A stretch of 64,000 nt of DNA, from positions 51,731 through 115,730 of the forward strand of contig JBHICG010000003.1 of the NCBI GenBank assembly GCA_046759445.1, in the 5' to 3' direction. The translations under genes were made by a program, and so were the position numbers. The DNA is from Candidatus Scalinduaceae bacterium. Lineage in GTDB: Bacteria > Planctomycetota > Brocadiia > Brocadiales > Scalinduaceae. Shown here piece after piece: positions 1 through 64,000 of this stretch (the first letter of the stretch is position 1; each line of letters begins with the position of its first letter). The notes beneath the pieces were generated by a model that was not told the origin of the DNA, made no database searches, and saw only the letters and a program-made list of their open reading frames with translations.

Positions 1-2
1 TA

Positions 3-599
3 CGTTCTATACGCTACGCCATCGAAAGACACAGGATGCTTAAAGAATTGGAAGAAGTTAAATTACGTTTGGAACATCTGGCACATCATGATAGCCTTAC
101 TGGCCTGCCTAATCGACACTTGTTCTATGACCACCTGAACAAATCAGTGGCGCGCGCATACCGTCATAAAAGTATGCTGGCTGTTTTATTCCTCGACCTT
201 GATGAATTTAAGCAAATCAATGACACGCTGGGTCACTCAAGTGGTGATCTCTTGCTACTATCAGTCTCAAAACGTCTGACAGATTGTATACGTATGAGTG
301 ATATTGTTGCTCGCCTTGGAGGAGATGAATTTACGGTGATACTTGATACTATTAATTCTGCAAATGATGCCGCTAAAGTGGCACAGAAAATTTTAAGAGA
401 AATGTCCAAGGTGTGTGTGCTGGATGGCCAGAAATACTTTGTCTCTACCAGCATTGGGATCAGTATATATCCAGATGACGGTTTAGATGTGGAGACTCTA
501 GTCAAAAAAGCAGATTCTGCCATGTATAGCGCAAAGGGAAGCGGTAAAAATAACTATAAATTTTTTCTTACGAGTTTGAATAAAGAAATTGCAACCTAA
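3..599 (+). CDS. Diguanylate cyclase (GGDEF), 5'-truncated by the window edge; probably REC-GGDEF
   Basis: HDSLTGLPNR, FLDLDEFKQINDTLGH, intact RLGGDEF with RxxD I-site (RMSD). The frame is open upstream of the ATG at 36 (RSIRYAIERHR, typical of the helix following a receiver domain). Confidence 0.93.
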   Translation, partial: RSIRYAIERHRMLKELEEVKLRLEHLAHHDSLTGLPNRHLFYDHLNKSVARAYRHKSMLAVLFLDLDEFKQINDTLGHSSGDLLLLSVSKRLTDCIRMSDIVARLGGDEFTVILDTINSANDAAKVAQKILREMSKVCVLDGQKYFVSTSIGISIYPDDGLDVETLVKKADSAMYSAKGSGKNNYKFFLTSLNKEIAT

Positions 600-608
600 A
601 ATTGAGCT

Positions 609-674
609 ATTCTCTGAATTGCCTTAAGCAGGAGGTTTTTTCTCCTTATCAGGAGGATTCCAGAGTTTATTTTC
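609..674. repeat. Dispersed repeat, inverted copy at 31961-32025
   Basis: 21-nt exact inverted match ATTCTCTGAATTGCCTTAAGC plus shared GAGTTTATTTTC end. Confidence 0.7.
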
Positions 675-845
675 GTGTCCGCAAGGAAAGTTTTAACAAT
701 ATGAGGAAAAAAGGGACATGAGTTTTCAGTAAACGAACTTCAAATCTCTCAGTTAACATGAATGTAAATTCTTACGATTAACTATAAGTTATTTAACTTA
801 AATATCTTATAAAATTTAGAGATTATAAAAAGGTCTGATATGCTT

Positions 846-862
846 TTGGCACTTTAGTTGCT
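846..862 (+). promoter_or_regulatory. sigma54 (-24/-12) promoter
   Basis: TTGGCAC-TTTAG-TTGCT, matches TGGCAC-N5-TTGC consensus, intergenic upstream of ORFs 941 and 1186. Confidence 0.8.
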
Positions 863-940
863 TTCTTTCTTAGTGTTAGTGTGAGGAAAAATTGTTTAAT
901 GGTGTAAGATTGCTACAGGGGATTATGGGAAAGTCTTACA

Positions 941-1168
941 ATGAAACAGTTAGCCAAACGTTCCAATAAATACACAAAAATGAAAAGCTTGAAAAGGAAA
1001 GTTAAGGTAAGGAAGTATAATACAAGATTGACATTAATGGATTTGGTTACAATCTTTATGGATGAAGCTAACAAAGTTTGCAAAAATAAAGATACGGCTT
1101 ACATAATTGCCTTAAAATCTCTACAAGATTATATAAGCAAGCACGTTAGTAATATAAAGATAATATAG
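941..1168 (+). CDS. Small basic hypothetical protein
   Basis: 75-aa ORF between a sigma54 promoter and the GAF/HD-GYP gene; no recognised motif. Confidence 0.55.
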   Translation: MKQLAKRSNKYTKMKSLKRKVKVRKYNTRLTLMDLVTIFMDEANKVCKNKDTAYIIALKSLQDYISKHVSNIKII

Positions 1169-1185
1169 TATAAGGATAGTTGATT

Positions 1186-2820
1186 ATGCCAACAGTCAAA
1201 TACATAAATTCATCTGGAATAAAAAATAATGAGGGCGATTCTCAAACAAATAAGACAGAGATAAAAAACTTACACTATAATATGAAGGGGATTGAAAAAA
1301 TAGGTATAGCATTGAATTCAGTGTTTAAGATTGAGAAGCTTTATAAATTGATACTTGATATAACTACAGATGTGCTGGAGGCGAATTATGCATCACTGAT
1401 GATATTAGAAGGAGATAGTCTTTACATAAAGTCTTCCATACATCTTCCCAAAGAAATAATTAAACAAACCAGAGTAAGAGTAGGAGTGGGAATATCGGGA
1501 TGGGTAGCCTTAAAGGGTGAACCATTAGTGGTTAAAGATATAGAGAACAACATCAAGTTTAAGAAAAGAAATAACAAGAGGTATTTGAGTAAGTCTTTTA
1601 TTTCAATGCCGATTATCCACAATAATAAGGTCTTAGGAGTAATTAACGTTAATGATAAGAATAATAATGAATTGTTTGGTGAGGAAGATGTTGAGACGCT
1701 CAAGATAATTTTGAAATATGCTGCTATTGCCATCAGAAATGCCCATTTAATCGAGCAATCTGGAAAGCATACAATTATTGATAAGCTGGAAGGTTTTTAC
1801 AATAATGATAAAAATAAGTTTTTGCCAGTGACTCTACAAAGTCTCAAATCTGGCCCATTTAGCACAAACGAATTGTATTTACATAGTCAAAATAATGGGA
1901 AGAATAATTATGTACTGTATTGGAAAGGTGGCGATAGCTTGTTTGTTAATGAGAAAAGGGAGGAATTTGTAAGAAGGAATATTAACAGACTTTTTGTTCC
2001 CAAGAATGGTAGAAAACAATATTTGCGATTTATGGAAACAAATCTTGAAAGAATTGTCGAGGATAATGATGTTGGCCTAAAAGAAAAATATCACATAGTC
2101 AATAACGTTGCTATTAACATCGCTAATGATGTTAGTACTGCACCTGATGGAGTATGTAACATAGAAAGGTCGAAGCATTGGGTATGTCTCATGGCAGATT
2201 TCATTTTTAACAGCCAAGATAATTTTTTGGCCCTGGTTGGAGTTATGAGTCACAATGGGAATTCCTTCGAACATTTCATAAATGATGCAATGTTAGGTTT
2301 AATTTTTGTAAATCATCTTGGTTTGAGCCTTGATGAATCAAAAAAATTAGGTTTGGGTCTATTTCTTCAAGATATCGGTATGCGCAAGATTGACCCTTTA
2401 ATAATCAACAAACCTACTAGATTGAGTAAAGATGAGTTTATTATTGTGAAAAAGCATCCAGAGATAGGTTTCCAGACATTACAGGATACAGGAAAGATTG
2501 CAATTGAATCATATCTGCTTGCCCTGAACCATCATGAAAACTTTGACGGTAGCGGTTATCCGTATGGTTTGAAAGGGGTTGATATTGATTATAATTGTAG
2601 AATATCCCGGATTATCGACGTATATAATGCGCTTACGTTTAACAGACCATATGCAAGTGCAAACAGTCCTGATAAAGCATGCATGATAATGAGAGATGTT
2701 ATGAAAGGGGCTTTTGATACGGATGTATTAGATAGTTTTATAGATTTTTTGAGATCAGTTCAGGTTACAACAAACACTACTTCGTCTAACAGGCCAATCA
2801 AAAAGGTTTCTTACTGCTAA
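1186..2820 (+). CDS. GAF + HD-GYP domain protein with degenerate HD motif
   Basis: GAF (GVGISGWVALKGEPLVVKDI...VLGVINVNDK); HD-GYP HHENFDGSGYP but LQDIG in place of LHDIG. ATG 1186 preferred over TTG 1180 for AAGGA spacing. Confidence 0.88.
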   Translation: MPTVKYINSSGIKNNEGDSQTNKTEIKNLHYNMKGIEKIGIALNSVFKIEKLYKLILDITTDVLEANYASLMILEGDSLYIKSSIHLPKEIIKQTRVRVGVGISGWVALKGEPLVVKDIENNIKFKKRNNKRYLSKSFISMPIIHNNKVLGVINVNDKNNNELFGEEDVETLKIILKYAAIAIRNAHLIEQSGKHTIIDKLEGFYNNDKNKFLPVTLQSLKSGPFSTNELYLHSQNNGKNNYVLYWKGGDSLFVNEKREEFVRRNINRLFVPKNGRKQYLRFMETNLERIVEDNDVGLKEKYHIVNNVAINIANDVSTAPDGVCNIERSKHWVCLMADFIFNSQDNFLALVGVMSHNGNSFEHFINDAMLGLIFVNHLGLSLDESKKLGLGLFLQDIGMRKIDPLIINKPTRLSKDEFIIVKKHPEIGFQTLQDTGKIAIESYLLALNHHENFDGSGYPYGLKGVDIDYNCRISRIIDVYNALTFNRPYASANSPDKACMIMRDVMKGAFDTDVLDSFIDFLRSVQVTTNTTSSNRPIKKVSYC

Positions 2821-2834
2821 GATTTATTATACAA

Positions 2835-4097
2835 TCACGTTTGATGTCCTAACATCGTTATAAAGTCCCTCACTATTTTCTCATCATAATCTTCCTTTAT
2901 TTCAGACATTAACTGTAGCGCCTCAAAAGGCTTATAGGCTTTTCTGTAAGGCCGTGTAGTTGTTAGGGCATCAAAAAAATCTACAATTGCCGCAATGCGA
3001 CCAAAAAGATGAATTTGTTCACCTTTTAATTTGTATGGATATCCTTTGCCGGATATTTTTTCATGGTGCTGTAGAATAGGTATATAAGCATTTTTTGAAA
3101 TCTTGTTATTACTGTTTTCCAATAACATCTTTCCTGCAATAACGTGATTTTTTACATTATCATATTCATCTTTAGTTAGCTTGCCAGGTTTATTAAGGAT
3201 GTATGGGTCTATCGAACTCTTACCAATGTCATGTAAAAGCGCTCCCAATCCCAGTTCTGTTATTTCTGGATATCTTTTCAGATTAAGCGCTGTTCCTAAT
3301 CCAATACTGATGGTACAGACATTTAATGAATGTGTGTATGTGTAATAATCGTGCGAAGTAATTTTTAGCAGATTGTAAAAGTTGTTTTCGTTGTTCAGTA
3401 TAGTGTCAACCAACGTTTCTACAACAGCGCTTGATTTTTGAATATTCTCTCCATTTCTGGGATCATCAAGAACTTCCTTGACAATTAGTTTGGAATTTTC
3501 CTGAATAATACTGCATTGTAGTTCCTGTGGCAATTCTTTATCTTTTGAATATTCCCGTGTAAAATTCTCTAAGTATGTTTTATATAAAGGTAGATCTGAA
3601 TTCTGGATCACGATTGGCAAGATGTTTTTTTGAATGTCCTCTGGTACAGCGTCTGGTTTATCATTTTGACTTTCGGGTCCAAAAAACAGTTTAGTATCAA
3701 AATCATTTATTTCATAAACGTTGAAATCGACTTTAGAACCTGGAATGAGGGTCTTTGTTCCAATAGGGTAATAATCTGAATGTAATTTATAATGTTTTTC
3801 TACATTTTCTGGTTTGTCAAACGGGGAAGCAAAATCTTTTTTTGTTAAATCGAAGTCGTCATTTTCTTGATGAGTATGGAAGTAATCTTCAAATGCTCCC
3901 ATCTCATCTTCTGAAACGAAGATAGTGCGTATTTTATTATCGATGAGTCTGTTTAGGGTCTCTTCTGTGAAGGGGTGGCTTTTCTTACGAAATAAAATAA
4001 TACGGTGGTCTTTTGGCTGAATAAATATATTGAAATTTGGTATCGTATTGACCTTTAAATTTTCTGTAGAAACAGATATGTATTTTTCTTCGCTCAT
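2835..4097 (-). CDS. HD-GYP c-di-GMP phosphodiesterase
   Basis: HDYYTYTHSLNV, LLHDIGK, QHHEKISGKGYP, IVDFFDALTTTRPY all intact. Confidence 0.92.
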   Translation of the reverse strand: MSEEKYISVSTENLKVNTIPNFNIFIQPKDHRIILFRKKSHPFTEETLNRLIDNKIRTIFVSEDEMGAFEDYFHTHQENDDFDLTKKDFASPFDKPENVEKHYKLHSDYYPIGTKTLIPGSKVDFNVYEINDFDTKLFFGPESQNDKPDAVPEDIQKNILPIVIQNSDLPLYKTYLENFTREYSKDKELPQELQCSIIQENSKLIVKEVLDDPRNGENIQKSSAVVETLVDTILNNENNFYNLLKITSHDYYTYTHSLNVCTISIGLGTALNLKRYPEITELGLGALLHDIGKSSIDPYILNKPGKLTKDEYDNVKNHVIAGKMLLENSNNKISKNAYIPILQHHEKISGKGYPYKLKGEQIHLFGRIAAIVDFFDALTTTRPYRKAYKPFEALQLMSEIKEDYDEKIVRDFITMLGHQT

Positions 4098-5338
4098 AAC
4101 AGTTTTTGTTCCAATTGTTCCTTTAATATACGTCTAGGCTTATGACAATATGCATCGATTCCGTTCTCTCGGGTAAATTTCTTCACAAGATATCCTCTCT
4201 TATTCTTAAACATCTTGGCTTGCATCAAAATCTTCTCTTCTGCTTCCTGATGACTCATTTCCATAGTCTGTCTGTAAAAAGATGCAACCCTTGCAAAATA
4301 AAGAGGTTTCAGGGCCTCTACCACGTCTTCTTTATTCTCCGATACCTCGTATGCAAAGATAAAGTCGTAGAGTTTCTTTGCCCAAAGTTCTGATCCGATG
4401 TTCCATCTCTTTGCCAAATACATTTTCTTGGTTATATGGTAATGGGATGGTGAAAGGATGTTTAAGATCATCTTATCCATCCTTGAAAACGCATCAAAGC
4501 TTACTTTTTTGAGGTACTTATAGTCGACAGAAAGGCTCTGTGGTTCTTCATAACTTAAATCACCCAGGATAGGACACTCTTTATTACTATTCCCATGCAT
4601 CCATGTTTCCCTAAACCTTGAGATGTTGGAAAAGAGAGTTGTTACAACCTGAGTAAACATAGATCCCAACTTTGGTGCACTTGGCTTATGGACCTTAGAC
4701 CCCAATAAGACTTGACAAACCCTGAATCCATTTAAGAGGGCTGAAGTAGTCATAAATATGTCTATACCATATTGTCGGGTATTCCTTTCCCATGCCATTC
4801 TAAGCCAGTAGCTTGCCGTCCTTGGTGAGAAAGAGAAATCACCGCCTATAGGCTGTCTGATGTTTGCCTTGAAGATTGAGTATATCAACGGATAGGTTAT
4901 GTGGTTTGTTATAGTGCCGTCATATTCGTTTCTTGTGTATATGGGTGTTACGAAGTCATATCCCTCCAAAATAGGTGTAGCAAGGGTTTTAACCCATTCA
5001 GGGTTGATACTCTTTAGATCAGCATCTACAACTATTACGGATTTTGCCTTTAGTTGCACAACCTCTATAAGCAGATTCCTTATATTGTTTCCCTTGCCTA
5101 TCGCAGCTTCACCTGTGCTGATATACTTCTTTGGTATGTTTCCTGTTTCGGCACCCAGAAAAGCTTCCTTTGTTCCATCCTTAGAATTGTTATCAACATT
5201 GATAATTATGGCAGAGTTGGTTGGGAAGTATGTCTTTAACCCTAATGCCAATTGACGGGTAACAAATGCAATATTGTCTGCTTCGTTCAGTGATGGTATG
5301 CCAATAACAATGTCTGCCTCTTTGCATATTTTGCCCAT
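4094..5338 (-). CDS. GT-A glycosyltransferase, glucosylglycerate/mannosylglycerate synthase-like
   Basis: IVIGIPSLNEADNI, GKGNN, VVDADL (DxD), RQPIGGDF, YGIDIFMT motifs; ATGA overlap with the HD-GYP gene. Confidence 0.75.
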   Translation of the reverse strand: MGKICKEADIVIGIPSLNEADNIAFVTRQLALGLKTYFPTNSAIIINVDNNSKDGTKEAFLGAETGNIPKKYISTGEAAIGKGNNIRNLLIEVVQLKAKSVIVVDADLKSINPEWVKTLATPILEGYDFVTPIYTRNEYDGTITNHITYPLIYSIFKANIRQPIGGDFSFSPRTASYWLRMAWERNTRQYGIDIFMTTSALLNGFRVCQVLLGSKVHKPSAPKLGSMFTQVVTTLFSNISRFRETWMHGNSNKECPILGDLSYEEPQSLSVDYKYLKKVSFDAFSRMDKMILNILSPSHYHITKKMYLAKRWNIGSELWAKKLYDFIFAYEVSENKEDVVEALKPLYFARVASFYRQTMEMSHQEAEEKILMQAKMFKNKRGYLVKKFTRENGIDAYCHKPRRILKEQLEQKLL

Positions 5339-5357
5339 AGTATTTTCCTTATCTTTA

Positions 5358-5384
5358 TTATCGTCTTTATGAGCCTGGGCTTAA
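5358..5384 (-). promoter_or_regulatory. Candidate sigma28 (FliA) promoter
   Basis: Minus strand TTAA-N15-GACGATAA, one mismatch in each box versus TAAA-N15-GCCGATAA, 20 nt upstream of the 5338 start. Confidence 0.55.
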
Positions 5385-5543
5385 GCTTAAATTATGTAAA
5401 TAGTTACATATTTTTTAATGAAAAACATGTTTCCGGTCTTTCTTTGATACGGCAAGCATAAAAAGATAGTGTTTCAAAAAAACCTTCACTTTCATATAAT
5501 TACACGATTTTTTTTGTTTTTCTTAATGTTTTCTATCTTGAAC

Positions 5544-5807
5544 TCATCCGTTCATCCTCATTCTCATTCCTTGATGATGTTCTGCTGTGTGCCGTGATTT
5601 GGCTGTTTTCTTTCTTCGTTCTTTAGCCCTATTTGATAAATGTTTTTCTAAATTTTTTAAGTATTTATTGTAAAGTATCTTATCATTGTAGTTAGAGCAC
5701 TTTGAGTGGTGCCATCTTGCATGTGGGTCTTCGTAAACGGCACAACGGTTATCTAAATTTAGGATACAACCGTAACATTTTCTTGTAGGTTTACCATTTC
5801 TATTCAT
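5544..5807 (-). CDS. Small Cys/His-rich hypothetical protein
   Basis: 87 aa, CxxC...C...HHSKC, basic C-terminus, AAAGGA SD before ATG. Confidence 0.6.
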   Translation of the reverse strand: MNRNGKPTRKCYGCILNLDNRCAVYEDPHARWHHSKCSNYNDKILYNKYLKNLEKHLSNRAKERRKKTAKSRHTAEHHQGMRMRMNG

Positions 5808-6417
5808 GTTAATTCCTTTCTTACTAATATCAAGCTAACTTTGCGACTAAACTTAGTAGATTCCTTTTTCCCATTTTCCCCCCTTTCTGTTAGTATCCTT
5901 TTAATGATTATGCCATATATTCCTTATACTCAAATCATAATAAACTTTTTGTTATTATTTTAGTACACAACTACTGTACCAAAGTTAATAGTTTGAAAAG
6001 AAAAACTGTAATGTATCATTAATATTACACTTGAGAATATATCTTAAGGGATTGGATGAAGAAGGAAAAACCTTTTTAAGTTAAAAATGTTTACAAAAAT
6101 CAACATCGGGTTTCAAAGAAACTCAGTTTTCCCGTAAGTATTTATTCTGTATGAAATAAGATGTGTTTGTTTTTTTGTAGTTATTTTCAACAAGAGTTGA
6201 AAATAAATTTAGTTTCTTCTTGGTAGACTCTAGAAATTTCAACAAGTATTGTAAGAATATTAGTCAAGCTGATATGGACTATAGATCAATAGAGTGCGGA
6301 GTGAGGATTGCAAACGTTATCAATGTTTGTTCTGGTTTATGAAAAAATAGTTCTCAACCAAATTTTGTTTTCGTTAAATTCTGAAAGGTAAAGGTTTATT
6401 GCGAATTTATTACTTAC

Positions 6418-6885
6418 TTATTGGACTACATCAATAAAACTTGGAGGGCGAATTGCTTGCATTCTTGATGATTTTAGCTTTCTTCTTCTTTTGCTAAGGT
6501 TGCTTGCTTTTAATTTTATGTCATCTATTAATGAAGATAATGCTTTTATGCTGTCTTGGTCGTAGTTCACTAAATTAGTGATTATGGAATATATTTGTCT
6601 TAGAAGAGACGTAATTCTGTTATCTCTAGTAAGTATTAGGGGATTCAACATAATTTCTTCCTGTAGTTTTATGTTAAGTTTCTCCAAACGTTTGATATCC
6701 TTAATATGGTTTTCCTTTTCCGTTATTAGTAAATTTAATTCTTTTATATTATCGGATTTTATTGCTTCTTCCTGTTTTTTTGTTAGATATGATACCTTTT
6801 TGTAACATTCTAACATTCTTTTTAAGCAGGAGATTATTTCTTCATTTTCCATTTCTGTTCTTTCTATAATCCTCAATCCGATCAC
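6418..6885 (-). CDS. FliT/FlgN-like flagellar export chaperone
   Basis: Helical pattern (LTKKQEEAIKSDNIKELNLLITEKENHIKDI) directly after fliS; real start may be ATG 6852. Confidence 0.65.
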   Translation of the reverse strand: MIGLRIIERTEMENEEIISCLKRMLECYKKVSYLTKKQEEAIKSDNIKELNLLITEKENHIKDIKRLEKLNIKLQEEIMLNPLILTRDNRITSLLRQIYSIITNLVNYDQDSIKALSSLIDDIKLKASNLSKRRRKLKSSRMQAIRPPSFIDVVQ

Positions 6886-6966
6886 AAATCCAAAATATGA
6901 AATTATGGAAGGTGTGCCATTCTATCGAATGCCCTTAAGCCTTCCGCTACGGGTCAGCATAGACTT

Positions 6967-7016
6967 CGTTTTGCGCAGCAAAACGCCATAAATTAGCGAA
7001 CAACTGGAACTAATTC
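6967..7016. repeat. TAAATTAG...CTAATT hairpin repeat (family F) with CGTTTTGCG..CAAAACG side hairpin
   Basis: Closely matches 55337-55386; related cores at 14953-14981, 54971-54999, 55728-55756. Confidence 0.75.
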
Positions 7017-7440
7017 ATCCAGATAAATCAATCTCTATTTTGGTATTATCAGTATTGTTGTATTCCACCTTTGGGTTGTTCCTTATACTATCCCATGAAT
7101 TTCTTAATTCTGATAAAATCCCTTTTGCATTATCTAATGCTTTTGTGTTCAAATTCATTTCTGCATCGGTTATCTCGTGTATGACAAAGTCATATAATTG
7201 TGATAGTCGCGAAGCTATCTCTCCCCCTTTATCCTTGTCAAGTGATGCCAACAGCTCAAATACGATATTTTTTACCTTAGTTAACAAATTCCCTTTTTCT
7301 TCATATTTCTTCTCTGATATTTCTTCCTTTGCCTTTTCAATGGAGGATATTGCTCTATCATATAACATTAAAATCAGGCTTAATTGATCGGCAGTTTCAA
7401 CTTGTGATTTTTTATATGAATCAGCGTTATATGTCTTCAT
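7015..7440 (-). CDS. fliS: Flagellin export chaperone FliS
   Basis: YKKSQVETA..LILMLYD, ELLASLD..GGEIASRLSQLYDF, LSELRNSW; downstream of fliD. Confidence 0.96.
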   Translation of the reverse strand: MKTYNADSYKKSQVETADQLSLILMLYDRAISSIEKAKEEISEKKYEEKGNLLTKVKNIVFELLASLDKDKGGEIASRLSQLYDFVIHEITDAEMNLNTKALDNAKGILSELRNSWDSIRNNPKVEYNNTDNTKIEIDLSG

Positions 7441-7469
7441 TTATTTCCCCCAATTCTTAAGAATGACCC

Positions 7470-7753
7470 GCTTCGGGAGAGACTCCCGAAGCACAAGAGA
7501 ATTTTAAAATTTATTATAATTGCATGAGTTCGGGAAATTGTTTTCCAATCCCCCCCTTCCCCCTTTGATAAAGGGGGTAATCCCCCTCAGTCCCCCTTTG
7601 GAAAAGGGGGATATAGGGGGATTTTCTTCTGCATCTGGATTACCCGTCCGAACGGCACCTGCCCGAAAGACATGGTCGGGCGTGTGGCTGGGCGGGCAGC
7701 CGCTACAAAGGAACAGGCATCTTTCTTTTTGAAAAAAAGAAGCCTGTTCCTTT
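7470..7753. repeat. Mosaic of REP-like palindromes between fliD and fliS
   Basis: TTCGGGAG-AGA-CTCCCGAA (7470-7492), CCCCCTTT/AAAGGGGG doublet (7547-7624), GC-rich CCTGCCC-type element (7642-7698), AAAGGAACAGGC...GCCTGTTCCTTT hairpin (7707-7753). Confidence 0.8.
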
Positions 7754-7787
7754 GATATTCCGTGTTTTTCCGTTGTGAACTTCGTGT

Positions 7788-10700
7788 CTAACTCAATAAC
7801 TTAGTTAGTGAGCCAAGTTGTTGTGTCAAAAATGAACTTATTGATTGAAGTCTTGAAAGAGATATTTCTAGTTGAACAAATTGATTCTCTATCTTTATTT
7901 GTTCTAATGCTAAACGTCCTTCCATACCCTCAATTGTATCTTGTAGATTATCAACTGTTACTTGAATACCATCCATCCTAATCGTGAGGAGACCATCAAA
8001 TTGGTCAGTAAAGGAGTCAAGGTCGTTGTACATCTCCTCTCCAACTCCTATTGTCAGCTTTACGTTGCCCTTCGAGCCTGTGGTTGTAGAGGCAACATTT
8101 ATCGAGAGCCCCCCAACACTTGTTGTGGATCCGGTATCACCGGTTAAGATCTGTCCTACACCGGTAGCAGCCTCGCCGTTTATGGTACCCGCAACATCGG
8201 CGCCAACGAAGGTACCGGCTGTTCCAGTGAGAGCGTTCATCTCAGTTATTGTAAAACCCTGAGCGCTTCCAAAGCTATCATGTGTGATTACGAGTTGATC
8301 GCTGCCATCTTTAGATGCCGTAATTTCCATTGCATATTTTCCAGTTATACCGCCTGTATTTGTTGTTAATACCGTCCCAAAGTCCAGATTACGTCCTGCA
8401 GGTTCTGTTATCGCAATTGAGAGTTGGCTGTCTCCAACTGTATTGTCTGTTAACACTATCTCTCCCGAGCTATTGATTGTGGCTGATATACTGTTACTAT
8501 ATGCGCTTTCTATTGCAGAAAGAAAACCTTGAACTGTATCTGTAGAGACGTCACTTATTGTATATGAACCACTTATAGATAGTCCTGAACGTGTTGTTCC
8601 TGTAAAGGAAATTATATCACCATTTACCAAGTCGCTTGCGTCTCCACCTGTATTAATCTCAGAGAATTTTGTGCTGCTGGTTATTACACCTCCACCTGCG
8701 GCGGTGGTTTTAGAGTTGGCTACACTTCCAACAAGGGTTTGTGTGCGTTCTATATCGAGTTCCGAATTGATGGCATTGACAATATTGTCTATAGAGCTGC
8801 CATTTTGTCCGGCGTTTCCATCAAGGGTTATGGTTGCAACCCTGCCAGTAGCGGTATCCGTAATCGTTAATGTCTCGGTATTTCCTGCTCCTATTCCATT
8901 GGTAAGGATGTTTCCGGTCACGGTTGCCTGAGTAGCAACTGTGGTAATGTTAACTGCGTACTCGCCTGCTATAGTATTTTTATTATGCCCTATAAACGTA
9001 ATCTCGCTATTTGTTGCCGTACCTTCCGCAATAAACATCCTCTTGACGGCATTGAAGTCAGAGCTGATTGCTGACAGGAAATCACTATCTTTTAAAGACA
9101 ACTTACCATTTACGTCAGAGGTTATTCCAATCAAAGAAAGGGCATTTGAACCACCTGGTAGTAAAGAAATGGTGCTCGTAATTGTTGATTGAATAATACT
9201 CTTAATTGAAGATAAGAAGGTTTCACCTGAAAGGATACCAGCGCTTTCTGTTTCTTCATTAAACGTGAATTGATCGTTTATAAATTCAATGACGCCGTTA
9301 TAGGCAGATACAAAATCATTCACACTGGATTTAATGCTATCCGTATCTCTGGACACAGTCAGGTTTACGGTGGTGCCGTTTTCGATCCTTGATAAGTCTA
9401 TGGTAACCCCGCTTATGACGTCATCAATTGAATTGGTACTTCGCGTAACGGCGACACCATCAATTTTTACATTTGCATCCTGCCCTGCCGTAGTTTGCAT
9501 GGTGAAACCCTGGGTTGTTGCGGAGACAACGCCAAAATCAAGTGTACCACCACCCTCATTGTTAGTTATTATGTCTACACTCAATTGACTATCTCCGGCA
9601 GTGTCGTCTGTTATCACAATCTGCCCTGTAGCATCTATTGTCGCACTGCCTGCAGTAAGGCCAAATACTGTTTCTATCTGTGTTAATAGTCCCTGAATAG
9701 TATCGGTATTTATATTGCTTATTGTATATGTCCCAGATACAGAATTTCCATTGTGGTCTGTTCCCGATATAGTGATTGTATCATTATTCTGAACATTATT
9801 TAAACCTCCACCTGTATCTATATCATCAAATGTTGTACCGGAGTCGATTGCAAGTCCTGTAGAAACCTTTATATTCGCTGTAGATGCCGTGTGAACTTCT
9901 GCGACGGAACTTTGCTGCCCTTCAAGGATACCTAAGGTTTCAAGTATATTATTGCTATCTGTAAAGGACGTGGTGCCGCTAATATCGATTCGGAAAGTAG
10001 TTACACCATTAGTAGTCGTACTCACAACGGAGGCTGTTCCTTTTGATGCTGCTGTAAGTGCAGTATTGATATTGCCGGCAATAGTAGATAGAGATTCGCT
10101 GGAAAGGTCTATAACGATGTTTTCACCCGCAATGGTTACAGTACCATTCTGAGCATTTGTCAAATTGAGTAGAGATTTAATAGTAGTTTCGCTGTTAGAG
10201 AATTCATCTGATTTAGCGCCATCACTTGTAGAGTTCTTAATTGTGGTACTGCCATTAGTAAGGCCTAGTGTTTGGAGTATGTTTGTGGCACCGGATGATG
10301 CATCGAGTATGCTGAATGAATCTTTACCTGTATTATCACTTGTAAGGATCAGGCGATTGTCTGTACTTGAGACAGAAAGTATGGTAGCCGTTACTCCCGT
10401 TGCATTAGAGCCAGAGTTGGCATTGTTAATCTTAGTGGCAATATCAGCAAGAGTGTCTGTTGTGATAACGGTTATTGCCTTACCGTTTATTACAAAATCA
10501 CCTGAAAGATTTAGCGCCGTTGATGTGCTGCTATAACTCTGCGATGATAATTGTCTTGCCTGTGCTAATTGTGATGAAGATGTAAATTGTACCGTGTGGG
10601 TGCCAGGGCTTGCATCAGTTGTTGTTAAGACTGAGAGGAGGTCACTTGCCTTGAAATTAGTTGAGTTGGTTGATATTGCCGATTTAAAGACATTGAAAGT

Positions 10701-10907
10701 CTTACTATCTTTAAGTGTACTTGCCTTAGATTTGAAGTCTAATAACTGTGTGTTAAAGGATTGATAAGCCTTTAGTTTGTTACTCTGTGCGGTTTGGTTG
10801 TTAACAACTACATCGATACGTTTTCTGCTTATGGAGATAAGTTGTTGGATTAAGGTTGCAGTATCAAGGCCGGAAATCAAACCACCTATAGAACTTGTGC
10901 CAGGCAT
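7788..10907 (-). CDS. fliD: Flagellar filament cap protein FliD (enlarged, 1039 aa)
   Basis: N-term GLISGLDTATLIQQL, GQDANVKIDGVAVTRSTNSIDDVISGVTIDL, C-term QFVQLEISLSRLQSISSFLTQQL. Confidence 0.95.
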   Translation of the reverse strand: MPGTSSIGGLISGLDTATLIQQLISISRKRIDVVVNNQTAQSNKLKAYQSFNTQLLDFKSKASTLKDSKTFNVFKSAISTNSTNFKASDLLSVLTTTDASPGTHTVQFTSSSQLAQARQLSSQSYSSTSTALNLSGDFVINGKAITVITTDTLADIATKINNANSGSNATGVTATILSVSSTDNRLILTSDNTGKDSFSILDASSGATNILQTLGLTNGSTTIKNSTSDGAKSDEFSNSETTIKSLLNLTNAQNGTVTIAGENIVIDLSSESLSTIAGNINTALTAASKGTASVVSTTTNGVTTFRIDISGTTSFTDSNNILETLGILEGQQSSVAEVHTASTANIKVSTGLAIDSGTTFDDIDTGGGLNNVQNNDTITISGTDHNGNSVSGTYTISNINTDTIQGLLTQIETVFGLTAGSATIDATGQIVITDDTAGDSQLSVDIITNNEGGGTLDFGVVSATTQGFTMQTTAGQDANVKIDGVAVTRSTNSIDDVISGVTIDLSRIENGTTVNLTVSRDTDSIKSSVNDFVSAYNGVIEFINDQFTFNEETESAGILSGETFLSSIKSIIQSTITSTISLLPGGSNALSLIGITSDVNGKLSLKDSDFLSAISSDFNAVKRMFIAEGTATNSEITFIGHNKNTIAGEYAVNITTVATQATVTGNILTNGIGAGNTETLTITDTATGRVATITLDGNAGQNGSSIDNIVNAINSELDIERTQTLVGSVANSKTTAAGGGVITSSTKFSEINTGGDASDLVNGDIISFTGTTRSGLSISGSYTISDVSTDTVQGFLSAIESAYSNSISATINSSGEIVLTDNTVGDSQLSIAITEPAGRNLDFGTVLTTNTGGITGKYAMEITASKDGSDQLVITHDSFGSAQGFTITEMNALTGTAGTFVGADVAGTINGEAATGVGQILTGDTGSTTSVGGLSINVASTTTGSKGNVKLTIGVGEEMYNDLDSFTDQFDGLLTIRMDGIQVTVDNLQDTIEGMEGRLALEQIKIENQFVQLEISLSRLQSISSFLTQQLGSLTKLLS

Positions 10908-10997
10908 TTAAACTCCCATACGTTTATTATGGATTGCAGATTTCGGATTAAGAGAAATGAATTCGAAAACCACTTTCCAAGATTTTTAAATAATATT

Positions 10998-11231
10998 TTA
11001 AAGACAACTAATAGGGTGAAGTTCTCGTATTATCCCTTTTGGATGTGACGTATATTCGAACAAGTGTCTTGACCTATTTATCTTCTCAATTTCATATGCA
11101 TATTCATTGGTTAATCTCTCTACTGCTGCCTTATTAGTCTTTTTTGCCTTTTCAATGTCTTCAGGAGTAGCATACCAGCAGTACCAATTAATAAAGTTTC
11201 TTTTTTCCTGTTCTTTTTCTATCCCAACCAT
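10998..11231 (-). CDS. Small hypothetical protein heading the fliD operon
   Basis: ATG 11231 has AAGGAG SD and lies downstream of a sigma54 motif; FINWYCWYATPEDI motif; does not resemble FlaG. Confidence 0.6.
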   Translation of the reverse strand: MVGIEKEQEKRNFINWYCWYATPEDIEKAKKTNKAAVERLTNEYAYEIEKINRSRHLFEYTSHPKGIIRELHPISCL

Positions 11232-11261
11232 AAGATTATCTCCTTTTTCCATTTTTGATAT

Positions 11262-11278
11262 CGCAATATTAGTACCAA
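11262..11278 (-). promoter_or_regulatory. sigma54 promoter for orf-fliD-fliS-fliT
   Basis: Minus strand TTGGTAC-TAATA-TTGCG. Confidence 0.7.
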
Positions 11279-11482
11279 AAATTTATTAATTTTGTCTTAA
11301 CTTATTGTTGTTACAAGACAATGACTTATAAATTGTTTATGACGTATCCGTTTTATACTAAAAAATTTAACAGGTTAAAATTCACATGCAGTGGTAAATT
11401 TTTTCCCCTAACTTCAGAATTAGTCAAATTGTTAAATAGTTAAATGGTCGATTAGTATAATTCAAATACATTTTGAAATTAG

Positions 11483-11530
11483 CTATTTATCTATTTAACG
11501 AATCAACCATTTAACCATTTAACTCTTTCA
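11483..11530. repeat. Degenerate tandem 8-mer array (consensus CYATTTAA) downstream of four-helix-bundle gene
   Basis: ctatttat ctatttaa cgaatcaa ccatttaa ccatttaa ctctttca; inverted units also at ~11427-11455. Confidence 0.7.
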
Positions 11531-11533
11531 CGA

Positions 11534-11917
11534 TTATTCGTATTTTTTCCTATTCTTAAGATATTTTATGTAGCCATTGAGAATTATTATGGCTGTTTTT
11601 ATTTCATCAATCATTTTTTCGGATTTGGTATTTTCCATATACTTACATTCTTCGGCTACGAGAATATGGTCTATCAACTCATAAAGTGATCCACGCGATT
11701 GTCTACAGAATTGTATGTTCTCTTGGTAATGAAATCGCCCGTATCCTTCTGCTATACAAGCTGTTGAAGATCTTGATGCCCTGATCATTTGATCTGATAA
11801 TCTGTGTTTTTCTTCTTTAGAAAAATTATTGCATAACTGCCAGACCTTCTTTCTTATGTCTCTACATCGTTGCCAAACTTCCAGATCACGAAAATCATTG
11901 TACTTCGATTCTGCCAT
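11534..11917 (-). CDS. Four helix bundle protein (23S rRNA intervening-sequence protein / TIGR02436-like)
   Basis: FRDLEVWQ, EEKHRLSDQMIRASRS, IAEGYGR, SRGSLYEL signature. Confidence 0.92.
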   Translation of the reverse strand: MAESKYNDFRDLEVWQRCRDIRKKVWQLCNNFSKEEKHRLSDQMIRASRSSTACIAEGYGRFHYQENIQFCRQSRGSLYELIDHILVAEECKYMENTKSEKMIDEIKTAIIILNGYIKYLKNRKKYE

Positions 11918-11961
11918 TTAACCATTTCTCAATTTAACAATTCAGCTATTTGACCATTTAA
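11914..11961. repeat. Degenerate tandem 8-mer array (consensus CYATTTAA) upstream of and overlapping the four-helix-bundle start
   Basis: ccatttaa ccatttct caatttaa caattcag ctatttga ccatttaa. Confidence 0.7.
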
Positions 11962-11979
11962 CGACACCAGTCTATGTAT

Positions 11980-12013
11980 AAAAAAGGGAGGGTGGTATAT
12001 TACCACCCTCCCT
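11980..12013 (-). terminator. Intrinsic terminator of fliC
   Basis: Minus strand AGGGAGGGTGGTA-ATA-TACCACCCTCCCT followed by a T-run, ~40 nt after the fliC stop. Confidence 0.9.
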
Positions 12014-12055
12014 GCTTACTTATATTGCAACAAACTTAATAAGCGTTTATGTTGC

Positions 12056-13192
12056 TTAACCAAGTAGACTCAATACTGCCTGCGGTGCAAGGTTGGCCTG
12101 TGCAAGCATTGCAGTACCTGCCTGAATCAATATCTGATTCTTGGTAAAGGAGACTGTCTCAAAAGCCAGATCAGCATCACGAATGATAGATTCTGCGGCA
12201 GATAAGTTTTCAATGCTTGTAGCCAGGTTAGCGCTGGCGAATCCAAGCCTGTTTTGTGCAGAACCAATATCTGCACGAGCATTTGCTACCGTGTCAATAG
12301 CATTATCAATCGTAGTTAAAGCGGTTTGTGCGCCAGATACTGTAGTGAGTGTTATATCTGCGGAACTGCCACTATTTAGGACGGCTACATTCAGGTCTGC
12401 TAAGCTGATACCAATTCGGTTACTTCCTGCATTCTCAAATCCAACCTGGAATACGGATTGAGCAGAAGTTGAAGTGCTTATGGTGTCGGATACACCACCA
12501 CCACCTGGGGTAGTTACTGATGTAAATCCGGCATCAACAGTAATCTTGATACCAAAAGATGAGAAATTTAGTGTCTCAGTGCTACCCTCTGCAGGTCCGC
12601 TAACTGTTAAGGTTTGAGAAACACTATTCTGCGTAATCTGTATAGTTTCATTTGTAGTATTAATGGCGACTGTAAATTGGGTAGCAGAGGCAGCCTCGGA
12701 GGTGTCCACACCTACAACTCCACTGGTAGCTACCAAGTTACCAAAATCGCTAATCTGAACAGAACCGAAATTTCCATCGATCAGGGTTCGCCCTGAAAAT
12801 TTAGTTGAATTGGCGATTCGGTCAATTTCAGACTCAAGGTCAGTAACTTCATTGTTTATTTTTGTTCGGTCAGCAGATGTGGTGTTGGCAGATGCTGCCT
12901 GCGTTGCAAGCTCCTTCATCCTCTGTAAGATGTTAGTTATCTGATCTGCAGCGCCTTCTGCAACCTGTAGTAGCGAATTTGCCTGGCTTGCGTTATTAGC
13001 GCCCTGTCTTAAACTTAGAATCTGAGCTCTAAATCTCATTGAAACAGCAAGACCAGCAGCGTCATCTGATGCCTTATTTATCTTGAAACCAGTTGATAGT
13101 CTTTCTAATGATCTTGTCAAATTGGCATCATTTATTACAAGAGCTCTATGTGTAGCTAGAGCAGCGATATTATTTTGAATTCTTAAACCCAT
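12056..13192 (-). CDS. fliC: Flagellin
   Basis: SLERLSTGFKINKASDDAAGLA, LQRMKELATQAAS, RADIGSAQNRL, IRDAD, LAQANLAPQAVLSLL. Confidence 0.99.
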   Translation of the reverse strand: MGLRIQNNIAALATHRALVINDANLTRSLERLSTGFKINKASDDAAGLAVSMRFRAQILSLRQGANNASQANSLLQVAEGAADQITNILQRMKELATQAASANTTSADRTKINNEVTDLESEIDRIANSTKFSGRTLIDGNFGSVQISDFGNLVATSGVVGVDTSEAASATQFTVAINTTNETIQITQNSVSQTLTVSGPAEGSTETLNFSSFGIKITVDAGFTSVTTPGGGGVSDTISTSTSAQSVFQVGFENAGSNRIGISLADLNVAVLNSGSSADITLTTVSGAQTALTTIDNAIDTVANARADIGSAQNRLGFASANLATSIENLSAAESIIRDADLAFETVSFTKNQILIQAGTAMLAQANLAPQAVLSLLG

Positions 13193-13266
13193 TTTATAAT
13201 CCTCCTTGATTTTGTCTGAGACGTATTTCTGACGCTCAGAGCGATTAACAATATTAAATTTATACC

Positions 13267-13292
13267 CTGATTTTGCATCCTTGCTAAATCAG
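13267..13292 (-). promoter_or_regulatory. CsrA-binding hairpin in fliC leader
   Basis: mRNA sense CTGATTT-AGC-AAGGAT-GC-A-AAATCAG puts GGA in the loop; a second CAAGGAGG overlaps the SD at 13201-13208. Confidence 0.7.
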
Positions 13293-13417
13293 TAAAAAAT
13301 AAAACATGAACAAAGTTACTACCAAAAATCATTTCTTATTTTTCTATAATTCCTCACCTCCTTTTTATAATGATGTTTTTAATCGACCTTAATGGGTAGT
13401 GCTTGTTACTGTAGAAA

Positions 13418-13444
13418 TTATCGGCAAGGAGGCAAGAGACTTTA
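13418..13444 (-). promoter_or_regulatory. sigma28 (FliA) promoter of fliC
   Basis: Minus strand TAAA-gtctcttgcctcctt(15)-GCCGATAA, exact consensus. Confidence 0.92.
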
Positions 13445-13705
13445 GGGGAAAATCCTGAAAAGCATAAGTATTGTCATATTATTAAGTTATCGAAAATTGT
13501 GATTAGTAATCAGTGTTGCGATGCCGTTCAGCATTACCTTTTTAGGTTTAAAAACATACCTAAAGACTAAACGTGTATCGTTATGCAGTGTTTTAAAATA
13601 CGTAAGCATTCACGAGTAGAAAATATTAAGTAATATAACTGGAGTGAACTTTTGTGGCTACAAATAACACATGTGCGGGTTGTGTGTTGAGGAATTTCCT
13701 TTAAT

Positions 13706-13807
13706 CGAAAATAGATTCCCGATCAGAGTCGTCGTGTGATTCTGCCTGTCCTTCGGACAGGCAGAATCACCTAAGCAATTCCGCTGTTGCGGAATTGCCC
13801 TTGACAA
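13706..13807. repeat. ~100-bp two-hairpin repeat; direct copy at 31703-31806
   Basis: GTGATTCTGCCTGTC-CTTCG-GACAGGCAGAATCAC and GCAATTCCGC-TGTT-GCGGAATTGC hairpins; overlaps the 3' end of the GT4 gene. Confidence 0.85.
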
Positions 13808-14951
13808 GGATTTTGAAAAATTCTTCTGCACTTCTTTTCCATGTGAGTTGACTAAGGTCTTTTCCTGCCTGCAATCCAATATATCTCAGTTTCTCTCTGT
13901 TTTGATATGCCCATTCCAAATGGCCGATTGTTTCGTCTAGATCAGGGGCATCCCATGTGGCAAATATGTTTCCGTCTCTATAGATGCTCATTGGTTTTAT
14001 TTGTTTTATCATAATTGAATTATTTGCATTGATAATGTCCTTATGACCACTACTATGAGACGCAATTGTTGGTTTGCCACATGCCATATATTCCATAAGA
14101 ACGAGATTTGTGCCTCCTTCACAACGATTGGGGAATATGCCAATATCAGTGTTTTGATACATTCTTGCCATTAAGGCATTATGACGGGGTGATAATGTGA
14201 TAACTCGGTCCAAATCTATCCCGTTATCCTGAAGGGTCTTGTTCACTATCTCAATATAGTTATTTGATGTAATTTCAAACTTGATATGTGGAGAAGCAGC
14301 CATGGTTTTCATACTATCTGCCCAAAAATTAAACCATGAATTTACGAGCATTACGTCCTTATGTCTGTCTTGCAAAACTTTGTATGCTTTTATGACAATA
14401 TCCTGTCCCTTGCGAAGTTCAAATTTGCCGCCTGAAAAAACCATAAAGTGGTCTCTGAAGAATTCTTTCTCCGAATAGGAAGAATTATACAGAAGTGGGT
14501 CTATTCCCTGGATTATGGTAGTTACTTTTTCAAGTCCATATTTTCTTAGCACTTCTTCACACCATTTTGATCCCGTAATTATAATATCATAGTTATCCCT
14601 GCCGTTTTGAATATATCTTTGGTCAAGTATATTTTCTTCGAAGAAAGTATATCCTGCCTTGAAGGTACCTTTTAAATTTATTCCAAATGGTTGTAGGGTA
14701 TGATCGTTTATGGCTTGTAAAACAGGATAATCTACATGTTTGAGTGTGCCGTTTTTTATTTTAAGGGCCTCAGCTTCTCCGATTAATTTACTTTTAAGGA
14801 AATGAAAATCAAACTCATCACCAATATCTTTGATGCTAAAATTGTCCGTGATATATTTTATGTTAGTGATTTCAGATAACTCCTTTACGAGATACTTGCC
14901 GCAAATACCCCATCCGAAATTATTCCCTCTTGGTAGAATTAAATAAATCAT
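13767..14951 (-). CDS. Glycosyltransferase family 4 (GT-B)
   Basis: FSGGKFELRKGQDIVIKAY, FPNRCEGGTNLVLMEYMACGKP. Confidence 0.88.
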   Translation of the reverse strand: MIYLILPRGNNFGWGICGKYLVKELSEITNIKYITDNFSIKDIGDEFDFHFLKSKLIGEAEALKIKNGTLKHVDYPVLQAINDHTLQPFGINLKGTFKAGYTFFEENILDQRYIQNGRDNYDIIITGSKWCEEVLRKYGLEKVTTIIQGIDPLLYNSSYSEKEFFRDHFMVFSGGKFELRKGQDIVIKAYKVLQDRHKDVMLVNSWFNFWADSMKTMAASPHIKFEITSNNYIEIVNKTLQDNGIDLDRVITLSPRHNALMARMYQNTDIGIFPNRCEGGTNLVLMEYMACGKPTIASHSSGHKDIINANNSIMIKQIKPMSIYRDGNIFATWDAPDLDETIGHLEWAYQNREKLRYIGLQAGKDLSQLTWKRSAEEFFKILVKGNSATAELLR

Positions 14952-14952
14952 A

Positions 14953-14981
14953 TAAATTAGCTCCTTTCACTCGCTAATTTA
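14953..14981. repeat. Family F hairpin repeat containing the SD of the GT4 gene
   Basis: Minus strand TAAATTAGCGAGTGAAAGGAGCTAATTTA then T-ATG. Confidence 0.7.
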
Positions 14982-15006
14982 ATGTATAGGAAATTCAATA
15001 ATAGTT

Positions 15007-15125
15007 TCCCCCCACTTCTTGCTTTCGCAAGAAAGCAGTGGGGGGATAAAGGCCTGTCTGCCGACAGGTAGGGGTGTGTAAATATACCATTATACACACC
15101 CCCGGCCCCTCTTTTTAGAGGGGAG
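15007..15125. repeat. Nested REP-like palindromes
   Basis: CCCCCC-ACTTCTTGCTTTCGCAAGAAAGCAGT-GGGGGG (same as 35133-35172), CCTGTCTGCCGACAGG insert, CCCCTCT-TTTT-AGAGGGG hairpin containing the upstream gene's stop. Confidence 0.8.
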
Positions 15126-16986
15126 CTTGAAATTGTTGCCGAAGGCTTAAATCGTTGTTTTTTAAAACTGAAATAGCAATTTCAAAAGATGTGCTGGCAA
15201 GAAGTTCCTTTTGCTGTTTCGATAATGTTGTTCCTATATTTATGTAGATATTGCTTAAATCACTTATACTGTCAATTGTTACATTTCTGGGAAGATTAAG
15301 GCATTTCAACAATTCGTCACAACTCGCTACACAACTTTCCAGCTCATCGATGGACACATAAATCTTACTCAGGGCAAGATGAGACTCTATAAGGTATTTG
15401 TCCAACTTTAATGTATTCAAAAAACATTGCTTTGCCTTGACATAATTAGATTCACTTAAATATAGAGTGCCAAGCCTTATGATTACCTCTGGGTTTTCTG
15501 GTCTTATCGTTAATATGTCATTGTAAGTATCCCTTGCCTGATTAGTATTTCCTGCTCTCTCATATGCAATGGCCAGATTAAACAAAGCGCCAATATGTTG
15601 TGGGTCTTTATTGGTAACTGATTTAAATGAATTGATTGATTTATCGAATTGGTTGTCCTTCAAAAGGAGAAGCCCCAGGCGATATTGTGCCAATATTTCA
15701 TCTGGATAATCCTGAAGAATCTGTTTGAAATAAGCCAATGCTTTATCTGATGAACCGGATTTTTCATACATTTCTGCAATATAGTATTGAATATCTTTGT
15801 TCTTGGGGTTATTTTTAAGTCCATCTTTAAGAAGTCTTTCTGCTAATCTGAATTTATTTTGTTCCATGAAGTATTTTCCGATTGCAAGGTAAGGCTCCCA
15901 TGCATTGTTAGAACAGTTTACGGCATTCTTTAAGGCCTGAGACCCTTCGTTCTCTTTATCTAGTTGAAAGTAAACAATAGCCGTCCGTAAGTGAGCCTGC
16001 CAGGTGTGTTGGAGGGTATTATATGGTATAGCTAGGGCCGTGGTTGGATCTGATTCAATAGTTTTCAACAATCTTAAGTACTTTTTTGTAGCCTCAATGC
16101 ACTTACCATACTCTTTGTGTAGGAAATATATGGAAGATAATATACTATATGAGTCCAGATAATCAGGATAAAGATCAAGTGCCTTAAGGGCGTAATTTTC
16201 AGCATTGGTCAAATCTTTCTTACGATAAAAGGCAACGCTTACCGTATAGTAAGTGAGTAGCCTTAGCTGTGTATTGCTTTTTTGTAATTCGAATAGCCTA
16301 ATTGCCTCGAGACCTTCTTTGATACATTCGTCATACCTATTCCTGTCCAGGCATGAAATTGCCAGATAATGATGGGGAATCGGGTTCTTTGGATCATTCT
16401 TAATTTGTCCCTTTAAAAGGTTTGAGGTTCTTATAAATTTCCTTTCCATTTGATCTTCATCAAGATTGTAACCGTAATGATACAGTTTTATATTCACCTT
16501 CTTAGTTGGTCCTGTGTATTTCAGGTTGTTGTGGACTATTCCTTCATAGTGGACGCCAAGATGATTTTTAAATATTCTTTCTGAATTGGCGACAGCAAGA
16601 TTTTTGCTTCCATTAGTTTTGGCAAAGACTGGCAAAAAGATTACGTTTATTTTATTGTCTTTAATAACTTCCTTTAATTTGTGGGCATCTACATTGTCCA
16701 CTTCCTCATCTGCATCGAGTATCAGAATCCAGTCCGAGTTTGCATACTTAAGTGAATAATTTCGTGCCTTGCTGAAACTGTTTTCCCACGCATGATGATA
16801 AATCTTTGCGCCATATTCTTTTGCAATTTCAACTGTGCTATCGGTTGACCCGGTATCCACAATGATTATCTCGTCCACATAATCCTTGACGCTTTCCAGA
16901 CACGCAGGAAGAAACTGTTCTTCACTCTTTACTATCATACAGAGGGATAGAGTTGGATTGTTATTTCTCATATTTAAGGAAATCAC
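15115..16986 (-). CDS. GT2 glycosyltransferase + TPR repeats (flagellin O-glycosyltransferase-like)
   Basis: LSLCMIVKSEE, VDTGSTD, FSKARN, WILILDADE, HYGY followed by TPRs; start may be ATG 16971. Confidence 0.9.
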   Translation of the reverse strand: MISLNMRNNNPTLSLCMIVKSEEQFLPACLESVKDYVDEIIIVDTGSTDSTVEIAKEYGAKIYHHAWENSFSKARNYSLKYANSDWILILDADEEVDNVDAHKLKEVIKDNKINVIFLPVFAKTNGSKNLAVANSERIFKNHLGVHYEGIVHNNLKYTGPTKKVNIKLYHYGYNLDEDQMERKFIRTSNLLKGQIKNDPKNPIPHHYLAISCLDRNRYDECIKEGLEAIRLFELQKSNTQLRLLTYYTVSVAFYRKKDLTNAENYALKALDLYPDYLDSYSILSSIYFLHKEYGKCIEATKKYLRLLKTIESDPTTALAIPYNTLQHTWQAHLRTAIVYFQLDKENEGSQALKNAVNCSNNAWEPYLAIGKYFMEQNKFRLAERLLKDGLKNNPKNKDIQYYIAEMYEKSGSSDKALAYFKQILQDYPDEILAQYRLGLLLLKDNQFDKSINSFKSVTNKDPQHIGALFNLAIAYERAGNTNQARDTYNDILTIRPENPEVIIRLGTLYLSESNYVKAKQCFLNTLKLDKYLIESHLALSKIYVSIDELESCVASCDELLKCLNLPRNVTIDSISDLSNIYINIGTTLSKQQKELLASTSFEIAISVLKNNDLSLRQQFQAPL

Positions 16987-17175
16987 CCTTTAGGCATTAT
17001 CTTAGTTTAAAAGGCTAAAAATGTTAACTCCTTCTTTGCTACTAAGCTTTACGGAGTTAAGTCTTTAGACTTTTATAATCTGCAAACTTTTATTAAAAGC
17101 TAAAGCCTTAATTCCAATTATCTATCTTTTTCTGCGATATTTAACTTACGTGACTATGATTCTCATATTACTATA

Positions 17176-18642
17176 TCAGGGACTTATGCCTGATGTTACA
17201 GCTTCTGTTTCAATCTTATTCAGTACATCAGGGTCCAGGAGGGCCGCAACCTCAAACGAAAACCTGGCAAGGAGTTCCTTTTGCTGTTTCAATAATGTTG
17301 TTCCTACGTTTATATAAAGTTTGCCTAAATCAGACATGCTATTGATTATTATGTTTCTAGGAAGATTAAGGTATTTCAACAATTCATCACAACTTTTTAT
17401 ACATTCCTCTATGTTATTCTGGGAGATATAAATCTTGCTCAATGCAAGATGGGCCTCAATCAGGTATTTGTCCAACTTTAATGTACTCAAAAAGCAATCT
17501 TTTGCCTGATTAGTATTTCCCACTCTCTCATATGCAACAGCCAGATTAAATAGTGCATCGATGTGTTGTGTGTCTTTATTGATAACTAATTTGAACGTAT
17601 TAATTGCTTCATCGAATTGATTATCCTTCAAAAAGAGAAGTCCCATGCGATATTGAGCCAGTATTTCTTTTGGATAATTATCTAAATCTTCTTTGAATTG
17701 GAAATGCTCTGAGTTGTGTAATTTGTCAAGGATGTATATGAGAGTCTCGGTCTGTTTGTCTATCGTTGAAAAATGTTTGTCATAGACCGTTTTGACTTTT
17801 TTTCTCATTGTCTCAATCTGCCTGTCAGTGTAAGAGTTTAAGATGGAAATAGTATTATGCCAGTCCTCTGGATCTATAATGACTGAAAAAGAACCGTAAT
17901 CTAATATCTCACTAAACGGCAAGACCCACCCGTGAGTAAAGATAACGGGTATCGTTCCAAATGCCATTACTTCAAGTAAACGATAGGAAAATAAAGCATC
18001 TCCTCTGAGGATTAACGAGAACCTTGTATTCGATAAAAGGTCCAGATATTCCCGATTATTTTCTTGTCCAGTTGCCCATGGCCTCGTGTGGCCACTTTTA
18101 TTATGATCCAGGAGCTTTATGATAATATCGTCATTATTGTGAAATTTTAGAAAGTTTAGTCTGAAAGGATGTGATATTGCTCCCTTAAATGTCAAATAAT
18201 ATTTCTCCTGGCGTGTGAAATGAGCAGGAATTTTAGTGGTTGGAGAGGCCGGAAAGCTAACGTCTATTCCTTTTCTATAATTATCATTGGACAAACTGGA
18301 GGAGGCAAGAATTACATTTTCGTATTCAAACATTTTGGTAAAATTAGAGAATGGATTCATATCAAAAAGGACATGTCTTTTGGGGCCATTCCAAAATTCT
18401 AATTTCCGAAGTTGACCAGGCGCCTCACTGAAATCTGTTAGTTTACCTTTTATGAATGCTTTATCCGCATGCCCATATTCTGGCCAATTGGTTTCGCAAG
18501 CAGTGTCAAAGCCTGGAAAAAGAAGTGTCGCTTCTTTCGGATCAACGACTCTCTGCTTATGAGTCTCTAGAGACTTGTGAACTAAATCATACCATTTCGT
18601 GAGACATTTGGAATTTGTTTTTGGGTAGAGATAAAATTTCAT
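17176..18642 (-). CDS. Exostosin-like (GT47) glycosyltransferase fused to TPR/C-terminal module
   Basis: KYYLTFKG, FSLILRGD..SYRLLEVMAFGTIPVIFTHGWVLPFSEILDY; C-terminal module paralogous to that of 15115-16986. Confidence 0.82.
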   Translation of the reverse strand: MKFYLYPKTNSKCLTKWYDLVHKSLETHKQRVVDPKEATLLFPGFDTACETNWPEYGHADKAFIKGKLTDFSEAPGQLRKLEFWNGPKRHVLFDMNPFSNFTKMFEYENVILASSSLSNDNYRKGIDVSFPASPTTKIPAHFTRQEKYYLTFKGAISHPFRLNFLKFHNNDDIIIKLLDHNKSGHTRPWATGQENNREYLDLLSNTRFSLILRGDALFSYRLLEVMAFGTIPVIFTHGWVLPFSEILDYGSFSVIIDPEDWHNTISILNSYTDRQIETMRKKVKTVYDKHFSTIDKQTETLIYILDKLHNSEHFQFKEDLDNYPKEILAQYRMGLLFLKDNQFDEAINTFKLVINKDTQHIDALFNLAVAYERVGNTNQAKDCFLSTLKLDKYLIEAHLALSKIYISQNNIEECIKSCDELLKYLNLPRNIIINSMSDLGKLYINVGTTLLKQQKELLARFSFEVAALLDPDVLNKIETEAVTSGISP

Positions 18643-18728
18643 GACAACTCACAGACTAAACTATAGCATCGTTACCATAACCGTTTAACGTAAATTTATA
18701 GTATAGGAATTTTCATTTTAATGTTTAC

Positions 18729-19069
18729 CAGCCCGACAGTATCGTTATGGCGGGTAAATCGATCTTGCTGGTTCAATCATGTTGATTGAACCTAAATGTT
18801 CTGGCTCAGGCTGCAAGCCTGAACCAGCCAAATGGTTAAATTCAATCCCCCTTAGTCCCCCTTTAGTAAAGGGGGTTCTGTGTTCTGTGTTTCGGGAGTC
18901 CCTCCCGAAACATCATCATCTCTAATACTTACTGTTAAATAAAGCATGAAGATTCGCTTCGGGAGAGACTCCCGAAACACAGGAATTTGTTTCAATTTAT
19001 GTTAATTGGTGTCTGTTGCGGAATTGTCAATGACATTTTTGGGAATTTAAGTTTCCGCAATAGAAACTA
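18729..19069. repeat. Mosaic of at least five palindromic repeat families
   Basis: GCTGGTTCA.../...TGAACCAGC doublet, CCCCCTTT-AGT-AAAGGGGG, two TTCGGGAG..CTCCCGAA units, CTGTTGCGGAA...TTCCGCAATAG TIR pair. Confidence 0.8.
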
Positions 19070-22000
19070 ATTAGCAGTTAGAACATTTACTGTATCCATT
19101 GGTTGAACTCGTTTCAGATCCTCGCATATCTTAAAAGCAGTATCAGCAGCTTGAGTATCCCGCCTTTCTTTAAGTTTATGGCCTATTATGTCAAAGAGAT
19201 TTGCCAGATCAGATATGCTTTCCAATGTTATATTTCTAGATATATTGAGGAGTTGCAATAACTGGTCGCAATAAGAGACAACATCTTCGAAATTACCTTG
19301 AAGAATATTAATTTTGCATATAAGTAATCTGATATCAAACAGAGAAGGTTCTATATTGACGGCCTTTTCCCAAAAATGAATAGCTTCCTTGAGGTTGCCT
19401 TTTTTAAATTTAACATGACCCATTTTGATAATTGCATCTACTGAAGTATCTTTAATATTTAGGAGCTTCTTGTAGATTTCCTCCGACTTTTCAAGATTGT
19501 TATTATCCAGATAGAATTTACCTATAAGCCTAAGGCAATCTTCAATTGCAGTCGACACCTTAAGCGCTTTATCTATCTCGGCATTGCCCTTTTCATTCTG
19601 ACCGCTGGATAGGTAGTAAAATCCACGTAACAAATGTATCTTCCATTTATGACCAATGGTATAGTAGGTATATGCATTAATCGCTTCATTGTGATTTGCG
19701 ATACTATCCAATAGAGTTATATAATTGTCTGAAGTCTGCAGAAAATTGTCATACTTTTTCAGATTGTAATAAATGAATGATAGGATACAGAAAACATCTA
19801 AGTAATTTTCATCGATTCCCATTGCTCGCAGGGCGTATGTTTCTGACTCTTTTAGTTCTCCTTTCTCAAAATATGCGGCGCTGATAACGTAGTAAGAAAC
19901 CAGGAAATCTTTTATATTAAATCCATTATTCTCTGCAAGTTCTAATGCCCTCTTACTTTCTGAGACTGCCTCATCATACATACCCTGATCCAGATACGAA
20001 ATGCCGAGGTACCTGTGCGGAACAGGATTATGTGGTTCTTGTTTTATCTGATCCTTTAATAATATGGTGGTGCGTAAAAACTTTTCTTCCATTTTTTCTT
20101 CAGATAAGTTATAGCCGTGATGGATAACACTTAACGAGGAATCAAGACATTTACCCGTATGCCTTAAGCGATTGTGCACAGTTCCCTCATAATACGTCCC
20201 GTTAAAGTTCTTGAAAAGGCGTATCATCTTTGCGTAGCATTCTTGTGTGGAATCTTTAAACTTATTTTTAATAAGAAAAGAAACAGCCGTATAGTTGTTA
20301 TTACTGGCTATTTCTTTTAGCTTGGGGATATCAGTCTTATTCATCTCTTCGTCGGCATCGAGTATTAATATCCATTCACTGGTTGCATATTTCAGTGAAT
20401 AATTTCTTGCCTTGCTAAAACTCCCTTCCCATGGATGATGAAATAATTTTGCTCCAAAACTCTTTGCAATCTCGACACTCCTGTCAGTAGAACCTGTATC
20501 AACAATTATTATTTCATCTACTACATCTTTGACGATGTTAAGGCACTGTGCAAGATTATGTTCTTCATTTTTTACGATCATGCAGAGGGATATACTGCCA
20601 TGAAATCCCCCCCACTGCTTTCTTGCACCGTAGCGGCACGCTGCGAAAGCAAGAAGTGGGGGGGATTTAGGTGGATTCTCTCTTCTCTTCGATAATTTCT
20701 TCTGGACGTTTTTGAGGTTATTTATGATTACCTGATTATGAGGGTCAAATTCACTGGCCTTTTTGAAGAAGAACGCTGCCCTTTCGTACAACCCTTCTTT
20801 ATCTTCAAGACAACCAAGATTATTGTAAATCTCTGCATCCTTTACCCTCTGAAGGACTTTATAAAAGAAGATCCTTGATTCCTCGAATCGCTTCATGTCA
20901 AGACACAGTGTTCCCATGCCCTTGATAGCATTGACGTAATCTGTATCGATTTCTAATGCCTTTTTATATAGCGTTTCTGCCATCTTAAAATCATTCTTTA
21001 AGTAATACAAACGTCCGAGATTGTACTGTGCGGATTTTGATTGAGGACAAAACTCACAAGCCTTCTTCAGGTAAAAATCGGCATGGTCGTAATCATCGAG
21101 TGAACTATATACACAACCAAGATTTTCGTATGCCTCGAAATAATCAGGTGATATGTCTATGGCTTTTTTCAAATACTTTACTGCATCTTCAAATAAACCT
21201 TTCTCTGAACACTGTATTCCAAGGTCAAAGTGTGCCCTTGCGTTGTTGGGATTGTCTTTTATCTTTTTCATGCCGATAGAAAGATACAAGTCTCCTTTTT
21301 TGTCTAGTTGTTGTTTGTCTTTAGCTTTTCCGTAATGATGAATTACAATATCAGTATTTCCTATTTGATTGTTTCCATCAAGGTGTGAAATATCCGCAAT
21401 TTCATGCACTCTGCCACTGAAACGGATCCCCCTCCGGTTTTTGAATAGTCTGATTAGGGGAGAATCTATATATCCAGCGTAATCCTTGCCTTCAATGTAG
21501 TCTGTCTTATTCTCCATCCAGCCCTTGAAACCTGCATAATTTTCATAATTTCTCTGTATCAAATTAAATCCGGTATTATCTGTAATACTTATTAATTCCC
21601 TTATTCTTTGCATATCTTTCTCTGCTATGACTTCGTCTGCATCGAGCGCCAATATCCAATTGCCAGTTGCATGTCTAAGAGATATATTTCTTGCCTCACT
21701 AAAATCGTCATTCCATTTATGGCCGTACACCCTGGCGCCATACTGTTTTGCTATCTCAACAGTTTCATCATCTGAACCTGTATCTACTACAATAATCTCG
21801 TCTACAAATGGTTTCATCTTTTGCAGACATTTTGGCAGGTAGTCTTCTTCATTCTTAACTATCATGCATAAGGATATAGTTGATCTGCTTTTTTCATCCA
21901 AAGATCTTACAAATATTCCATCCATTTTACTAATTGGAGGATTATCCAGTTCTACTTTGCCAACAGGCATAATCCCCCTTCCTCCCCCTTTGATAAAGGG

Positions 22001-23278
22001 GGAATGAGGGGGATTTTCATCTTCCTTCCTGTCCGAACGCCTTGCCTGAGCGGATGTGCCTTCTTTTGAAGTGATTGTTACGTTTTTGTTATTAAAAATA
22101 TTGTTGTGACTTCTTTCAAAAATAGTGTTTGATGGCGTACAAGTTCCTTTTATTTCTCTATCAAGCTCTCCATCCCATTCTCTGGCTATTACGTCCCATG
22201 AATAATTTTCTAATGCCCTGTGATGTGCTGTCAAGCTCATTTCGTTCCATCTATCCTTGTATCTTATCAGATGAACAACCTCTTTTACGAACCGATCTTG
22301 ATAATCACGAGATTTACTATTTCCTGATATACAAATACCTGTCTTATTGTGTAGAACTGTTTCACTTAACCCGCCTGATTCTGTTGTTACAACGGGAAGT
22401 CCGGCAGCTTGCGCCTCTATTGCGGCTATGCAAGAAGTCTCAGTGAAGTGGTTGGGATATACCATTAGATAGGATTTCTTTAATTCGTCGGATAATATGT
22501 TCTGAGGTATGCTGCCCTTGAGGTAAATGCCCGGCTGATTGCATTTGTCATAAAGCTTTCCATACATCTTCCTGTTATCGTCTTCTGACATTCCGTATAC
22601 GCACATACTGCTATATATAAATAGTTCAGCAAATGGTATTCTGGTTTTAATAATCGGGAAAACATCCAGAAGTACATCCAGCCCCCTGAAAGGAGTACTG
22701 GTATACACAAGCCTGCCAATATTTCTTTTGTATTTATTGTTTTCGTAAAATTCTCGATTTATACCATTTCTGCTTAGAAAAAATTTTTCTGAGGATATAT
22801 TAAAATGTTTCATCATTGTCTCTGCTTGCCATTTCCCAACGGTAAAGATCTTATCGATTCTGTTTTGAATATATTTATTGCCAAGGTCTTTCAGGAATGG
22901 CTGGTCGTAAGCATCCTGTGTCCAGAATATTTTTAATCTTGCAGGAAGATTCATTTTAAAGGCATCCAACATTCTTGAGACAACCATGACATCGAAGTTT
23001 TTCCCCAAAATATAACTTTCGGATTCTTTGATGTCTTGATATAAAACACCATTGTAGTTTCCAGGGGCATTACATGGACAAATGACTACTACATCATTGC
23101 CAAGCCTGGCCAATTCTTTTGCAATGTATATTATTGCAGTTTCACTGCCGCCCAATCCTTTGTTTATAATAGTCTCAGGATTGAATTCTACGCTGTTGGC
23201 AAGGAATAATATGGATTTCTTCATATCTTTAACTTTAATATTTTGCCACAGAAATTCCACGGAATTATGCTGAAACAC
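19067..23278 (-). CDS. Multidomain glycosyltransferase GT4-GT2-TPR-GT2-TPR (1403 aa)
   Basis: GLGGSETA, YTSTPFRGL, ETSCIAAIEAQAAG (GT4); two ISLCMIVKNEE..DTGS..DADE GT2 domains each followed by TPRs; start may be ATG 23224. Confidence 0.9.
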   Translation of the reverse strand: MFQHNSVEFLWQNIKVKDMKKSILFLANSVEFNPETIINKGLGGSETAIIYIAKELARLGNDVVVICPCNAPGNYNGVLYQDIKESESYILGKNFDVMVVSRMLDAFKMNLPARLKIFWTQDAYDQPFLKDLGNKYIQNRIDKIFTVGKWQAETMMKHFNISSEKFFLSRNGINREFYENNKYKRNIGRLVYTSTPFRGLDVLLDVFPIIKTRIPFAELFIYSSMCVYGMSEDDNRKMYGKLYDKCNQPGIYLKGSIPQNILSDELKKSYLMVYPNHFTETSCIAAIEAQAAGLPVVTTESGGLSETVLHNKTGICISGNSKSRDYQDRFVKEVVHLIRYKDRWNEMSLTAHHRALENYSWDVIAREWDGELDREIKGTCTPSNTIFERSHNNIFNNKNVTITSKEGTSAQARRSDRKEDENPPHSPFIKGGGRGIMPVGKVELDNPPISKMDGIFVRSLDEKSRSTISLCMIVKNEEDYLPKCLQKMKPFVDEIIVVDTGSDDETVEIAKQYGARVYGHKWNDDFSEARNISLRHATGNWILALDADEVIAEKDMQRIRELISITDNTGFNLIQRNYENYAGFKGWMENKTDYIEGKDYAGYIDSPLIRLFKNRRGIRFSGRVHEIADISHLDGNNQIGNTDIVIHHYGKAKDKQQLDKKGDLYLSIGMKKIKDNPNNARAHFDLGIQCSEKGLFEDAVKYLKKAIDISPDYFEAYENLGCVYSSLDDYDHADFYLKKACEFCPQSKSAQYNLGRLYYLKNDFKMAETLYKKALEIDTDYVNAIKGMGTLCLDMKRFEESRIFFYKVLQRVKDAEIYNNLGCLEDKEGLYERAAFFFKKASEFDPHNQVIINNLKNVQKKLSKRRENPPKSPPLLAFAACRYGARKQWGGFHGSISLCMIVKNEEHNLAQCLNIVKDVVDEIIIVDTGSTDRSVEIAKSFGAKLFHHPWEGSFSKARNYSLKYATSEWILILDADEEMNKTDIPKLKEIASNNNYTAVSFLIKNKFKDSTQECYAKMIRLFKNFNGTYYEGTVHNRLRHTGKCLDSSLSVIHHGYNLSEEKMEEKFLRTTILLKDQIKQEPHNPVPHRYLGISYLDQGMYDEAVSESKRALELAENNGFNIKDFLVSYYVISAAYFEKGELKESETYALRAMGIDENYLDVFCILSFIYYNLKKYDNFLQTSDNYITLLDSIANHNEAINAYTYYTIGHKWKIHLLRGFYYLSSGQNEKGNAEIDKALKVSTAIEDCLRLIGKFYLDNNNLEKSEEIYKKLLNIKDTSVDAIIKMGHVKFKKGNLKEAIHFWEKAVNIEPSLFDIRLLICKINILQGNFEDVVSYCDQLLQLLNISRNITLESISDLANLFDIIGHKLKERRDTQAADTAFKICEDLKRVQPMDTVNVLTAN
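20602..20678. repeat. In-frame nested palindromic element inside CDS
   Basis: Encodes NPPKSPPLLAFAACRYGARKQWGGF; homologous to intergenic elements at 15008 and 35121. Confidence 0.88.
21971..22017. repeat. In-frame CCCCCTTT/AAAGGGGG palindromic element inside CDS
   Basis: Encodes ENPPHSPFIKGGGRGI; near-identical hairpin at intergenic 7547-7577. Confidence 0.88.
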
Positions 23279-23405
23279 AATGACAACGAAATTCTAAGCA
23301 TTAAATCCCGGCCTCGCCGGCAGGCCCGTCAGCCATTCTTCGGGCAGGCAGGCGAAATACAAAACAATTTCAAATTTCAAAAGATATTGAGCAATTATTC
23401 ATGTG

Positions 23406-25289
23406 CTAAACCGCAATTCGCAATCCCAAATCGACAACCTCTTGTAACAATGCCTTTCTAATCTGTTCGAACACTCCACCCCAATCTTTTGGTCTGGTTT
23501 GTCTAAATAAGCGCACATCCGGATACCACGGGCTATCATCACGGTTTAATAACCAGCGCCAATCTGGCGCAAAAGGCAAGAGAACCCACACCTGTTTGCC
23601 AATGGCTCCAGCTAAATGCACAACTGCGGTATCTACGGCAATGACCAGGTCTAAATTGGATATTGCGGCTGCCGTATCTGCAAAGTCGCTTAAATCATTT
23701 TCAAGGTCTATGATTTTCATTCCCTTAGGCGAATTAAGTATTTCCACCGATGCTGGTCCTTTTTGAAGACTGTAAAAAGTTAACCCCGGAATGTCAGCAA
23801 GTGGAGCAAGGTCAGTGAGTGAACAGGAACGATTGCGGTCATTTCTATGCCTGGGATTGCCTGCCCAAACAAGGCCAACCTTAAAAGTATCGTCTTGATC
23901 AAGGCGCATGCGCCATTGCGCCACAAGTTCGTGATCAACCGAAATATAGGGTACATCCGATGGTATAGTTTGCAGAGTTGTGCCAAATATTCCTGGTAGA
24001 CTTAGTAATGGTATATGGAAGTTAAAATGTGCGGCAGGTTTACGGTTAGCTTTATGTTCTATAATCTCGTCAAACCCTGTACATTTTTTTAATAAGCGTG
24101 AAAGAACCTGCTGGCACTCAAATATTACGTGTCCTCCTTGTGCATGTACCATAGGGAGATATCTCACGAATTGAATGGTGTCGCCAAGACCTTGCTCTGC
24201 GTGTACGAGTATGGACTTGCCTTTTAGCGGCGTGCCGTCCCATCGTGGTTGCTGGAAGACGTTTGAAGTGCAATCTTTTGTGAGCAATCTCCATTCATAC
24301 TCTGGCCAGCCGTCTTCAAAGCTTTCTGTTAACAATAATGCAAGAGACCTATTTCTATACGCCTCTACATACTCAGGTCTGAGTTCAATTGCGCGACTGT
24401 AACTCTCTACAGCTTTGTCAAGTTTGCCCTGGTCTTGAAGCGCAACAGCAAGATTATTGTGCGAAGTGGCATCGTCTGGTTTAAGGGCAATTGCGCGTCT
24501 ACAACATGCTACCGCCTCATCAAGCTTGCCTTGTTCTTGAAGTATAACGCCAAGATTGTTGTGTGCCGTGGCATCGTCTGGTTTAAGCTTAATTGCTCGC
24601 TTACAGTATTTCACTGCCTCATCAAATTTACCCTGTTTTTTTAAGGTGTTACCAAGATTATAATGAGCCTCAACATAGTTCGGTTTGAGTTTTATAGCCT
24701 GGATAAAGCTCGCAATTGCTTCGTCAAGTCTGCCTAGTTCTTGTAGCGCCGTAGCGAGATTATTATGCGCTATTACATAATCGGGTCTGAGCTTTAATAC
24801 CTGCCTGTAAGTTTTTACTGCCTCATCATATTTACCGTGTTCTTGAAGTGTATTGCCAAGATTGAAATGAACCTCAGCATCGTCTGACTTTAGCGCTATT
24901 ACGCACCTGTAACTTTCTATGGCTTCGTAAAATTTATCCTGTTTTTTAAATGTGTTGCCGAGATTGAAATATACGTCAGCATAGTCAGGGTTGATTGCTA
25001 TTGCTTGATTATAAGTGGCTACTGCCTCGTCAAGTTTGCCCTGTTCTTGAAGTGCCGTGCCAAGATTGTTATGCGCAACCACATTGTCTGGTTTGAGTTT
25101 TATTGCCTTCCTGAGGAAAGTGGCGGCTGTATCATGATTTCCCTGTTGTAGATTCAAGGTGCCAAGGAGAAAATTTGTATCAGCGTGTTCTGGCTGTTTC
25201 TTCAGTAGCTTTTGGTAAAGTTGCGCTGCTGCTGCTAGATTTCCAGCCTGGTGATAATTATACCCTTTTTGAAGCCATCCTTTAACCAT
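23406..25289 (-). CDS. TPR repeats + GT9-like (GT-B) domain protein
   Basis: Long TPR array then GWPEYEWR, HAEQGLGDTIQFVRY, GLVWAGNP, DLVIAVDTAVVHLAGA, DWRW...SPWYP. Confidence 0.88.
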   Translation of the reverse strand: MVKGWLQKGYNYHQAGNLAAAAQLYQKLLKKQPEHADTNFLLGTLNLQQGNHDTAATFLRKAIKLKPDNVVAHNNLGTALQEQGKLDEAVATYNQAIAINPDYADVYFNLGNTFKKQDKFYEAIESYRCVIALKSDDAEVHFNLGNTLQEHGKYDEAVKTYRQVLKLRPDYVIAHNNLATALQELGRLDEAIASFIQAIKLKPNYVEAHYNLGNTLKKQGKFDEAVKYCKRAIKLKPDDATAHNNLGVILQEQGKLDEAVACCRRAIALKPDDATSHNNLAVALQDQGKLDKAVESYSRAIELRPEYVEAYRNRSLALLLTESFEDGWPEYEWRLLTKDCTSNVFQQPRWDGTPLKGKSILVHAEQGLGDTIQFVRYLPMVHAQGGHVIFECQQVLSRLLKKCTGFDEIIEHKANRKPAAHFNFHIPLLSLPGIFGTTLQTIPSDVPYISVDHELVAQWRMRLDQDDTFKVGLVWAGNPRHRNDRNRSCSLTDLAPLADIPGLTFYSLQKGPASVEILNSPKGMKIIDLENDLSDFADTAAAISNLDLVIAVDTAVVHLAGAIGKQVWVLLPFAPDWRWLLNRDDSPWYPDVRLFRQTRPKDWGGVFEQIRKALLQEVVDLGLRIAV

Positions 25290-25296
25290 TACATAA

Positions 25297-26508
25297 TTAC
25301 TCGCTTTGTCTTAAAAATTTATCCTTGCTAAAAAGCACATTAAAAACAAATTTTGATTGCAAATACTGGTCGGGCATCAATTTAACCACTTTTAGATTTA
25401 AACCTTCTCCACTGAAACAGTAGGTGTTGTATCCAAGTTCACTCATAAACTTCCTTAGTTCACCTTCACTTGTTCCCATTTGCCGTAAAGCAGACCTATT
25501 AACTTCACAGATAATATAGGGAATATTATTTTTTAATATGATGGTTTCGCCTCCGCGTAGAATATCGAATTCGGCTCCCTCCGCATCAATCTTTATCAGT
25601 TTGCAAGTCACAAGATTTTTATCTCTAAAAAAATTGTTCAGAGTTTCGAGTTTAATTTTTTTTACTAATTGATTAACACGGCTTATCTTGTTGAAACTAT
25701 GTGTGCCTACATCCCATAAAGCGTGTCCTCCATCATTATCCAGATTTAGAAAAAAATCAGTTTCTCTATTTTTTACTCCCAATGCCAAATTAAATGCGTG
25801 TATATTCGTTTTTTTATTGATTGTAATATGTCTTTTTATGTGATTGTAATTAGAAATAGATGGTTCAAAAGTGAAGACATTGCCTTCTTTTCCAACTAAC
25901 TCAGAGGCTAACAATGAAAAATATCCAATGTGTCCTCCAATATCGATTACAACGTCGCCCATTTTTACTATAGTTGCTATAAAACAGGAAGTTTCTTCTT
26001 CATATAATCTATTATGTGAGATAAAATCCCAAATTATTTTTTGACTAAATTCTTCCAGATTTAATGTCAGCTTATACTTCAGAGGAATATCGCCTAGCTT
26101 AAAGGATAAATTTATTTCCTTTGTTATATTAGAACTAAATGAGTAATCTTTTTGCTTCTTTAAGTTATTAATTATAGTTTCCTTTTCTTCTGTTGATAGG
26201 CAATTGCCGTACTCTGTCAAAATCGTTTTTACTGCCTTCCAGTTGCCAATTTCTTGATAATTCAAAATAAGATTGTGTATTGCATCTGTATTATTATTGT
26301 CTTTTCTGAGCACTTCCAAAAAAGTCGATGTGGCTTCATGGTATTTCCCTAACCTGTATAGAGATACGCCTTTATTATTTAAGGCAGAAAGATTTCCAGG
26401 TTCCTTTTCCAATATAGATTCGAAGATTTTAAGAGCCTCTTCTATTGCTCCTTCCCGAAAGAGTTGTTCTCCATGCGCAATTTCTCCACTTAATATGCCT
26501 GTAGTCAT
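25297..26508 (-). CDS. TPR + FkbM-family SAM methyltransferase
   Basis: VIDIGGHIGYFS, VFTFEP, LIKIDAEGAEFDILRG; N-terminal TPRs. Confidence 0.9.
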   Translation of the reverse strand: MTTGILSGEIAHGEQLFREGAIEEALKIFESILEKEPGNLSALNNKGVSLYRLGKYHEATSTFLEVLRKDNNNTDAIHNLILNYQEIGNWKAVKTILTEYGNCLSTEEKETIINNLKKQKDYSFSSNITKEINLSFKLGDIPLKYKLTLNLEEFSQKIIWDFISHNRLYEEETSCFIATIVKMGDVVIDIGGHIGYFSLLASELVGKEGNVFTFEPSISNYNHIKRHITINKKTNIHAFNLALGVKNRETDFFLNLDNDGGHALWDVGTHSFNKISRVNQLVKKIKLETLNNFFRDKNLVTCKLIKIDAEGAEFDILRGGETIILKNNIPYIICEVNRSALRQMGTSEGELRKFMSELGYNTYCFSGEGLNLKVVKLMPDQYLQSKFVFNVLFSKDKFLRQSE

Positions 26509-26667
26509 TTTTGTCTCCTGTTTAGCCTTCTATAATTTTTTGCTCTTTTTTGTTCAACAATAATTCTAGGAATTTCAATGTTACCACAAAGATTCCTGTC
26601 TGCCGTGCTCACGGCACAGGCGGGCAGGTCTGGTTTCTTACCCGACATAATGAAGACTGCCGAAGGC

Positions 26668-28191
26668 TTAACTTGAAAATAGCTTGTGTGTCTGGTTTAA
26701 AATTATTTCATTACTCCATTTCGGACTGATAAATTCTTTTAGCAATTCTTTTTTCACCCGCTCGAATACTCCAATCCAATCATAGAATTGAGTTTGTCTG
26801 AATAGGCGCATACTTGGATACCACGAGCTATCATCACGGTTTAGCAACCAGCGCCAGTCTGGCGCAGAATGTAATAGATTCCACACAGGTTTTCCAATGG
26901 CTCCAGCCAGATGCGCAACTGCGGTATCTACGGAAATGACCAGTTCCAGATTAGCTATTACGGCTGCTGTATCTGCAAAGTCGTTTAACTCATCTCCCAG
27001 GTTAGTTAGTTTAACCCACTTGGGTGGATCGAGTGTATCTACTGATGCTGGTCCTTTTTGGAGTCCGTAGAAGGACAGGTCTGGAATGTTAAATAATGGA
27101 ACAAAATCAGCCAGTGAACAGGAACGATAACGATCCTTCTTGTGCTTGGGGCTACCTGCCCAGACAATACCAATCTTAAAATCATTATTGTGATCAAGTC
27201 GCATGTGCCATTGATCAACGAGCTTGGGATCAACAGTAATGTAAGGTATGTCTGATGGTATGGTGTCTAAGGTAGTGCCGAAAATTCCAGGTAAGCTCAG
27301 CAGAGGGACATGAACGTCGAATTGATTAGTTGTTTCCTTGTCAGGTGTTCGTTCTACAATCTCATCAATACCTGCGCAATTTTCCAATAATTTGGATAGG
27401 CCCCGTTGGCACTCAAATAGCACATATCCACCCTGTGCCTTGACCATAGGTAAGTACCGTACGAAATGAATGGTATCACCAAAACCTTGCTCAGCATGCA
27501 CCAGGATATGCTGACCATTGAGTGGTGAGCCATCCCATTGGGGTTGTTTGAAATTTTTAGGGGCATCATCTTTTGTACAAAGTCTCCATTCATATTCTGG
27601 CCAACCCTCTTCTAACTTTCCAGCCAACAATAATGCAACAGACATATTCATATGGGCATCAGCAAAGTCTGGTTTGTGTTTTATTGCCTGCCTGTAATTT
27701 CCAACTGCCTCGTCAAGCTTACCCTGTTCTTTAAGCACATTACCAAGGTTGTAATACATCTCAGCGTCACCTGGGTTGTGTGAAATTGCATTCCTGTAGC
27801 TATTTACTGCCTCATCAAGCTTGCCCTGTTCTATAAATGCATTACCAAGGTTGTAATATGCATCAGCATAGTCTGGCTTGAGTGTTATTGCTTGATTAAA
27901 ACTTAGCACTGCTTCATCGAGTTTACGTTGTTTTTGAAGAACAGTGCCAAGATTATTGTATGCTACCACATGGTCTGGTTTGAGTTCTATTGCCTTCCTG
28001 AGAAATATGGTGGCAGTTTCAAGATTTCCCTGTTGTAGATTAAGAGTTCCAAGAAGAAAAATTGCGTCAATATTTCCTGGTTGTTTGTCAAGTATCTTTT
28101 GGTAAAGCTGTGCCGCTGCTGCAAGATTTCCCGTTTGGTGACAGTTATGTCCTTCTTGAAGTAAGTCTTCTATATTGGCCATTATAAGCAA
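26668..28191 (-). CDS. TPR repeats + GT9-like domain protein (paralog 2)
   Basis: Same architecture and motifs as 23406-25289; start TTG 28191 or ATG 28182. Confidence 0.88.
   Translation of the reverse strand: MLIMANIEDLLQEGHNCHQTGNLAAAAQLYQKILDKQPGNIDAIFLLGTLNLQQGNLETATIFLRKAIELKPDHVVAYNNLGTVLQKQRKLDEAVLSFNQAITLKPDYADAYYNLGNAFIEQGKLDEAVNSYRNAISHNPGDAEMYYNLGNVLKEQGKLDEAVGNYRQAIKHKPDFADAHMNMSVALLLAGKLEEGWPEYEWRLCTKDDAPKNFKQPQWDGSPLNGQHILVHAEQGFGDTIHFVRYLPMVKAQGGYVLFECQRGLSKLLENCAGIDEIVERTPDKETTNQFDVHVPLLSLPGIFGTTLDTIPSDIPYITVDPKLVDQWHMRLDHNNDFKIGIVWAGSPKHKKDRYRSCSLADFVPLFNIPDLSFYGLQKGPASVDTLDPPKWVKLTNLGDELNDFADTAAVIANLELVISVDTAVAHLAGAIGKPVWNLLHSAPDWRWLLNRDDSSWYPSMRLFRQTQFYDWIGVFERVKKELLKEFISPKWSNEIILNQTHKLFSS
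27170..27559. repeat. 390-bp exact direct repeat, second copy at 28724-29113
   Basis: Base-by-base comparison showed no mismatch over this interval (offset 1554). Confidence 0.9.
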
Positions 28192-28239
28192 ATAAGCTCC
28201 TTAATACTTTTATAAATAAGATATGTGCCTGATTAGAGT

Positions 28240-29736
28240 TTAGGTGTTTTTGATTAAAGCCTCCTGTTTCAGATTTTTTACAGACAACTGAGTGAGCAAT
28301 TCTTTTTTCACCCGCTCGAATACTCCAATCCAATCATTGAATTGCGTTTGTCTAAATAAGCGCATACTTGGATACCACGAGCTATCATCATGGTCCAATA
28401 ACCAACGCCAGTCTGGCGCAGAATGTAATAGATTCCACACAGGTTTTCCGATGGCTCCGGCCAGATGCGCAACTGCAGTATCTACCGAAATGACCAAATC
28501 CAGATTAGCTATTACGGCCGCTGTATCTGCAAAGTCGTTTAACTCATTTTCCAGGTTAGTGAGTTTCATCCCCTTGGGTGGGTCGAATGCCTCTACTAAT
28601 GTTGGTCCTTTTTGGAGTCCGTAAAAGGACAAGCCTGGAATGTTAAATAATGGAACGAAATTAGCCAGTGAGCATGAGCGATAACGGTCCTTCTTGTGCT
28701 TGGGGCTACCTGCCCAGACAATGCCAATCTTAAAATCATTATTGTGATCAAGTCGCATGTGCCATTGATCAACGAGCTTGGGATCAACAGTAATGTAAGG
28801 TATGTCTGATGGTATGGTGTCTAAGGTAGTGCCGAAAATTCCAGGTAAGCTCAGCAGAGGGACATGAACGTCGAATTGATTAGTTGTTTCCTTGTCAGGT
28901 GTTCGTTCTACAATCTCATCAATACCTGCGCAATTTTCCAATAATTTGGATAGGCCCCGTTGGCACTCAAATAGCACATATCCACCCTGTGCCTTGACCA
29001 TAGGTAAGTACCGTACGAAATGAATGGTATCACCAAAACCTTGCTCAGCATGCACCAGGATATGCTGACCATTGAGTGGTGAGCCATCCCATTGGGGTTG
29101 TTTGAAATTTTTAAGGGCATCATCTTTTGTACAAAGTCTCCATTCGTATTCTGGCCAACCCTCTTCTAACTTTCCCGCCAACAATAATGCAACAGACATA
29201 TTCATATGGGCATCAGCAAAGTCTGGTTTATGTGCTATTGCACGACGACAACTTTCCACTGCTTTATCAAGTTTACCTTGTTCCAGAAAGGCAGAACCCA
29301 GGTTGCTGTATGCAAGCACATAATCTGGTTTAAGCGCTATTGCTTGAGTATAGCATTCCACTGCCTCATCGAGTTTACCCTGTTTTTTAAGCGCTGTGCC
29401 AAGATTGTTATGCGCATCTGGATAATCTGGTTTAAGCGCTATTGCATGACGACAGCATTCCATTGCCTCATCGAGTTTATCCTGTTCTTTAAGCGCAGTA
29501 CCAAGATTACTGTATGCCATCGCATAATCTGGTTTTAGTGTGAGTGTTTTCTTAAAATATATAGTAGCAGTTTCCGGGTTTCCTTTTTGTAGATTCAAGG
29601 TTCCCATGAGAAAGATTACGTCGACATGATCTCGCTGCACGTCAAGTATCTTTTGGTAAAGCCTTTCTGCTGCCATGAGGTTTCCACTCTTATGAAGGCT
29701 AAGTGCATTTTGGAGTAAATTTTTAGTGTTTACCAT
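28240..29736 (-). CDS. TPR repeats + GT9-like domain protein (paralog 3), first gene of the island
   Basis: Same architecture; catalytic part nearly identical to paralog 2. Confidence 0.88.
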   Translation of the reverse strand: MVNTKNLLQNALSLHKSGNLMAAERLYQKILDVQRDHVDVIFLMGTLNLQKGNPETATIYFKKTLTLKPDYAMAYSNLGTALKEQDKLDEAMECCRHAIALKPDYPDAHNNLGTALKKQGKLDEAVECYTQAIALKPDYVLAYSNLGSAFLEQGKLDKAVESCRRAIAHKPDFADAHMNMSVALLLAGKLEEGWPEYEWRLCTKDDALKNFKQPQWDGSPLNGQHILVHAEQGFGDTIHFVRYLPMVKAQGGYVLFECQRGLSKLLENCAGIDEIVERTPDKETTNQFDVHVPLLSLPGIFGTTLDTIPSDIPYITVDPKLVDQWHMRLDHNNDFKIGIVWAGSPKHKKDRYRSCSLANFVPLFNIPGLSFYGLQKGPTLVEAFDPPKGMKLTNLENELNDFADTAAVIANLDLVISVDTAVAHLAGAIGKPVWNLLHSAPDWRWLLDHDDSSWYPSMRLFRQTQFNDWIGVFERVKKELLTQLSVKNLKQEALIKNT

Positions 29737-29750
29737 ATCAATGTTATTAT

Positions 29751-29767
29751 TGCTAAACCCATGCCAA
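29751..29767 (-). promoter_or_regulatory. sigma54 promoter for the glycosylation island
   Basis: Minus strand TTGGCAT-GGGTT-TAGCA, 14 nt upstream of ATG 29736. Confidence 0.65.
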
Positions 29768-30007
29768 AAAATTTTTTCATAAAAAATTTCTATTATATAT
29801 AAAATTGTTTATAACTGATTGTAAGGTATAGACTTATTTGTGTCAGCCAAAGTAAGGTGCTTTAGTGAAGATTTTCTTTGCTTATTGTTTTCATTAATAT
29901 ATGTATAATTTTTCACCATCTTTGGGTAAAATTTTCCGAATCCTTGAGGTCTTTTTGTAATACTACAATCTCTTAAGCAACTAAGGCATTTGTGCAAGTT
30001 AAAAATA

Positions 30008-30035
30008 TTGACATTTGTTTGCTCATAGTTAGAAT
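30008..30035 (+). promoter_or_regulatory. Candidate sigma70 promoter
   Basis: TTGACA-N16-TAGAAT upstream of GGGAG SD and ATG 30067. Confidence 0.55.
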
Positions 30036-30066
30036 GATAAAATAAAGCTACGGGAGCTAATTTATT

Positions 30067-30681
30067 ATGATAATACTGAATAAAACCTTAAGAGAAAATT
30101 TTTTTATAATTACTGGTCTTCTGATTGCGTTATGTAATGGTTGCCAGTTTGAAGATAGGAAAGAATTTGTTGGTTCAGAAGTTAAGATGCAAAAAACCAA
30201 AGAAGAGACTGCAGGGCCTAAAGTTGAGTTGCAAAAAACTAAAAATGCTGTTACTCCAAGTCAGGGAGCAGGATATTTAAAAGGTGGTTCAACTGTGAGT
30301 CTTGGCTTATTACATGGAGATGAAGAGCTAAAGATATTGGAAAAGGTTAAAAAATTAGAAAGAGAATTAAGTGCAGAAAGAGAAAGGCAAAAAGCCCTTA
30401 ACCAAGAACTGGCTGAGGTAAGAGAAGCTAAAGGGAAATTAGAGAAAGAATTTACTGATACCAGGGAGAAACTGGAAGAGATCAACAGAAATTTGTCAGA
30501 AGAGATTAAGGTCTTAAAGTCTCAAATAAAAGATTTGGAGGAAAAAACTTCAACTGCTCAACAGCAATCAAGACAGTTAAAGAAGCAGGTTTTAGAGGCG
30601 CAAATGGCGGAAACAAAAGCTAAACAAAAGTTATTCAAATTAAAAATTGAGCAGTTGGAGAAAAAACGAGGAGAGCAATAA
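30067..30681 (+). CDS. Putative lipoprotein with long coiled coil
   Basis: Hydrophobic N-terminus ending LIALCNGC; E/K/L-rich heptad C-terminal half. Confidence 0.7.
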   Translation: MIILNKTLRENFFIITGLLIALCNGCQFEDRKEFVGSEVKMQKTKEETAGPKVELQKTKNAVTPSQGAGYLKGGSTVSLGLLHGDEELKILEKVKKLERELSAERERQKALNQELAEVREAKGKLEKEFTDTREKLEEINRNLSEEIKVLKSQIKDLEEKTSTAQQQSRQLKKQVLEAQMAETKAKQKLFKLKIEQLEKKRGEQ

Positions 30682-30693
30682 TAGTGCCTTAAT

Positions 30694-30749
30694 AAAAATA
30701 TTTTGACCAATCCCTGTTCAAAACATACAGGGACAAGTTTTAGCAAAAA
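30694..30749. repeat. 56-bp element, inverted copy at 42167-42222
   Basis: One mismatch between copies; internal TCCCTGT/ACAGGGA stem. Confidence 0.85.
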
Positions 30750-30867
30750 TTTCAATTTACAATTTAGGAATTCAGGAATTTAGGGATTCACAAGTTATTC
30801 AATTATTCAATTCCTTAATATTTATAATTCCGACTTGTTCAGGTTAGGCTTTATGCGGATTGTCGAT

Positions 30868-31500
30868 ATGAAAAATATATTAACCAAAACAATAATATTA
30901 ATTTTTTTTACTGCAATTGTTTTTGAAGGTTGTGTCTCATTATCTCAAAAAAAATTTGAATCTATAAGTTTTTATAAATCCAATGAATACAACAATACCA
31001 GAGTGCAGAGAGTTTTGCTAACACCATTTACTTATGAAACTAGCAGAGAGAAGGTAATAAAAGAAGTCACAGAAGCCTTTTTTGTTGTATTACAAAAGAG
31101 TGTGAAATTTGAGACAGTTTTACCTCGTGCGTTTCGAGATATCACATTGCAACAAAATGATCTCTGGGACAAAGGGATTGTTAAAGCCGAAACAATAATT
31201 GAAGCTAAAAAGATATTTAAAGTAGATGCAATTATTTTTGGCACAATCACCCAATATAATCCTTACGAACCACAAGTTCTTGGTGTAAAAGTTAGTATGT
31301 TTTCCACCACTTCTGGAAGAGTTATATGGAGTTCAGACGCCATTTTTGATAGTAGTGAGTCATCAGTTGTACAACTTGTAAAAAATTATTATAAAGATAA
31401 TTTTCAAAAAAAGCAGTCACTTTTTGATTGGAAGATGATATTGTTGTCTACGAAACGCTATGCACAATTTGTTGCTCATAATATCATTGCTACTTTATAA
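30868..31500 (+). CDS. Putative lipoprotein, TolB-N/CsgG/FlgO/LpoB-like alpha-beta fold
   Basis: Signal ending VFEGC; RVLLTPF, VDAIIFGTITQY, SGRVIWS pattern. ORF track starts at 30835. Confidence 0.65.
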   Translation: MKNILTKTIILIFFTAIVFEGCVSLSQKKFESISFYKSNEYNNTRVQRVLLTPFTYETSREKVIKEVTEAFFVVLQKSVKFETVLPRAFRDITLQQNDLWDKGIVKAETIIEAKKIFKVDAIIFGTITQYNPYEPQVLGVKVSMFSTTSGRVIWSSDAIFDSSESSVVQLVKNYYKDNFQKKQSLFDWKMILLSTKRYAQFVAHNIIATL

Positions 31501-31702
31501 TATTAAATGCATTTAAAAATCACCAAATTAATACCAACATTGTCCGTCAAAGCCTTGTATCATTCTCATTAAGAAATTGACACCTTAAAAGATTTCACAT
31601 TCTCACTTATATTCATCATCTTCTAAAACACCCTATCTTTATCTAAAGCATTTCACAAAAGATATTTTTGTATTAACCATCCATATTATTTATTATTTAA
31701 CA

Positions 31703-32025
31703 CGAAAATGGATTCCCGATCGGGGTCGTCGTGTGATTCTGCCTGTCCTTCGGACAGGTCGAGAATCATCTAAGCAATTCCGCTGTTGCGGAATTGCCAA
31801 TGACAAACTTGTAACGTTCTAACTTGTTTCCAGAATTCAACTTATCTGTCATTCCCGAGGAATGCCTACTTGGGAAGCAGACAGGGAATCTGATCCTGAC
31901 TTTCGTCAGGACATGCTTTCATCCTTCGTGGTGCCACTTAGTGGCATGAATGTTTGATCAGAAAATAAACTCCTGAACGTTCAGAAAGAGAAGAAATACT
32001 CCCCGCTTAAGGCAATTCAGAGAAT
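31703..32025. repeat. Repeat mosaic upstream of fliK
   Basis: Copy of 13706-13807 element, TGTCATTCCCG-type REP at ~31847-31890, inverted copy of 609-674. Confidence 0.75.
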
Positions 32026-32267
32026 TGCCAGAAATCCAATTTTTTAATTCGATTTTCATAATTCGTGACGACCAGAGTGTTATGAGTGTTTATACAGGAA
32101 ATTTTTTCCATGTAGTATGTAAAAAGTATTTATTGATTTCTTAATGAGTGGAGAAACTAATGTATAATATCTAACTCAACAAAATTGTTAGTATCATAAC
32201 TGCTTGAAACAAATAGGTTAATAAGAACATTTGCAAAAAAATTAATTTGCCTATCTTAAATTTGTTT

Positions 32268-32284
32268 TTGGCACAGAGATCGCT
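32268..32284 (+). promoter_or_regulatory. sigma54 promoter for fliK-flgD-flgE
   Basis: TTGGCAC-AGAGA-TCGCT. Confidence 0.72.
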
Positions 32285-32327
32285 TAAGACAGAAGTCGTA
32301 AAGTTTATACCGGTGTAAAAACCTAAA

Positions 32328-32460
32328 TAGTATTTGTTGCAGAAAGCTTAAATACTCAAAAATGTCATTCTGAACTTGTTTCAGAATCTATATATATAAG
32401 ACGTTAAAGACCCTGAAACGAGTTCAGGGTGACAATATAGTATTTCCACAACAGATACTA
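32328..32460. mobile_element. MITE-like element, 133 bp (family E)
   Basis: Imperfect TIRs TAGTATTTGTTGCAGAAA / TTTCCACAACAGATACTA; shorter copy at 43124-43197. Confidence 0.7.
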
Positions 32461-32478
32461 AATAATCGTTTATATAAA

Positions 32479-34671
32479 ATGTCTGAGCACGCCTTAAACT
32501 TACTATTTGGAAATGTTACTGCAAAAGAATCTTCTTTTGCAGTGTCATCAAAAAAAACTGAAAATTCCTCACAGGCTAATGTGGGCGAAGAAAGCTTTCT
32601 TACAAAGTTAGCACATTCAGTTGAAAGTATATCCACATCAAACAAGCAGATCCTTCCCTCTATTACACTGGGATCGACTATGTTAAACCTGAATGAACTT
32701 AACGACAAAATAGAAATGACTCAAAAAGATATTCTACCTAACATTGAGGGTCTAGAACAATTATTGCGGGGACTTAATCACAATATAAACAATAGTATCA
32801 ACCATGTACCTGATAGTGATATGACGTCAATGACAACCCAATTACATACATTATTAAATGATGAGGCAATATCACTCACAAAGGACGTAAATTCCAATAT
32901 AAATCCTATGCTTAAGCAAAACTCAGTACAAGAAAAAACTGAGAGTAACAATCCTCCTCACGTACCTAACATTTATAAATTACTGGATACAATAACATCA
33001 ATCAATAATATTATTAATAATGTTAAGTCTGGTGTATCGACAAACAAGGCTAATACATTACTGAATAATTTCTTTTTAAACAATGAAAGCGCTGGTACTG
33101 TTAAAGATTTGAACATTAACCTTAATACCAACGCTAAAGCTACAAACACAGCCGGTCTTGTTACAATTGTTGAAAAAACAGATCAAAATGCATCTTTTCA
33201 ATCATCCAGGGTGATTTTAAATACACAAACCCCGGAAACTGACGTTTTATTAGATACTAAAGAAGGTCACAATAATAGGACACACGTACAGCCGTCATCA
33301 CATTATACCAACAGCACTTCACCCGTAAAACTCAACACAAATCCATCACTTCGGCAAAGCTCAGTACAAGCAAAGGCAGAAGGCCAAGGGCTTAATGTCG
33401 TCAGAACACTAAATGCTATGATTACGGGTAAGGGTGTTGTTATTAATGATGCTAAAACTCATAAACTCGTAAACAAGACAAGCATATCACAATATACCAA
33501 TAACACTTCACCCGTTAATCTCAACACAAATCCATCACTTCGGCAAGGCTCAGTACAAGCAAAGGCAAAAGGCCAGGAACCTCTCAACGAACTGAATGTT
33601 TCTAAATTACAGGATAATATAATCTCAGGGAATAGCAATAGAATCAATAACGTAAATCTACCAGCCAAAATGGCTCTTTCAGGTGGGGGTAGTGAATCGG
33701 CAATTCAGGCAAATACATCATTAGACAATTCTTTTATAAGCAATCAAAGCACTGGTAAAGTTAAAGATTCAAACGTGAATCTCACTGATACTAATATTAC
33801 TAACACTACAAGCAAACCTAACCTTGATACAATATTTGAAAAAACAAATCAAAATACTTCTTTTCAATCATCCAGGGGGGTTTTAAACACACAGGATTTT
33901 AGCAAAACTTCATCCGCAAATTCCAATACAAGTCCATTACTTCAACAGACTTTAGTACAAGCTAAAGTGGAAAACAATGTGCCTCCTCAAGAACTGAATG
34001 TTTCTAAATCTCAGGATACTAAGACCTCAGTCAATAATAGTACTAGCAATATTAAATTGGACGAATCTGCAACCCAGACTAATACATCACCGGGTAATTC
34101 TTTCGTAAACCCAGAAACCTCAGATTCGTCTAAAGAATTAAATATAAACTTTGCGAATATCAAACAGGGTATAGAATCAAAGGTAAATTATGCCAGTGAT
34201 TTCAGACACATAAATATATCACAACCTCTTGAAAAACTAGGTGAGAATATAGCAGACAACATTATTCAAAGGGCAAAACTGTTTATGCAAGGGGATAAAT
34301 CTGAAATAAGGATTCAGCTTAATCCGCCTGAACTGGGAAATCTCAAACTTGACTTTAAGATTATAGATGACCATTTAGAAGCAAAAATTGTTGTAGAAAG
34401 GTCAATAGTAAGGGACATTATTGAAAAGGACATTCCAAAGTTAAGGGAGCTTATTTCTAATTCTGATATTGATGTCGGTAAGCTGGATGTCTCTCTTCAA
34501 GGGAAAGAAGAAGAAAAATTGAGTTTTACGAACAAAGGTTTTCAATCAGATCCAGGGAGTCATGAGTCTCAAGATCTCATGAATCAAGAAAAAGAGAATT
34601 TAGAAGATGAGGTGGATGAAGAGTTAGCTATGAGTTTATCAAATTCAAACGAAATTAATTATCTTGTATGA
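32479..34671 (+). CDS. fliK: Flagellar hook-length control protein FliK (730 aa)
   Basis: Low-complexity N/S/T-rich N-terminal region, C-terminal IRIQLNPPELGNL motif, immediately upstream of flgD. Confidence 0.9.
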   Translation: MSEHALNLLFGNVTAKESSFAVSSKKTENSSQANVGEESFLTKLAHSVESISTSNKQILPSITLGSTMLNLNELNDKIEMTQKDILPNIEGLEQLLRGLNHNINNSINHVPDSDMTSMTTQLHTLLNDEAISLTKDVNSNINPMLKQNSVQEKTESNNPPHVPNIYKLLDTITSINNIINNVKSGVSTNKANTLLNNFFLNNESAGTVKDLNINLNTNAKATNTAGLVTIVEKTDQNASFQSSRVILNTQTPETDVLLDTKEGHNNRTHVQPSSHYTNSTSPVKLNTNPSLRQSSVQAKAEGQGLNVVRTLNAMITGKGVVINDAKTHKLVNKTSISQYTNNTSPVNLNTNPSLRQGSVQAKAKGQEPLNELNVSKLQDNIISGNSNRINNVNLPAKMALSGGGSESAIQANTSLDNSFISNQSTGKVKDSNVNLTDTNITNTTSKPNLDTIFEKTNQNTSFQSSRGVLNTQDFSKTSSANSNTSPLLQQTLVQAKVENNVPPQELNVSKSQDTKTSVNNSTSNIKLDESATQTNTSPGNSFVNPETSDSSKELNINFANIKQGIESKVNYASDFRHINISQPLEKLGENIADNIIQRAKLFMQGDKSEIRIQLNPPELGNLKLDFKIIDDHLEAKIVVERSIVRDIIEKDIPKLRELISNSDIDVGKLDVSLQGKEEEKLSFTNKGFQSDPGSHESQDLMNQEKENLEDEVDEELAMSLSNSNEINYLV

Positions 34672-34687
34672 GAAAGTGAGGTGAAAA

Positions 34688-35086
34688 ATGAACATTTCTG
34701 GTGTTAGCAATCCTTCCGTTGCCAATATTAGTAATTCTGGCGCTTCCAAAGAAGATTTTCTGCGCCTATTTGTAACACAATTAAAAAACCAAACCCCTTT
34801 AGACCCTCTTAAAGGGCATGAGTTTATTGCTCAGTTGGCACAATTTAGTTCGCTTGAACAACTTACTAACCTTAATACTTCATTTTCAGAAACATTTAAA
34901 TTACAACAACTAATAGGAGGAGGTGGTTTAATTGGAAAAGAGGCAAAATTTATAGGTGTATCTGGAGGGGCTTCACAGGGAGTAATCACAGGAGTTAAAA
35001 CGGGTAACGGCACAATATCAGTTATAATACAAAACGAAGAAATTCCACTATCTAATATAACTGAAATATTCAATAGTAAGTTATAA
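34688..35086 (+). CDS. flgD: Hook capping protein FlgD
   Basis: KEDFLRLFVTQLKNQTPLDP..EFIAQLAQFSSLEQ. Confidence 0.96.
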   Translation: MNISGVSNPSVANISNSGASKEDFLRLFVTQLKNQTPLDPLKGHEFIAQLAQFSSLEQLTNLNTSFSETFKLQQLIGGGGLIGKEAKFIGVSGGASQGVITGVKTGNGTISVIIQNEEIPLSNITEIFNSKL

Positions 35087-35094
35087 CCAATTAC

Positions 35095-35186
35095 AATTCC
35101 CCCCTTTGCTGAAGGGGTGAAATCCCCTTAATCCCCCCCCACTTCTTGCTTTCGCAAGAAAGCAGTGGGGGGAAATAGGGGGATTT
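35095..35186. repeat. Nested REP-like palindromes between flgD and flgE
   Basis: AATCCCC...GGGGATTT frame containing ACTTCTTGCTTTCGCAAGAAAGCAGT. Confidence 0.8.
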
Positions 35187-35231
35187 GGCATTAAATTATT
35201 AAACCATCTTTAAAAGGAAAGGGGTAAAAAA

Positions 35232-36842
35232 ATGACAGTATCATCGTTAGTTTCAGGTATATCAGGATTAAAGACTTCACAAACGGCCTTAAATGTTATT
35301 GGTAATAATCTGGCCAACATGAACACGCCTGGTTTTAAGGTTTCACGAGTAACTTTTGCCAATCAACTGGCGCAAACCCTGAGAGCAGCCCTGGCGCCCG
35401 GCAGTGGGCTTGGTGGAAGAAATCCAATACAGGTTGGTTCCGGCGCTACAGTTGCAAGTATAACTAAGAATTTTTCTCAAGGAAGCATCGCTCCAACAGG
35501 ACGTCCATTTGATCTTGCAATAGAGGGTGAAGGTTTCTTCATCCTTTCAAATGGAACTCAGGAGTTTTATACCAGGGTAGGTTCTTTCATTCTGGATAAG
35601 AACAACGATCTTATAGATGCAGGTACGGGTCTCAAGGTAAAGAGTATTACGGGTACGATCAATATCCCCGTCAACACAACTGTGCCAGCACAGGCAACAA
35701 CCACCGTTAATATGGCTGGAAATCTAAACTCTGCAACAGCAACTGGCGCAATAAATCAAGTGGTTCAATCTGCCACCCCATTTCAAATAGCTGGTCCCGC
35801 TCCTGCAGTTGCCGCAACTCCTTTGAATAGCCTTCTTACCAATACAGCCGCTTATACTGCTGGAGAAGTAATCAACATAATAGGCACAGAAGCCAATGGC
35901 GCAACAGTAAGCGCTAGTTTTGTTTATGGAAGTGGAGCCGGACAAAACGGCACGACACTGGGTGAACTCAGGGACTTTATAACGGCAAGTTTTGGCACGG
36001 CAACGGCAACAATTGATGCAAGTGGAAATATAGTGCTGACGGCGACCTCACCAGGTGCATCATCACTCTCAATGACAATTGCTGACGCTACCGGACAAAC
36101 TGGCGCTACAACTTGGACTTCCTTTGGTGTTAATACTGTTGGAAAAGGTGAAGTATTTACGACTACTGTTTCGTTATTTAATGCACAGGGGACATCAATC
36201 CCAGTTACGCTCACTTTTGAAAGGACAGCATCCAACACATGGGGTATGACGGCAACAATGGATCCCTCTGAAGGTTCTGTAACCACTGCCATTACGGCCA
36301 TAAACTTCAATAATAACGGTACATTAGCGTCTGTCACGGGCACGCCTACTATAACGGTAACCTATCCTAACAGCACTACACAGGCAGTAACTTTAGATTT
36401 TGGTGTTCCAAATGGATTTAGCGGTATAACTCAATTTAGTGGCACATCATCTGCGGCGGCAACTAATCAAAACGGCTTTGCGGCGGGTTTCTTTTCGTCA
36501 TCAACCGTGAATTCGAATGGAACAGTTGTCGCATTGTTCACAAATGGCCAAACTCAGGAAATTGGTCAATTACAACTGGCTACCTTCAGCAATCCAGCCG
36601 GTTTATCTCAAGAAGGAGAAAATTTATTAACAGCAACGGTTTCTTCTGGTGAACCAATACTTAAGGCAGCCCTTTCTGGGGGAGTCGGAACAATTGTCAG
36701 CGGTGCATTAGAAGGATCTAACGTAGATATAGCAGAAGAGTTTACAAATTTAATTGTTTCACAAAGGGCATTTCAGGCTAATGCACGTACAATCACAACA
36801 ACGGATGAGGTACTACAAGAATTAGTCAACATAATAAGGTAG
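35232..36842 (+). CDS. flgE: Flagellar hook protein FlgE
   Basis: VIGNNLANMNTPGFK, DLAIEGEGFF, LEGSNVDIAEEFTNLIVSQRAFQANARTITTTDEVLQEL. Confidence 0.97.
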   Translation: MTVSSLVSGISGLKTSQTALNVIGNNLANMNTPGFKVSRVTFANQLAQTLRAALAPGSGLGGRNPIQVGSGATVASITKNFSQGSIAPTGRPFDLAIEGEGFFILSNGTQEFYTRVGSFILDKNNDLIDAGTGLKVKSITGTINIPVNTTVPAQATTTVNMAGNLNSATATGAINQVVQSATPFQIAGPAPAVAATPLNSLLTNTAAYTAGEVINIIGTEANGATVSASFVYGSGAGQNGTTLGELRDFITASFGTATATIDASGNIVLTATSPGASSLSMTIADATGQTGATTWTSFGVNTVGKGEVFTTTVSLFNAQGTSIPVTLTFERTASNTWGMTATMDPSEGSVTTAITAINFNNNGTLASVTGTPTITVTYPNSTTQAVTLDFGVPNGFSGITQFSGTSSAAATNQNGFAAGFFSSSTVNSNGTVVALFTNGQTQEIGQLQLATFSNPAGLSQEGENLLTATVSSGEPILKAALSGGVGTIVSGALEGSNVDIAEEFTNLIVSQRAFQANARTITTTDEVLQELVNIIR

Positions 36843-36857
36843 TTACTGAGGACTTCG

Positions 36858-36903
36858 ACCTAAATTAAGCGATTTTCAGAAATCGCTTAATTTAGGTTTT
36901 TTT
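36858..36903 (+). terminator. Intrinsic terminator after flgE
   Basis: ACCTAAATTAAGCGATTT-TCAG-AAATCGCTTAATTTAGGT followed by a T-run. Confidence 0.85.
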
Positions 36904-37204
36904 AAAGTATGAGAAGATTTTCAATATGTAAAAAAGCCGTAAAATATCCTTAACACATAATCTGAATATATTCTATCATTCAAATTATGGTGTTCTAAAA
37001 TGGCCTTAAAGGGATTGAGGTTTCGCAAGCATAGGAAGTTTTTACACAAAATGTAGAAATAATTATCTTGGATTTTACTATAGGAAAAAAATTTAATAGA
37101 CTATATCTAATTATGCCAACATTGTCATATACCTAGATACTTATAATATAAAGTGTTATAAACAATTTTTAAAAATAATCTTTTTGTCCGCTTTAAATTA
37201 GCTT

Positions 37205-37221
37205 TTGGCACAAATGTAGCG
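37205..37221 (+). promoter_or_regulatory. sigma54 promoter for the flgF operon
   Basis: TTGGCAC-AAATG-TAGCG, 70 nt upstream of flgF. Confidence 0.7.
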
Positions 37222-37290
37222 TAATACAAGAGACATAGCTTTTGTATCATAACAATAAATTCCTACTATAAGAAAATAGAGAGGTAGAAG

Positions 37291-38010
37291 ATGATTGATA
37301 GTATATACGATGTTGCTTCTGGTCTTGATGCTTTCATTAAAAACCAGGAAGTGATAGCAAGGAATATTGCTAATGCAAACACTGTTGGATTTAAGAAGAG
37401 CGTGGTTGATTTTAGCATTATTCTTGAGGAAGTAAATGGAGTAGAGAAAGAGAATATTCAGGCGGAGATCGGGATTAACTTCTCTGAAGGCAATCTTGAA
37501 TACACAGGTAATAGTTTAGATATAGCCATTGATGGCGAAGGGTTCTTTACAATTGAGACCGAACAGGGTTTGAGATATACAAGAAATGGACAATTTAAGC
37601 TCTCAGATAGTGGTGAGATAGTAACATTAAGTGGTGGGAAACTGTTGGGAACAGGTGGAACAATATTTGTACCCAAAAGTGGCGGAGAGATTACGATAGA
37701 CAGTAAGGGTATTGTTAAAGCGGGTAATACCGTGATCGGAGAGTTATTGATTACCAACTTTAATCAGCTATCCGTACTAACCCCAACAGGTGAAGGTTTA
37801 TTTGAGGTGCCATTGGCGGCAATGCAGGATCTTGCAGAAGCAAATTTTAAGATTGCACAGGGTTATCTGGAAAGGTCAAACGTAAATGTAGCTTTGGAAA
37901 TGATTGATATGATTGCAAATATGAGAAGCTACGAAGCAAGCAGTCAAATCATAAAGTCTTTAAGTGAGTCTACGGAACAATTGATTAGTAATCAGTTAAA
38001 TAGTGTCTAG
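37291..38010 (+). CDS. flgF: Basal-body rod protein FlgF
   Basis: IARNIANANTVGFK, YTRNGQF, QGYLERSNVN; precedes flgG. Confidence 0.88.
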   Translation: MIDSIYDVASGLDAFIKNQEVIARNIANANTVGFKKSVVDFSIILEEVNGVEKENIQAEIGINFSEGNLEYTGNSLDIAIDGEGFFTIETEQGLRYTRNGQFKLSDSGEIVTLSGGKLLGTGGTIFVPKSGGEITIDSKGIVKAGNTVIGELLITNFNQLSVLTPTGEGLFEVPLAAMQDLAEANFKIAQGYLERSNVNVALEMIDMIANMRSYEASSQIIKSLSESTEQLISNQLNSV

Positions 38011-38024
38011 AAACTTTTACCCAA

Positions 38025-38101
38025 GTAGCCGCAGGCTTTAGCCTGCGAACATAAATAACGCAACCTCCCTGTCTACCGACAGGCGTAAAGGTTGCGGTTA
38101 C
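38025..38101. repeat. GTAG-type REP doublet carrying an inserted CCTGTCTACCGACAGG element
   Basis: GTAGCCGCAGGCTTTAGCCTGCG ... ACGCAACCT[insert]AAAGGTTGCGGTTAC. Confidence 0.75.
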
Positions 38102-38146
38102 AGAATCGTACATTTTTGATTTTAACAAAGAGGAGAAGAAAAAGCC

Positions 38147-38932
38147 ATGATGAAAGCATTATACACAAGTGCAACAGGTATGCAGGCACAACAGTTCTTT
38201 CTAGATATTGTTTCAAATAATCTTGCTAATGTTAATACAACAGGATTCAAAAGAGTACAGGTCAATTTTCAGGATTTGCTATATGATAAGAGCATCCCTG
38301 CTGGCGCAGAATCTGCTCAAGGACTCCAAATACCAACAGGTTTACAAGTGGGAAGTGGTGTTAGAGTCATATCCACCAATAAAGTTTTTACTCAGGGAGT
38401 ACCTGAAAATACCGGCAGGTCATTGGACTTAGCTATTCAGGGATCAGGGTTTTTTCAGATGTCGCATCCTGATGGAAGCACTGTGTATACTCGTGACGGA
38501 GCGTTTCAGCTTAACAGTAATGGAGAGATAGTGAATGGTGAAGGTCTTAAACTCGAGCCTGCCATCTCAATTCAAGGTGATGTCGTATCCATTAGTATTG
38601 GTTCAGATGGGACGGTATCAACTCAGAGCTCAACTGGAAGTGTTCAATCTGCAGGGCAAATAACTCTGGCATCATTCCCGAACCCTGCAGGGCTTGAAAG
38701 TATAGGGCGTAATCTTTACCGAGAGACAACTGCATCTTCCAGCCCGCAAACGGGTACACCGGGGCAAAATGGCATTGGTGAGATTATACAGGGATTTCTA
38801 GAAAGTTCAAATGTTCAGGTTGTAACTGAAATGGTAAACCTTATTGTTGCACAAAGGGCATACGAAATAAGCTCAAAGGCAATTAAGGCCAGTGACGAAA
38901 TGTTATCAATAACTAATCGACTCATTAATTAG
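38147..38932 (+). CDS. flgG: Basal-body distal rod protein FlgG
   Basis: ALYTSATGMQAQQ, NNLANVNTTGFK, FQDLLY, EMVNLIVAQRAYE..SKAIKASDEML. Confidence 0.97.
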   Translation: MMKALYTSATGMQAQQFFLDIVSNNLANVNTTGFKRVQVNFQDLLYDKSIPAGAESAQGLQIPTGLQVGSGVRVISTNKVFTQGVPENTGRSLDLAIQGSGFFQMSHPDGSTVYTRDGAFQLNSNGEIVNGEGLKLEPAISIQGDVVSISIGSDGTVSTQSSTGSVQSAGQITLASFPNPAGLESIGRNLYRETTASSSPQTGTPGQNGIGEIIQGFLESSNVQVVTEMVNLIVAQRAYEISSKAIKASDEMLSITNRLIN

Positions 38933-39006
38933 TATCTGTAGCGGAAACTAATTAACAAAAAGTCGTTCGAATCTCCATCTAATTATTTAAAAAAGGAGTT
39001 TGAAAA

Positions 39007-39978
39007 ATGAGAGCTATAAAATCAGTATATTTGGTTTTGTTTACGTTTGTGTTTGTTCATATTGCTTTAGCAGATCAAATTGAAATAAACATTAAGGATA
39101 AAGTCACTCTTAAAGAAAAAACAATAACAATTAGTGACATCTCAACAGTTGTTGGTGATGACGTTGCACTCGTCAACAGGATTAATAATATAGAAATTGG
39201 AAGAACACCATGGCCAAATAATCAAAGAAGGATAGGTGCGGAATATATGATGATGCGTCTTAGGGCATTAAACATCAATTTGTCGGATATTATTTTCAAA
39301 GGAGCCAAGGCGGTTATAGTTTCGGTCGAATCGACAAAAATAACTGGTGCAGAAATTGCACAAAAAGCAAAGGAGTATTTGTTATCTGTTATAACATCAA
39401 AGGATAGAGAAACAATCATAGAGTTGGTAAGAATACCCGGTGATCAATGGGTGACAAAAAGAAGGGACGAGATTGTTCTCAGTGTATCTCTTGCAGATAA
39501 TAGTAAAAATAGAGGCAATATAGAGGTAATAGTTAGTGCCCCTTCGGACGATATTCCTTTTTTCAAAATACCTGTGTTTTTTAAAGTCAGGGTGTTCGAA
39601 AACGTTGCCATTGCAAAGAGGAGGATAAATAGTCGCCAGCCCTTAACTAGTGAGAACGTGTTTTTAGGCAAAAGAGAGACTACAGAAACAAGGGGTTTAG
39701 CCTATTCCAGCTTGGAGGATTTAGTGGATAAGGTGGCAATCCGAACAATTCTCCCAAATACTATAATTACAGAGGAAATACTTGAAACACCTCCGGCAAT
39801 AAAAAGGGGTAATGTAGTGAAATTATTTATAAAAGCTGATAATTTTAGTATCATCACCAAGGGGTTGGCACAGGAAACTGGATATACTGGTGAAGTGATA
39901 AAGTTCAAGAATTTAGATACAGAAAAGGTAATTTACGGTAAAATTATAGATTCTGAGAACGTCCAGATAGTATTTTAA
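39007..39978 (+). CDS. flgA: P-ring assembly chaperone FlgA
   Basis: Signal peptide, SAF-like region, C-terminal IKRGNVV..GLAQETG..GEVIKFKNLDTEKVIYG; between flgG and flgH. Confidence 0.9.
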   Translation: MRAIKSVYLVLFTFVFVHIALADQIEINIKDKVTLKEKTITISDISTVVGDDVALVNRINNIEIGRTPWPNNQRRIGAEYMMMRLRALNINLSDIIFKGAKAVIVSVESTKITGAEIAQKAKEYLLSVITSKDRETIIELVRIPGDQWVTKRRDEIVLSVSLADNSKNRGNIEVIVSAPSDDIPFFKIPVFFKVRVFENVAIAKRRINSRQPLTSENVFLGKRETTETRGLAYSSLEDLVDKVAIRTILPNTIITEEILETPPAIKRGNVVKLFIKADNFSIITKGLAQETGYTGEVIKFKNLDTEKVIYGKIIDSENVQIVF

Positions 39979-40057
39979 TCCCCCCCCCACTTCTTGCCCC
40001 CAATGCTTTCTTGTGGAAGCAAGGAATGGGGGCAGCGGGGGTGAATAAGCGGAATTT
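39977..40057. repeat. REP-like element with an inverted copy of its own insert nested inside
   Basis: CCCCACTTCTTG[CCCCCAATGCTTTCTTGTGGAAGCAAGGAATGGGGG]CAGCGGGGG. Confidence 0.7.
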
Positions 40058-40090
40058 ATTTAAGTCATTTACTATAAAAAAGGAACTAAA

Positions 40091-40750
40091 ATGTTTAGAT
40101 TAAGTTTTATTCTCATCGTCAGTCTTATTTTAAATACAGGTTTATTTACTTCAAAGGGTTCCCTTTTTGCTGATTCATTATGGAAGAGAAGAGTTACCAT
40201 AAACTATAATCTCTTCGATGACAATAGAGGTAAAAGGATTGGAGATATTGTTACCGTAATAGTAGTCGAAGAGACCAGTATAGACAATGATGAGAGCTCC
40301 TCCACAAATAATGAAAACAAATTATCTGGAGAAATTAATAATAATGCATTCTTACGTGGAATACAATCTGGAATAACAAAAGGGCGAAATGCAAAATTTA
40401 GTCCAAGACCTGCTAATAGTGTTTCTGGTGATTTCTCACAGGAATTTAGTGGTAAAGGTACCTATGAAAGTGTAAGGAAGATAAATCTGAGGCTTACGGC
40501 AATGGTAGTAGAAGTGCTTGATAACGGTAATCTGCTTCTTGAAGGTAAAAGGGAAGTAGACGTTAATAAGGAAAAATACAACTTGAAACTCACTGGTATA
40601 GCCAGACCAATCGACATAGGTACAGACAACACAATATTATCAACCCAGATGTCAAACGTAAACTTTGGACTTGAAGGAAAAGGATGGTTAACCAGGGCAG
40701 GGAAAAAGGGTTGGTTTAATAGGGTAAGAGATATCTTCTGGCCATTCTAA
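40091..40750 (+). CDS. flgH: L-ring protein FlgH
   Basis: IGDIVTVIVVE, VVEVLDNGNLLLEG, GIARPIDI..DNTI, GWFNRV..FWPF. Confidence 0.93.
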   Translation: MFRLSFILIVSLILNTGLFTSKGSLFADSLWKRRVTINYNLFDDNRGKRIGDIVTVIVVEETSIDNDESSSTNNENKLSGEINNNAFLRGIQSGITKGRNAKFSPRPANSVSGDFSQEFSGKGTYESVRKINLRLTAMVVEVLDNGNLLLEGKREVDVNKEKYNLKLTGIARPIDIGTDNTILSTQMSNVNFGLEGKGWLTRAGKKGWFNRVRDIFWPF

Positions 40751-40874
40751 CGTTTCCTAATTCCTATAACATATTGAGAATAATGAGATTTTGATGCAGA
40801 TGTCTATTACTTCACACAACAATTGCGGATTGCAGATTGCAGATTGCAGAAAGAAAATCCGAAATTTAAAGAAT

Positions 40875-41999
40875 ATGCTTCGTTGCCTTTTGCACATTAT
40901 AGTATTAATCGTAACTTATTCTTCCTTTTCAAACACATATGTCCACGGGAGTATAACAAGTCGAGTAAAGGACATTGCGTATGTTCAGGGTGTTAGAGAT
41001 AACTATTTATTTGGTTATGGCCTTGTAGTTGGCTTGCAGAGAACGGGAGACAAAACTACCTTTACCTTTACGAGGCAGTTGGCTAAAAATATCTTTGAAA
41101 AGCTTGGTGTGATTACGACTAGTTCTGCCTTTGACTCAGACAATATAGCAGCAGTGCTCATTACAGCAAAGGTTCACTCGTTTGCCAAATCCGGTGATAG
41201 AATAGATGTTCTTGTATCCTCCATTGGTGACGCAAAAAGCCTGGAAGGTGGTGTACTCGTTCATACCACCCTTCAGGGGATTGATAATGAGGTATATGCA
41301 GTTGCTCAAGGTCCGCTATCCATCGGTGGTTTTAATGTTAGTGGGGCTGCAGAGCAAACAAGAAAAAATATTGCTACAACAGCACATATTCCACGAGGTG
41401 CACTTATAGAAAAAGAAATACCCGTTCACGTATTTTTTGGCAATGCAATCAGATTGAGTTTAAATGATACGGATTTTACAACGGCCCAGCGTTTAATGAA
41501 TGTCGTCAATACTAAATATCCGGGTTCTTCCCAGGCCATCAGTGCCGCAGAGGTAGAGATAATACCTCCTCAAGAATTTCGAGCAATAGACAGGATAACA
41601 CAGTTTATTTCACAAATTGAAGAACTGACGGTTATACCAGATTCCATTGCACGTATTATTATCAACGAAAGGACAGGTACAATTGTGGCAGGGGAGAATG
41701 TCAGGATTTCAACAGTGGCGGTAGCGCATGGTAATCTAACAATTACCATTAGCGAAAGGCAGGAGGCATCCCAACCAGGTCCGTTTGCTCCAACAAGCGC
41801 AACTACAGAAGTGCTCGATCGTACAAATGTTGAAGTTGAAGAGGAAGAAGCAAAACTACACGTTATACCTGATGGAGTAAGCATTTCTGAAATAGCTCGC
41901 GCATTAAATGTGCTTGGGGTGACACCAAGAGATATGATTTCTATTTTTCAGGCAATTAAGAAGGCAGGCGCCCTTCATGCAGAACTCGTAATAATGTAA
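40875..41999 (+). CDS. flgI: P-ring protein FlgI
   Basis: RVKDIA..GVRDN.LFGYGLVVGL..TGD, SIGDAKSLEGG, INERTGTIV, AIKKAGALHAEL. ATG 40875 preferred; the upstream extension is a GATTGCA heptamer repeat. Confidence 0.96.
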   Translation: MLRCLLHIIVLIVTYSSFSNTYVHGSITSRVKDIAYVQGVRDNYLFGYGLVVGLQRTGDKTTFTFTRQLAKNIFEKLGVITTSSAFDSDNIAAVLITAKVHSFAKSGDRIDVLVSSIGDAKSLEGGVLVHTTLQGIDNEVYAVAQGPLSIGGFNVSGAAEQTRKNIATTAHIPRGALIEKEIPVHVFFGNAIRLSLNDTDFTTAQRLMNVVNTKYPGSSQAISAAEVEIIPPQEFRAIDRITQFISQIEELTVIPDSIARIIINERTGTIVAGENVRISTVAVAHGNLTITISERQEASQPGPFAPTSATTEVLDRTNVEVEEEEAKLHVIPDGVSISEIARALNVLGVTPRDMISIFQAIKKAGALHAELVIM

Positions 42000-42166
42000 T
42001 ACTTTAATAATACATGAGCATTTCCTAACCCGAACGAGTTGGAAACGGAGTTAAGGCTTTAGCCTTTTATACTTGCAATTAATTAAAACCCTGAAGGGTA
42101 AACTCCCTGTTGGGATTCGGATTCCCTACGCCGGCAGGCAGATAGCCTTTTATGTTGAAAAATTAT

Positions 42167-42222
42167 TTTTTGCCAAAACTTGTCCCTGTATGTTTTGAAC
42201 AGGGATTGGTCAAAATATTTTT
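42167..42222. repeat. Inverted copy of 30694-30749 element
   Basis: Reverse complement identical except one base. Confidence 0.85.
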
Positions 42223-42248
42223 GGTAAGAAATTAATCGGGAGAAATTA

Positions 42249-42557
42249 GTGGATATACCATTTGATAGTGAATTTGTAATAAATTTTGCAAAAACAGAAA
42301 ATGCAAAGGATATTTTAAAAAACAATCTTAAGTCTTCGTACGAAATTGAGAAGGCAACACAAGATTTTGAGGCTATATTATTAAATATGTTAATCCAGGC
42401 AATGTGGAAAACAATACCAGAGTCTGGATTATTTGAGAAAAACAGTTCGACCCAAATTTATGAGGGGATAATTCAATCAGCGCTTTCGGAGGAGATAGCC
42501 AGAGGCGGTGGTTTGGGTATAGGAAAGATTATATACCAACAAATTAGTAAAGAATAA
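42249..42557 (+). CDS. flgJ: FlgJ rod-binding domain only (no muramidase)
   Basis: ATQDFEAILLNMLIQAMWKTIP..GGLGIGKIIYQQ; follows flgI. Confidence 0.85.
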   Translation: MDIPFDSEFVINFAKTENAKDILKNNLKSSYEIEKATQDFEAILLNMLIQAMWKTIPESGLFEKNSSTQIYEGIIQSALSEEIARGGGLGIGKIIYQQISKE

Positions 42558-42573
42558 ATCCCCTTTAATAAAG

Positions 42574-43113
42574 GTGGATTTTGGGAATTCAATTTTATAT
42601 GGAGAAATTACCTTGGAAAACCTGATACAGAATCTGACTGAAACATTAGGTGAGATGGTCAAAATATATAAAGATATCCTTCAAACTGCACTGGAAAAAA
42701 AGAAACATATATTTTCTGGAGATATTGACAAACTTGAAGCAGTCATTTATCGAGAGCGTAACCTTGCAGAAAACATTCTTCTTCTGGAAGAAAAAAGAAG
42801 ATACATAATGCAGTCAATAAGCCAGACTATTGGAGATATTCATACTCTTCCAACCCTTCGTGAATTCATAGAACAGATTCGAGAACCTTATAAGGATAAA
42901 CTAAAAAAACAGTATGATGAAATCTCAGACGTAATCATGAAGGTTGAGGATGTCAATAGAACCAACACAACACTTACAAAGTATTCACTGGAATTTGTGA
43001 ATAATCTTATAAAATCTATATGCTCAGAATCGCTTAACGACTCTGTTTATCAACAATCTGGTAAATTAAAGGGACCTGAACTTAAGAGATTATTATTTGA
43101 GCTAAGTGCGTAG
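42574..43113 (+). CDS. flgN: Export chaperone FlgN
   Basis: Helical FlgN pattern (GDIDKLE..ERNL..LEEKR, VNRTNTTL, YQQSG), directly upstream of flgK; start may be TTG 42613. Confidence 0.82.
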   Translation: MDFGNSILYGEITLENLIQNLTETLGEMVKIYKDILQTALEKKKHIFSGDIDKLEAVIYRERNLAENILLLEEKRRYIMQSISQTIGDIHTLPTLREFIEQIREPYKDKLKKQYDEISDVIMKVEDVNRTNTTLTKYSLEFVNNLIKSICSESLNDSVYQQSGKLKGPELKRLLFELSA

Positions 43114-43123
43114 ATGTTTTGAT

Positions 43124-43197
43124 TAGTACCTGTTACGGAAAGCTAAAATACCTAAAAATGTCAGGGTGACAAAATCGCGTTTCCGCAACAGGTACTA
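43124..43197. mobile_element. MITE-like element, 74 bp (family E short form)
   Basis: TIRs TAGTACCTGTTACGGAAA / TTTCCGCAACAGGTACTA; colinear with 32328-32460 minus 59 bp. Confidence 0.75.
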
Positions 43198-43300
43198 AAG
43201 AATTATACTTTCTAACCGAAAATATCTAATATCTAAAGGTTTATTAAATATTAGATAAATATCCTGATAACTTTTATAAACACATTAGAGAGATAGAAAC

Positions 43301-45469
43301 ATGGCACAGTCAAATCTGTCAATTGGTTTAACAGGATTATTGGTTGCCCAACGGGCACTACAAACCGCAGGGCATAATGTTGCTAATGCAAATACACCCG
43401 GATATAGCAGACAAATAGTTTCTGTTAGTGCCAGGGATCCACAAATAACTCCGTTTGGCCTTGTCGGCCAGGGAGTTACAATAGATCAAATAAGAAGGAT
43501 AAAAGATGAGCTAATGGAGTCTCAAATAAGGAATCAAACGTCGTTGCTTGGAAGTTCTGGAATACAGAGTAACTCACTTCAGAATCTGCAAGTCTTTTTT
43601 AATGAACTATCTAGCTCTAGTTTAAGTAGCACATTAGATAAATTTTTTCAGAGTGTACAAGATTTATCCACAAACCCAGAACTTATCAGTAGTAGAAATC
43701 AACTATTACAAGATAGTATAAATCTGGTTAATACTATTAATTTACTGGATGAACAGTTTAAGCAGCTACAGTTCGATGCCAGCAAACAGATTATCACGAA
43801 GGTAGCGGATTTAAACAGTATCACAAGTGAAATTGCAATGTTAAATGGTAGAATAACTTCATTAGAGATAACTAACGGCAATGCAAACGATTTGAGGGAT
43901 AAAAGAGACGCTCTTCTGATTAGATTAAGCAAGTTAGCTGACATTCAAATAACAGAGAATGGCATAGGTTCTATAAACGTCTTACTCGGTGGAACATTAG
44001 TCGTAAACGACAATCGTTCAGAAGAACTTTTTACAACAACTGTTGGACAGGGAACAGTTAGAATAAATGGAATAGCAACAGTTAATGGTGGTGAATTAAA
44101 GGGTCTATTAGATATTCAAAATATAACAATTCCTAAATATATGCAAAGGCTGAATACACTGGCTGCCAGTATTATCAAGGAAGTAAATAATATTCACAGT
44201 GAAGGTTTGGGATTAGGAGGAGGGTTTACGTCTCTAACCAGTACTATTGCCGTTAATAATCCTGATGACCCTCTATCCAATACCGGATTGCCTTTCTCTC
44301 CTTCGGTAAACACATACACAACGGGAACTATTACGAGCGCAGACAATGGAAATGGCACCTCAACAGTTACGGGAACTGGCACTACATTTACGGGTAATGT
44401 AAAAGCTAATCACTTTATTAAAATTGGTGGAAATTTTTATAAAATATTATCAGTTGATAGTAATACACAATTGACTGTAAGTGGGGCGGTCAATTCGGCT
44501 TTTATACTTACCGACATAACAGACGGCAACTTATACGTAACAGTTAAAAATGATACAACAGGTGAAATTATAAAGACTAATATAAGTATTGCTTCAGATG
44601 AGACACTCAATACTTTAACGGCAAAGATTTCGGGTATTACAAACCTTAATGCGAGTGTTAGTAATGGTTTCCTGACTATTAATTCTGATCCAGGGTTTAC
44701 CTTTGGTTTTACAAAAGCACTGGATACTAACCCTGGTAGTATAGGCGCTTCTGTAGTTTCGCTATCAGGGAATTATAATGGTAATGATAATGATAATTTT
44801 ACGTTAACGGTTCTGGATGCTGGAACAGGTTCTATAGGAACTGGTTCAGCCGTAATCAGGGTAACGGATGTTTCAGGTACTGTTTTAGCAGATCTGGATG
44901 TTGGGGCATCATATACTCCTGGTGATGTTTTGCAAATAGCAGATGGTGTATCCATAAGCTTCGGCGCTGGTAACATATCTGCTGGGCCACCTGCAGATGT
45001 GCTGACGTTTGATGTCGTAAATGACCCTGATACTAGCAACATGCTTACGGCTTTAGGTATGAACACGTTTTTTGGGGGAAAGGATGCTTCTACTATTGAA
45101 GTAACGCAGTATATCAAAGATGATGTATCCAGAATAGCGGCAGCTTCAACAGGTTCAGTAGGAGATAATACAAATGCGTTAAGGCTTGCCGGCTTGCAAA
45201 ACAGCTTAACTACGAATAATGCAACATTTAGTGATTTCCTGAGTGGCACTGTTGCAGAATTAGGTATTGAGACAAGACAAAAAAGTAGTGAAAAAGAAAG
45301 CTTTGAGTCATTGCTTTTGAGTTTGGAAAATCGCCGTCAAGAAATATCTGGAGTGTCAATTGATGAAGAAATGATAAACATAATTAGATTCCAACAGGCC
45401 TTTCAGGCTTCTGCAAGATTTATTTCAACCATTTCAGAATTGAACGATGTCCTTATGAGTTTAAAATAA
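43301..45469 (+). CDS. flgK: Hook-associated protein FlgK
   Basis: GHNVANANTPGYSRQ, ANDLRDKRD, ISGVSIDEEMINIIRFQQAFQASAR. Confidence 0.97.
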   Translation: MAQSNLSIGLTGLLVAQRALQTAGHNVANANTPGYSRQIVSVSARDPQITPFGLVGQGVTIDQIRRIKDELMESQIRNQTSLLGSSGIQSNSLQNLQVFFNELSSSSLSSTLDKFFQSVQDLSTNPELISSRNQLLQDSINLVNTINLLDEQFKQLQFDASKQIITKVADLNSITSEIAMLNGRITSLEITNGNANDLRDKRDALLIRLSKLADIQITENGIGSINVLLGGTLVVNDNRSEELFTTTVGQGTVRINGIATVNGGELKGLLDIQNITIPKYMQRLNTLAASIIKEVNNIHSEGLGLGGGFTSLTSTIAVNNPDDPLSNTGLPFSPSVNTYTTGTITSADNGNGTSTVTGTGTTFTGNVKANHFIKIGGNFYKILSVDSNTQLTVSGAVNSAFILTDITDGNLYVTVKNDTTGEIIKTNISIASDETLNTLTAKISGITNLNASVSNGFLTINSDPGFTFGFTKALDTNPGSIGASVVSLSGNYNGNDNDNFTLTVLDAGTGSIGTGSAVIRVTDVSGTVLADLDVGASYTPGDVLQIADGVSISFGAGNISAGPPADVLTFDVVNDPDTSNMLTALGMNTFFGGKDASTIEVTQYIKDDVSRIAAASTGSVGDNTNALRLAGLQNSLTTNNATFSDFLSGTVAELGIETRQKSSEKESFESLLLSLENRRQEISGVSIDEEMINIIRFQQAFQASARFISTISELNDVLMSLK

Positions 45470-45485
45470 CAGGGGGTTCTTAAAA

Positions 45486-46388
45486 ATGACTACCAGAGTA
45501 AGCCTTGAAATGCTCACAAACGCAACGCTTGCGAATATCCAGTTAAGCACTTCTCGTATGCAAAAACTCCAAGAGCAAATATCAACGGGGAAGAAAGTAA
45601 ATCGTCCCTCCGATAACCCCGCTGATGCAAGGAAAATATTAAACCTAAACTCTGAATTTACCAGACTTGAAAAATATTCCTCAAATATTCAAACTTCAAT
45701 ACAATCATTAGAATTTAATGCGTCAGTGTTAGATAATTTAGCAAATCTTGTGCAAAGAGCGCAGGAATTAACGGTGCAAGGCGTTAACGGTACAATGGAC
45801 CAGACTGGTAGAAACATCATAGCAAATGAAATAAATCAACTTTTAGAATCAGCATTGCAGGATGCTAATTCAACACGACTGGGACGGTACATCTTTGCCG
45901 GAACAGAGATTGCGACTACACCCTTTGAGGCAACGCGTAATTCTGGGGGAGATATTTCCACCGTAACATATAAAGGAAATCGAGAAAAGATAGAATACCT
46001 GGTTGGTCCCGGAATCAGAGTCCAGGTTAACCAACCAGGTGAAGAGGCTTTTATTGACAACAAGCTATTCGATACAATTATCAAGATACGAGACAACCTT
46101 AAGAGTGGGGCAATATCATTTGCAAGCGCTGAACTAGATAATATAGAGAATGCCCATAACAGCATTTTGAACTTAATATCAAAAGCCGGAAGTGTTACAA
46201 GCACATTAGAACTTACCAATAATAGGATTGAAGATACAAAGTTTTCAATTAAAGATGTAATAGGGGCTACAGAAAGTGCAGATATAAGTGAACTTATTTT
46301 GAAACTCAAGGAACAGGAAAACATATTTCAGGCTTCATTGGCTTCTGGAGCCTTAGTATTTAGAACTAACATATTGGATTTTCTATGA
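45486..46388 (+). CDS. flgL: Hook-associated protein FlgL
   Basis: LQEQISTGKKVNRPSDNP, GRYIFAGT; follows flgK. Confidence 0.95.
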   Translation: MTTRVSLEMLTNATLANIQLSTSRMQKLQEQISTGKKVNRPSDNPADARKILNLNSEFTRLEKYSSNIQTSIQSLEFNASVLDNLANLVQRAQELTVQGVNGTMDQTGRNIIANEINQLLESALQDANSTRLGRYIFAGTEIATTPFEATRNSGGDISTVTYKGNREKIEYLVGPGIRVQVNQPGEEAFIDNKLFDTIIKIRDNLKSGAISFASAELDNIENAHNSILNLISKAGSVTSTLELTNNRIEDTKFSIKDVIGATESADISELILKLKEQENIFQASLASGALVFRTNILDFL

Positions 46389-46400
46389 TACTTAAAAACC

Positions 46401-46826
46401 ATGTTTCTGAAAACACGACTCTTTGGTAAAATTGAAATTAAAGAAAAGGAAATTATCAAATTCACAGAACCAATTATAGGTTTTGACGATAACAAACGAT
46501 ATATTCTAATGGAAAAGGGATCTATATTTCCTACGTTCTGGCTGCAATCTGTCGATGATCCCAGACTCGCATTCCCAATAATGTCTCCATTTTACATTAA
46601 GGAAGACTATTTTATCGAATTACATAACCATGATATTAAAGACATTCAATTAAAAGATGTCAATGATATCTCCATTCTGACTCTTCTGGTTGTACCTCAA
46701 GATATATCTTTAATGAGGACTAACCTACGAGCGCCAATTCTTTACAACCCTATAAAAAAACTGGCCAAACAAATTGTGTTACAAGAGGAAAAGTATCCAA
46801 TACACTTTTATATTATGGATAATTAA
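46401..46826 (+). CDS. fliW: Flagellar assembly factor / CsrA antagonist FliW
   Basis: TRLFG, IIGF, WLQSVDDPRLAF, TNLRAPI, AKQIVL. Confidence 0.95.
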   Translation: MFLKTRLFGKIEIKEKEIIKFTEPIIGFDDNKRYILMEKGSIFPTFWLQSVDDPRLAFPIMSPFYIKEDYFIELHNHDIKDIQLKDVNDISILTLLVVPQDISLMRTNLRAPILYNPIKKLAKQIVLQEEKYPIHFYIMDN

Positions 46827-46867
46827 TATTAATAAAAATCTCCATTACAAAACCAGGAAGGTAATAG

Positions 46868-47074
46868 ATGCTTATACTAACAAGGAAGGTGGGAGAAAGC
46901 GTAATAATTGGAGACGACATAAAGATTACGGTTGTAGAAGTTAATAAACATCAAATCAGATTGGGTATTAATGCCCCAAAAAATATATCCATACATAGAG
47001 AAGAAATTTATAAGAAAATCGGAGAAGAAAACGCACTATCTTCTATTTCAAGCGTAATAGACCTCTCCAATTAG
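46868..47074 (+). CDS. csrA: Carbon storage regulator CsrA
   Basis: [39 protein letters not shown] (extended C-terminus as in FliW-binding CsrA). Confidence 0.98.
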
Positions 47075-47771
47075 TTAGACAAAAAATTAAAAGCTGAATC
47101 ATATTTGTGAAAAAAGAGATTTAGCTTTCAAGAATAGTGAAAATCCTACAATACATCATTCCAGCCAGTTTACGTTAGCGGCTTTCTTAAGTCCCAATTC
47201 TGACCAATTCGCTAATTATTTGCGCAATTGTAAAAACATTGTTGACTCACATCCAACCTTAAATACATTTTGTGACATTTAAAAAGTTACTATTAAGCTC
47301 CAGTAAGTTAAATTTCCTAACTATTATGCTTCTGCTACTTCTGGCATTTCAGTGTTATCAAATGCAGTTTGTTTATAGCGTTTGTGTTAAGACCATTTTC
47401 TTTATTGTATTGAGCCTTTTGGTAGTTGGATACGGAAAGTTTTTCCACATAATGTTGCAATAATATACAAAACAATTCAGACATAAACAGAGAATATTGA
47501 CTGTTTCAGATTATTTGCCGCTTAAACAGAGATATAAAGATGTTTAAAGACAATGCCTTTAGGCTGAATAAAAGACGAGTCTGCTTGAAAAGCATTGAAT
47601 GATGTTTATTATAACTAAATGATATTTCACGCTTTGTGTCTATACCCCTTTGTGGCTGATGGATAGATTAGATCAAATATTTCTTAATAACCGTTATGGA
47701 TAAGTCTAAATAGTGGAAATTTTGACTGATGGTATTTTATTAGATCGCCAGGCTTTTCGTAAAAATGCTTT

Positions 47772-47788
47772 TAGGCATGATTTTAGCA
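47772..47788 (+). promoter_or_regulatory. Candidate sigma54 promoter
   Basis: TAGGCAT-GATTT-TAGCA with correct GG-N10-GC spacing. Confidence 0.45.
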
Positions 47789-47879
47789 CTATGTAACCAA
47801 AGAAATACATGGATTAGGGGCGGAAATGAAATTCGTAATCCTCATTTCGAAATCTAAAATTCGAAGTTGGAGTATGAAA

Positions 47880-48926
47880 ATGAATATCGGAAATTTTGCC
47901 AAATCACTATTCCTAGTATATGTCATCATAATAGTAAGCATGTTTAACTCGTCTTTGTTGATTTGTGATGATCAGTTAGACACATCTGGCCGATTCATTT
48001 GTTCAGGTAAGGTTGTTCCCGTTAATAGTAGAACGGGTAGTTTTTTTAAACTTGGTTATAAACCAGTGATGGATGAGTGTCCATACCCAGAAGACAAAGG
48101 GAAATTATATGATAACTTCCTGTATAAGAAATGGTGTGAAGATACATTTGAAAATGGAGATTATATATATGAAGCATACAAGGATATTGCATTCGATATA
48201 AAATATACCCCGGAGCCAGCTAAGACTGATTTCTGGCAAACACCTTTAGAAACTGTCAGGTTAAAGAAAGGTGATTGTGAGGATGCCGTATTTCTTTTTT
48301 TCTCACAGATGCCGTCTAATCTAAAAAACGCTGAAATTGTATGGGGATGGGTAATTGATAAGCAAAGTAAGGTTGGAAGGGCACATGTATGGTATCAGCT
48401 TATGGATAAAAGGGGACAGCAGTACATTGTAGAAGGTTTTTCTAAAGATTGGAACGGAATAATACCAATGGAAATTGTGAGAAGAACTGAAACAAGGAAA
48501 TCGATATTTACCATCTCACACTCCGCCGTTAGTAGTTTTACTGGTGTACTCCTGGAAGCAGAGAATGGGCAATTATGTCAATCATTGGTAAATTTGTTAA
48601 CGAAACCAAACCTTATTACCCATGATTCAGGAGACCAATCTCTTCCACAATATACGAATACTCTACATCACTCTGATAATGAGTTGGTTGAATATCTTCT
48701 GGACAAACAAGACAACACACAGAAATATGCTTCGCATAAATATCCGACCAGAAGCAGAATGCTTCCAGATACGAGTAAAGAGATTTCTAATATTTTGAAG
48801 AAACTTCATGAACTTTTTTCCAGATATGAGAGACAGGGAGAAGGTTACGACTCTAATACACGTATTGCTCAGAGAAATGGTATAACACATAATTATTCCG
48901 AAAGAAGTCTCATATGTAGGCGATAA
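47880..48926 (+). CDS. Exported transglutaminase-like cysteine peptidase (BTLCP/LapG-like)
   Basis: N-terminal hydrophobic segment; DFWQTPLET..KGDCED and AHVWY; ORF track starts at 47826, ATG 47880 has GGAG SD. Confidence 0.72.
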   Translation: MNIGNFAKSLFLVYVIIIVSMFNSSLLICDDQLDTSGRFICSGKVVPVNSRTGSFFKLGYKPVMDECPYPEDKGKLYDNFLYKKWCEDTFENGDYIYEAYKDIAFDIKYTPEPAKTDFWQTPLETVRLKKGDCEDAVFLFFSQMPSNLKNAEIVWGWVIDKQSKVGRAHVWYQLMDKRGQQYIVEGFSKDWNGIIPMEIVRRTETRKSIFTISHSAVSSFTGVLLEAENGQLCQSLVNLLTKPNLITHDSGDQSLPQYTNTLHHSDNELVEYLLDKQDNTQKYASHKYPTRSRMLPDTSKEISNILKKLHELFSRYERQGEGYDSNTRIAQRNGITHNYSERSLICRR

Positions 48927-49040
48927 ACCCCGTTGGAATTTCGTGCGTGGCATTAAACCATGTGAGAAAATCAGAAGCTATCTAATTCTATAATACCCGT
49001 GCTTCCGCACAGGGTGTTCCTACGGGGTAAAGGAGGATAT

Positions 49041-49652
49041 ATGAATACGACAGAAGGTTCTTTACCAGAAATGATATTTTCAGAAAGTGAATCCGTTATA
49101 TCATTAAATGAGAATGGTATGCATTTGGCTAAATCTGGAAAGATGAAAGAAGCGGAAGATTATTTTCTAAGGGCTATTGAATTAGACCCCAATTATCCAA
49201 AGAGCTACCATAATCTTGGAATAATTCAAACAGTTCAGCATAGAACAAAAGAGGCAATTGGAAATTTTAAAAGGCTAGTTGAGCTTGAACCACATAATCC
49301 GGAACACTATAACAACCTGGGGATTATATACTTTCAGGAAAAATCCTTTAATGAGTCAGAGTTAAACTTTAGAAAAGCGCTTGAACTAGACAAAAATCAT
49401 GTTGATTGCCTTTTTAATTTAGGAAAACTTCTTTTCAATCTAGAAAGAGTTGATGAAGCTTTATTATTGATAGAGCAATTTCTCGAAATTGATAATTCAA
49501 ATACGGAAGCTATGAATGTCCTGGGAATGTGTTATTTAAAAAAGAATGATAAAGAAAAGGCAAGATTAATATGGGAAAAGGCCTTAGATATCAATCCTGG
49601 TCTGGAGGAAGTAAGAAAAAGAGTGCAGGAAATATCCGTATCCTCCTTTTAA
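49041..49652 (+). CDS. TPR repeat protein
   Basis: About five TPRs (YHNLGII, YNNLGII, LFNLGKL); AAAGGAGG SD before ATG 49041. Confidence 0.88.
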   Translation: MNTTEGSLPEMIFSESESVISLNENGMHLAKSGKMKEAEDYFLRAIELDPNYPKSYHNLGIIQTVQHRTKEAIGNFKRLVELEPHNPEHYNNLGIIYFQEKSFNESELNFRKALELDKNHVDCLFNLGKLLFNLERVDEALLLIEQFLEIDNSNTEAMNVLGMCYLKKNDKEKARLIWEKALDINPGLEEVRKRVQEISVSSF

Positions 49653-49667
49653 TGTTTGAGAGATAAA

Positions 49668-51416
49668 ATGGCTAATATTGCTGTAGTTGGGTCAGGATAC
49701 TGGGGTAAAAATCTTGTTCGTAATTTTAACGAATTAGGTGTGCTTCATACGATTTGTGATAGTAATCCTGCTATAATTCAATCATTTCAAGAAAAATATC
49801 CTGAGAAGGAATTTCAGAGTTCATTTCAGTTAGTACTACAAAACCCAGATATAGATGCTGTGGTTATTGCCACGCCTGCAGAGACCCATTTTGAAATGGT
49901 TAAAAGTGCCTTACTCGCCAGCAAACATGTTTTTGTGGAAAAGCCGCTGGCCATGGTCGTTAGTGAAGCTGAGGAACTCCATCAACTAGCCTTACGACTT
50001 AACCTGAGACTGATGGTAGGACATATCCTGCTTTATCATCCAGCAATAGTAAAACTAAAAGAGATCATAAATTCAGGCGAATTGGGAAAGATCAACTATG
50101 TCTATTCAAATCGTCTTAATCTAGGCAAAATTCGTAGTGAAGAGAATATCCTGTGGAGTTTTGCCCCGCACGATATATCAGCTATTCTTTATTTGCTGGA
50201 GGAAATGCCCACACAGGTTATTGCTCAGGGGGGAAATTATTTAAATCAGAATATTGCAGATGTAACCATTAGTGTTCTTTCTTTCAAAAGTGGTGTCAAA
50301 AGCCATATCTTCGTTAGTTGGCTTCATCCAGATAAGGAACAGAAGTTAATAATTGTGGGTGATAAAAAAATGGCGGTGTTTGATGACACCATAACTGAGG
50401 GCAAATTGCAGATACACGATAAAGGGGTTGACTGGGTCAAACGGCAGCCTGTGCCAAGAAGGAACGGGACTACAATTGTACCCTTTGAAATATATGAACC
50501 ATTGAAGGCTGAGTGTCAGCATTTTTTGGAGTGTATCAAGTCCGGTTCAGCACCCAAATCAGATGGTATTAATGGGATTAAGGTTTTAAAAGTTTTAAAT
50601 GCATGTCAGGATTCACTTGAACAACACGGTAATATTGTATATCTGAATGGTCATAAAAACTCGAAGTTTTCGTCAGAGCTTAAACCAACTATTCCAAAGG
50701 CAGAGCAAAGCGGAGTTCAGTCCAATAATTTCTTTGTTCATGAAACGGCAGTGGTAGATGATCCATGTATAATAGGAAAAGGAACAAAAATATGGCATTT
50801 TAGCCACATAATGCCAAAAGCCATAATAGGGGATAATTGTGATGTTGGTCAAAATGTTGTCATTGCATCAGGAGTCAAAATAGGTAACAACGTTAAGGTA
50901 CAGAATAATGTTTCGGTCTACCAAGGTGTGATTCTTAAAGACGATGTCTTCTGTGGTCCATCCGTCGTCTTTACAAAGGCCATAAGTCCGCGTAGTCATA
51001 CCCCTGAAAAGCATGAATTCAAGAGTACCTTGGTCAAAAAAGGAGCTACCATAGGCGCCAATGCTACTATCGTTTGTGGAACCACTATTGGCAGTCACGC
51101 CTTTATAGAAACCGGGGCTGTGGTCGCAAAAGATGTCCCGAATCACGCCCTTGTCTTGGGTAACCCTGCCAGGGTTGCAGGTTGGGTGTGTGAATGTCGT
51201 AATCGTCTTGATTTCCAGAATGAGGTAGCCACTTGCAGCAACTGTGAAAAGCAATTCAGCGGGCATGAAGGAGATATTCGGTGTATTGAATGTGAATGCC
51301 ATAATCGGCTTGATTCCCAGAATGGCGTTGCTCTCTTAGATGGTTATGAAAAACTATCCAATAAATGCAAGGAGCGTATTGAAAATCTTGAAGAGGAATA
51401 CATGATACCAAAGTAA
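49668..51416 (+). CDS. Fused Gfo/Idh/MocA sugar dehydrogenase (WbpB/WlbA-like) + hexapeptide N-acetyltransferase (WbpD/WlbB-like)
   Basis: VVGSGYWGKN, HVFVEKP, WSFAPHD; then FVHETAVVD..IGKGTKIWHFSH, VKVQNNVSVY, GNPARVAGWVCEC. Confidence 0.88.
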   Translation: MANIAVVGSGYWGKNLVRNFNELGVLHTICDSNPAIIQSFQEKYPEKEFQSSFQLVLQNPDIDAVVIATPAETHFEMVKSALLASKHVFVEKPLAMVVSEAEELHQLALRLNLRLMVGHILLYHPAIVKLKEIINSGELGKINYVYSNRLNLGKIRSEENILWSFAPHDISAILYLLEEMPTQVIAQGGNYLNQNIADVTISVLSFKSGVKSHIFVSWLHPDKEQKLIIVGDKKMAVFDDTITEGKLQIHDKGVDWVKRQPVPRRNGTTIVPFEIYEPLKAECQHFLECIKSGSAPKSDGINGIKVLKVLNACQDSLEQHGNIVYLNGHKNSKFSSELKPTIPKAEQSGVQSNNFFVHETAVVDDPCIIGKGTKIWHFSHIMPKAIIGDNCDVGQNVVIASGVKIGNNVKVQNNVSVYQGVILKDDVFCGPSVVFTKAISPRSHTPEKHEFKSTLVKKGATIGANATIVCGTTIGSHAFIETGAVVAKDVPNHALVLGNPARVAGWVCECRNRLDFQNEVATCSNCEKQFSGHEGDIRCIECECHNRLDSQNGVALLDGYEKLSNKCKERIENLEEEYMIPK

Positions 51417-51565
51417 TGTATTCCTGATCAATAGTTTGATTGCAAAGGAATTTGATTTTTTAACCAGACTTACATGATGGTTTGCAAAATATTTATAGCA
51501 TGGATATATTTGAATGTCATAGGTAAACCTGTTTCGTTTTGACTGGTTCAGACAAGGATACATAA

Positions 51566-52909
51566 ATGGATAATAAGTTAAAAAAAGGTGAAACACTTTT
51601 TGCCGATGGCAAAATCGAAGAAGCAGAAGATTACTTTTTGTCATTAGTAGAGAATGACTCAAATAATAAGGAAGCATTTAATAACCTTGGGGTAATTGCC
51701 TTTCAAAAGAATGACGTAAAGAGAGCCGTTGATTATTTTACCAGGTCATTAGAGATAGACCATTTATATAAAGACGCAATTCTAAATTATACTGATTTAC
51801 TCAGAACGATAAAACAACCTCAAATAGCAGTGCCTCTTTTGGAAAAAATCATAGAAATGGACCCAAATGATAAAGAGATTCATCAGCTTTTAGAAGACAT
51901 ATGTCCTATTTCTCAACCTTTGCCTAAAATTGCCGTTCTATGTCTCCCTGGCCTGGAATCATTTCTGGGAGATATAGTCAACTTCCTTAAAACCAAATAT
52001 GAGGTACTAACCTGCTACAGTGCTAATAGTCAAGAGATAGAGTCAGCAGTTAGATGGGCAGATATCGTTTGGCTGGAATGGGCAAACCAATTAGCTATTG
52101 ACCTAACCAATCATATTTCCATTTTAGATGGAAAACGTGTGATTTGCCGATTGCATAGATATGAAGCCTTGGCGGGTTTCATACAGAAGATAAAATGGGA
52201 AAGAATTAATGATTTAATATTTGTGGCAGAGCACATTAGGGATATATCTATTAGACAAGTTCCAAAACTTCCACAACTGGTTAACAATATCCACGTAATT
52301 CCCAATGGCGTAAACATGGACAAGTTTAATTTCAAGCAAAGAAAGAAAGGTTGGAATATAGCTTACATTGGCTATATCCAATATAGGAAAGGTCCCTTAC
52401 TCCTTTTGCATACCTTTCAACAACTTGTTCTGATTGACAAGCGATATCGTTTATTTGTAGCTGGAAAATTTCAGGATGTCCATTATGAGCTTTATTTCAA
52501 TCAAATGATACAAGAGATGGGATTGGGTGAAAACATTAAGTTCGATGGCTGGATCAAGAACCAAGATATTAGCGCCTGGATTGAGGACAAACAGTATGTC
52601 ATCTGTACTAGCATCCATGAAGGGCATCCAGTTGGCTTGATGGAGGCAATGGCATGTGGTCTTAAACCGCTTATCCACAATTATGTGGGGGCGAGGGAAA
52701 GTTATCCTGGTAAATATATCTGGAACACAATCCCTGAATTCATCAATATGGTTACTGAAGATAATTATGATTCTATGGAATATCGAAAATTTATTGAAAC
52801 ACATTATAGCTTAGAAATCCAGTTAGAGAGAATGGATAAAATTATTTCAAGAGTATCAGAAGGAAACATTACAAGAGATCAATTAGTAAAAATTCAGGCA
52901 GTAAATTGA
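51566..52909 (+). CDS. TPR + GT4 glycosyltransferase
   Basis: N-terminal TPRs; IPNGV, YRKGP, TSIHEGHPVGLMEAMACG. Confidence 0.87.
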   Translation: MDNKLKKGETLFADGKIEEAEDYFLSLVENDSNNKEAFNNLGVIAFQKNDVKRAVDYFTRSLEIDHLYKDAILNYTDLLRTIKQPQIAVPLLEKIIEMDPNDKEIHQLLEDICPISQPLPKIAVLCLPGLESFLGDIVNFLKTKYEVLTCYSANSQEIESAVRWADIVWLEWANQLAIDLTNHISILDGKRVICRLHRYEALAGFIQKIKWERINDLIFVAEHIRDISIRQVPKLPQLVNNIHVIPNGVNMDKFNFKQRKKGWNIAYIGYIQYRKGPLLLLHTFQQLVLIDKRYRLFVAGKFQDVHYELYFNQMIQEMGLGENIKFDGWIKNQDISAWIEDKQYVICTSIHEGHPVGLMEAMACGLKPLIHNYVGARESYPGKYIWNTIPEFINMVTEDNYDSMEYRKFIETHYSLEIQLERMDKIISRVSEGNITRDQLVKIQAVN

Positions 52910-52971
52910 GTGTTTCTCAATTAATGAAGAAAATTGCTTAATCTTATTAAGAGGAATAGTTTGTAGCCTAG

Positions 52972-54096
52972 ATGATTTATCTAAACAATAATCATATAAA
53001 TTTGTTGACCAGAAATGTTCCATGCCCCGTAAGGTTAAACATAGAACTTACAACCTATTGTAATCTGAGATGTATTATGTGTAGAGGACGGCAAAATTAT
53101 GATAAACCAAATGAAGAGGGTAGATACTTGACTATAGAAGATTTTATTATTATTCTGAATGGTATTGATTTAACTAGATTGAAGATATTAAACCTGGCGG
53201 GCAGAGCAGAGCCGCTGCTAAATCCTGATATTATGTCAATACTGACTCTATGTAGAGAAAACAAAATCATATTAGAATTTATAACTAACGGGATGCTTCT
53301 TACTCCTCAGATTTCAGAACTGTTGATAGGGTATTCAAGTGAGATCCATATAAGTTTTGCAGGTTCAAAAAAAGAAACATTTGAAGCTATTCGTCAAGGT
53401 GCAGATTTTGAACTAATATGCGAAAACATACGGTCTCTTAGTAAACTTAAGGAAGCCAATAACAAACGCTTTCCTTGTATCTGGCTTAATCCAATACTTA
53501 CGAAAAGGAACATACAAGAACTTCCAGAAATTATTGATTTAGCAAAAGAACTTAAATGCCAGGGGGTTTCATGTTCACACTTAGTTGTAAATAGTCCCGA
53601 ATTGATCGAAGAAAGTCTATTTTTTTACAAAGAAGAGAGCAATTTCTTTCTTCAAAAGGCAGTAGAACTTGCCAATAGACATAAAATTTCCTTAATCATA
53701 CCTGAGTACTTCTCTACTGAATCTAATTGTAGGGATAAAAGCAATAAAAGAGAAGCATGGAAGAAATGCAGATTCTTATGGAATCATGCGATATTGGAAA
53801 TAGAAAGTATTATACCTTGTTCATCTAATATTGAAATAGATTTTGATGGAAATGTAATCAGAAATAAATTTATGGATATATGGAATAATGATTGGTATGC
53901 CAACATGAGATACAGATTACTTACTGGTAATCCGCCTCGACATTGTACAAATTGTAAGGATCCTTCCGTAAAGGATGCAAATCATATAGGCTCTTACTTC
54001 GAGGAAGAGATATTTCCGGATGTATTAGACTACGCAAAAAAAGATCCGATAATGTCGCAAGAAATACAATTGGACAATATGTTATGTGTTACGTAA
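52972..54096 (+). CDS. Radical SAM / SPASM(twitch) domain protein
   Basis: CNLRCIMC, EPLL, FITNG, C-terminal CRFLW..IIPC..GNV..DIWN..CTNC. Confidence 0.9.
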   Translation: MIYLNNNHINLLTRNVPCPVRLNIELTTYCNLRCIMCRGRQNYDKPNEEGRYLTIEDFIIILNGIDLTRLKILNLAGRAEPLLNPDIMSILTLCRENKIILEFITNGMLLTPQISELLIGYSSEIHISFAGSKKETFEAIRQGADFELICENIRSLSKLKEANNKRFPCIWLNPILTKRNIQELPEIIDLAKELKCQGVSCSHLVVNSPELIEESLFFYKEESNFFLQKAVELANRHKISLIIPEYFSTESNCRDKSNKREAWKKCRFLWNHAILEIESIIPCSSNIEIDFDGNVIRNKFMDIWNNDWYANMRYRLLTGNPPRHCTNCKDPSVKDANHIGSYFEEEIFPDVLDYAKKDPIMSQEIQLDNMLCVT

Positions 54097-54169
54097 CAAA
54101 GAAGCTAAAGTTTGGCAATAAGTATAATGGCAAAGATTGCAGATAAAAAAAACACAAGGATGGTTAGTT

Positions 54170-54970
54170 ATGGATAAATCAAAAGTATTGATAATAGTAC
54201 CTTCATACAGAGAAGAGAAAAACATCAAAAAGGTTATAGAAGGATTAAGAAAATATGTCCCTGATATGGATGTCTTAATAATAGTTGATGGTTCGAAGGA
54301 TAGGACCGAGGAGATTGTCTCTCATAATGGATTCAATTTACTTGTACATCCTTTTAATATGGGATATGGAGTTACAGTTCAAACAGGCTATAAATATGCT
54401 GTTAAACATGGTTACGACATAGTAGTTCAAGTTGATGGTGATGGTCAACACGATCCTAAATTTATAATACCTTTGGTTAACACACTAAAAAATAGTGGTT
54501 CCGATGTTGTTATTGGTTCACGCTTTTTAGCAGGCGGAAGCTATGATGTACCGATTACGAGGAAAATTGGAATCAAGTTTTTTTCAAAGATAGTAACTCT
54601 AACAACAGGTCAAAAAATAAGTGATTCTACCTCTGGTTTCCAGGCGCTTAATCGTGAGGTCTTTAACTTTTTTTCCAAAGTAGATAATTTTCCCTACGAC
54701 TATCCTGACGCTGATACAATAATAACCCTGATCTTCGCAGGATTCAAAGTCAAAGAGATTCCCGTAATTATGTATGATCGATTAAATGGAAGATCCATGA
54801 TTACGGGAATTAAGACACTGAGTTATGTGATTAGGATGTTAATTTCTATCTTGATAACCGTATTACGAAAGAAGAAGATCCATGAAGATTCTAAGGAATT
54901 AAGCAATTTCGCATATAGTAATCAAAAGATTAAGGCAGAAATAAGGCCAGGTGTTAAGCTGCTTCATTAA
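54170..54970 (+). CDS. GT2, polyprenol-phosphate glycosyltransferase (DPM1-like)
   Basis: IIVPSYRE, VDGSKD, QVDGDGQHDP, VIGSRF, DSTSGFQA. Confidence 0.88.
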   Translation: MDKSKVLIIVPSYREEKNIKKVIEGLRKYVPDMDVLIIVDGSKDRTEEIVSHNGFNLLVHPFNMGYGVTVQTGYKYAVKHGYDIVVQVDGDGQHDPKFIIPLVNTLKNSGSDVVIGSRFLAGGSYDVPITRKIGIKFFSKIVTLTTGQKISDSTSGFQALNREVFNFFSKVDNFPYDYPDADTIITLIFAGFKVKEIPVIMYDRLNGRSMITGIKTLSYVIRMLISILITVLRKKKIHEDSKELSNFAYSNQKIKAEIRPGVKLLH

Positions 54971-55386
54971 TAAATTAGCTCCTTTCAGTCACTAATTTAT
55001 GTCATTTTGCTTCGCAAAATGATATTCAACTTGAAATGCATATTTTCTCTTGGAATACAACGATAAGTTTTGTAGGGTAAAATATTTCAATAACTTATAA
55101 AATTTTTGACATGTGAATATGGGTGAGATTAAGGTTCAAATTGAGTTGGAAAATTTTGCAGATAGAGATTGGTTTTTAAGGAATTGGATTTAATCCCTGA
55201 TTGTCAAAGACAAACATTATTACCGAGGCCTGAGTCGCCGATCTATTCATCTCGAAAATGAAATAAAGTGATATATTTGATTAAGAAAAAGTTTTTACAG
55301 AGTAATACTATGATTAGGAAATTTTTCTTTGTCTAACGTTTTGCGCAACAAAACGCCTAAATTAGTGAACGGAGGGAACTAATTTA
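54971..55386. mobile_element. 416-bp segment bounded by inverted family-F repeats
   Basis: Left TAAATTAGCTCCTTTCAGTCACTAATTTA; right end reverse complement TAAATTAGTTCCCTCCGTTCACTAATTTA; each has an inner TTTTG..CAAAA hairpin. Confidence 0.6.
55119..55266 (+). pseudogene. Internally deleted, frameshifted remnant of a small clan AA (retropepsin-like) aspartic protease gene
   Basis: MGEIKVQIELENFADR then, in another frame, ELDLIPDCQRQTLLPRPESPIY and a shifted KMK-stop; the catalytic DTG middle is absent. Family recognised from memory of its terminal motifs. Confidence 0.55.
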
Positions 55387-55387
55387 T

Positions 55388-55735
55388 ATGCAAGTCAAAT
55401 ATTTAATTATCAGACTCTTATCAATATTGATGTTTATTTTAATAATGAAATTAATTTACAGTAATAAACTTAAAACCGGTTCTTCCTGGATTTGGTTGGT
55501 TTTCGGATCTGGATTCCTTGTGTTAATGATATGGCCTGCTCTAATAGATTTCTCTAAGGACCTTATAGGAGTGGATTCTTGGATAGATATTGTCTTCATA
55601 TTCATAATGATTTCTTTATTGGTTATTAATATCCATTTTTCTATAGTAATTTCAGGGCTTTCAGACAGGTTTAAAGACTTGGCACAGGAAATAACCTTTC
55701 TTAATAAAGAAGTAGAAGATAAAAAAATAAATTAG
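55388..55735 (+). CDS. DUF2304-family small membrane protein
   Basis: Three TM segments, SWIWL, IWP, HFSIVISGLSDRFKDLAQEITFL; usual partner of DPM1-like GT2. Confidence 0.82.
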   Translation: MQVKYLIIRLLSILMFILIMKLIYSNKLKTGSSWIWLVFGSGFLVLMIWPALIDFSKDLIGVDSWIDIVFIFIMISLLVINIHFSIVISGLSDRFKDLAQEITFLNKEVEDKKIN

Positions 55736-55758
55736 CTCCTTTCCGTCACTAATTTATT

Positions 55759-57846
55759 ATGGAATATATTATCAGTATTTTTATTTTTATTTTTGGCATT
55801 ATTACGTGGATACCTTTTCTTAAAACTCCTTATGGTCAGGATCAGGCAGGAAGTGCATATTATGTTGATCAGGCGTTAAAGGGGGAAATTACCTTTTTTA
55901 AAGATGTTTTTGTATACCCTATAGGATCTTATTTACACATAATAATCCTTCAATATCTCTTTGGAAAAGATAACAAATATTATAACAGGTTTATGTGCTT
56001 GTGGTGTTCTTTATCAGCATTTATTATCTACTGGATTGTTTACAATTTGTTTGGTCCTGTTGCTGCTATTGTAGCTGGGATTTTATTTGCCTTATATATA
56101 GTAAATCCTCGTATTGGTGGGAATTGGGGTACACTTGAACAACTTTTAGCCCTTCCTTCACTTGTAAGTATATTCTTAATTCTACAGGCATCGAAAACAG
56201 ATAATCATCTTTTAATTGCCTTATCGGGTTTATTTTTTGGTTATACAATCCTCATCAAACAAACCTCTATTCTGTATTTACCAGGATATATTTTAATGAT
56301 GATAGGGGAAAATATTACACTTACCTCTTTTTTGATTTTTGGAGGTAGTATCCTTTTTTCTAATCTTATCCCACTGTTTTACTATTGGAAAAAGGATGCT
56401 TTTTGGGAATATTTAGCATGTAATTGGCTGGTGATGCTTCCCTCTGCAGTCAATCCAAAAAAATATAACAAATATTACCCAGGAGTGTTTGTTAAAGGCG
56501 AAGTCGATAGCAAAATAAAAAAACAAACCCTTTTAAAAAATTCTCTATCTCTTTTTCCAGTAATGTTTCTTGTGATTATTAGTTTGAATTCTTTTATTGT
56601 TAATTATAGCTTTTCTATTTTTTATCTTGGATTGTTTATATGCCTCTTGGCTTCAATATGGATGGTTTTTATGCGAGGGACCTTTTTCCCTCATTATTGG
56701 TTAAACATGGTTCCATGGTTAGTCATCCTGGCCAGCTATAGCCTTGGTGAAATAATATCTATCTTAACTACTAGGTCAAGTTTAAATGCATTACAGTTGA
56801 GCGGGACCTTAGCTATTTTTGGATTGTTTTTATATACCTTTTTCATTGATTACAAATACTTCATTTTACATAAAGACCCTTATGGTTTTCTTACAATGTT
56901 TAAAGGCGATAATTTTGTAAAATCTAATTATAAAGATCCCATAGAAATTGGAAAATATATAAAAAATACCACTAATCCAGATGACAAAATTCTTGTATGT
57001 GGGTGGGTGCCCTATATTATCTTTTATTCGGAAAGAAGCTCCTTTTGTCCTGATACTTGTATGTATGCAGAAGACTATTTGGAGATTTATAATAAATCAA
57101 ATCCCACATTACTTGAATTCTTAAATCGTATTTATAATTTTAGAAACTTTAAAATAATAAAACAGAAAGAGAACGTATTTAAAACAGGGTTTCCAGAAAT
57201 AATAGTATTTCCCGATGGGAAAGGAGATATTAAGGGCTTCGAAAAATTGACTGGAATGTATTATTCAAAGGATGAAAACCTTGGTGGGTATCCTTTATAT
57301 AGAGTTGATAGGGAATTAACGGAATTAATGTCATCCTATGAAAAATCAAACAATGAAAAATTTTCAATAGAGAAAGATATAGATTTAGAAGGAAATGAAT
57401 TGTTTAATACTCCTGATAAACAAGACTGGTATACGGCTTTTAAAACTGCAAAACAGTTGTTGAAAAAAGACCCTCATAATATAGAGCATTTATTGATACT
57501 GGGGGATTGTTTAATAGGATCAGGCAACCATAATTTATTATTCAAATTATACAATAGGTTAGTTGAAAATAAAATCGTTACAACAACATCTAGATTGGAA
57601 TTGTTGAATAAGCTCGGTGAGGCCTATTGTAGTCAAAATAAATTTAAAGAGGCAGAAGCGCTTTTCCATAAAATCCTTAAACTTAATCCAAATAATTCGA
57701 CTGTATTAAACAATTTGGGGTTTGTATATTCTAAACAGAACAAGATTATTGAAGCTACAGTGAGTTTTCAAAAAGCCTTAGAGCTAAACCCTAATAACAA
57801 AGATGCAATTCTCAATCTTAACCAAATCAAAGCGCTGTGCAGCTAA
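55759..57846 (+). CDS. GT-C fold membrane glycosyltransferase (ArnT/PMT-like) with C-terminal TPRs
   Basis: Many TM helices, GQDQAGSAY loop, LIKQT motif, IKNTTNPDDKILV, terminal TPRs. Confidence 0.75.
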   Translation: MEYIISIFIFIFGIITWIPFLKTPYGQDQAGSAYYVDQALKGEITFFKDVFVYPIGSYLHIIILQYLFGKDNKYYNRFMCLWCSLSAFIIYWIVYNLFGPVAAIVAGILFALYIVNPRIGGNWGTLEQLLALPSLVSIFLILQASKTDNHLLIALSGLFFGYTILIKQTSILYLPGYILMMIGENITLTSFLIFGGSILFSNLIPLFYYWKKDAFWEYLACNWLVMLPSAVNPKKYNKYYPGVFVKGEVDSKIKKQTLLKNSLSLFPVMFLVIISLNSFIVNYSFSIFYLGLFICLLASIWMVFMRGTFFPHYWLNMVPWLVILASYSLGEIISILTTRSSLNALQLSGTLAIFGLFLYTFFIDYKYFILHKDPYGFLTMFKGDNFVKSNYKDPIEIGKYIKNTTNPDDKILVCGWVPYIIFYSERSSFCPDTCMYAEDYLEIYNKSNPTLLEFLNRIYNFRNFKIIKQKENVFKTGFPEIIVFPDGKGDIKGFEKLTGMYYSKDENLGGYPLYRVDRELTELMSSYEKSNNEKFSIEKDIDLEGNELFNTPDKQDWYTAFKTAKQLLKKDPHNIEHLLILGDCLIGSGNHNLLFKLYNRLVENKIVTTTSRLELLNKLGEAYCSQNKFKEAEALFHKILKLNPNNSTVLNNLGFVYSKQNKIIEATVSFQKALELNPNNKDAILNLNQIKALCS

Positions 57847-57975
57847 ACCGTATCTTTTTAAGTAAGCCACTCATGAATGGTGTGAGATAAAAATGTGTCA
57901 TGAAATTCTCAAAAAAATTGATTTCCAAGGAAAAAACAAAATCATAGGCCGGTAGTAACGGCTTAACAAGCAATC

Positions 57976-59409
57976 ATGGCTTCCATATTTCTTGCAAATG
58001 CCCCATATTTCTTGGAGGAAAGGTATGGGAAACTGGCTTCAGTCGGAGCTACCCTTCCACACATGGGGCTGCTCATGTTGGGAGCAGTTCTACGGGAAAG
58101 AGGTCATCGCGTTCGCATATTTGATGCCTCCGCACAGGGTTTGAGCTATGAACAGACGATTGAGGACACTAAAAAATTCCAACCTGACATCATTGCCCTT
58201 ACTGCAGTAACGCCTTCAATCTTTAAAACCGTAAAATTGGCCTCGATGATGAAGGATGTCTATCCTTCCATACCTATAGTCTTAGGGGGCCCACATTTCA
58301 CTGCAGTTCCAGAGCAGACACTGACGGATTATTCTGTTTTTGATTATGGGGTCTTGGGTGAAGGTGAGAATACGCTGGTTGATCTAGTCGAGGCCTTAGC
58401 CGCTGATAAAAGGCCAATAAATGTGCCAGGAGTGGCATTTCGTGAAAACGGCAAAGTCTTTTTTTCGCCTCCACGACCAAATATAAAGGATCTCGATACC
58501 CTCCCATTTCCCGCCTGGGATCTCTTAGATGGATTTCCATCCCAATATCATCCGGCATTGTTTAAGTATAAAAGACTCCCTTCCACACACATCATATCTG
58601 CTAGAGGCTGCCCGAGCAAATGTATTTTTTGCGATACTTCTGTCTTCAGTCGTCAGATCAGATTCCATAGTGCGGAATATGTGCTTGAGATGGTTGACCA
58701 TTTAGTGAAGAATTTTGGGATTAAGGAGATCATTTTCGAGGACGACCAATTTCTTATGAAAAAGGAGAGGGTGGCAAGGATATGTAATGGACTCTTGAAA
58801 GCCAAAAGGGGTATTTCCTGGTGCTGCAGCGTGAGGGTCAATTCCGTGAAAGATCTTGCGTTACTCAAACAGATGAAACGATCTGGTTGCTGGCAGATAA
58901 ATTATGGGATTGAGTCAGGAAATCAGAAAATTCTCAATTTTGCTAAAAAGGAAATCACAATCGATCAGATTGAAAAGGCGGTTCGCCTAACTCATGAAGC
59001 CGGAATCTTGAGCAAAGGGTACTTCATCCTTGGGCTACCATATGAAACCGAAGAAACCATGAGAAACACTATTCACTTTGCTAAACACATACCATTAAAC
59101 GATATCAGCGTTTTCATGTTAACTCCCTTCCCCGGCTCGGAAATGTATGACATTGCAGAACAATGTGGTACTATTGAAAATGATTTTGAGCAGATGAATG
59201 TTCTCAATGTTGCTTTCTTGCCGAACGGTTTATCCAAAGAAAAGCTTTTATATTATCAACAACGTTTTATGAGAGAATTCTACCTGCGTCCACGAGTAAT
59301 TAGCAATTATTTTAAGAGAATTGTAGTTAATCCGTCGAATTTTTTTAAAATGATTAGGGCCTTTAGTGGATTTTCAAAATATGTATTTGAAAGAACATTT
59401 AATCTTTAA
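57976..59409 (+). CDS. Cobalamin-binding radical SAM enzyme
   Basis: PHMGLLML, LGGPHFT, GEGE, SARGCPSKCIFC, GIESG, TPFPGS. Confidence 0.92.
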   Translation: MASIFLANAPYFLEERYGKLASVGATLPHMGLLMLGAVLRERGHRVRIFDASAQGLSYEQTIEDTKKFQPDIIALTAVTPSIFKTVKLASMMKDVYPSIPIVLGGPHFTAVPEQTLTDYSVFDYGVLGEGENTLVDLVEALAADKRPINVPGVAFRENGKVFFSPPRPNIKDLDTLPFPAWDLLDGFPSQYHPALFKYKRLPSTHIISARGCPSKCIFCDTSVFSRQIRFHSAEYVLEMVDHLVKNFGIKEIIFEDDQFLMKKERVARICNGLLKAKRGISWCCSVRVNSVKDLALLKQMKRSGCWQINYGIESGNQKILNFAKKEITIDQIEKAVRLTHEAGILSKGYFILGLPYETEETMRNTIHFAKHIPLNDISVFMLTPFPGSEMYDIAEQCGTIENDFEQMNVLNVAFLPNGLSKEKLLYYQQRFMREFYLRPRVISNYFKRIVVNPSNFFKMIRAFSGFSKYVFERTFNL

Positions 59410-59457
59410 TTACCAATGATCTGATCACTGTTAACTCGTTATAAGGAAATTCATAAG

Positions 59458-60498
59458 ATGAAACACCCACTACCATTAGTAACAATAATAGTGGTTACGT
59501 TAAACAATCTGAATCTGCTTAGAAAGTGTTTAAATAGCCTTTACGCCCAGGATTATGGAGCAATTGAAATTGTTGTCATTGATAACGGGTCTGACAAAGA
59601 CGTAAAAAGCATGTTTGCTCAAGAATTCCCAGATGTTCGTATGGTCAGGCTGAATAAAAATTATGGCTTTGCAGGGGGAAATAATCGAGGCATAGAAGGA
59701 GTCCAGAGCAAATATATAGCACTAATCAACAATGATGCTGTTGCCTCACCTCAATGGATTAGTTCTTTAGTTGCAACTGCGGAATCTGACAAAAGAATCG
59801 GGGCGGTAGCTTCCATTATCATTGATGGAAACCGACCGGAGGTTTTGGATTCATGTGGCGTTGGTATCGGGCTTGACGGGATGTCCCGCCAGGCAATGAG
59901 GGGAAAGGCTCCGCCTGAACTGAGCGGCCCGAAGGAAGTATTATTGGTCAGCGGCTGTGCCTGTCTATTCCGAATGGCTGCACTTAGAGATACCGGGTTG
60001 TTCGACGAAGCTTACTTTGCTTACTGCGAGGATACTGATCTAGGCCTCCGCCTACGTTGGGCCGGCTGGAAGGCGGTTATTGCCCCAGGGGCTAAAGTCA
60101 AGCATAACTATTCGATGACCGTCGGGAAAGCCTCGCTAAATAAGGTTTTCTGGGTGGAGCGAAATCACTTCTGGGTAGTCGTAAAAAACTTCCCAACTGT
60201 GATGCTCCCTTTGGTTCCTCTGGTAACGGTGTGGCGCTACATATTGCAAGCCTACGCCATTATTACTGGTTCTGGAGACATTCGTGACTTCACGGACCAA
60301 GCTGGCACTCTTAAGATTATAACGACTATCCTGCTTGCGCAGATTCAGGCTATGATTGGAACACCCTCTATGCTGCGTAAGCGTTTCACCTTTTCACCCA
60401 TGCGCAGAATAAGCGATACTCAGATGTGTAAGATAATATTATCCTTTAGATTATCGGTGCGTGAAATTATTATTGGAAGCAACGATGCCCGTAACTGA
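59458..60498 (+). CDS. GT2 glycosyltransferase
   Basis: VIDNGS, NYGFAGGNN, LINNDA, GLFDEAYFAYCEDTDLGLR. Confidence 0.92.
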   Translation: MKHPLPLVTIIVVTLNNLNLLRKCLNSLYAQDYGAIEIVVIDNGSDKDVKSMFAQEFPDVRMVRLNKNYGFAGGNNRGIEGVQSKYIALINNDAVASPQWISSLVATAESDKRIGAVASIIIDGNRPEVLDSCGVGIGLDGMSRQAMRGKAPPELSGPKEVLLVSGCACLFRMAALRDTGLFDEAYFAYCEDTDLGLRLRWAGWKAVIAPGAKVKHNYSMTVGKASLNKVFWVERNHFWVVVKNFPTVMLPLVPLVTVWRYILQAYAIITGSGDIRDFTDQAGTLKIITTILLAQIQAMIGTPSMLRKRFTFSPMRRISDTQMCKIILSFRLSVREIIIGSNDARN

Positions 60499-61117
60499 CA
60501 GAAGTACATCCAAGCAAACCTTGTTTCAGCGCGATCAATACGCAAAAGGAGGAGTGAACCGAGTGTATTGGGATTATCGGGATATGACGGTCATATCGTT
60601 GCTGGATCAGAATGATCGGTTAATAGTTGATCTTGGATGCGGCGAGGGTCTAACACTGCAAAAACTGGTCAGAATGTTTTCACACAGTGAAATACTGGGG
60701 ATTGACCTTCTGGAAGAAAACATTGAGGTTTGTTTAAAATATGATCTTCCCGCTAGGAAGGGCGATGTCTATAAGATTGACTTGCCCAAAGAAAGCGTTG
60801 ATGCAGTCCTGTTTATGGAAGTGGTGGAGCATCTGGACAGGCCAGTGGAAGCAATCTCTCAAATCCACAGGATACTAAAACCTGGCGGGAAACTCGTGAT
60901 AGTATTTCCTAACGATCGCTTTTTCAAATTGGCAAGAATTATGACGCTAAAAATCCGAGAGGCTTTTTATGATCCTGGACACCTAGGGCAGTGGACGCCT
61001 CGAGGAATGAAACATGTCCTTATTGAAACAGGATTCGAGGTTTACTATTCAAAATTCATCCCTTTCCTTTTCTGGAAAACCTCGCTTCACTGTGTGATAG
61101 GGGCACGCAAAATATGA
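60485..61117 (+). CDS. Class I SAM-dependent methyltransferase
   Basis: VDLGCGEG, EVVEHL, RILKPGG; ORF track starts GTG 60461. Confidence 0.9.
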   Translation: MPVTDRSTSKQTLFQRDQYAKGGVNRVYWDYRDMTVISLLDQNDRLIVDLGCGEGLTLQKLVRMFSHSEILGIDLLEENIEVCLKYDLPARKGDVYKIDLPKESVDAVLFMEVVEHLDRPVEAISQIHRILKPGGKLVIVFPNDRFFKLARIMTLKIREAFYDPGHLGQWTPRGMKHVLIETGFEVYYSKFIPFLFWKTSLHCVIGARKI

Positions 61118-62526
61118 TCATAAACCGGGTTAAGTTTATCATGCGGAAAGTCTTGTTTGTAAATGCAGTGGATCCCGTAGCAGAGGTCGAGAATCGCTAT
61201 CTTCCTCTGTGGCCAGCTTATCTGGCAGCCTATGCTGAGAAGCACTTGGGGCCAGGACGGATAGATTTCCGGTTCATGACTAGAAGGCTTGAAAATGAAC
61301 TTGATGTTTACGAGCCCGATGTTGTGGCCATCGGCTCAGTGTCCCAGAATTTCAACCATGCGCTCCGGTACGCCCAGGAGTGTAAGAAACGTGGGTTAGC
61401 CGTGATCGTAGGTGGACCTCATATATCCGCGTTGCCCCAGTGTCTCTCTGAGGACATGGATGTGGGATGCATTGGAGAGGGAGAACACACTTTCCTGGAG
61501 CTAATGCAATTATTTTTGGATCGGTGTGAGTTTCGAGCCGACGGTTTGAACAAAATTAATGGTATAGTTTACCGTGACGGTGATCGGTTGGTAAGAACTT
61601 CCACTCGCCGACTCATTGATAAGCTGGATCAGATCCCCCATCCGAACAGGTCTCTTGTCGGCTATCAGCGTCATGGTTACATGTTTACTTCGCGTGGGTG
61701 CCCTTACAGGTGTACTTTCTGTGCCTCCTCTCGTTTCTGGAACAGAGTCCGGTTTGCCTCCGCCAACTATGTGGTGGACGAGATTTTGGAATTAGTCAGT
61801 AACGGCTGTAAAATGATTAGCTTTTATGATGATCTCTTTGTGACGAATAAAGAGCGTGTGAAAAAAATTGCCGATTTATTGGCCGATCGGGGTCTGCTTG
61901 GAAAAGTGAAGTTTACTTGTTCTTGCCGAGTCAACGTTGTCACAAAGGAACTCGTTGAACTCCTGAAGCGCTTAAATGTAGTATCAGTAGGTATGGGACT
62001 GGAAAGTGGTTCGGATCGTATACTAGCTTGCCTCAAAGGAAATGTTACAGTCGAGGACAACGAGAGAGCGGTGAACCTCTTCAAAGAGGCAGGTATTCAA
62101 GTAAACGCTTCGTTCGTCATCGGTTCACCGGATGAGACGGAAGATGAAATCATAGATACGTACAAATTCATAAAAAGGAGCCGCCTAGATTTTGTGGATA
62201 CATATGTGCTTACACCGTTCCCAGGAACGCCCGTTTGGGACTTCGCCGTCGAACGAGGGTTGGTTTCCGAAAACATGGATTGGAGGCACCTAAATGTCAA
62301 CTTTGAGCACAGCGGTAACAGATCTGTCATAGTTTCACAGAAACTGAGTCGGAACGACATCAAACGCTTATACCGCAAATTTCGCCGACAGCGCATCTAT
62401 CGCATTTTAAAAGCTCTTCCCGGCTCTCCGTGGCTTCAAGATGTCCCGAAGGCGGTTCGCGGAATGATCTTTGAGAAGGTATCCAAGTTAAGCCAAAAGT
62501 TTCTTTTTCTCCAATTTTTGGAGTAA
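61114..62526 (+). CDS. Cobalamin-binding radical SAM enzyme
   Basis: VGGPHIS, GEGE, TSRGCPYRCTFC, GLESGS, TPFPGTP. Confidence 0.92.
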   Translation: MIINRVKFIMRKVLFVNAVDPVAEVENRYLPLWPAYLAAYAEKHLGPGRIDFRFMTRRLENELDVYEPDVVAIGSVSQNFNHALRYAQECKKRGLAVIVGGPHISALPQCLSEDMDVGCIGEGEHTFLELMQLFLDRCEFRADGLNKINGIVYRDGDRLVRTSTRRLIDKLDQIPHPNRSLVGYQRHGYMFTSRGCPYRCTFCASSRFWNRVRFASANYVVDEILELVSNGCKMISFYDDLFVTNKERVKKIADLLADRGLLGKVKFTCSCRVNVVTKELVELLKRLNVVSVGMGLESGSDRILACLKGNVTVEDNERAVNLFKEAGIQVNASFVIGSPDETEDEIIDTYKFIKRSRLDFVDTYVLTPFPGTPVWDFAVERGLVSENMDWRHLNVNFEHSGNRSVIVSQKLSRNDIKRLYRKFRRQRIYRILKALPGSPWLQDVPKAVRGMIFEKVSKLSQKFLFLQFLE

Positions 62527-62728
62527 GTTCTTTAATAATTTCGTAGGTCTTTGCCGTAATGGCGTGTCTTTGCAAATTTCTAATAAAACTCTCATGGGGT
62601 CAGGTCTTTCATTATTACTTTTTATTATTTTCCCTCAGATCGCTGTTAGTAGTACAGCTTAATGTAATATTGCAAGATCCATTTACTCACATCTCGGCAA
62701 AACACTTAATACTTTACTCACTTTAGTT

Positions 62729-63646
62729 TTATACCGAGCAGTATTTTTTTAAAAAACCTATATTTTTGTAGATAAGATCGGCGGCAAGGAAATTTGGCGC
62801 TTCGTTTCCCGGGATTGGTTTGAGTTCCATAACGTCAAAACCCACAACATTCCTTCTTTCATATACCTTTCTAAGAAAATTTAATACGGTATACCAATCA
62901 AGCCCACCCGGGACAGGTGTCCCCGTGGAAGGCATTATGGAAGGGTCAAGTCCGTCAAGGTCTAAGCTGACGTAGACATTTTTGCCTAATGAGTCAATGG
63001 CCTCATCATGCCATTTATCATTGTCATAGATATCTTCAGCATAAAATATCTTCAGGTCTAGGTTGTGACTCTTTATATACTCATGTTCCTCTTCTGACGT
63101 AACTCTTATGCCAAACTGAGTTATACTACATCCTATGTCTATCAGTCTCTTTGCCACACAGGCATGGCTGTATCTTGAACCTCCATATTCCTCCACCAGG
63201 TCATGGTGTGCGTCTAGTTGTAAAACCGATAGTTTGTCATATTTATGTTTATATGCCCTCACAACTCCCTGAGTAATAGTGTGTTCTCCACCAATGGTAA
63301 CCAGAAATTTATCATCGGAGACATAACCTTTACTTACATCATAAACCCTTTTTATGACTTCTTCAGGATTTACGTGTACGTCTTCAATATTTAAGATTCC
63401 TGCCGTAAATATGCCTATTTCAAAGATATTTCCCAATTCTTTGTCATAATGTTCAAGGTTTGGAGAGACGTTTAGGATGCTGCTCGGACCATTTCTGGCG
63501 CCCGGCTGAAAGGTTGCGGTGCCATCATAGGGTACACCAAGTATTACGACCTTTGATTTATCATATGCTTCAGTTTCTTCTTTGAAGTTGTATGGAAATG
63601 CACCAAATGGTGCGGAGCACAGGATATGTTTTTTGATATTACTCAT
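62729..63646 (-). CDS. speB: Agmatinase (ureohydrolase family)
   Basis: GVPYDGT, GGEHTIT, QLDAHHDL, SHAC, SLDLDGLDPS..PSTGTPVPGG. Confidence 0.9.
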   Translation of the reverse strand: MSNIKKHILCSAPFGAFPYNFKEETEAYDKSKVVILGVPYDGTATFQPGARNGPSSILNVSPNLEHYDKELGNIFEIGIFTAGILNIEDVHVNPEEVIKRVYDVSKGYVSDDKFLVTIGGEHTITQGVVRAYKHKYDKLSVLQLDAHHDLVEEYGGSRYSHACVAKRLIDIGCSITQFGIRVTSEEEHEYIKSHNLDLKIFYAEDIYDNDKWHDEAIDSLGKNVYVSLDLDGLDPSIMPSTGTPVPGGLDWYTVLNFLRKVYERRNVVGFDVMELKPIPGNEAPNFLAADLIYKNIGFLKKYCSV

Positions 63647-63691
63647 TTAAAAATTAACTATAACCTAAATTGGGCGATTATTAAACAATAT

Positions 63692-63757
63692 TGTCATTCC
63701 CGTGAATCCAGGAATCAGAAGGACTAGATTCCCGCTCAACAGACTGCGGGAATGACA
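63692..63757. repeat. TGTCATTCCCG...CGGGAATGACA REP-like element
   Basis: 11-bp terminal inverted repeat; related ends at ~31847 and flanking the 13706/31703 element. Confidence 0.75.
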
Positions 63758-64000
63758 GAATTCTTTACTTAAAAGGTAAAGAAAAAATTTATAGAAGAAC
63801 AGATATTTTCAATGCCTTATATTCATTTCGCAACAAGAATCGCTCAATTTAAGTAAAACCTGATTTAGTTAATAAAGTAAATTATTTATTCAGTGGGCTT
63901 TTTTACGCCCAGAATTTTTTTTGATGCAGCATGGATATAGATCATTGTAGTGTGCAGATATTTATAATGCAAAAACAAATAATCTGTCAAGTTTTTTACA

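Follow-up and report, generated by a model that had tools for sequence, protein, structure and literature searches.

Palindromic repeats translated in frame within the inter-enzyme linkers of a fused, predicted flagellin glycosyltransferase from a Candidatus Scalinduaceae bacterium

The 64,000-nucleotide stretch of Candidatus Scalinduaceae DNA analysed here, referred to as the window, contains a 1403-aa open reading frame in which three glycosyltransferase units are joined by two linkers, J1 and J2 (Table 1). The gene belongs to a flagellar cluster with flagellin, FliD and FliS, as identified by a Pfam scan of the 45 ORFs of the window. Pfam matches to the GT4 unit end near residue 322, and conservation in an alignment of relatives (A1) reaches about residue 378 (...WDGELDREIKG). 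By the Pfam and NCBIfam borders, the first GT2 domain begins at about residue 470, the TPRs behind it end at about 861, and residue 897 opens the second GT2 domain. A GT2 catalytic domain followed by TPRs is the layout of GT2-TPR protein glycosyltransferases (GmaR/SunS-like), and the M2 GT2 domain matches the structures of GmaR (PDB 22ao, E 6.5e-29) and SunS (7msp, E 3.7e-25), the GmaR match beginning at M2 residue 4, right behind the J2 repeat. While alike in this domain, the protein differs from GmaR/SunS-type enzymes in carrying three transferase units in one chain. GmaR glycosylates flagellin. Judged from its flagellar-locus context, the 1403-aa protein is a probable flagellin-glycosylation enzyme.

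Table 1. The fused gene, its units and linkers, and the repeat copies of the window
Feature	Position	Strand	Description
1403-aa ORF	19067..23278	minus	order GT4, linker J1, GT2-TPR (M1), linker J2, GT2-TPR (M2)
GT4 (GT-B) glycosyltransferase unit	22145..23224	minus	residues ~19-378; Pfam Glyco_transf_4, Glycos_transf_1, Glyco_trans_1_4
Linker J1	21884..22144	minus	residues 379-465; length and sequence differ among 3 full-length fused proteins
J1 repeat	21971..22015	minus	45 bp, residues 422-436; nested double hairpin AATCCCCCT..TCCCCCTTT-atc-AAAGGGGGA..AGGGGGATT
M1, first GT2 domain and short TPR domain	20681..21883	minus	residues 466-866; Pfam
Linker J2	20597..20689	minus	residues 864-894; bounded by conserved ...NNLKNVQKKLSK and SISLCMIV
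J2 repeat	20603..20668	minus	66 bp, residues 871-892; hairpin AAATC7ACTTCTTGCTTTCGCA[18 bp]AGAAAGCAGTG7ATTT
18-bp insert at J2 hairpin tip	20624..20641	minus	within GCAA loop of sibling copies; lengthens stem
M2, second GT2 domain (GmaR/SunS-like) and TPR domain	19070..20596	minus	residues 895-1403; stand-alone gene in most relatives
Half unit and full 45-bp unit	7547..7623	.	intergenic, between fliS and fliD; second repeat module ~7636-7700
J2-type copy without 18-bp insert	15007..15046	.	intergenic; I18; further palindromic module ~15050-15075
J1-type copy (left arm and core)	18844..18875	.	intergenic; immediately downstream of the gene neighbouring the 1403-aa ORF
Composite, flgD-flgE spacer	35097..35185	.	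J2-type core nested in AATCCCCC..GGGGGATT arms; weak unit 35097-35117; I19
Degenerate J2-type copy, flgA-flgH spacer	39977..40045	.	intergenic; D13, 67%
Weak single-hairpin copy	42556..42585	.	gene boundary 42249-42557 / 42574-43113; E 0.003

Each linker contains a palindromic repeat that is read in frame as part of the protein. The original prediction had placed such repeats at both domain junctions, and ORF, inverted-repeat and Pfam analysis confirmed this, with the loci correct and some ends one base off. The J1 repeat (coding strand 22018-21971, ENPPHSPFIKGGGRGI) is translated as NPPHSPFIKGGGRGI and has an A-rich tail to about 22022; directly behind it lies an in-frame ATG (M437) preceded by GGAGGAAGGGGG, a Shine-Dalgarno-like run. 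The J2 repeat (coding strand 20677-20603, NPPKSPPLLAFAACRYGARKQWGGF) is translated as KSPPLLAFAACRYGARKQWGGF. The arms of the J1 inverted repeat (I9) are 21 nt long and 86% complementary, and those of J2 (I6) are 22 nt long and 91% complementary. On the mRNA strand, the predicted hairpins reach -32.6 kcal/mol for J1 (z -3.95) and -42.2 kcal/mol for J2 (z -6.9), with 0 of 200 shuffles equally stable. Read in the direction of the gene, neither repeat has a stop in any of its three frames; a multiple of three in length is then the sole requirement, and preservation of the frame is nearly automatic. This qualifies the earlier remark that even the innermost insert in J2 preserves the frame. Set beside its siblings at 15008 and 35135, the J2 repeat shows one gap of exactly 18 columns at the hairpin tip, the stems being otherwise identical. 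The insert, in which GCA is duplicated around 15 inner bases, occurs once in the window and among 80 loci.

The protein frame of J1 contains no stop codons, compared with 3 and 8 in the other two frames, and its 72 stop-free codons outside the repeat have a probability of ~0.007. Because J1 is open solely in the protein frame, and because J2 is read through in 17 relatives and J1 in two, the 1403-aa ORF is regarded as real. It is very improbable that the continuous frame reflects assembly or homopolymer-length errors in the C7/G7 runs, or a chimera at the repeat, with the real genes being separate. Homopolymers of 5-8 C or G are prone to error, and an identical M2 (P0123, 504 aa) is found on a 1620-bp contig that seemingly ends near the repeat; however, the read-through relatives come from other assemblies, the non-repeat J1 codons are stop-free in the protein frame only and ordinary reads are longer than the repeats.

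The J1 and J2 repeats belong to a REP- or MITE-like family whose small palindromes are nested and clamped by G/C; the family recurs in six spacers of the window, as expected from the claim that both match intergenic repeats. The pattern CCCCCTTT..AAAGGGGG has four matches in the window and CCCCCCACT..AGTGGGGGG has two, against 0.00 expected for each, and GGGGGATT has 12 against 1.95 expected, with 0 of 100 shuffles yielding as many; chance is excluded as the source of the copies. A family profile detects seven loci in the window at E<0.05, the J1 copy (nhmmer E 4e-15) being the sole genic one. Six of the eight repeat loci are intergenic although spacers make up 15.7% of the window (binomial p 3e-4), and the repeats are placed in short spacers between co-directional genes. 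Within genes of the window, they lie between enzyme units and in no other place, in line with one of the two options of the original prediction; a search of the window proteins for the repeat peptide found the motif in one gene of 45.

In sharing a short imperfect palindrome with a stable hairpin, the repeats resemble REP/REPIN elements, which occur in many, mostly extragenic copies; the 64 kb of the window contain 8 loci, 6 of them between genes. Intragenic REPs are described by Di Nocera et al. (2013, PMC3733652) as 20-40 bp hairpins tagged by GTAG/CGTC, likewise mostly extragenic with some in genes; that account places different REPs at about one site in recB of two Xanthomonas species. However, the GTAG or CGTC end tetranucleotide given in that source is absent here, all copies ending AATCCCCC / GGGGGATT(TT), and the hairpin is double and nested. 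The Pfam scan found no transposase or cognate RAYT (IS200/IS605-like Y1 transposase) among the 45 window ORFs, and the window contains no IS. As in MITEs, there are terminal inverted repeats, the entire unit being an inverted repeat. The ORF-fusing MITEs ERIC, 107-bp Correia and YPAL are described by Delihas (2008, PMC2229807) as having stop-free variants fused in frame and stop-rich ones between genes, and domain-plus-element fusions are noted there. Those elements are described as 100-170 bp long, bounded by terminal inverted repeats and accompanied by TA duplications; here, no duplication is evident, and no clear direct repeat flanks J1 or J2.

Rickettsia palindromic elements (RPEs; Ogata et al. 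2000, via PMC10969869, PMC2229807) form families of ~100-150 bp present in many unrelated genes of Rickettsia. As these sources summarise them, they occur both between genes and in frame within intact genes, where they are translated and judged (nearly) neutral. The parallel with RPEs that the original prediction drew is apt as an analogy, the present palindromes being both intergenic and in frame within an intact ORF, but it does not extend to family identity. The units here are 45-66 bp long, clamped by C/G runs, without sequence relation to RPEs as described in these sources, found in a non-Rickettsia lineage and confined among genes to fusion linkers; the two resemble each other in function only. 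Palindromic repeats read in frame have precedents in RPE, intragenic REP and ERIC; the present case adds a further bacterial group, of anammox type.

Two other assignments were rejected. Rfam covariance models gave 0 matches at the gathering score in the window, and the minus strand has no intrinsic-terminator call at either repeat, the J1-type T-run lying on the opposite strand. The small dispersed repeats of Nostoc, the subject of Elhai et al. 2008, are reportedly hairpins of ~20-27 nt that are self-nested and lie beside heptamer tandem repeats. Compared by description, the nesting and heptamers of these cyanobacterial families are similar to the present 18-bp insert at the hairpin tip and to the linkers of heptamer type.

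Going by their names, homologues of the enzyme look like Candidatus Scalindua. Stand-alone M2 forms (56 tree rows, 494-590 aa) begin at the GT2 domain or shortly ahead of it, with MKN|TISLCMIV, and stand-alone orthologue genes lie at two loci (L001, 67% identity; L002, 57%). The 17 M1/M1'-M2 proteins fall in one clade of 18 rows, nested among stand-alone forms (UFBoot 97 / SH-aLRT 95), and a GT4-M2 fusion (P0005) is separate from it. On this tree, the module-module fusion arose once, and the 1403-aa enzyme is a derived fusion that joins what relatives encode as separate genes. In alignment A1, hypervariability of both length and sequence falls precisely on J1 and J2, with strongly conserved flanks (60-71% protein identity among orthologues). 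The orthologous J2 linker, 12-45 residues long, has been rebuilt many times between enzymes that are 60-70% identical, and a repeat-derived peptide is present in 15 of the 17 fused relatives. When the linkers were classed by eye from their peptides, with DNA for L005 only, six contained a C-run/G-run palindrome, two the left arm with another hairpin, three a short SPFxKGG-type core, four a heptamer-type repeat and two none. The two closest full-length fused relatives (P0002, P0003) have no intact palindrome at J2. In the DNA comparison with L005, the flanks are kept up to GAGAATCC and CA(T/G)GGCAG, and the hairpins between them are unrelated. The core repeats are absent from the other Scalindua loci examined (L001, L002, L005, L006), and the modules RPAVPFGRV and PTCR.. 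from relatives' linkers turn up as repeat modules between genes of the window. Read from these orthologues, turnover of the J2 linker is clear.

Because the flanks GEN-PP ... GGF-x-G recur both in the window and on several basal branches within the fused clade, a palindrome was probably already present at J2 in the ancestor of that clade. The present in-gene copies look younger than the fusion, because their stems are base-for-base identical to those of their intergenic siblings, the 18-bp gap aside. Parsimony on the basal polytomy counts 2 losses versus 2 gains for the fusion-first/repeat-first order.

The reading favoured here, at a probability of roughly 55%, is that J1 and J2 are selfish REP/MITE-like hairpin repeats surviving, translated, in the linkers of a derived fusion protein. 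They would persist there because linkers have no fold to disrupt, because C-runs and G-runs give a Pro-/Gly-rich peptide and because the elements are almost without stop codons, survival being restricted to copies with a length that is a multiple of three. The J2 linker has probably contained a palindrome from about the time of the ancestor that every M1-M2 fusion shares; since then it has been a turnover hot spot, its inner part being replaced, nested into, shortened or lost. The 18-bp tip insert in the window and longer inserts in relatives would be instances of nesting, with the hairpin a putative target of further insertion and, presumably, the repeats mobile and their peptides neutral. 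For intragenic REPs, neutrality in flexible linkers or loops of modular proteins has been proposed (PMC3733652). Read in this manner, the orthologue set illustrates the interplay of selfish hairpin repeats and protein architecture: inter-domain linkers would be the sole genic place where such repeats can land, persist and turn over, and the J2 linker has been rebuilt from repeat modules that lie between genes elsewhere in the genome. For annotation, Pro/Gly-rich oddities at domain borders of MAG proteins become recognisable as translated repeats rather than errors.

It is unlikely that selection retains these elements, whether as mRNA hairpins that slow ribosomes to let one enzyme fold ahead of the next, set mRNA stability or permit internal initiation at M437, or as Pro/Gly peptides that are tuned linkers. 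The site sequence is not conserved, relatives having unrelated hairpins or none and the closest ones lacking the J2 hairpin; furthermore, the coding strand has no terminator-like call, an Rfam match is absent and ordinary spacers also hold scattered copies. These points are set against the very high predicted stability of the hairpins, their position at both enzyme borders, the Shine-Dalgarno-like run and in-frame ATG behind J1, and the presence of repeats in the same linker of many relatives.

The original prediction had also raised the fusion of ancestral genes by read-through of repeat-containing spacers. In such a history, which is possible though doubtful, the linkers are former intergenic spacers with a stop-free repeat, the upstream stop was lost, and the repeats helped the fusion and remain as its scar. 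The comparison of orthologues that it called for upheld a derived fusion with a variable, repeat-bearing linker, and several features speak for a captured spacer. Six intergenic repeat loci of the window lie between co-directional genes, and most reading frames through the repeats lack stops. Judged by the stand-alone forms, J2 occupies the very position expected for a stop, a spacer and a start, and repeat-derived peptide with the shared flanks is found both in the window and on basal fused branches. Additionally, heptamer-type peptides (KSEIRNPKS) are found in stand-alone N-terminal leaders and fused linkers alike, and the ATG behind J1 resembles a relic start site. However, no split orthologue with a repeat in its spacer was found: the genes upstream of the stand-alone orthologues at both loci with DNA (L001, L002) differ and no palindrome precedes M2 there, and the tandem GT2-TPR genes of L012 and L058 have plain spacers of ~45 bp. 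P0002 and P0003 are fused without the intact palindrome, and the copies in the window appear young.

In a Thermodesulfobacteriota MAG (L022), glycosyltransferase ORFs likewise contain the repeat core in frame. The family is not always mainly intergenic, because seven of the nine core copies at this locus fall within two domain-bearing ORFs. In one case, a GT9 domain is joined through the same core to a C-terminal part of unknown kind, as capture of a spacer might produce. A bolder extension, which is speculative, is that stop-free palindromic spacers, their C-runs and G-runs giving Pro/Gly peptide, act as ready-made linkers between neighbouring genes of a glycosyltransferase operon in both Scalindua and this MAG, the loss of one stop giving a working multi-enzyme fusion and the captured hairpin drawing nested insertions. 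If true, such repeats would supply linkers for gene fusion, and the same element family would be a cross-phylum promoter of enzyme fusion. At the same locus, a repeat array also separates the DUF3880 and Glyco_trans_1_2 parts of one CgeB-like enzyme, a position that is not a gene boundary and that speaks against an origin from captured spacers.

The 1403-aa glycosyltransferase comprises a GT4-type transferase followed by two GT2-TPR modules, M1 and M2, which are joined by linkers J1 (between GT4 and M1) and J2 (between M1 and M2). This ORF is real, since J1 is open in the protein frame only and both junctions are also read through in relatives from other assemblies. The 72 non-repeat codons of J1 contain no stops in the protein frame versus three and eight in the other frames, and a stop-free run of this kind is expected from base composition with a probability of about 0.007. 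With both junctions read through elsewhere, an artefact is very improbable. One protein, P0123 (504 aa), is identical to M2 from residue 900; its record on a 1620-bp contig suggests a separate assembly of this sequence that was interrupted at, or close to, the J2 repeat.

The gene is surrounded by a flagellar cluster (6400-13200 and 32400-46900) encoding FlgN, FliS, a 1039-aa FliD, flagellin, FliK, FlgD/E/F/G/A/H/I, a rod-binding protein, FlgK/L, and FliW, together with many GT-TPR genes. Because of this context, and because M2 matches GmaR and SunS in its GT2 domain, the predicted role of the protein is likely flagellin glycosylation. The flagellar genes enclose a block of at least ten GT, TPR, and methyltransferase genes (13767-29736) that is probably a flagellin-glycosylation island.

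The two in-gene palindromes lie, to within one base, where the original prediction placed them, and their match to repeats in the spacers of the window, also noted there, goes far beyond shuffle expectation: two core patterns match four and two times, compared with 0.00 expected. A profile of the J1-type unit detects seven loci in the window at E<0.05, of which J1 alone is genic. With 45 ORFs counted as genes, intergenic DNA makes up 15.7% of the window and holds six of the eight repeat loci (p = 3e-4), every intergenic copy being located between co-directional genes of the flagellar cluster. The peptide motif is found in one of the 45 window proteins.

Coordinates of the glycosyltransferase, its in-gene repeats, and related repeat copies
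Feature	Location	Strand	Annotation
ORF, 1403 aa	19067-23278	minus	three parts (Pfam and NCBIfam)
GT4-type transferase	N-terminus of 1403-aa protein	minus	Pfam/NCBIfam
M1	GT2 from ~residue 470, then TPRs up to ~861	minus	Pfam/NCBIfam
M2	second GT2 from residue 897, then TPRs to protein end	minus	Pfam/NCBIfam
J1 repeat, 45-bp nested palindrome	21971-22015	minus	codes residues 422-436 (NPPHSPFIKGGGRGI)
J2 repeat, 66-bp palindrome	20603-20668	minus	codes residues 871-892 (KSPPLLAFAACRYGARKQWGGF)
Intergenic sibling copies	7547-7623, 15007-15046, 18844-18875, 35097-35185, 39977-40045, weakly 42556-42585
Core copies in locus L022	5160-5240, 13200-13390, 14290-14480, 20588-20632, 21524-21560

The alignment of the J2 copy with those at 15008 and 35135 has a single 18-column gap, at the hairpin tip, and the stems are otherwise identical; the 18-bp insert has no other copy in the window (at up to three mismatches) and none in 80 fetched DNA loci. 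Such inserts were said to preserve the reading frame. The lengths (45 bp and 48+18 bp) are indeed divisible by three, but this is little special: in gene orientation, both repeats are stop-free in all three frames, so a length divisible by three is the sole requirement. Whichever frame is used, C-runs yield proline and G-runs yield glycine, making the encoded peptide Pro/Gly-rich.

As RNA, the J1 and J2 repeats fold at -32.6 and -42.2 kcal/mol, respectively (none of 200 shuffles is as stable), and both also form very stable hairpins as DNA. Rfam gives no match to them, and a terminator reading is unsupported on the coding strand. That the hairpin or the linker serves a selected function is improbable. 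A second, decayed J1 repeat at about 21915-21943 (DNPPISKMDG) is plausible by eye and was rejected, the family profile giving no match at E<=50. On the coding strand, a Shine-Dalgarno-like run provided by the G-rich arm of J1 (...GGAGGAAGGGGGATT ATG, 21966-21971) immediately precedes an in-frame ATG (M437), possibly a relic start codon of an M1 gene or an internal start.

Named protein matches belong to Candidatus Scalindua. The window protein was aligned with 15 of 120 listed matches, each at least 55% identical in its best local match; the longer proteins P0004, P0007, and P0017 (31-33% identity) were left out. The GT4-M1-M2 architecture is found in the window, P0002 (71%), and P0003 (63%), and GT4-M2 in P0005. 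The 12 other aligned proteins are M1'-M2, as are the partial P0125 and P0133 from a search with M2; the GT2 domain of M1', an alternative first module, is 33% identical to that of M1 (tblastn), and the last ~110 residues of the TPR tail are common to both. The M2-only search also returned many 494-590-aa proteins (52-69% identity) that start MKN|TISLCMIV or with a short leader.

In a tree of the M2 module rooted on two paralogues, which omits P0140, P0143, P0163, and P0166 (no anchor motif) as well as P0123 and P0124, one 18-row clade contains every one of the 17 M1/M1'-M2 proteins. Its remaining row, P0138 (499 aa, on a 1843-bp contig), is probably truncated. Support for this clade is SH-aLRT 94 in a quick tree (76 rows) and UFBoot 97/SH-aLRT 95 in a careful one (64 rows; 12 near-identical rows dropped). 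Since it is nested among stand-alone clades, the M1/M1'-M2 fusion is derived and has a single origin; P0005, within a stand-alone clade, represents an independent GT4-M2 fusion.

While the enzymes flanking J2 are conserved, the linker itself, bounded by ...NNLKNVQKKLSK and SISLCMIV, is wholly different in length and sequence among the 17 fused proteins. Sorted by eye from the peptides, six linkers carry a C-run/G-run palindrome (ENPP...GGF; window, P0006, P0008, P0013, P0019, and P0133), two the left arm and then another hairpin (P0009, confirmed by DNA of locus L005, and P0015), three a short SPFxKGG-type core (P0010, P0011, and P0014), and four a heptamer-type repeat (EIRNPKSEI; P0012, P0016, P0018, and P0125). 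No recognisable repeat is present in the other two, P0002 and P0003; the P0002 linker still starts GEN-EN, which could derive from the A-rich tails of the element. J1 likewise differs in each of the three GT4-M1-M2 proteins, and in P0002 the corresponding position, with about 5 of 13 residues matching, is suggestive only, at the protein level, of a decayed repeat copy.

Several linker peptides are translations of window spacer modules: RPAVPFGRV/RPAKPFGRV in the P0008 and P0133 linkers corresponds to a module at 7640-7700, next to palindromes, and PTCR..AG in the P0003 J1 linker to one at about 15050-15075. Some stand-alone forms (P0148, P0168, and P0124) have heptamer-type peptides too, in their N-terminal leaders. 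The linkers, presumably disordered, behave as intergenic spacer DNA inside a gene, drawing on the repeat modules that fill the spacers and turning over rapidly. Heptamer-period repeats (translated ...SEIRNPKSEI...) are also located upstream of the S. sediminis gene (L005, 9940-10090).

The original prediction held that repeats are either tolerated at linkers or agents of gene fusion by read-through. The favoured reading (probability about 0.55) is that selfish repeats are tolerated in a hot-spot linker, because linkers turn over like spacers and the window's present copies appear young, or homogenised, relative to the fusion. The latter is suggested by the stems of these copies, which exactly match those of their intergenic siblings, whereas the fusion is common to proteins only 60-71% identical. 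Nested insertion into existing hairpins would probably account for the hot spot, with the 18-bp tip insert, P0008 compared with P0006, and a composite at 35127-35185 as examples.

That the fusion itself arose by capture of a repeat-containing spacer is a weaker, tentative proposal. ENPP/GGF-type flanks are common to the window and the basal branches of the M1' clade, so the simpler reading would be that the linker already held a palindrome in the fused ancestor, although parsimony is tied at two losses versus two gains on an unresolved base. Split and fused forms, which the suggested orthologue comparison was to contrast, both exist, but the split loci have no palindrome in the spacer upstream of M2, which stands alone after a radical-SAM gene in Ca. 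S. arabica (L001) and after a TPR gene in another Scalindua MAG (L002). In locus L012 and a Brocadia locus (L058), GT2-TPR genes stand in tandem but unfused, with a plain spacer of ~45 bp between them. Palindromes of the C5..G5 type with a stem of 7 bp or more are absent from L001, L002, L005, L006, and L020.

Beyond the window, the core TCCCCCTTTnnnAAAGGGGG is found in one of the 80 fetched loci (1.29 Mb), L022, from a Thermodesulfobacteriota MAG with a GC content of 48.5% (37.3% for the window). Both loop variants known from the window are represented among its nine copies, as is the GGGGGATTTT tail; subject to the caveat of MAG binning, the core would be common to two phyla. Seven of the nine are in frame within two domain-bearing ORFs, a CgeB-like GT-TPR protein and a GT9 protein. 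The former carries a 59-aa array twice, between DUF3880 and Glyco_trans_1_2 and after the TPRs, and the latter one repeat unit behind its GT9 domain. The array between DUF3880 and Glyco_trans_1_2 is inside a single enzyme, not at a gene boundary, which favours tolerance over fusion. Whether spacer capture occurred is worth pursuing, as is the orthologue series showing linker turnover.

The suggested proteome-wide peptide search does not support a widespread translated family, a weak negative because the queries are short and biased. Among 1.84 billion representatives, the 59-aa array has four matches at E<=1e-3 (its own cluster, an LpxK-like protein, and two small ORFs), and the 40-aa J2 stretch, searched against longer proteins, recovers the window's own protein alone among four candidates. 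The LpxK-like protein (P0243, 474 aa) has a related translated array (NPPSPPFSKGG ... IPPLEKGDTGGF) at 380-439, near its C-terminus. Phage records contain no match to the repeat, and plasmid records a single, uninformative 37-bp partial match in an Acinetobacter plasmid.

In-frame palindromic repeats are already a known kind, to which the Scalindua-like family adds a new case. Passages in two papers document translation in frame for Rickettsia RPEs (PMC10969869, PMC2229807) and, in the second, for ERIC, a 107-bp Correia variant, and YPAL. REPs are also described as translated in frame: recB of two Xanthomonas species carries distinct REPs at nearly the same position, and intragenic REPs are suggested to be neutral where modular proteins have flexible linkers (PMC3733652). 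Unlike the REP superfamilies, the window family lacks GTAG/CGTC tags; compared with RPEs, it is far smaller, and the window contains no transposase. No literature on palindromic repeats in Scalindua was found, the matches listed concerning CRISPR or other subjects, and none on gene fusion via intergenic repetitive extragenic palindromic linkers was relevant by title or abstract.

The window contains further repeats. A second palindromic family (TTCGGGAG..CTCCCGAA, CACAG ends; 7469-7493 and 18885-18982, the latter a 25-nt inverted repeat, 96% complementary) shares spacers with the C/G-run palindromes, which GC-rich modules also adjoin (7636-7700 and 15050-15075; translations PFGRV and PTCRQTG). 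A 56-nt direct repeat, 95% identical in two spacers 18 kb apart (13706-13761 and 31703-31758), terminates in a perfect 16-nt-stem hairpin (GTGATTCTGCCTGTCC..). At 14951-14982, 54969-55000, and 55726-55757, gene starts or ends are directly adjoined by a 32-nt AT-rich motif (AATAAATTAGCTCCTTTC..CTAATTTA), which may be a regulatory or ribosome-binding region common to these genes. The FliK-like ORF (32479-34671; hook-length control) has internal tandem and dispersed repeats of 51-94 nt at 32886-33977 (D7, D10, D11). Finally, a 23S rRNA-intervening-sequence protein gene (PF05635; 11534-11917) is flanked at 11344-11535 and 11906-11958 by AT-rich tandem repeats of 8-nt period and long imperfect inverted repeats (I1, I5, I7, D9).
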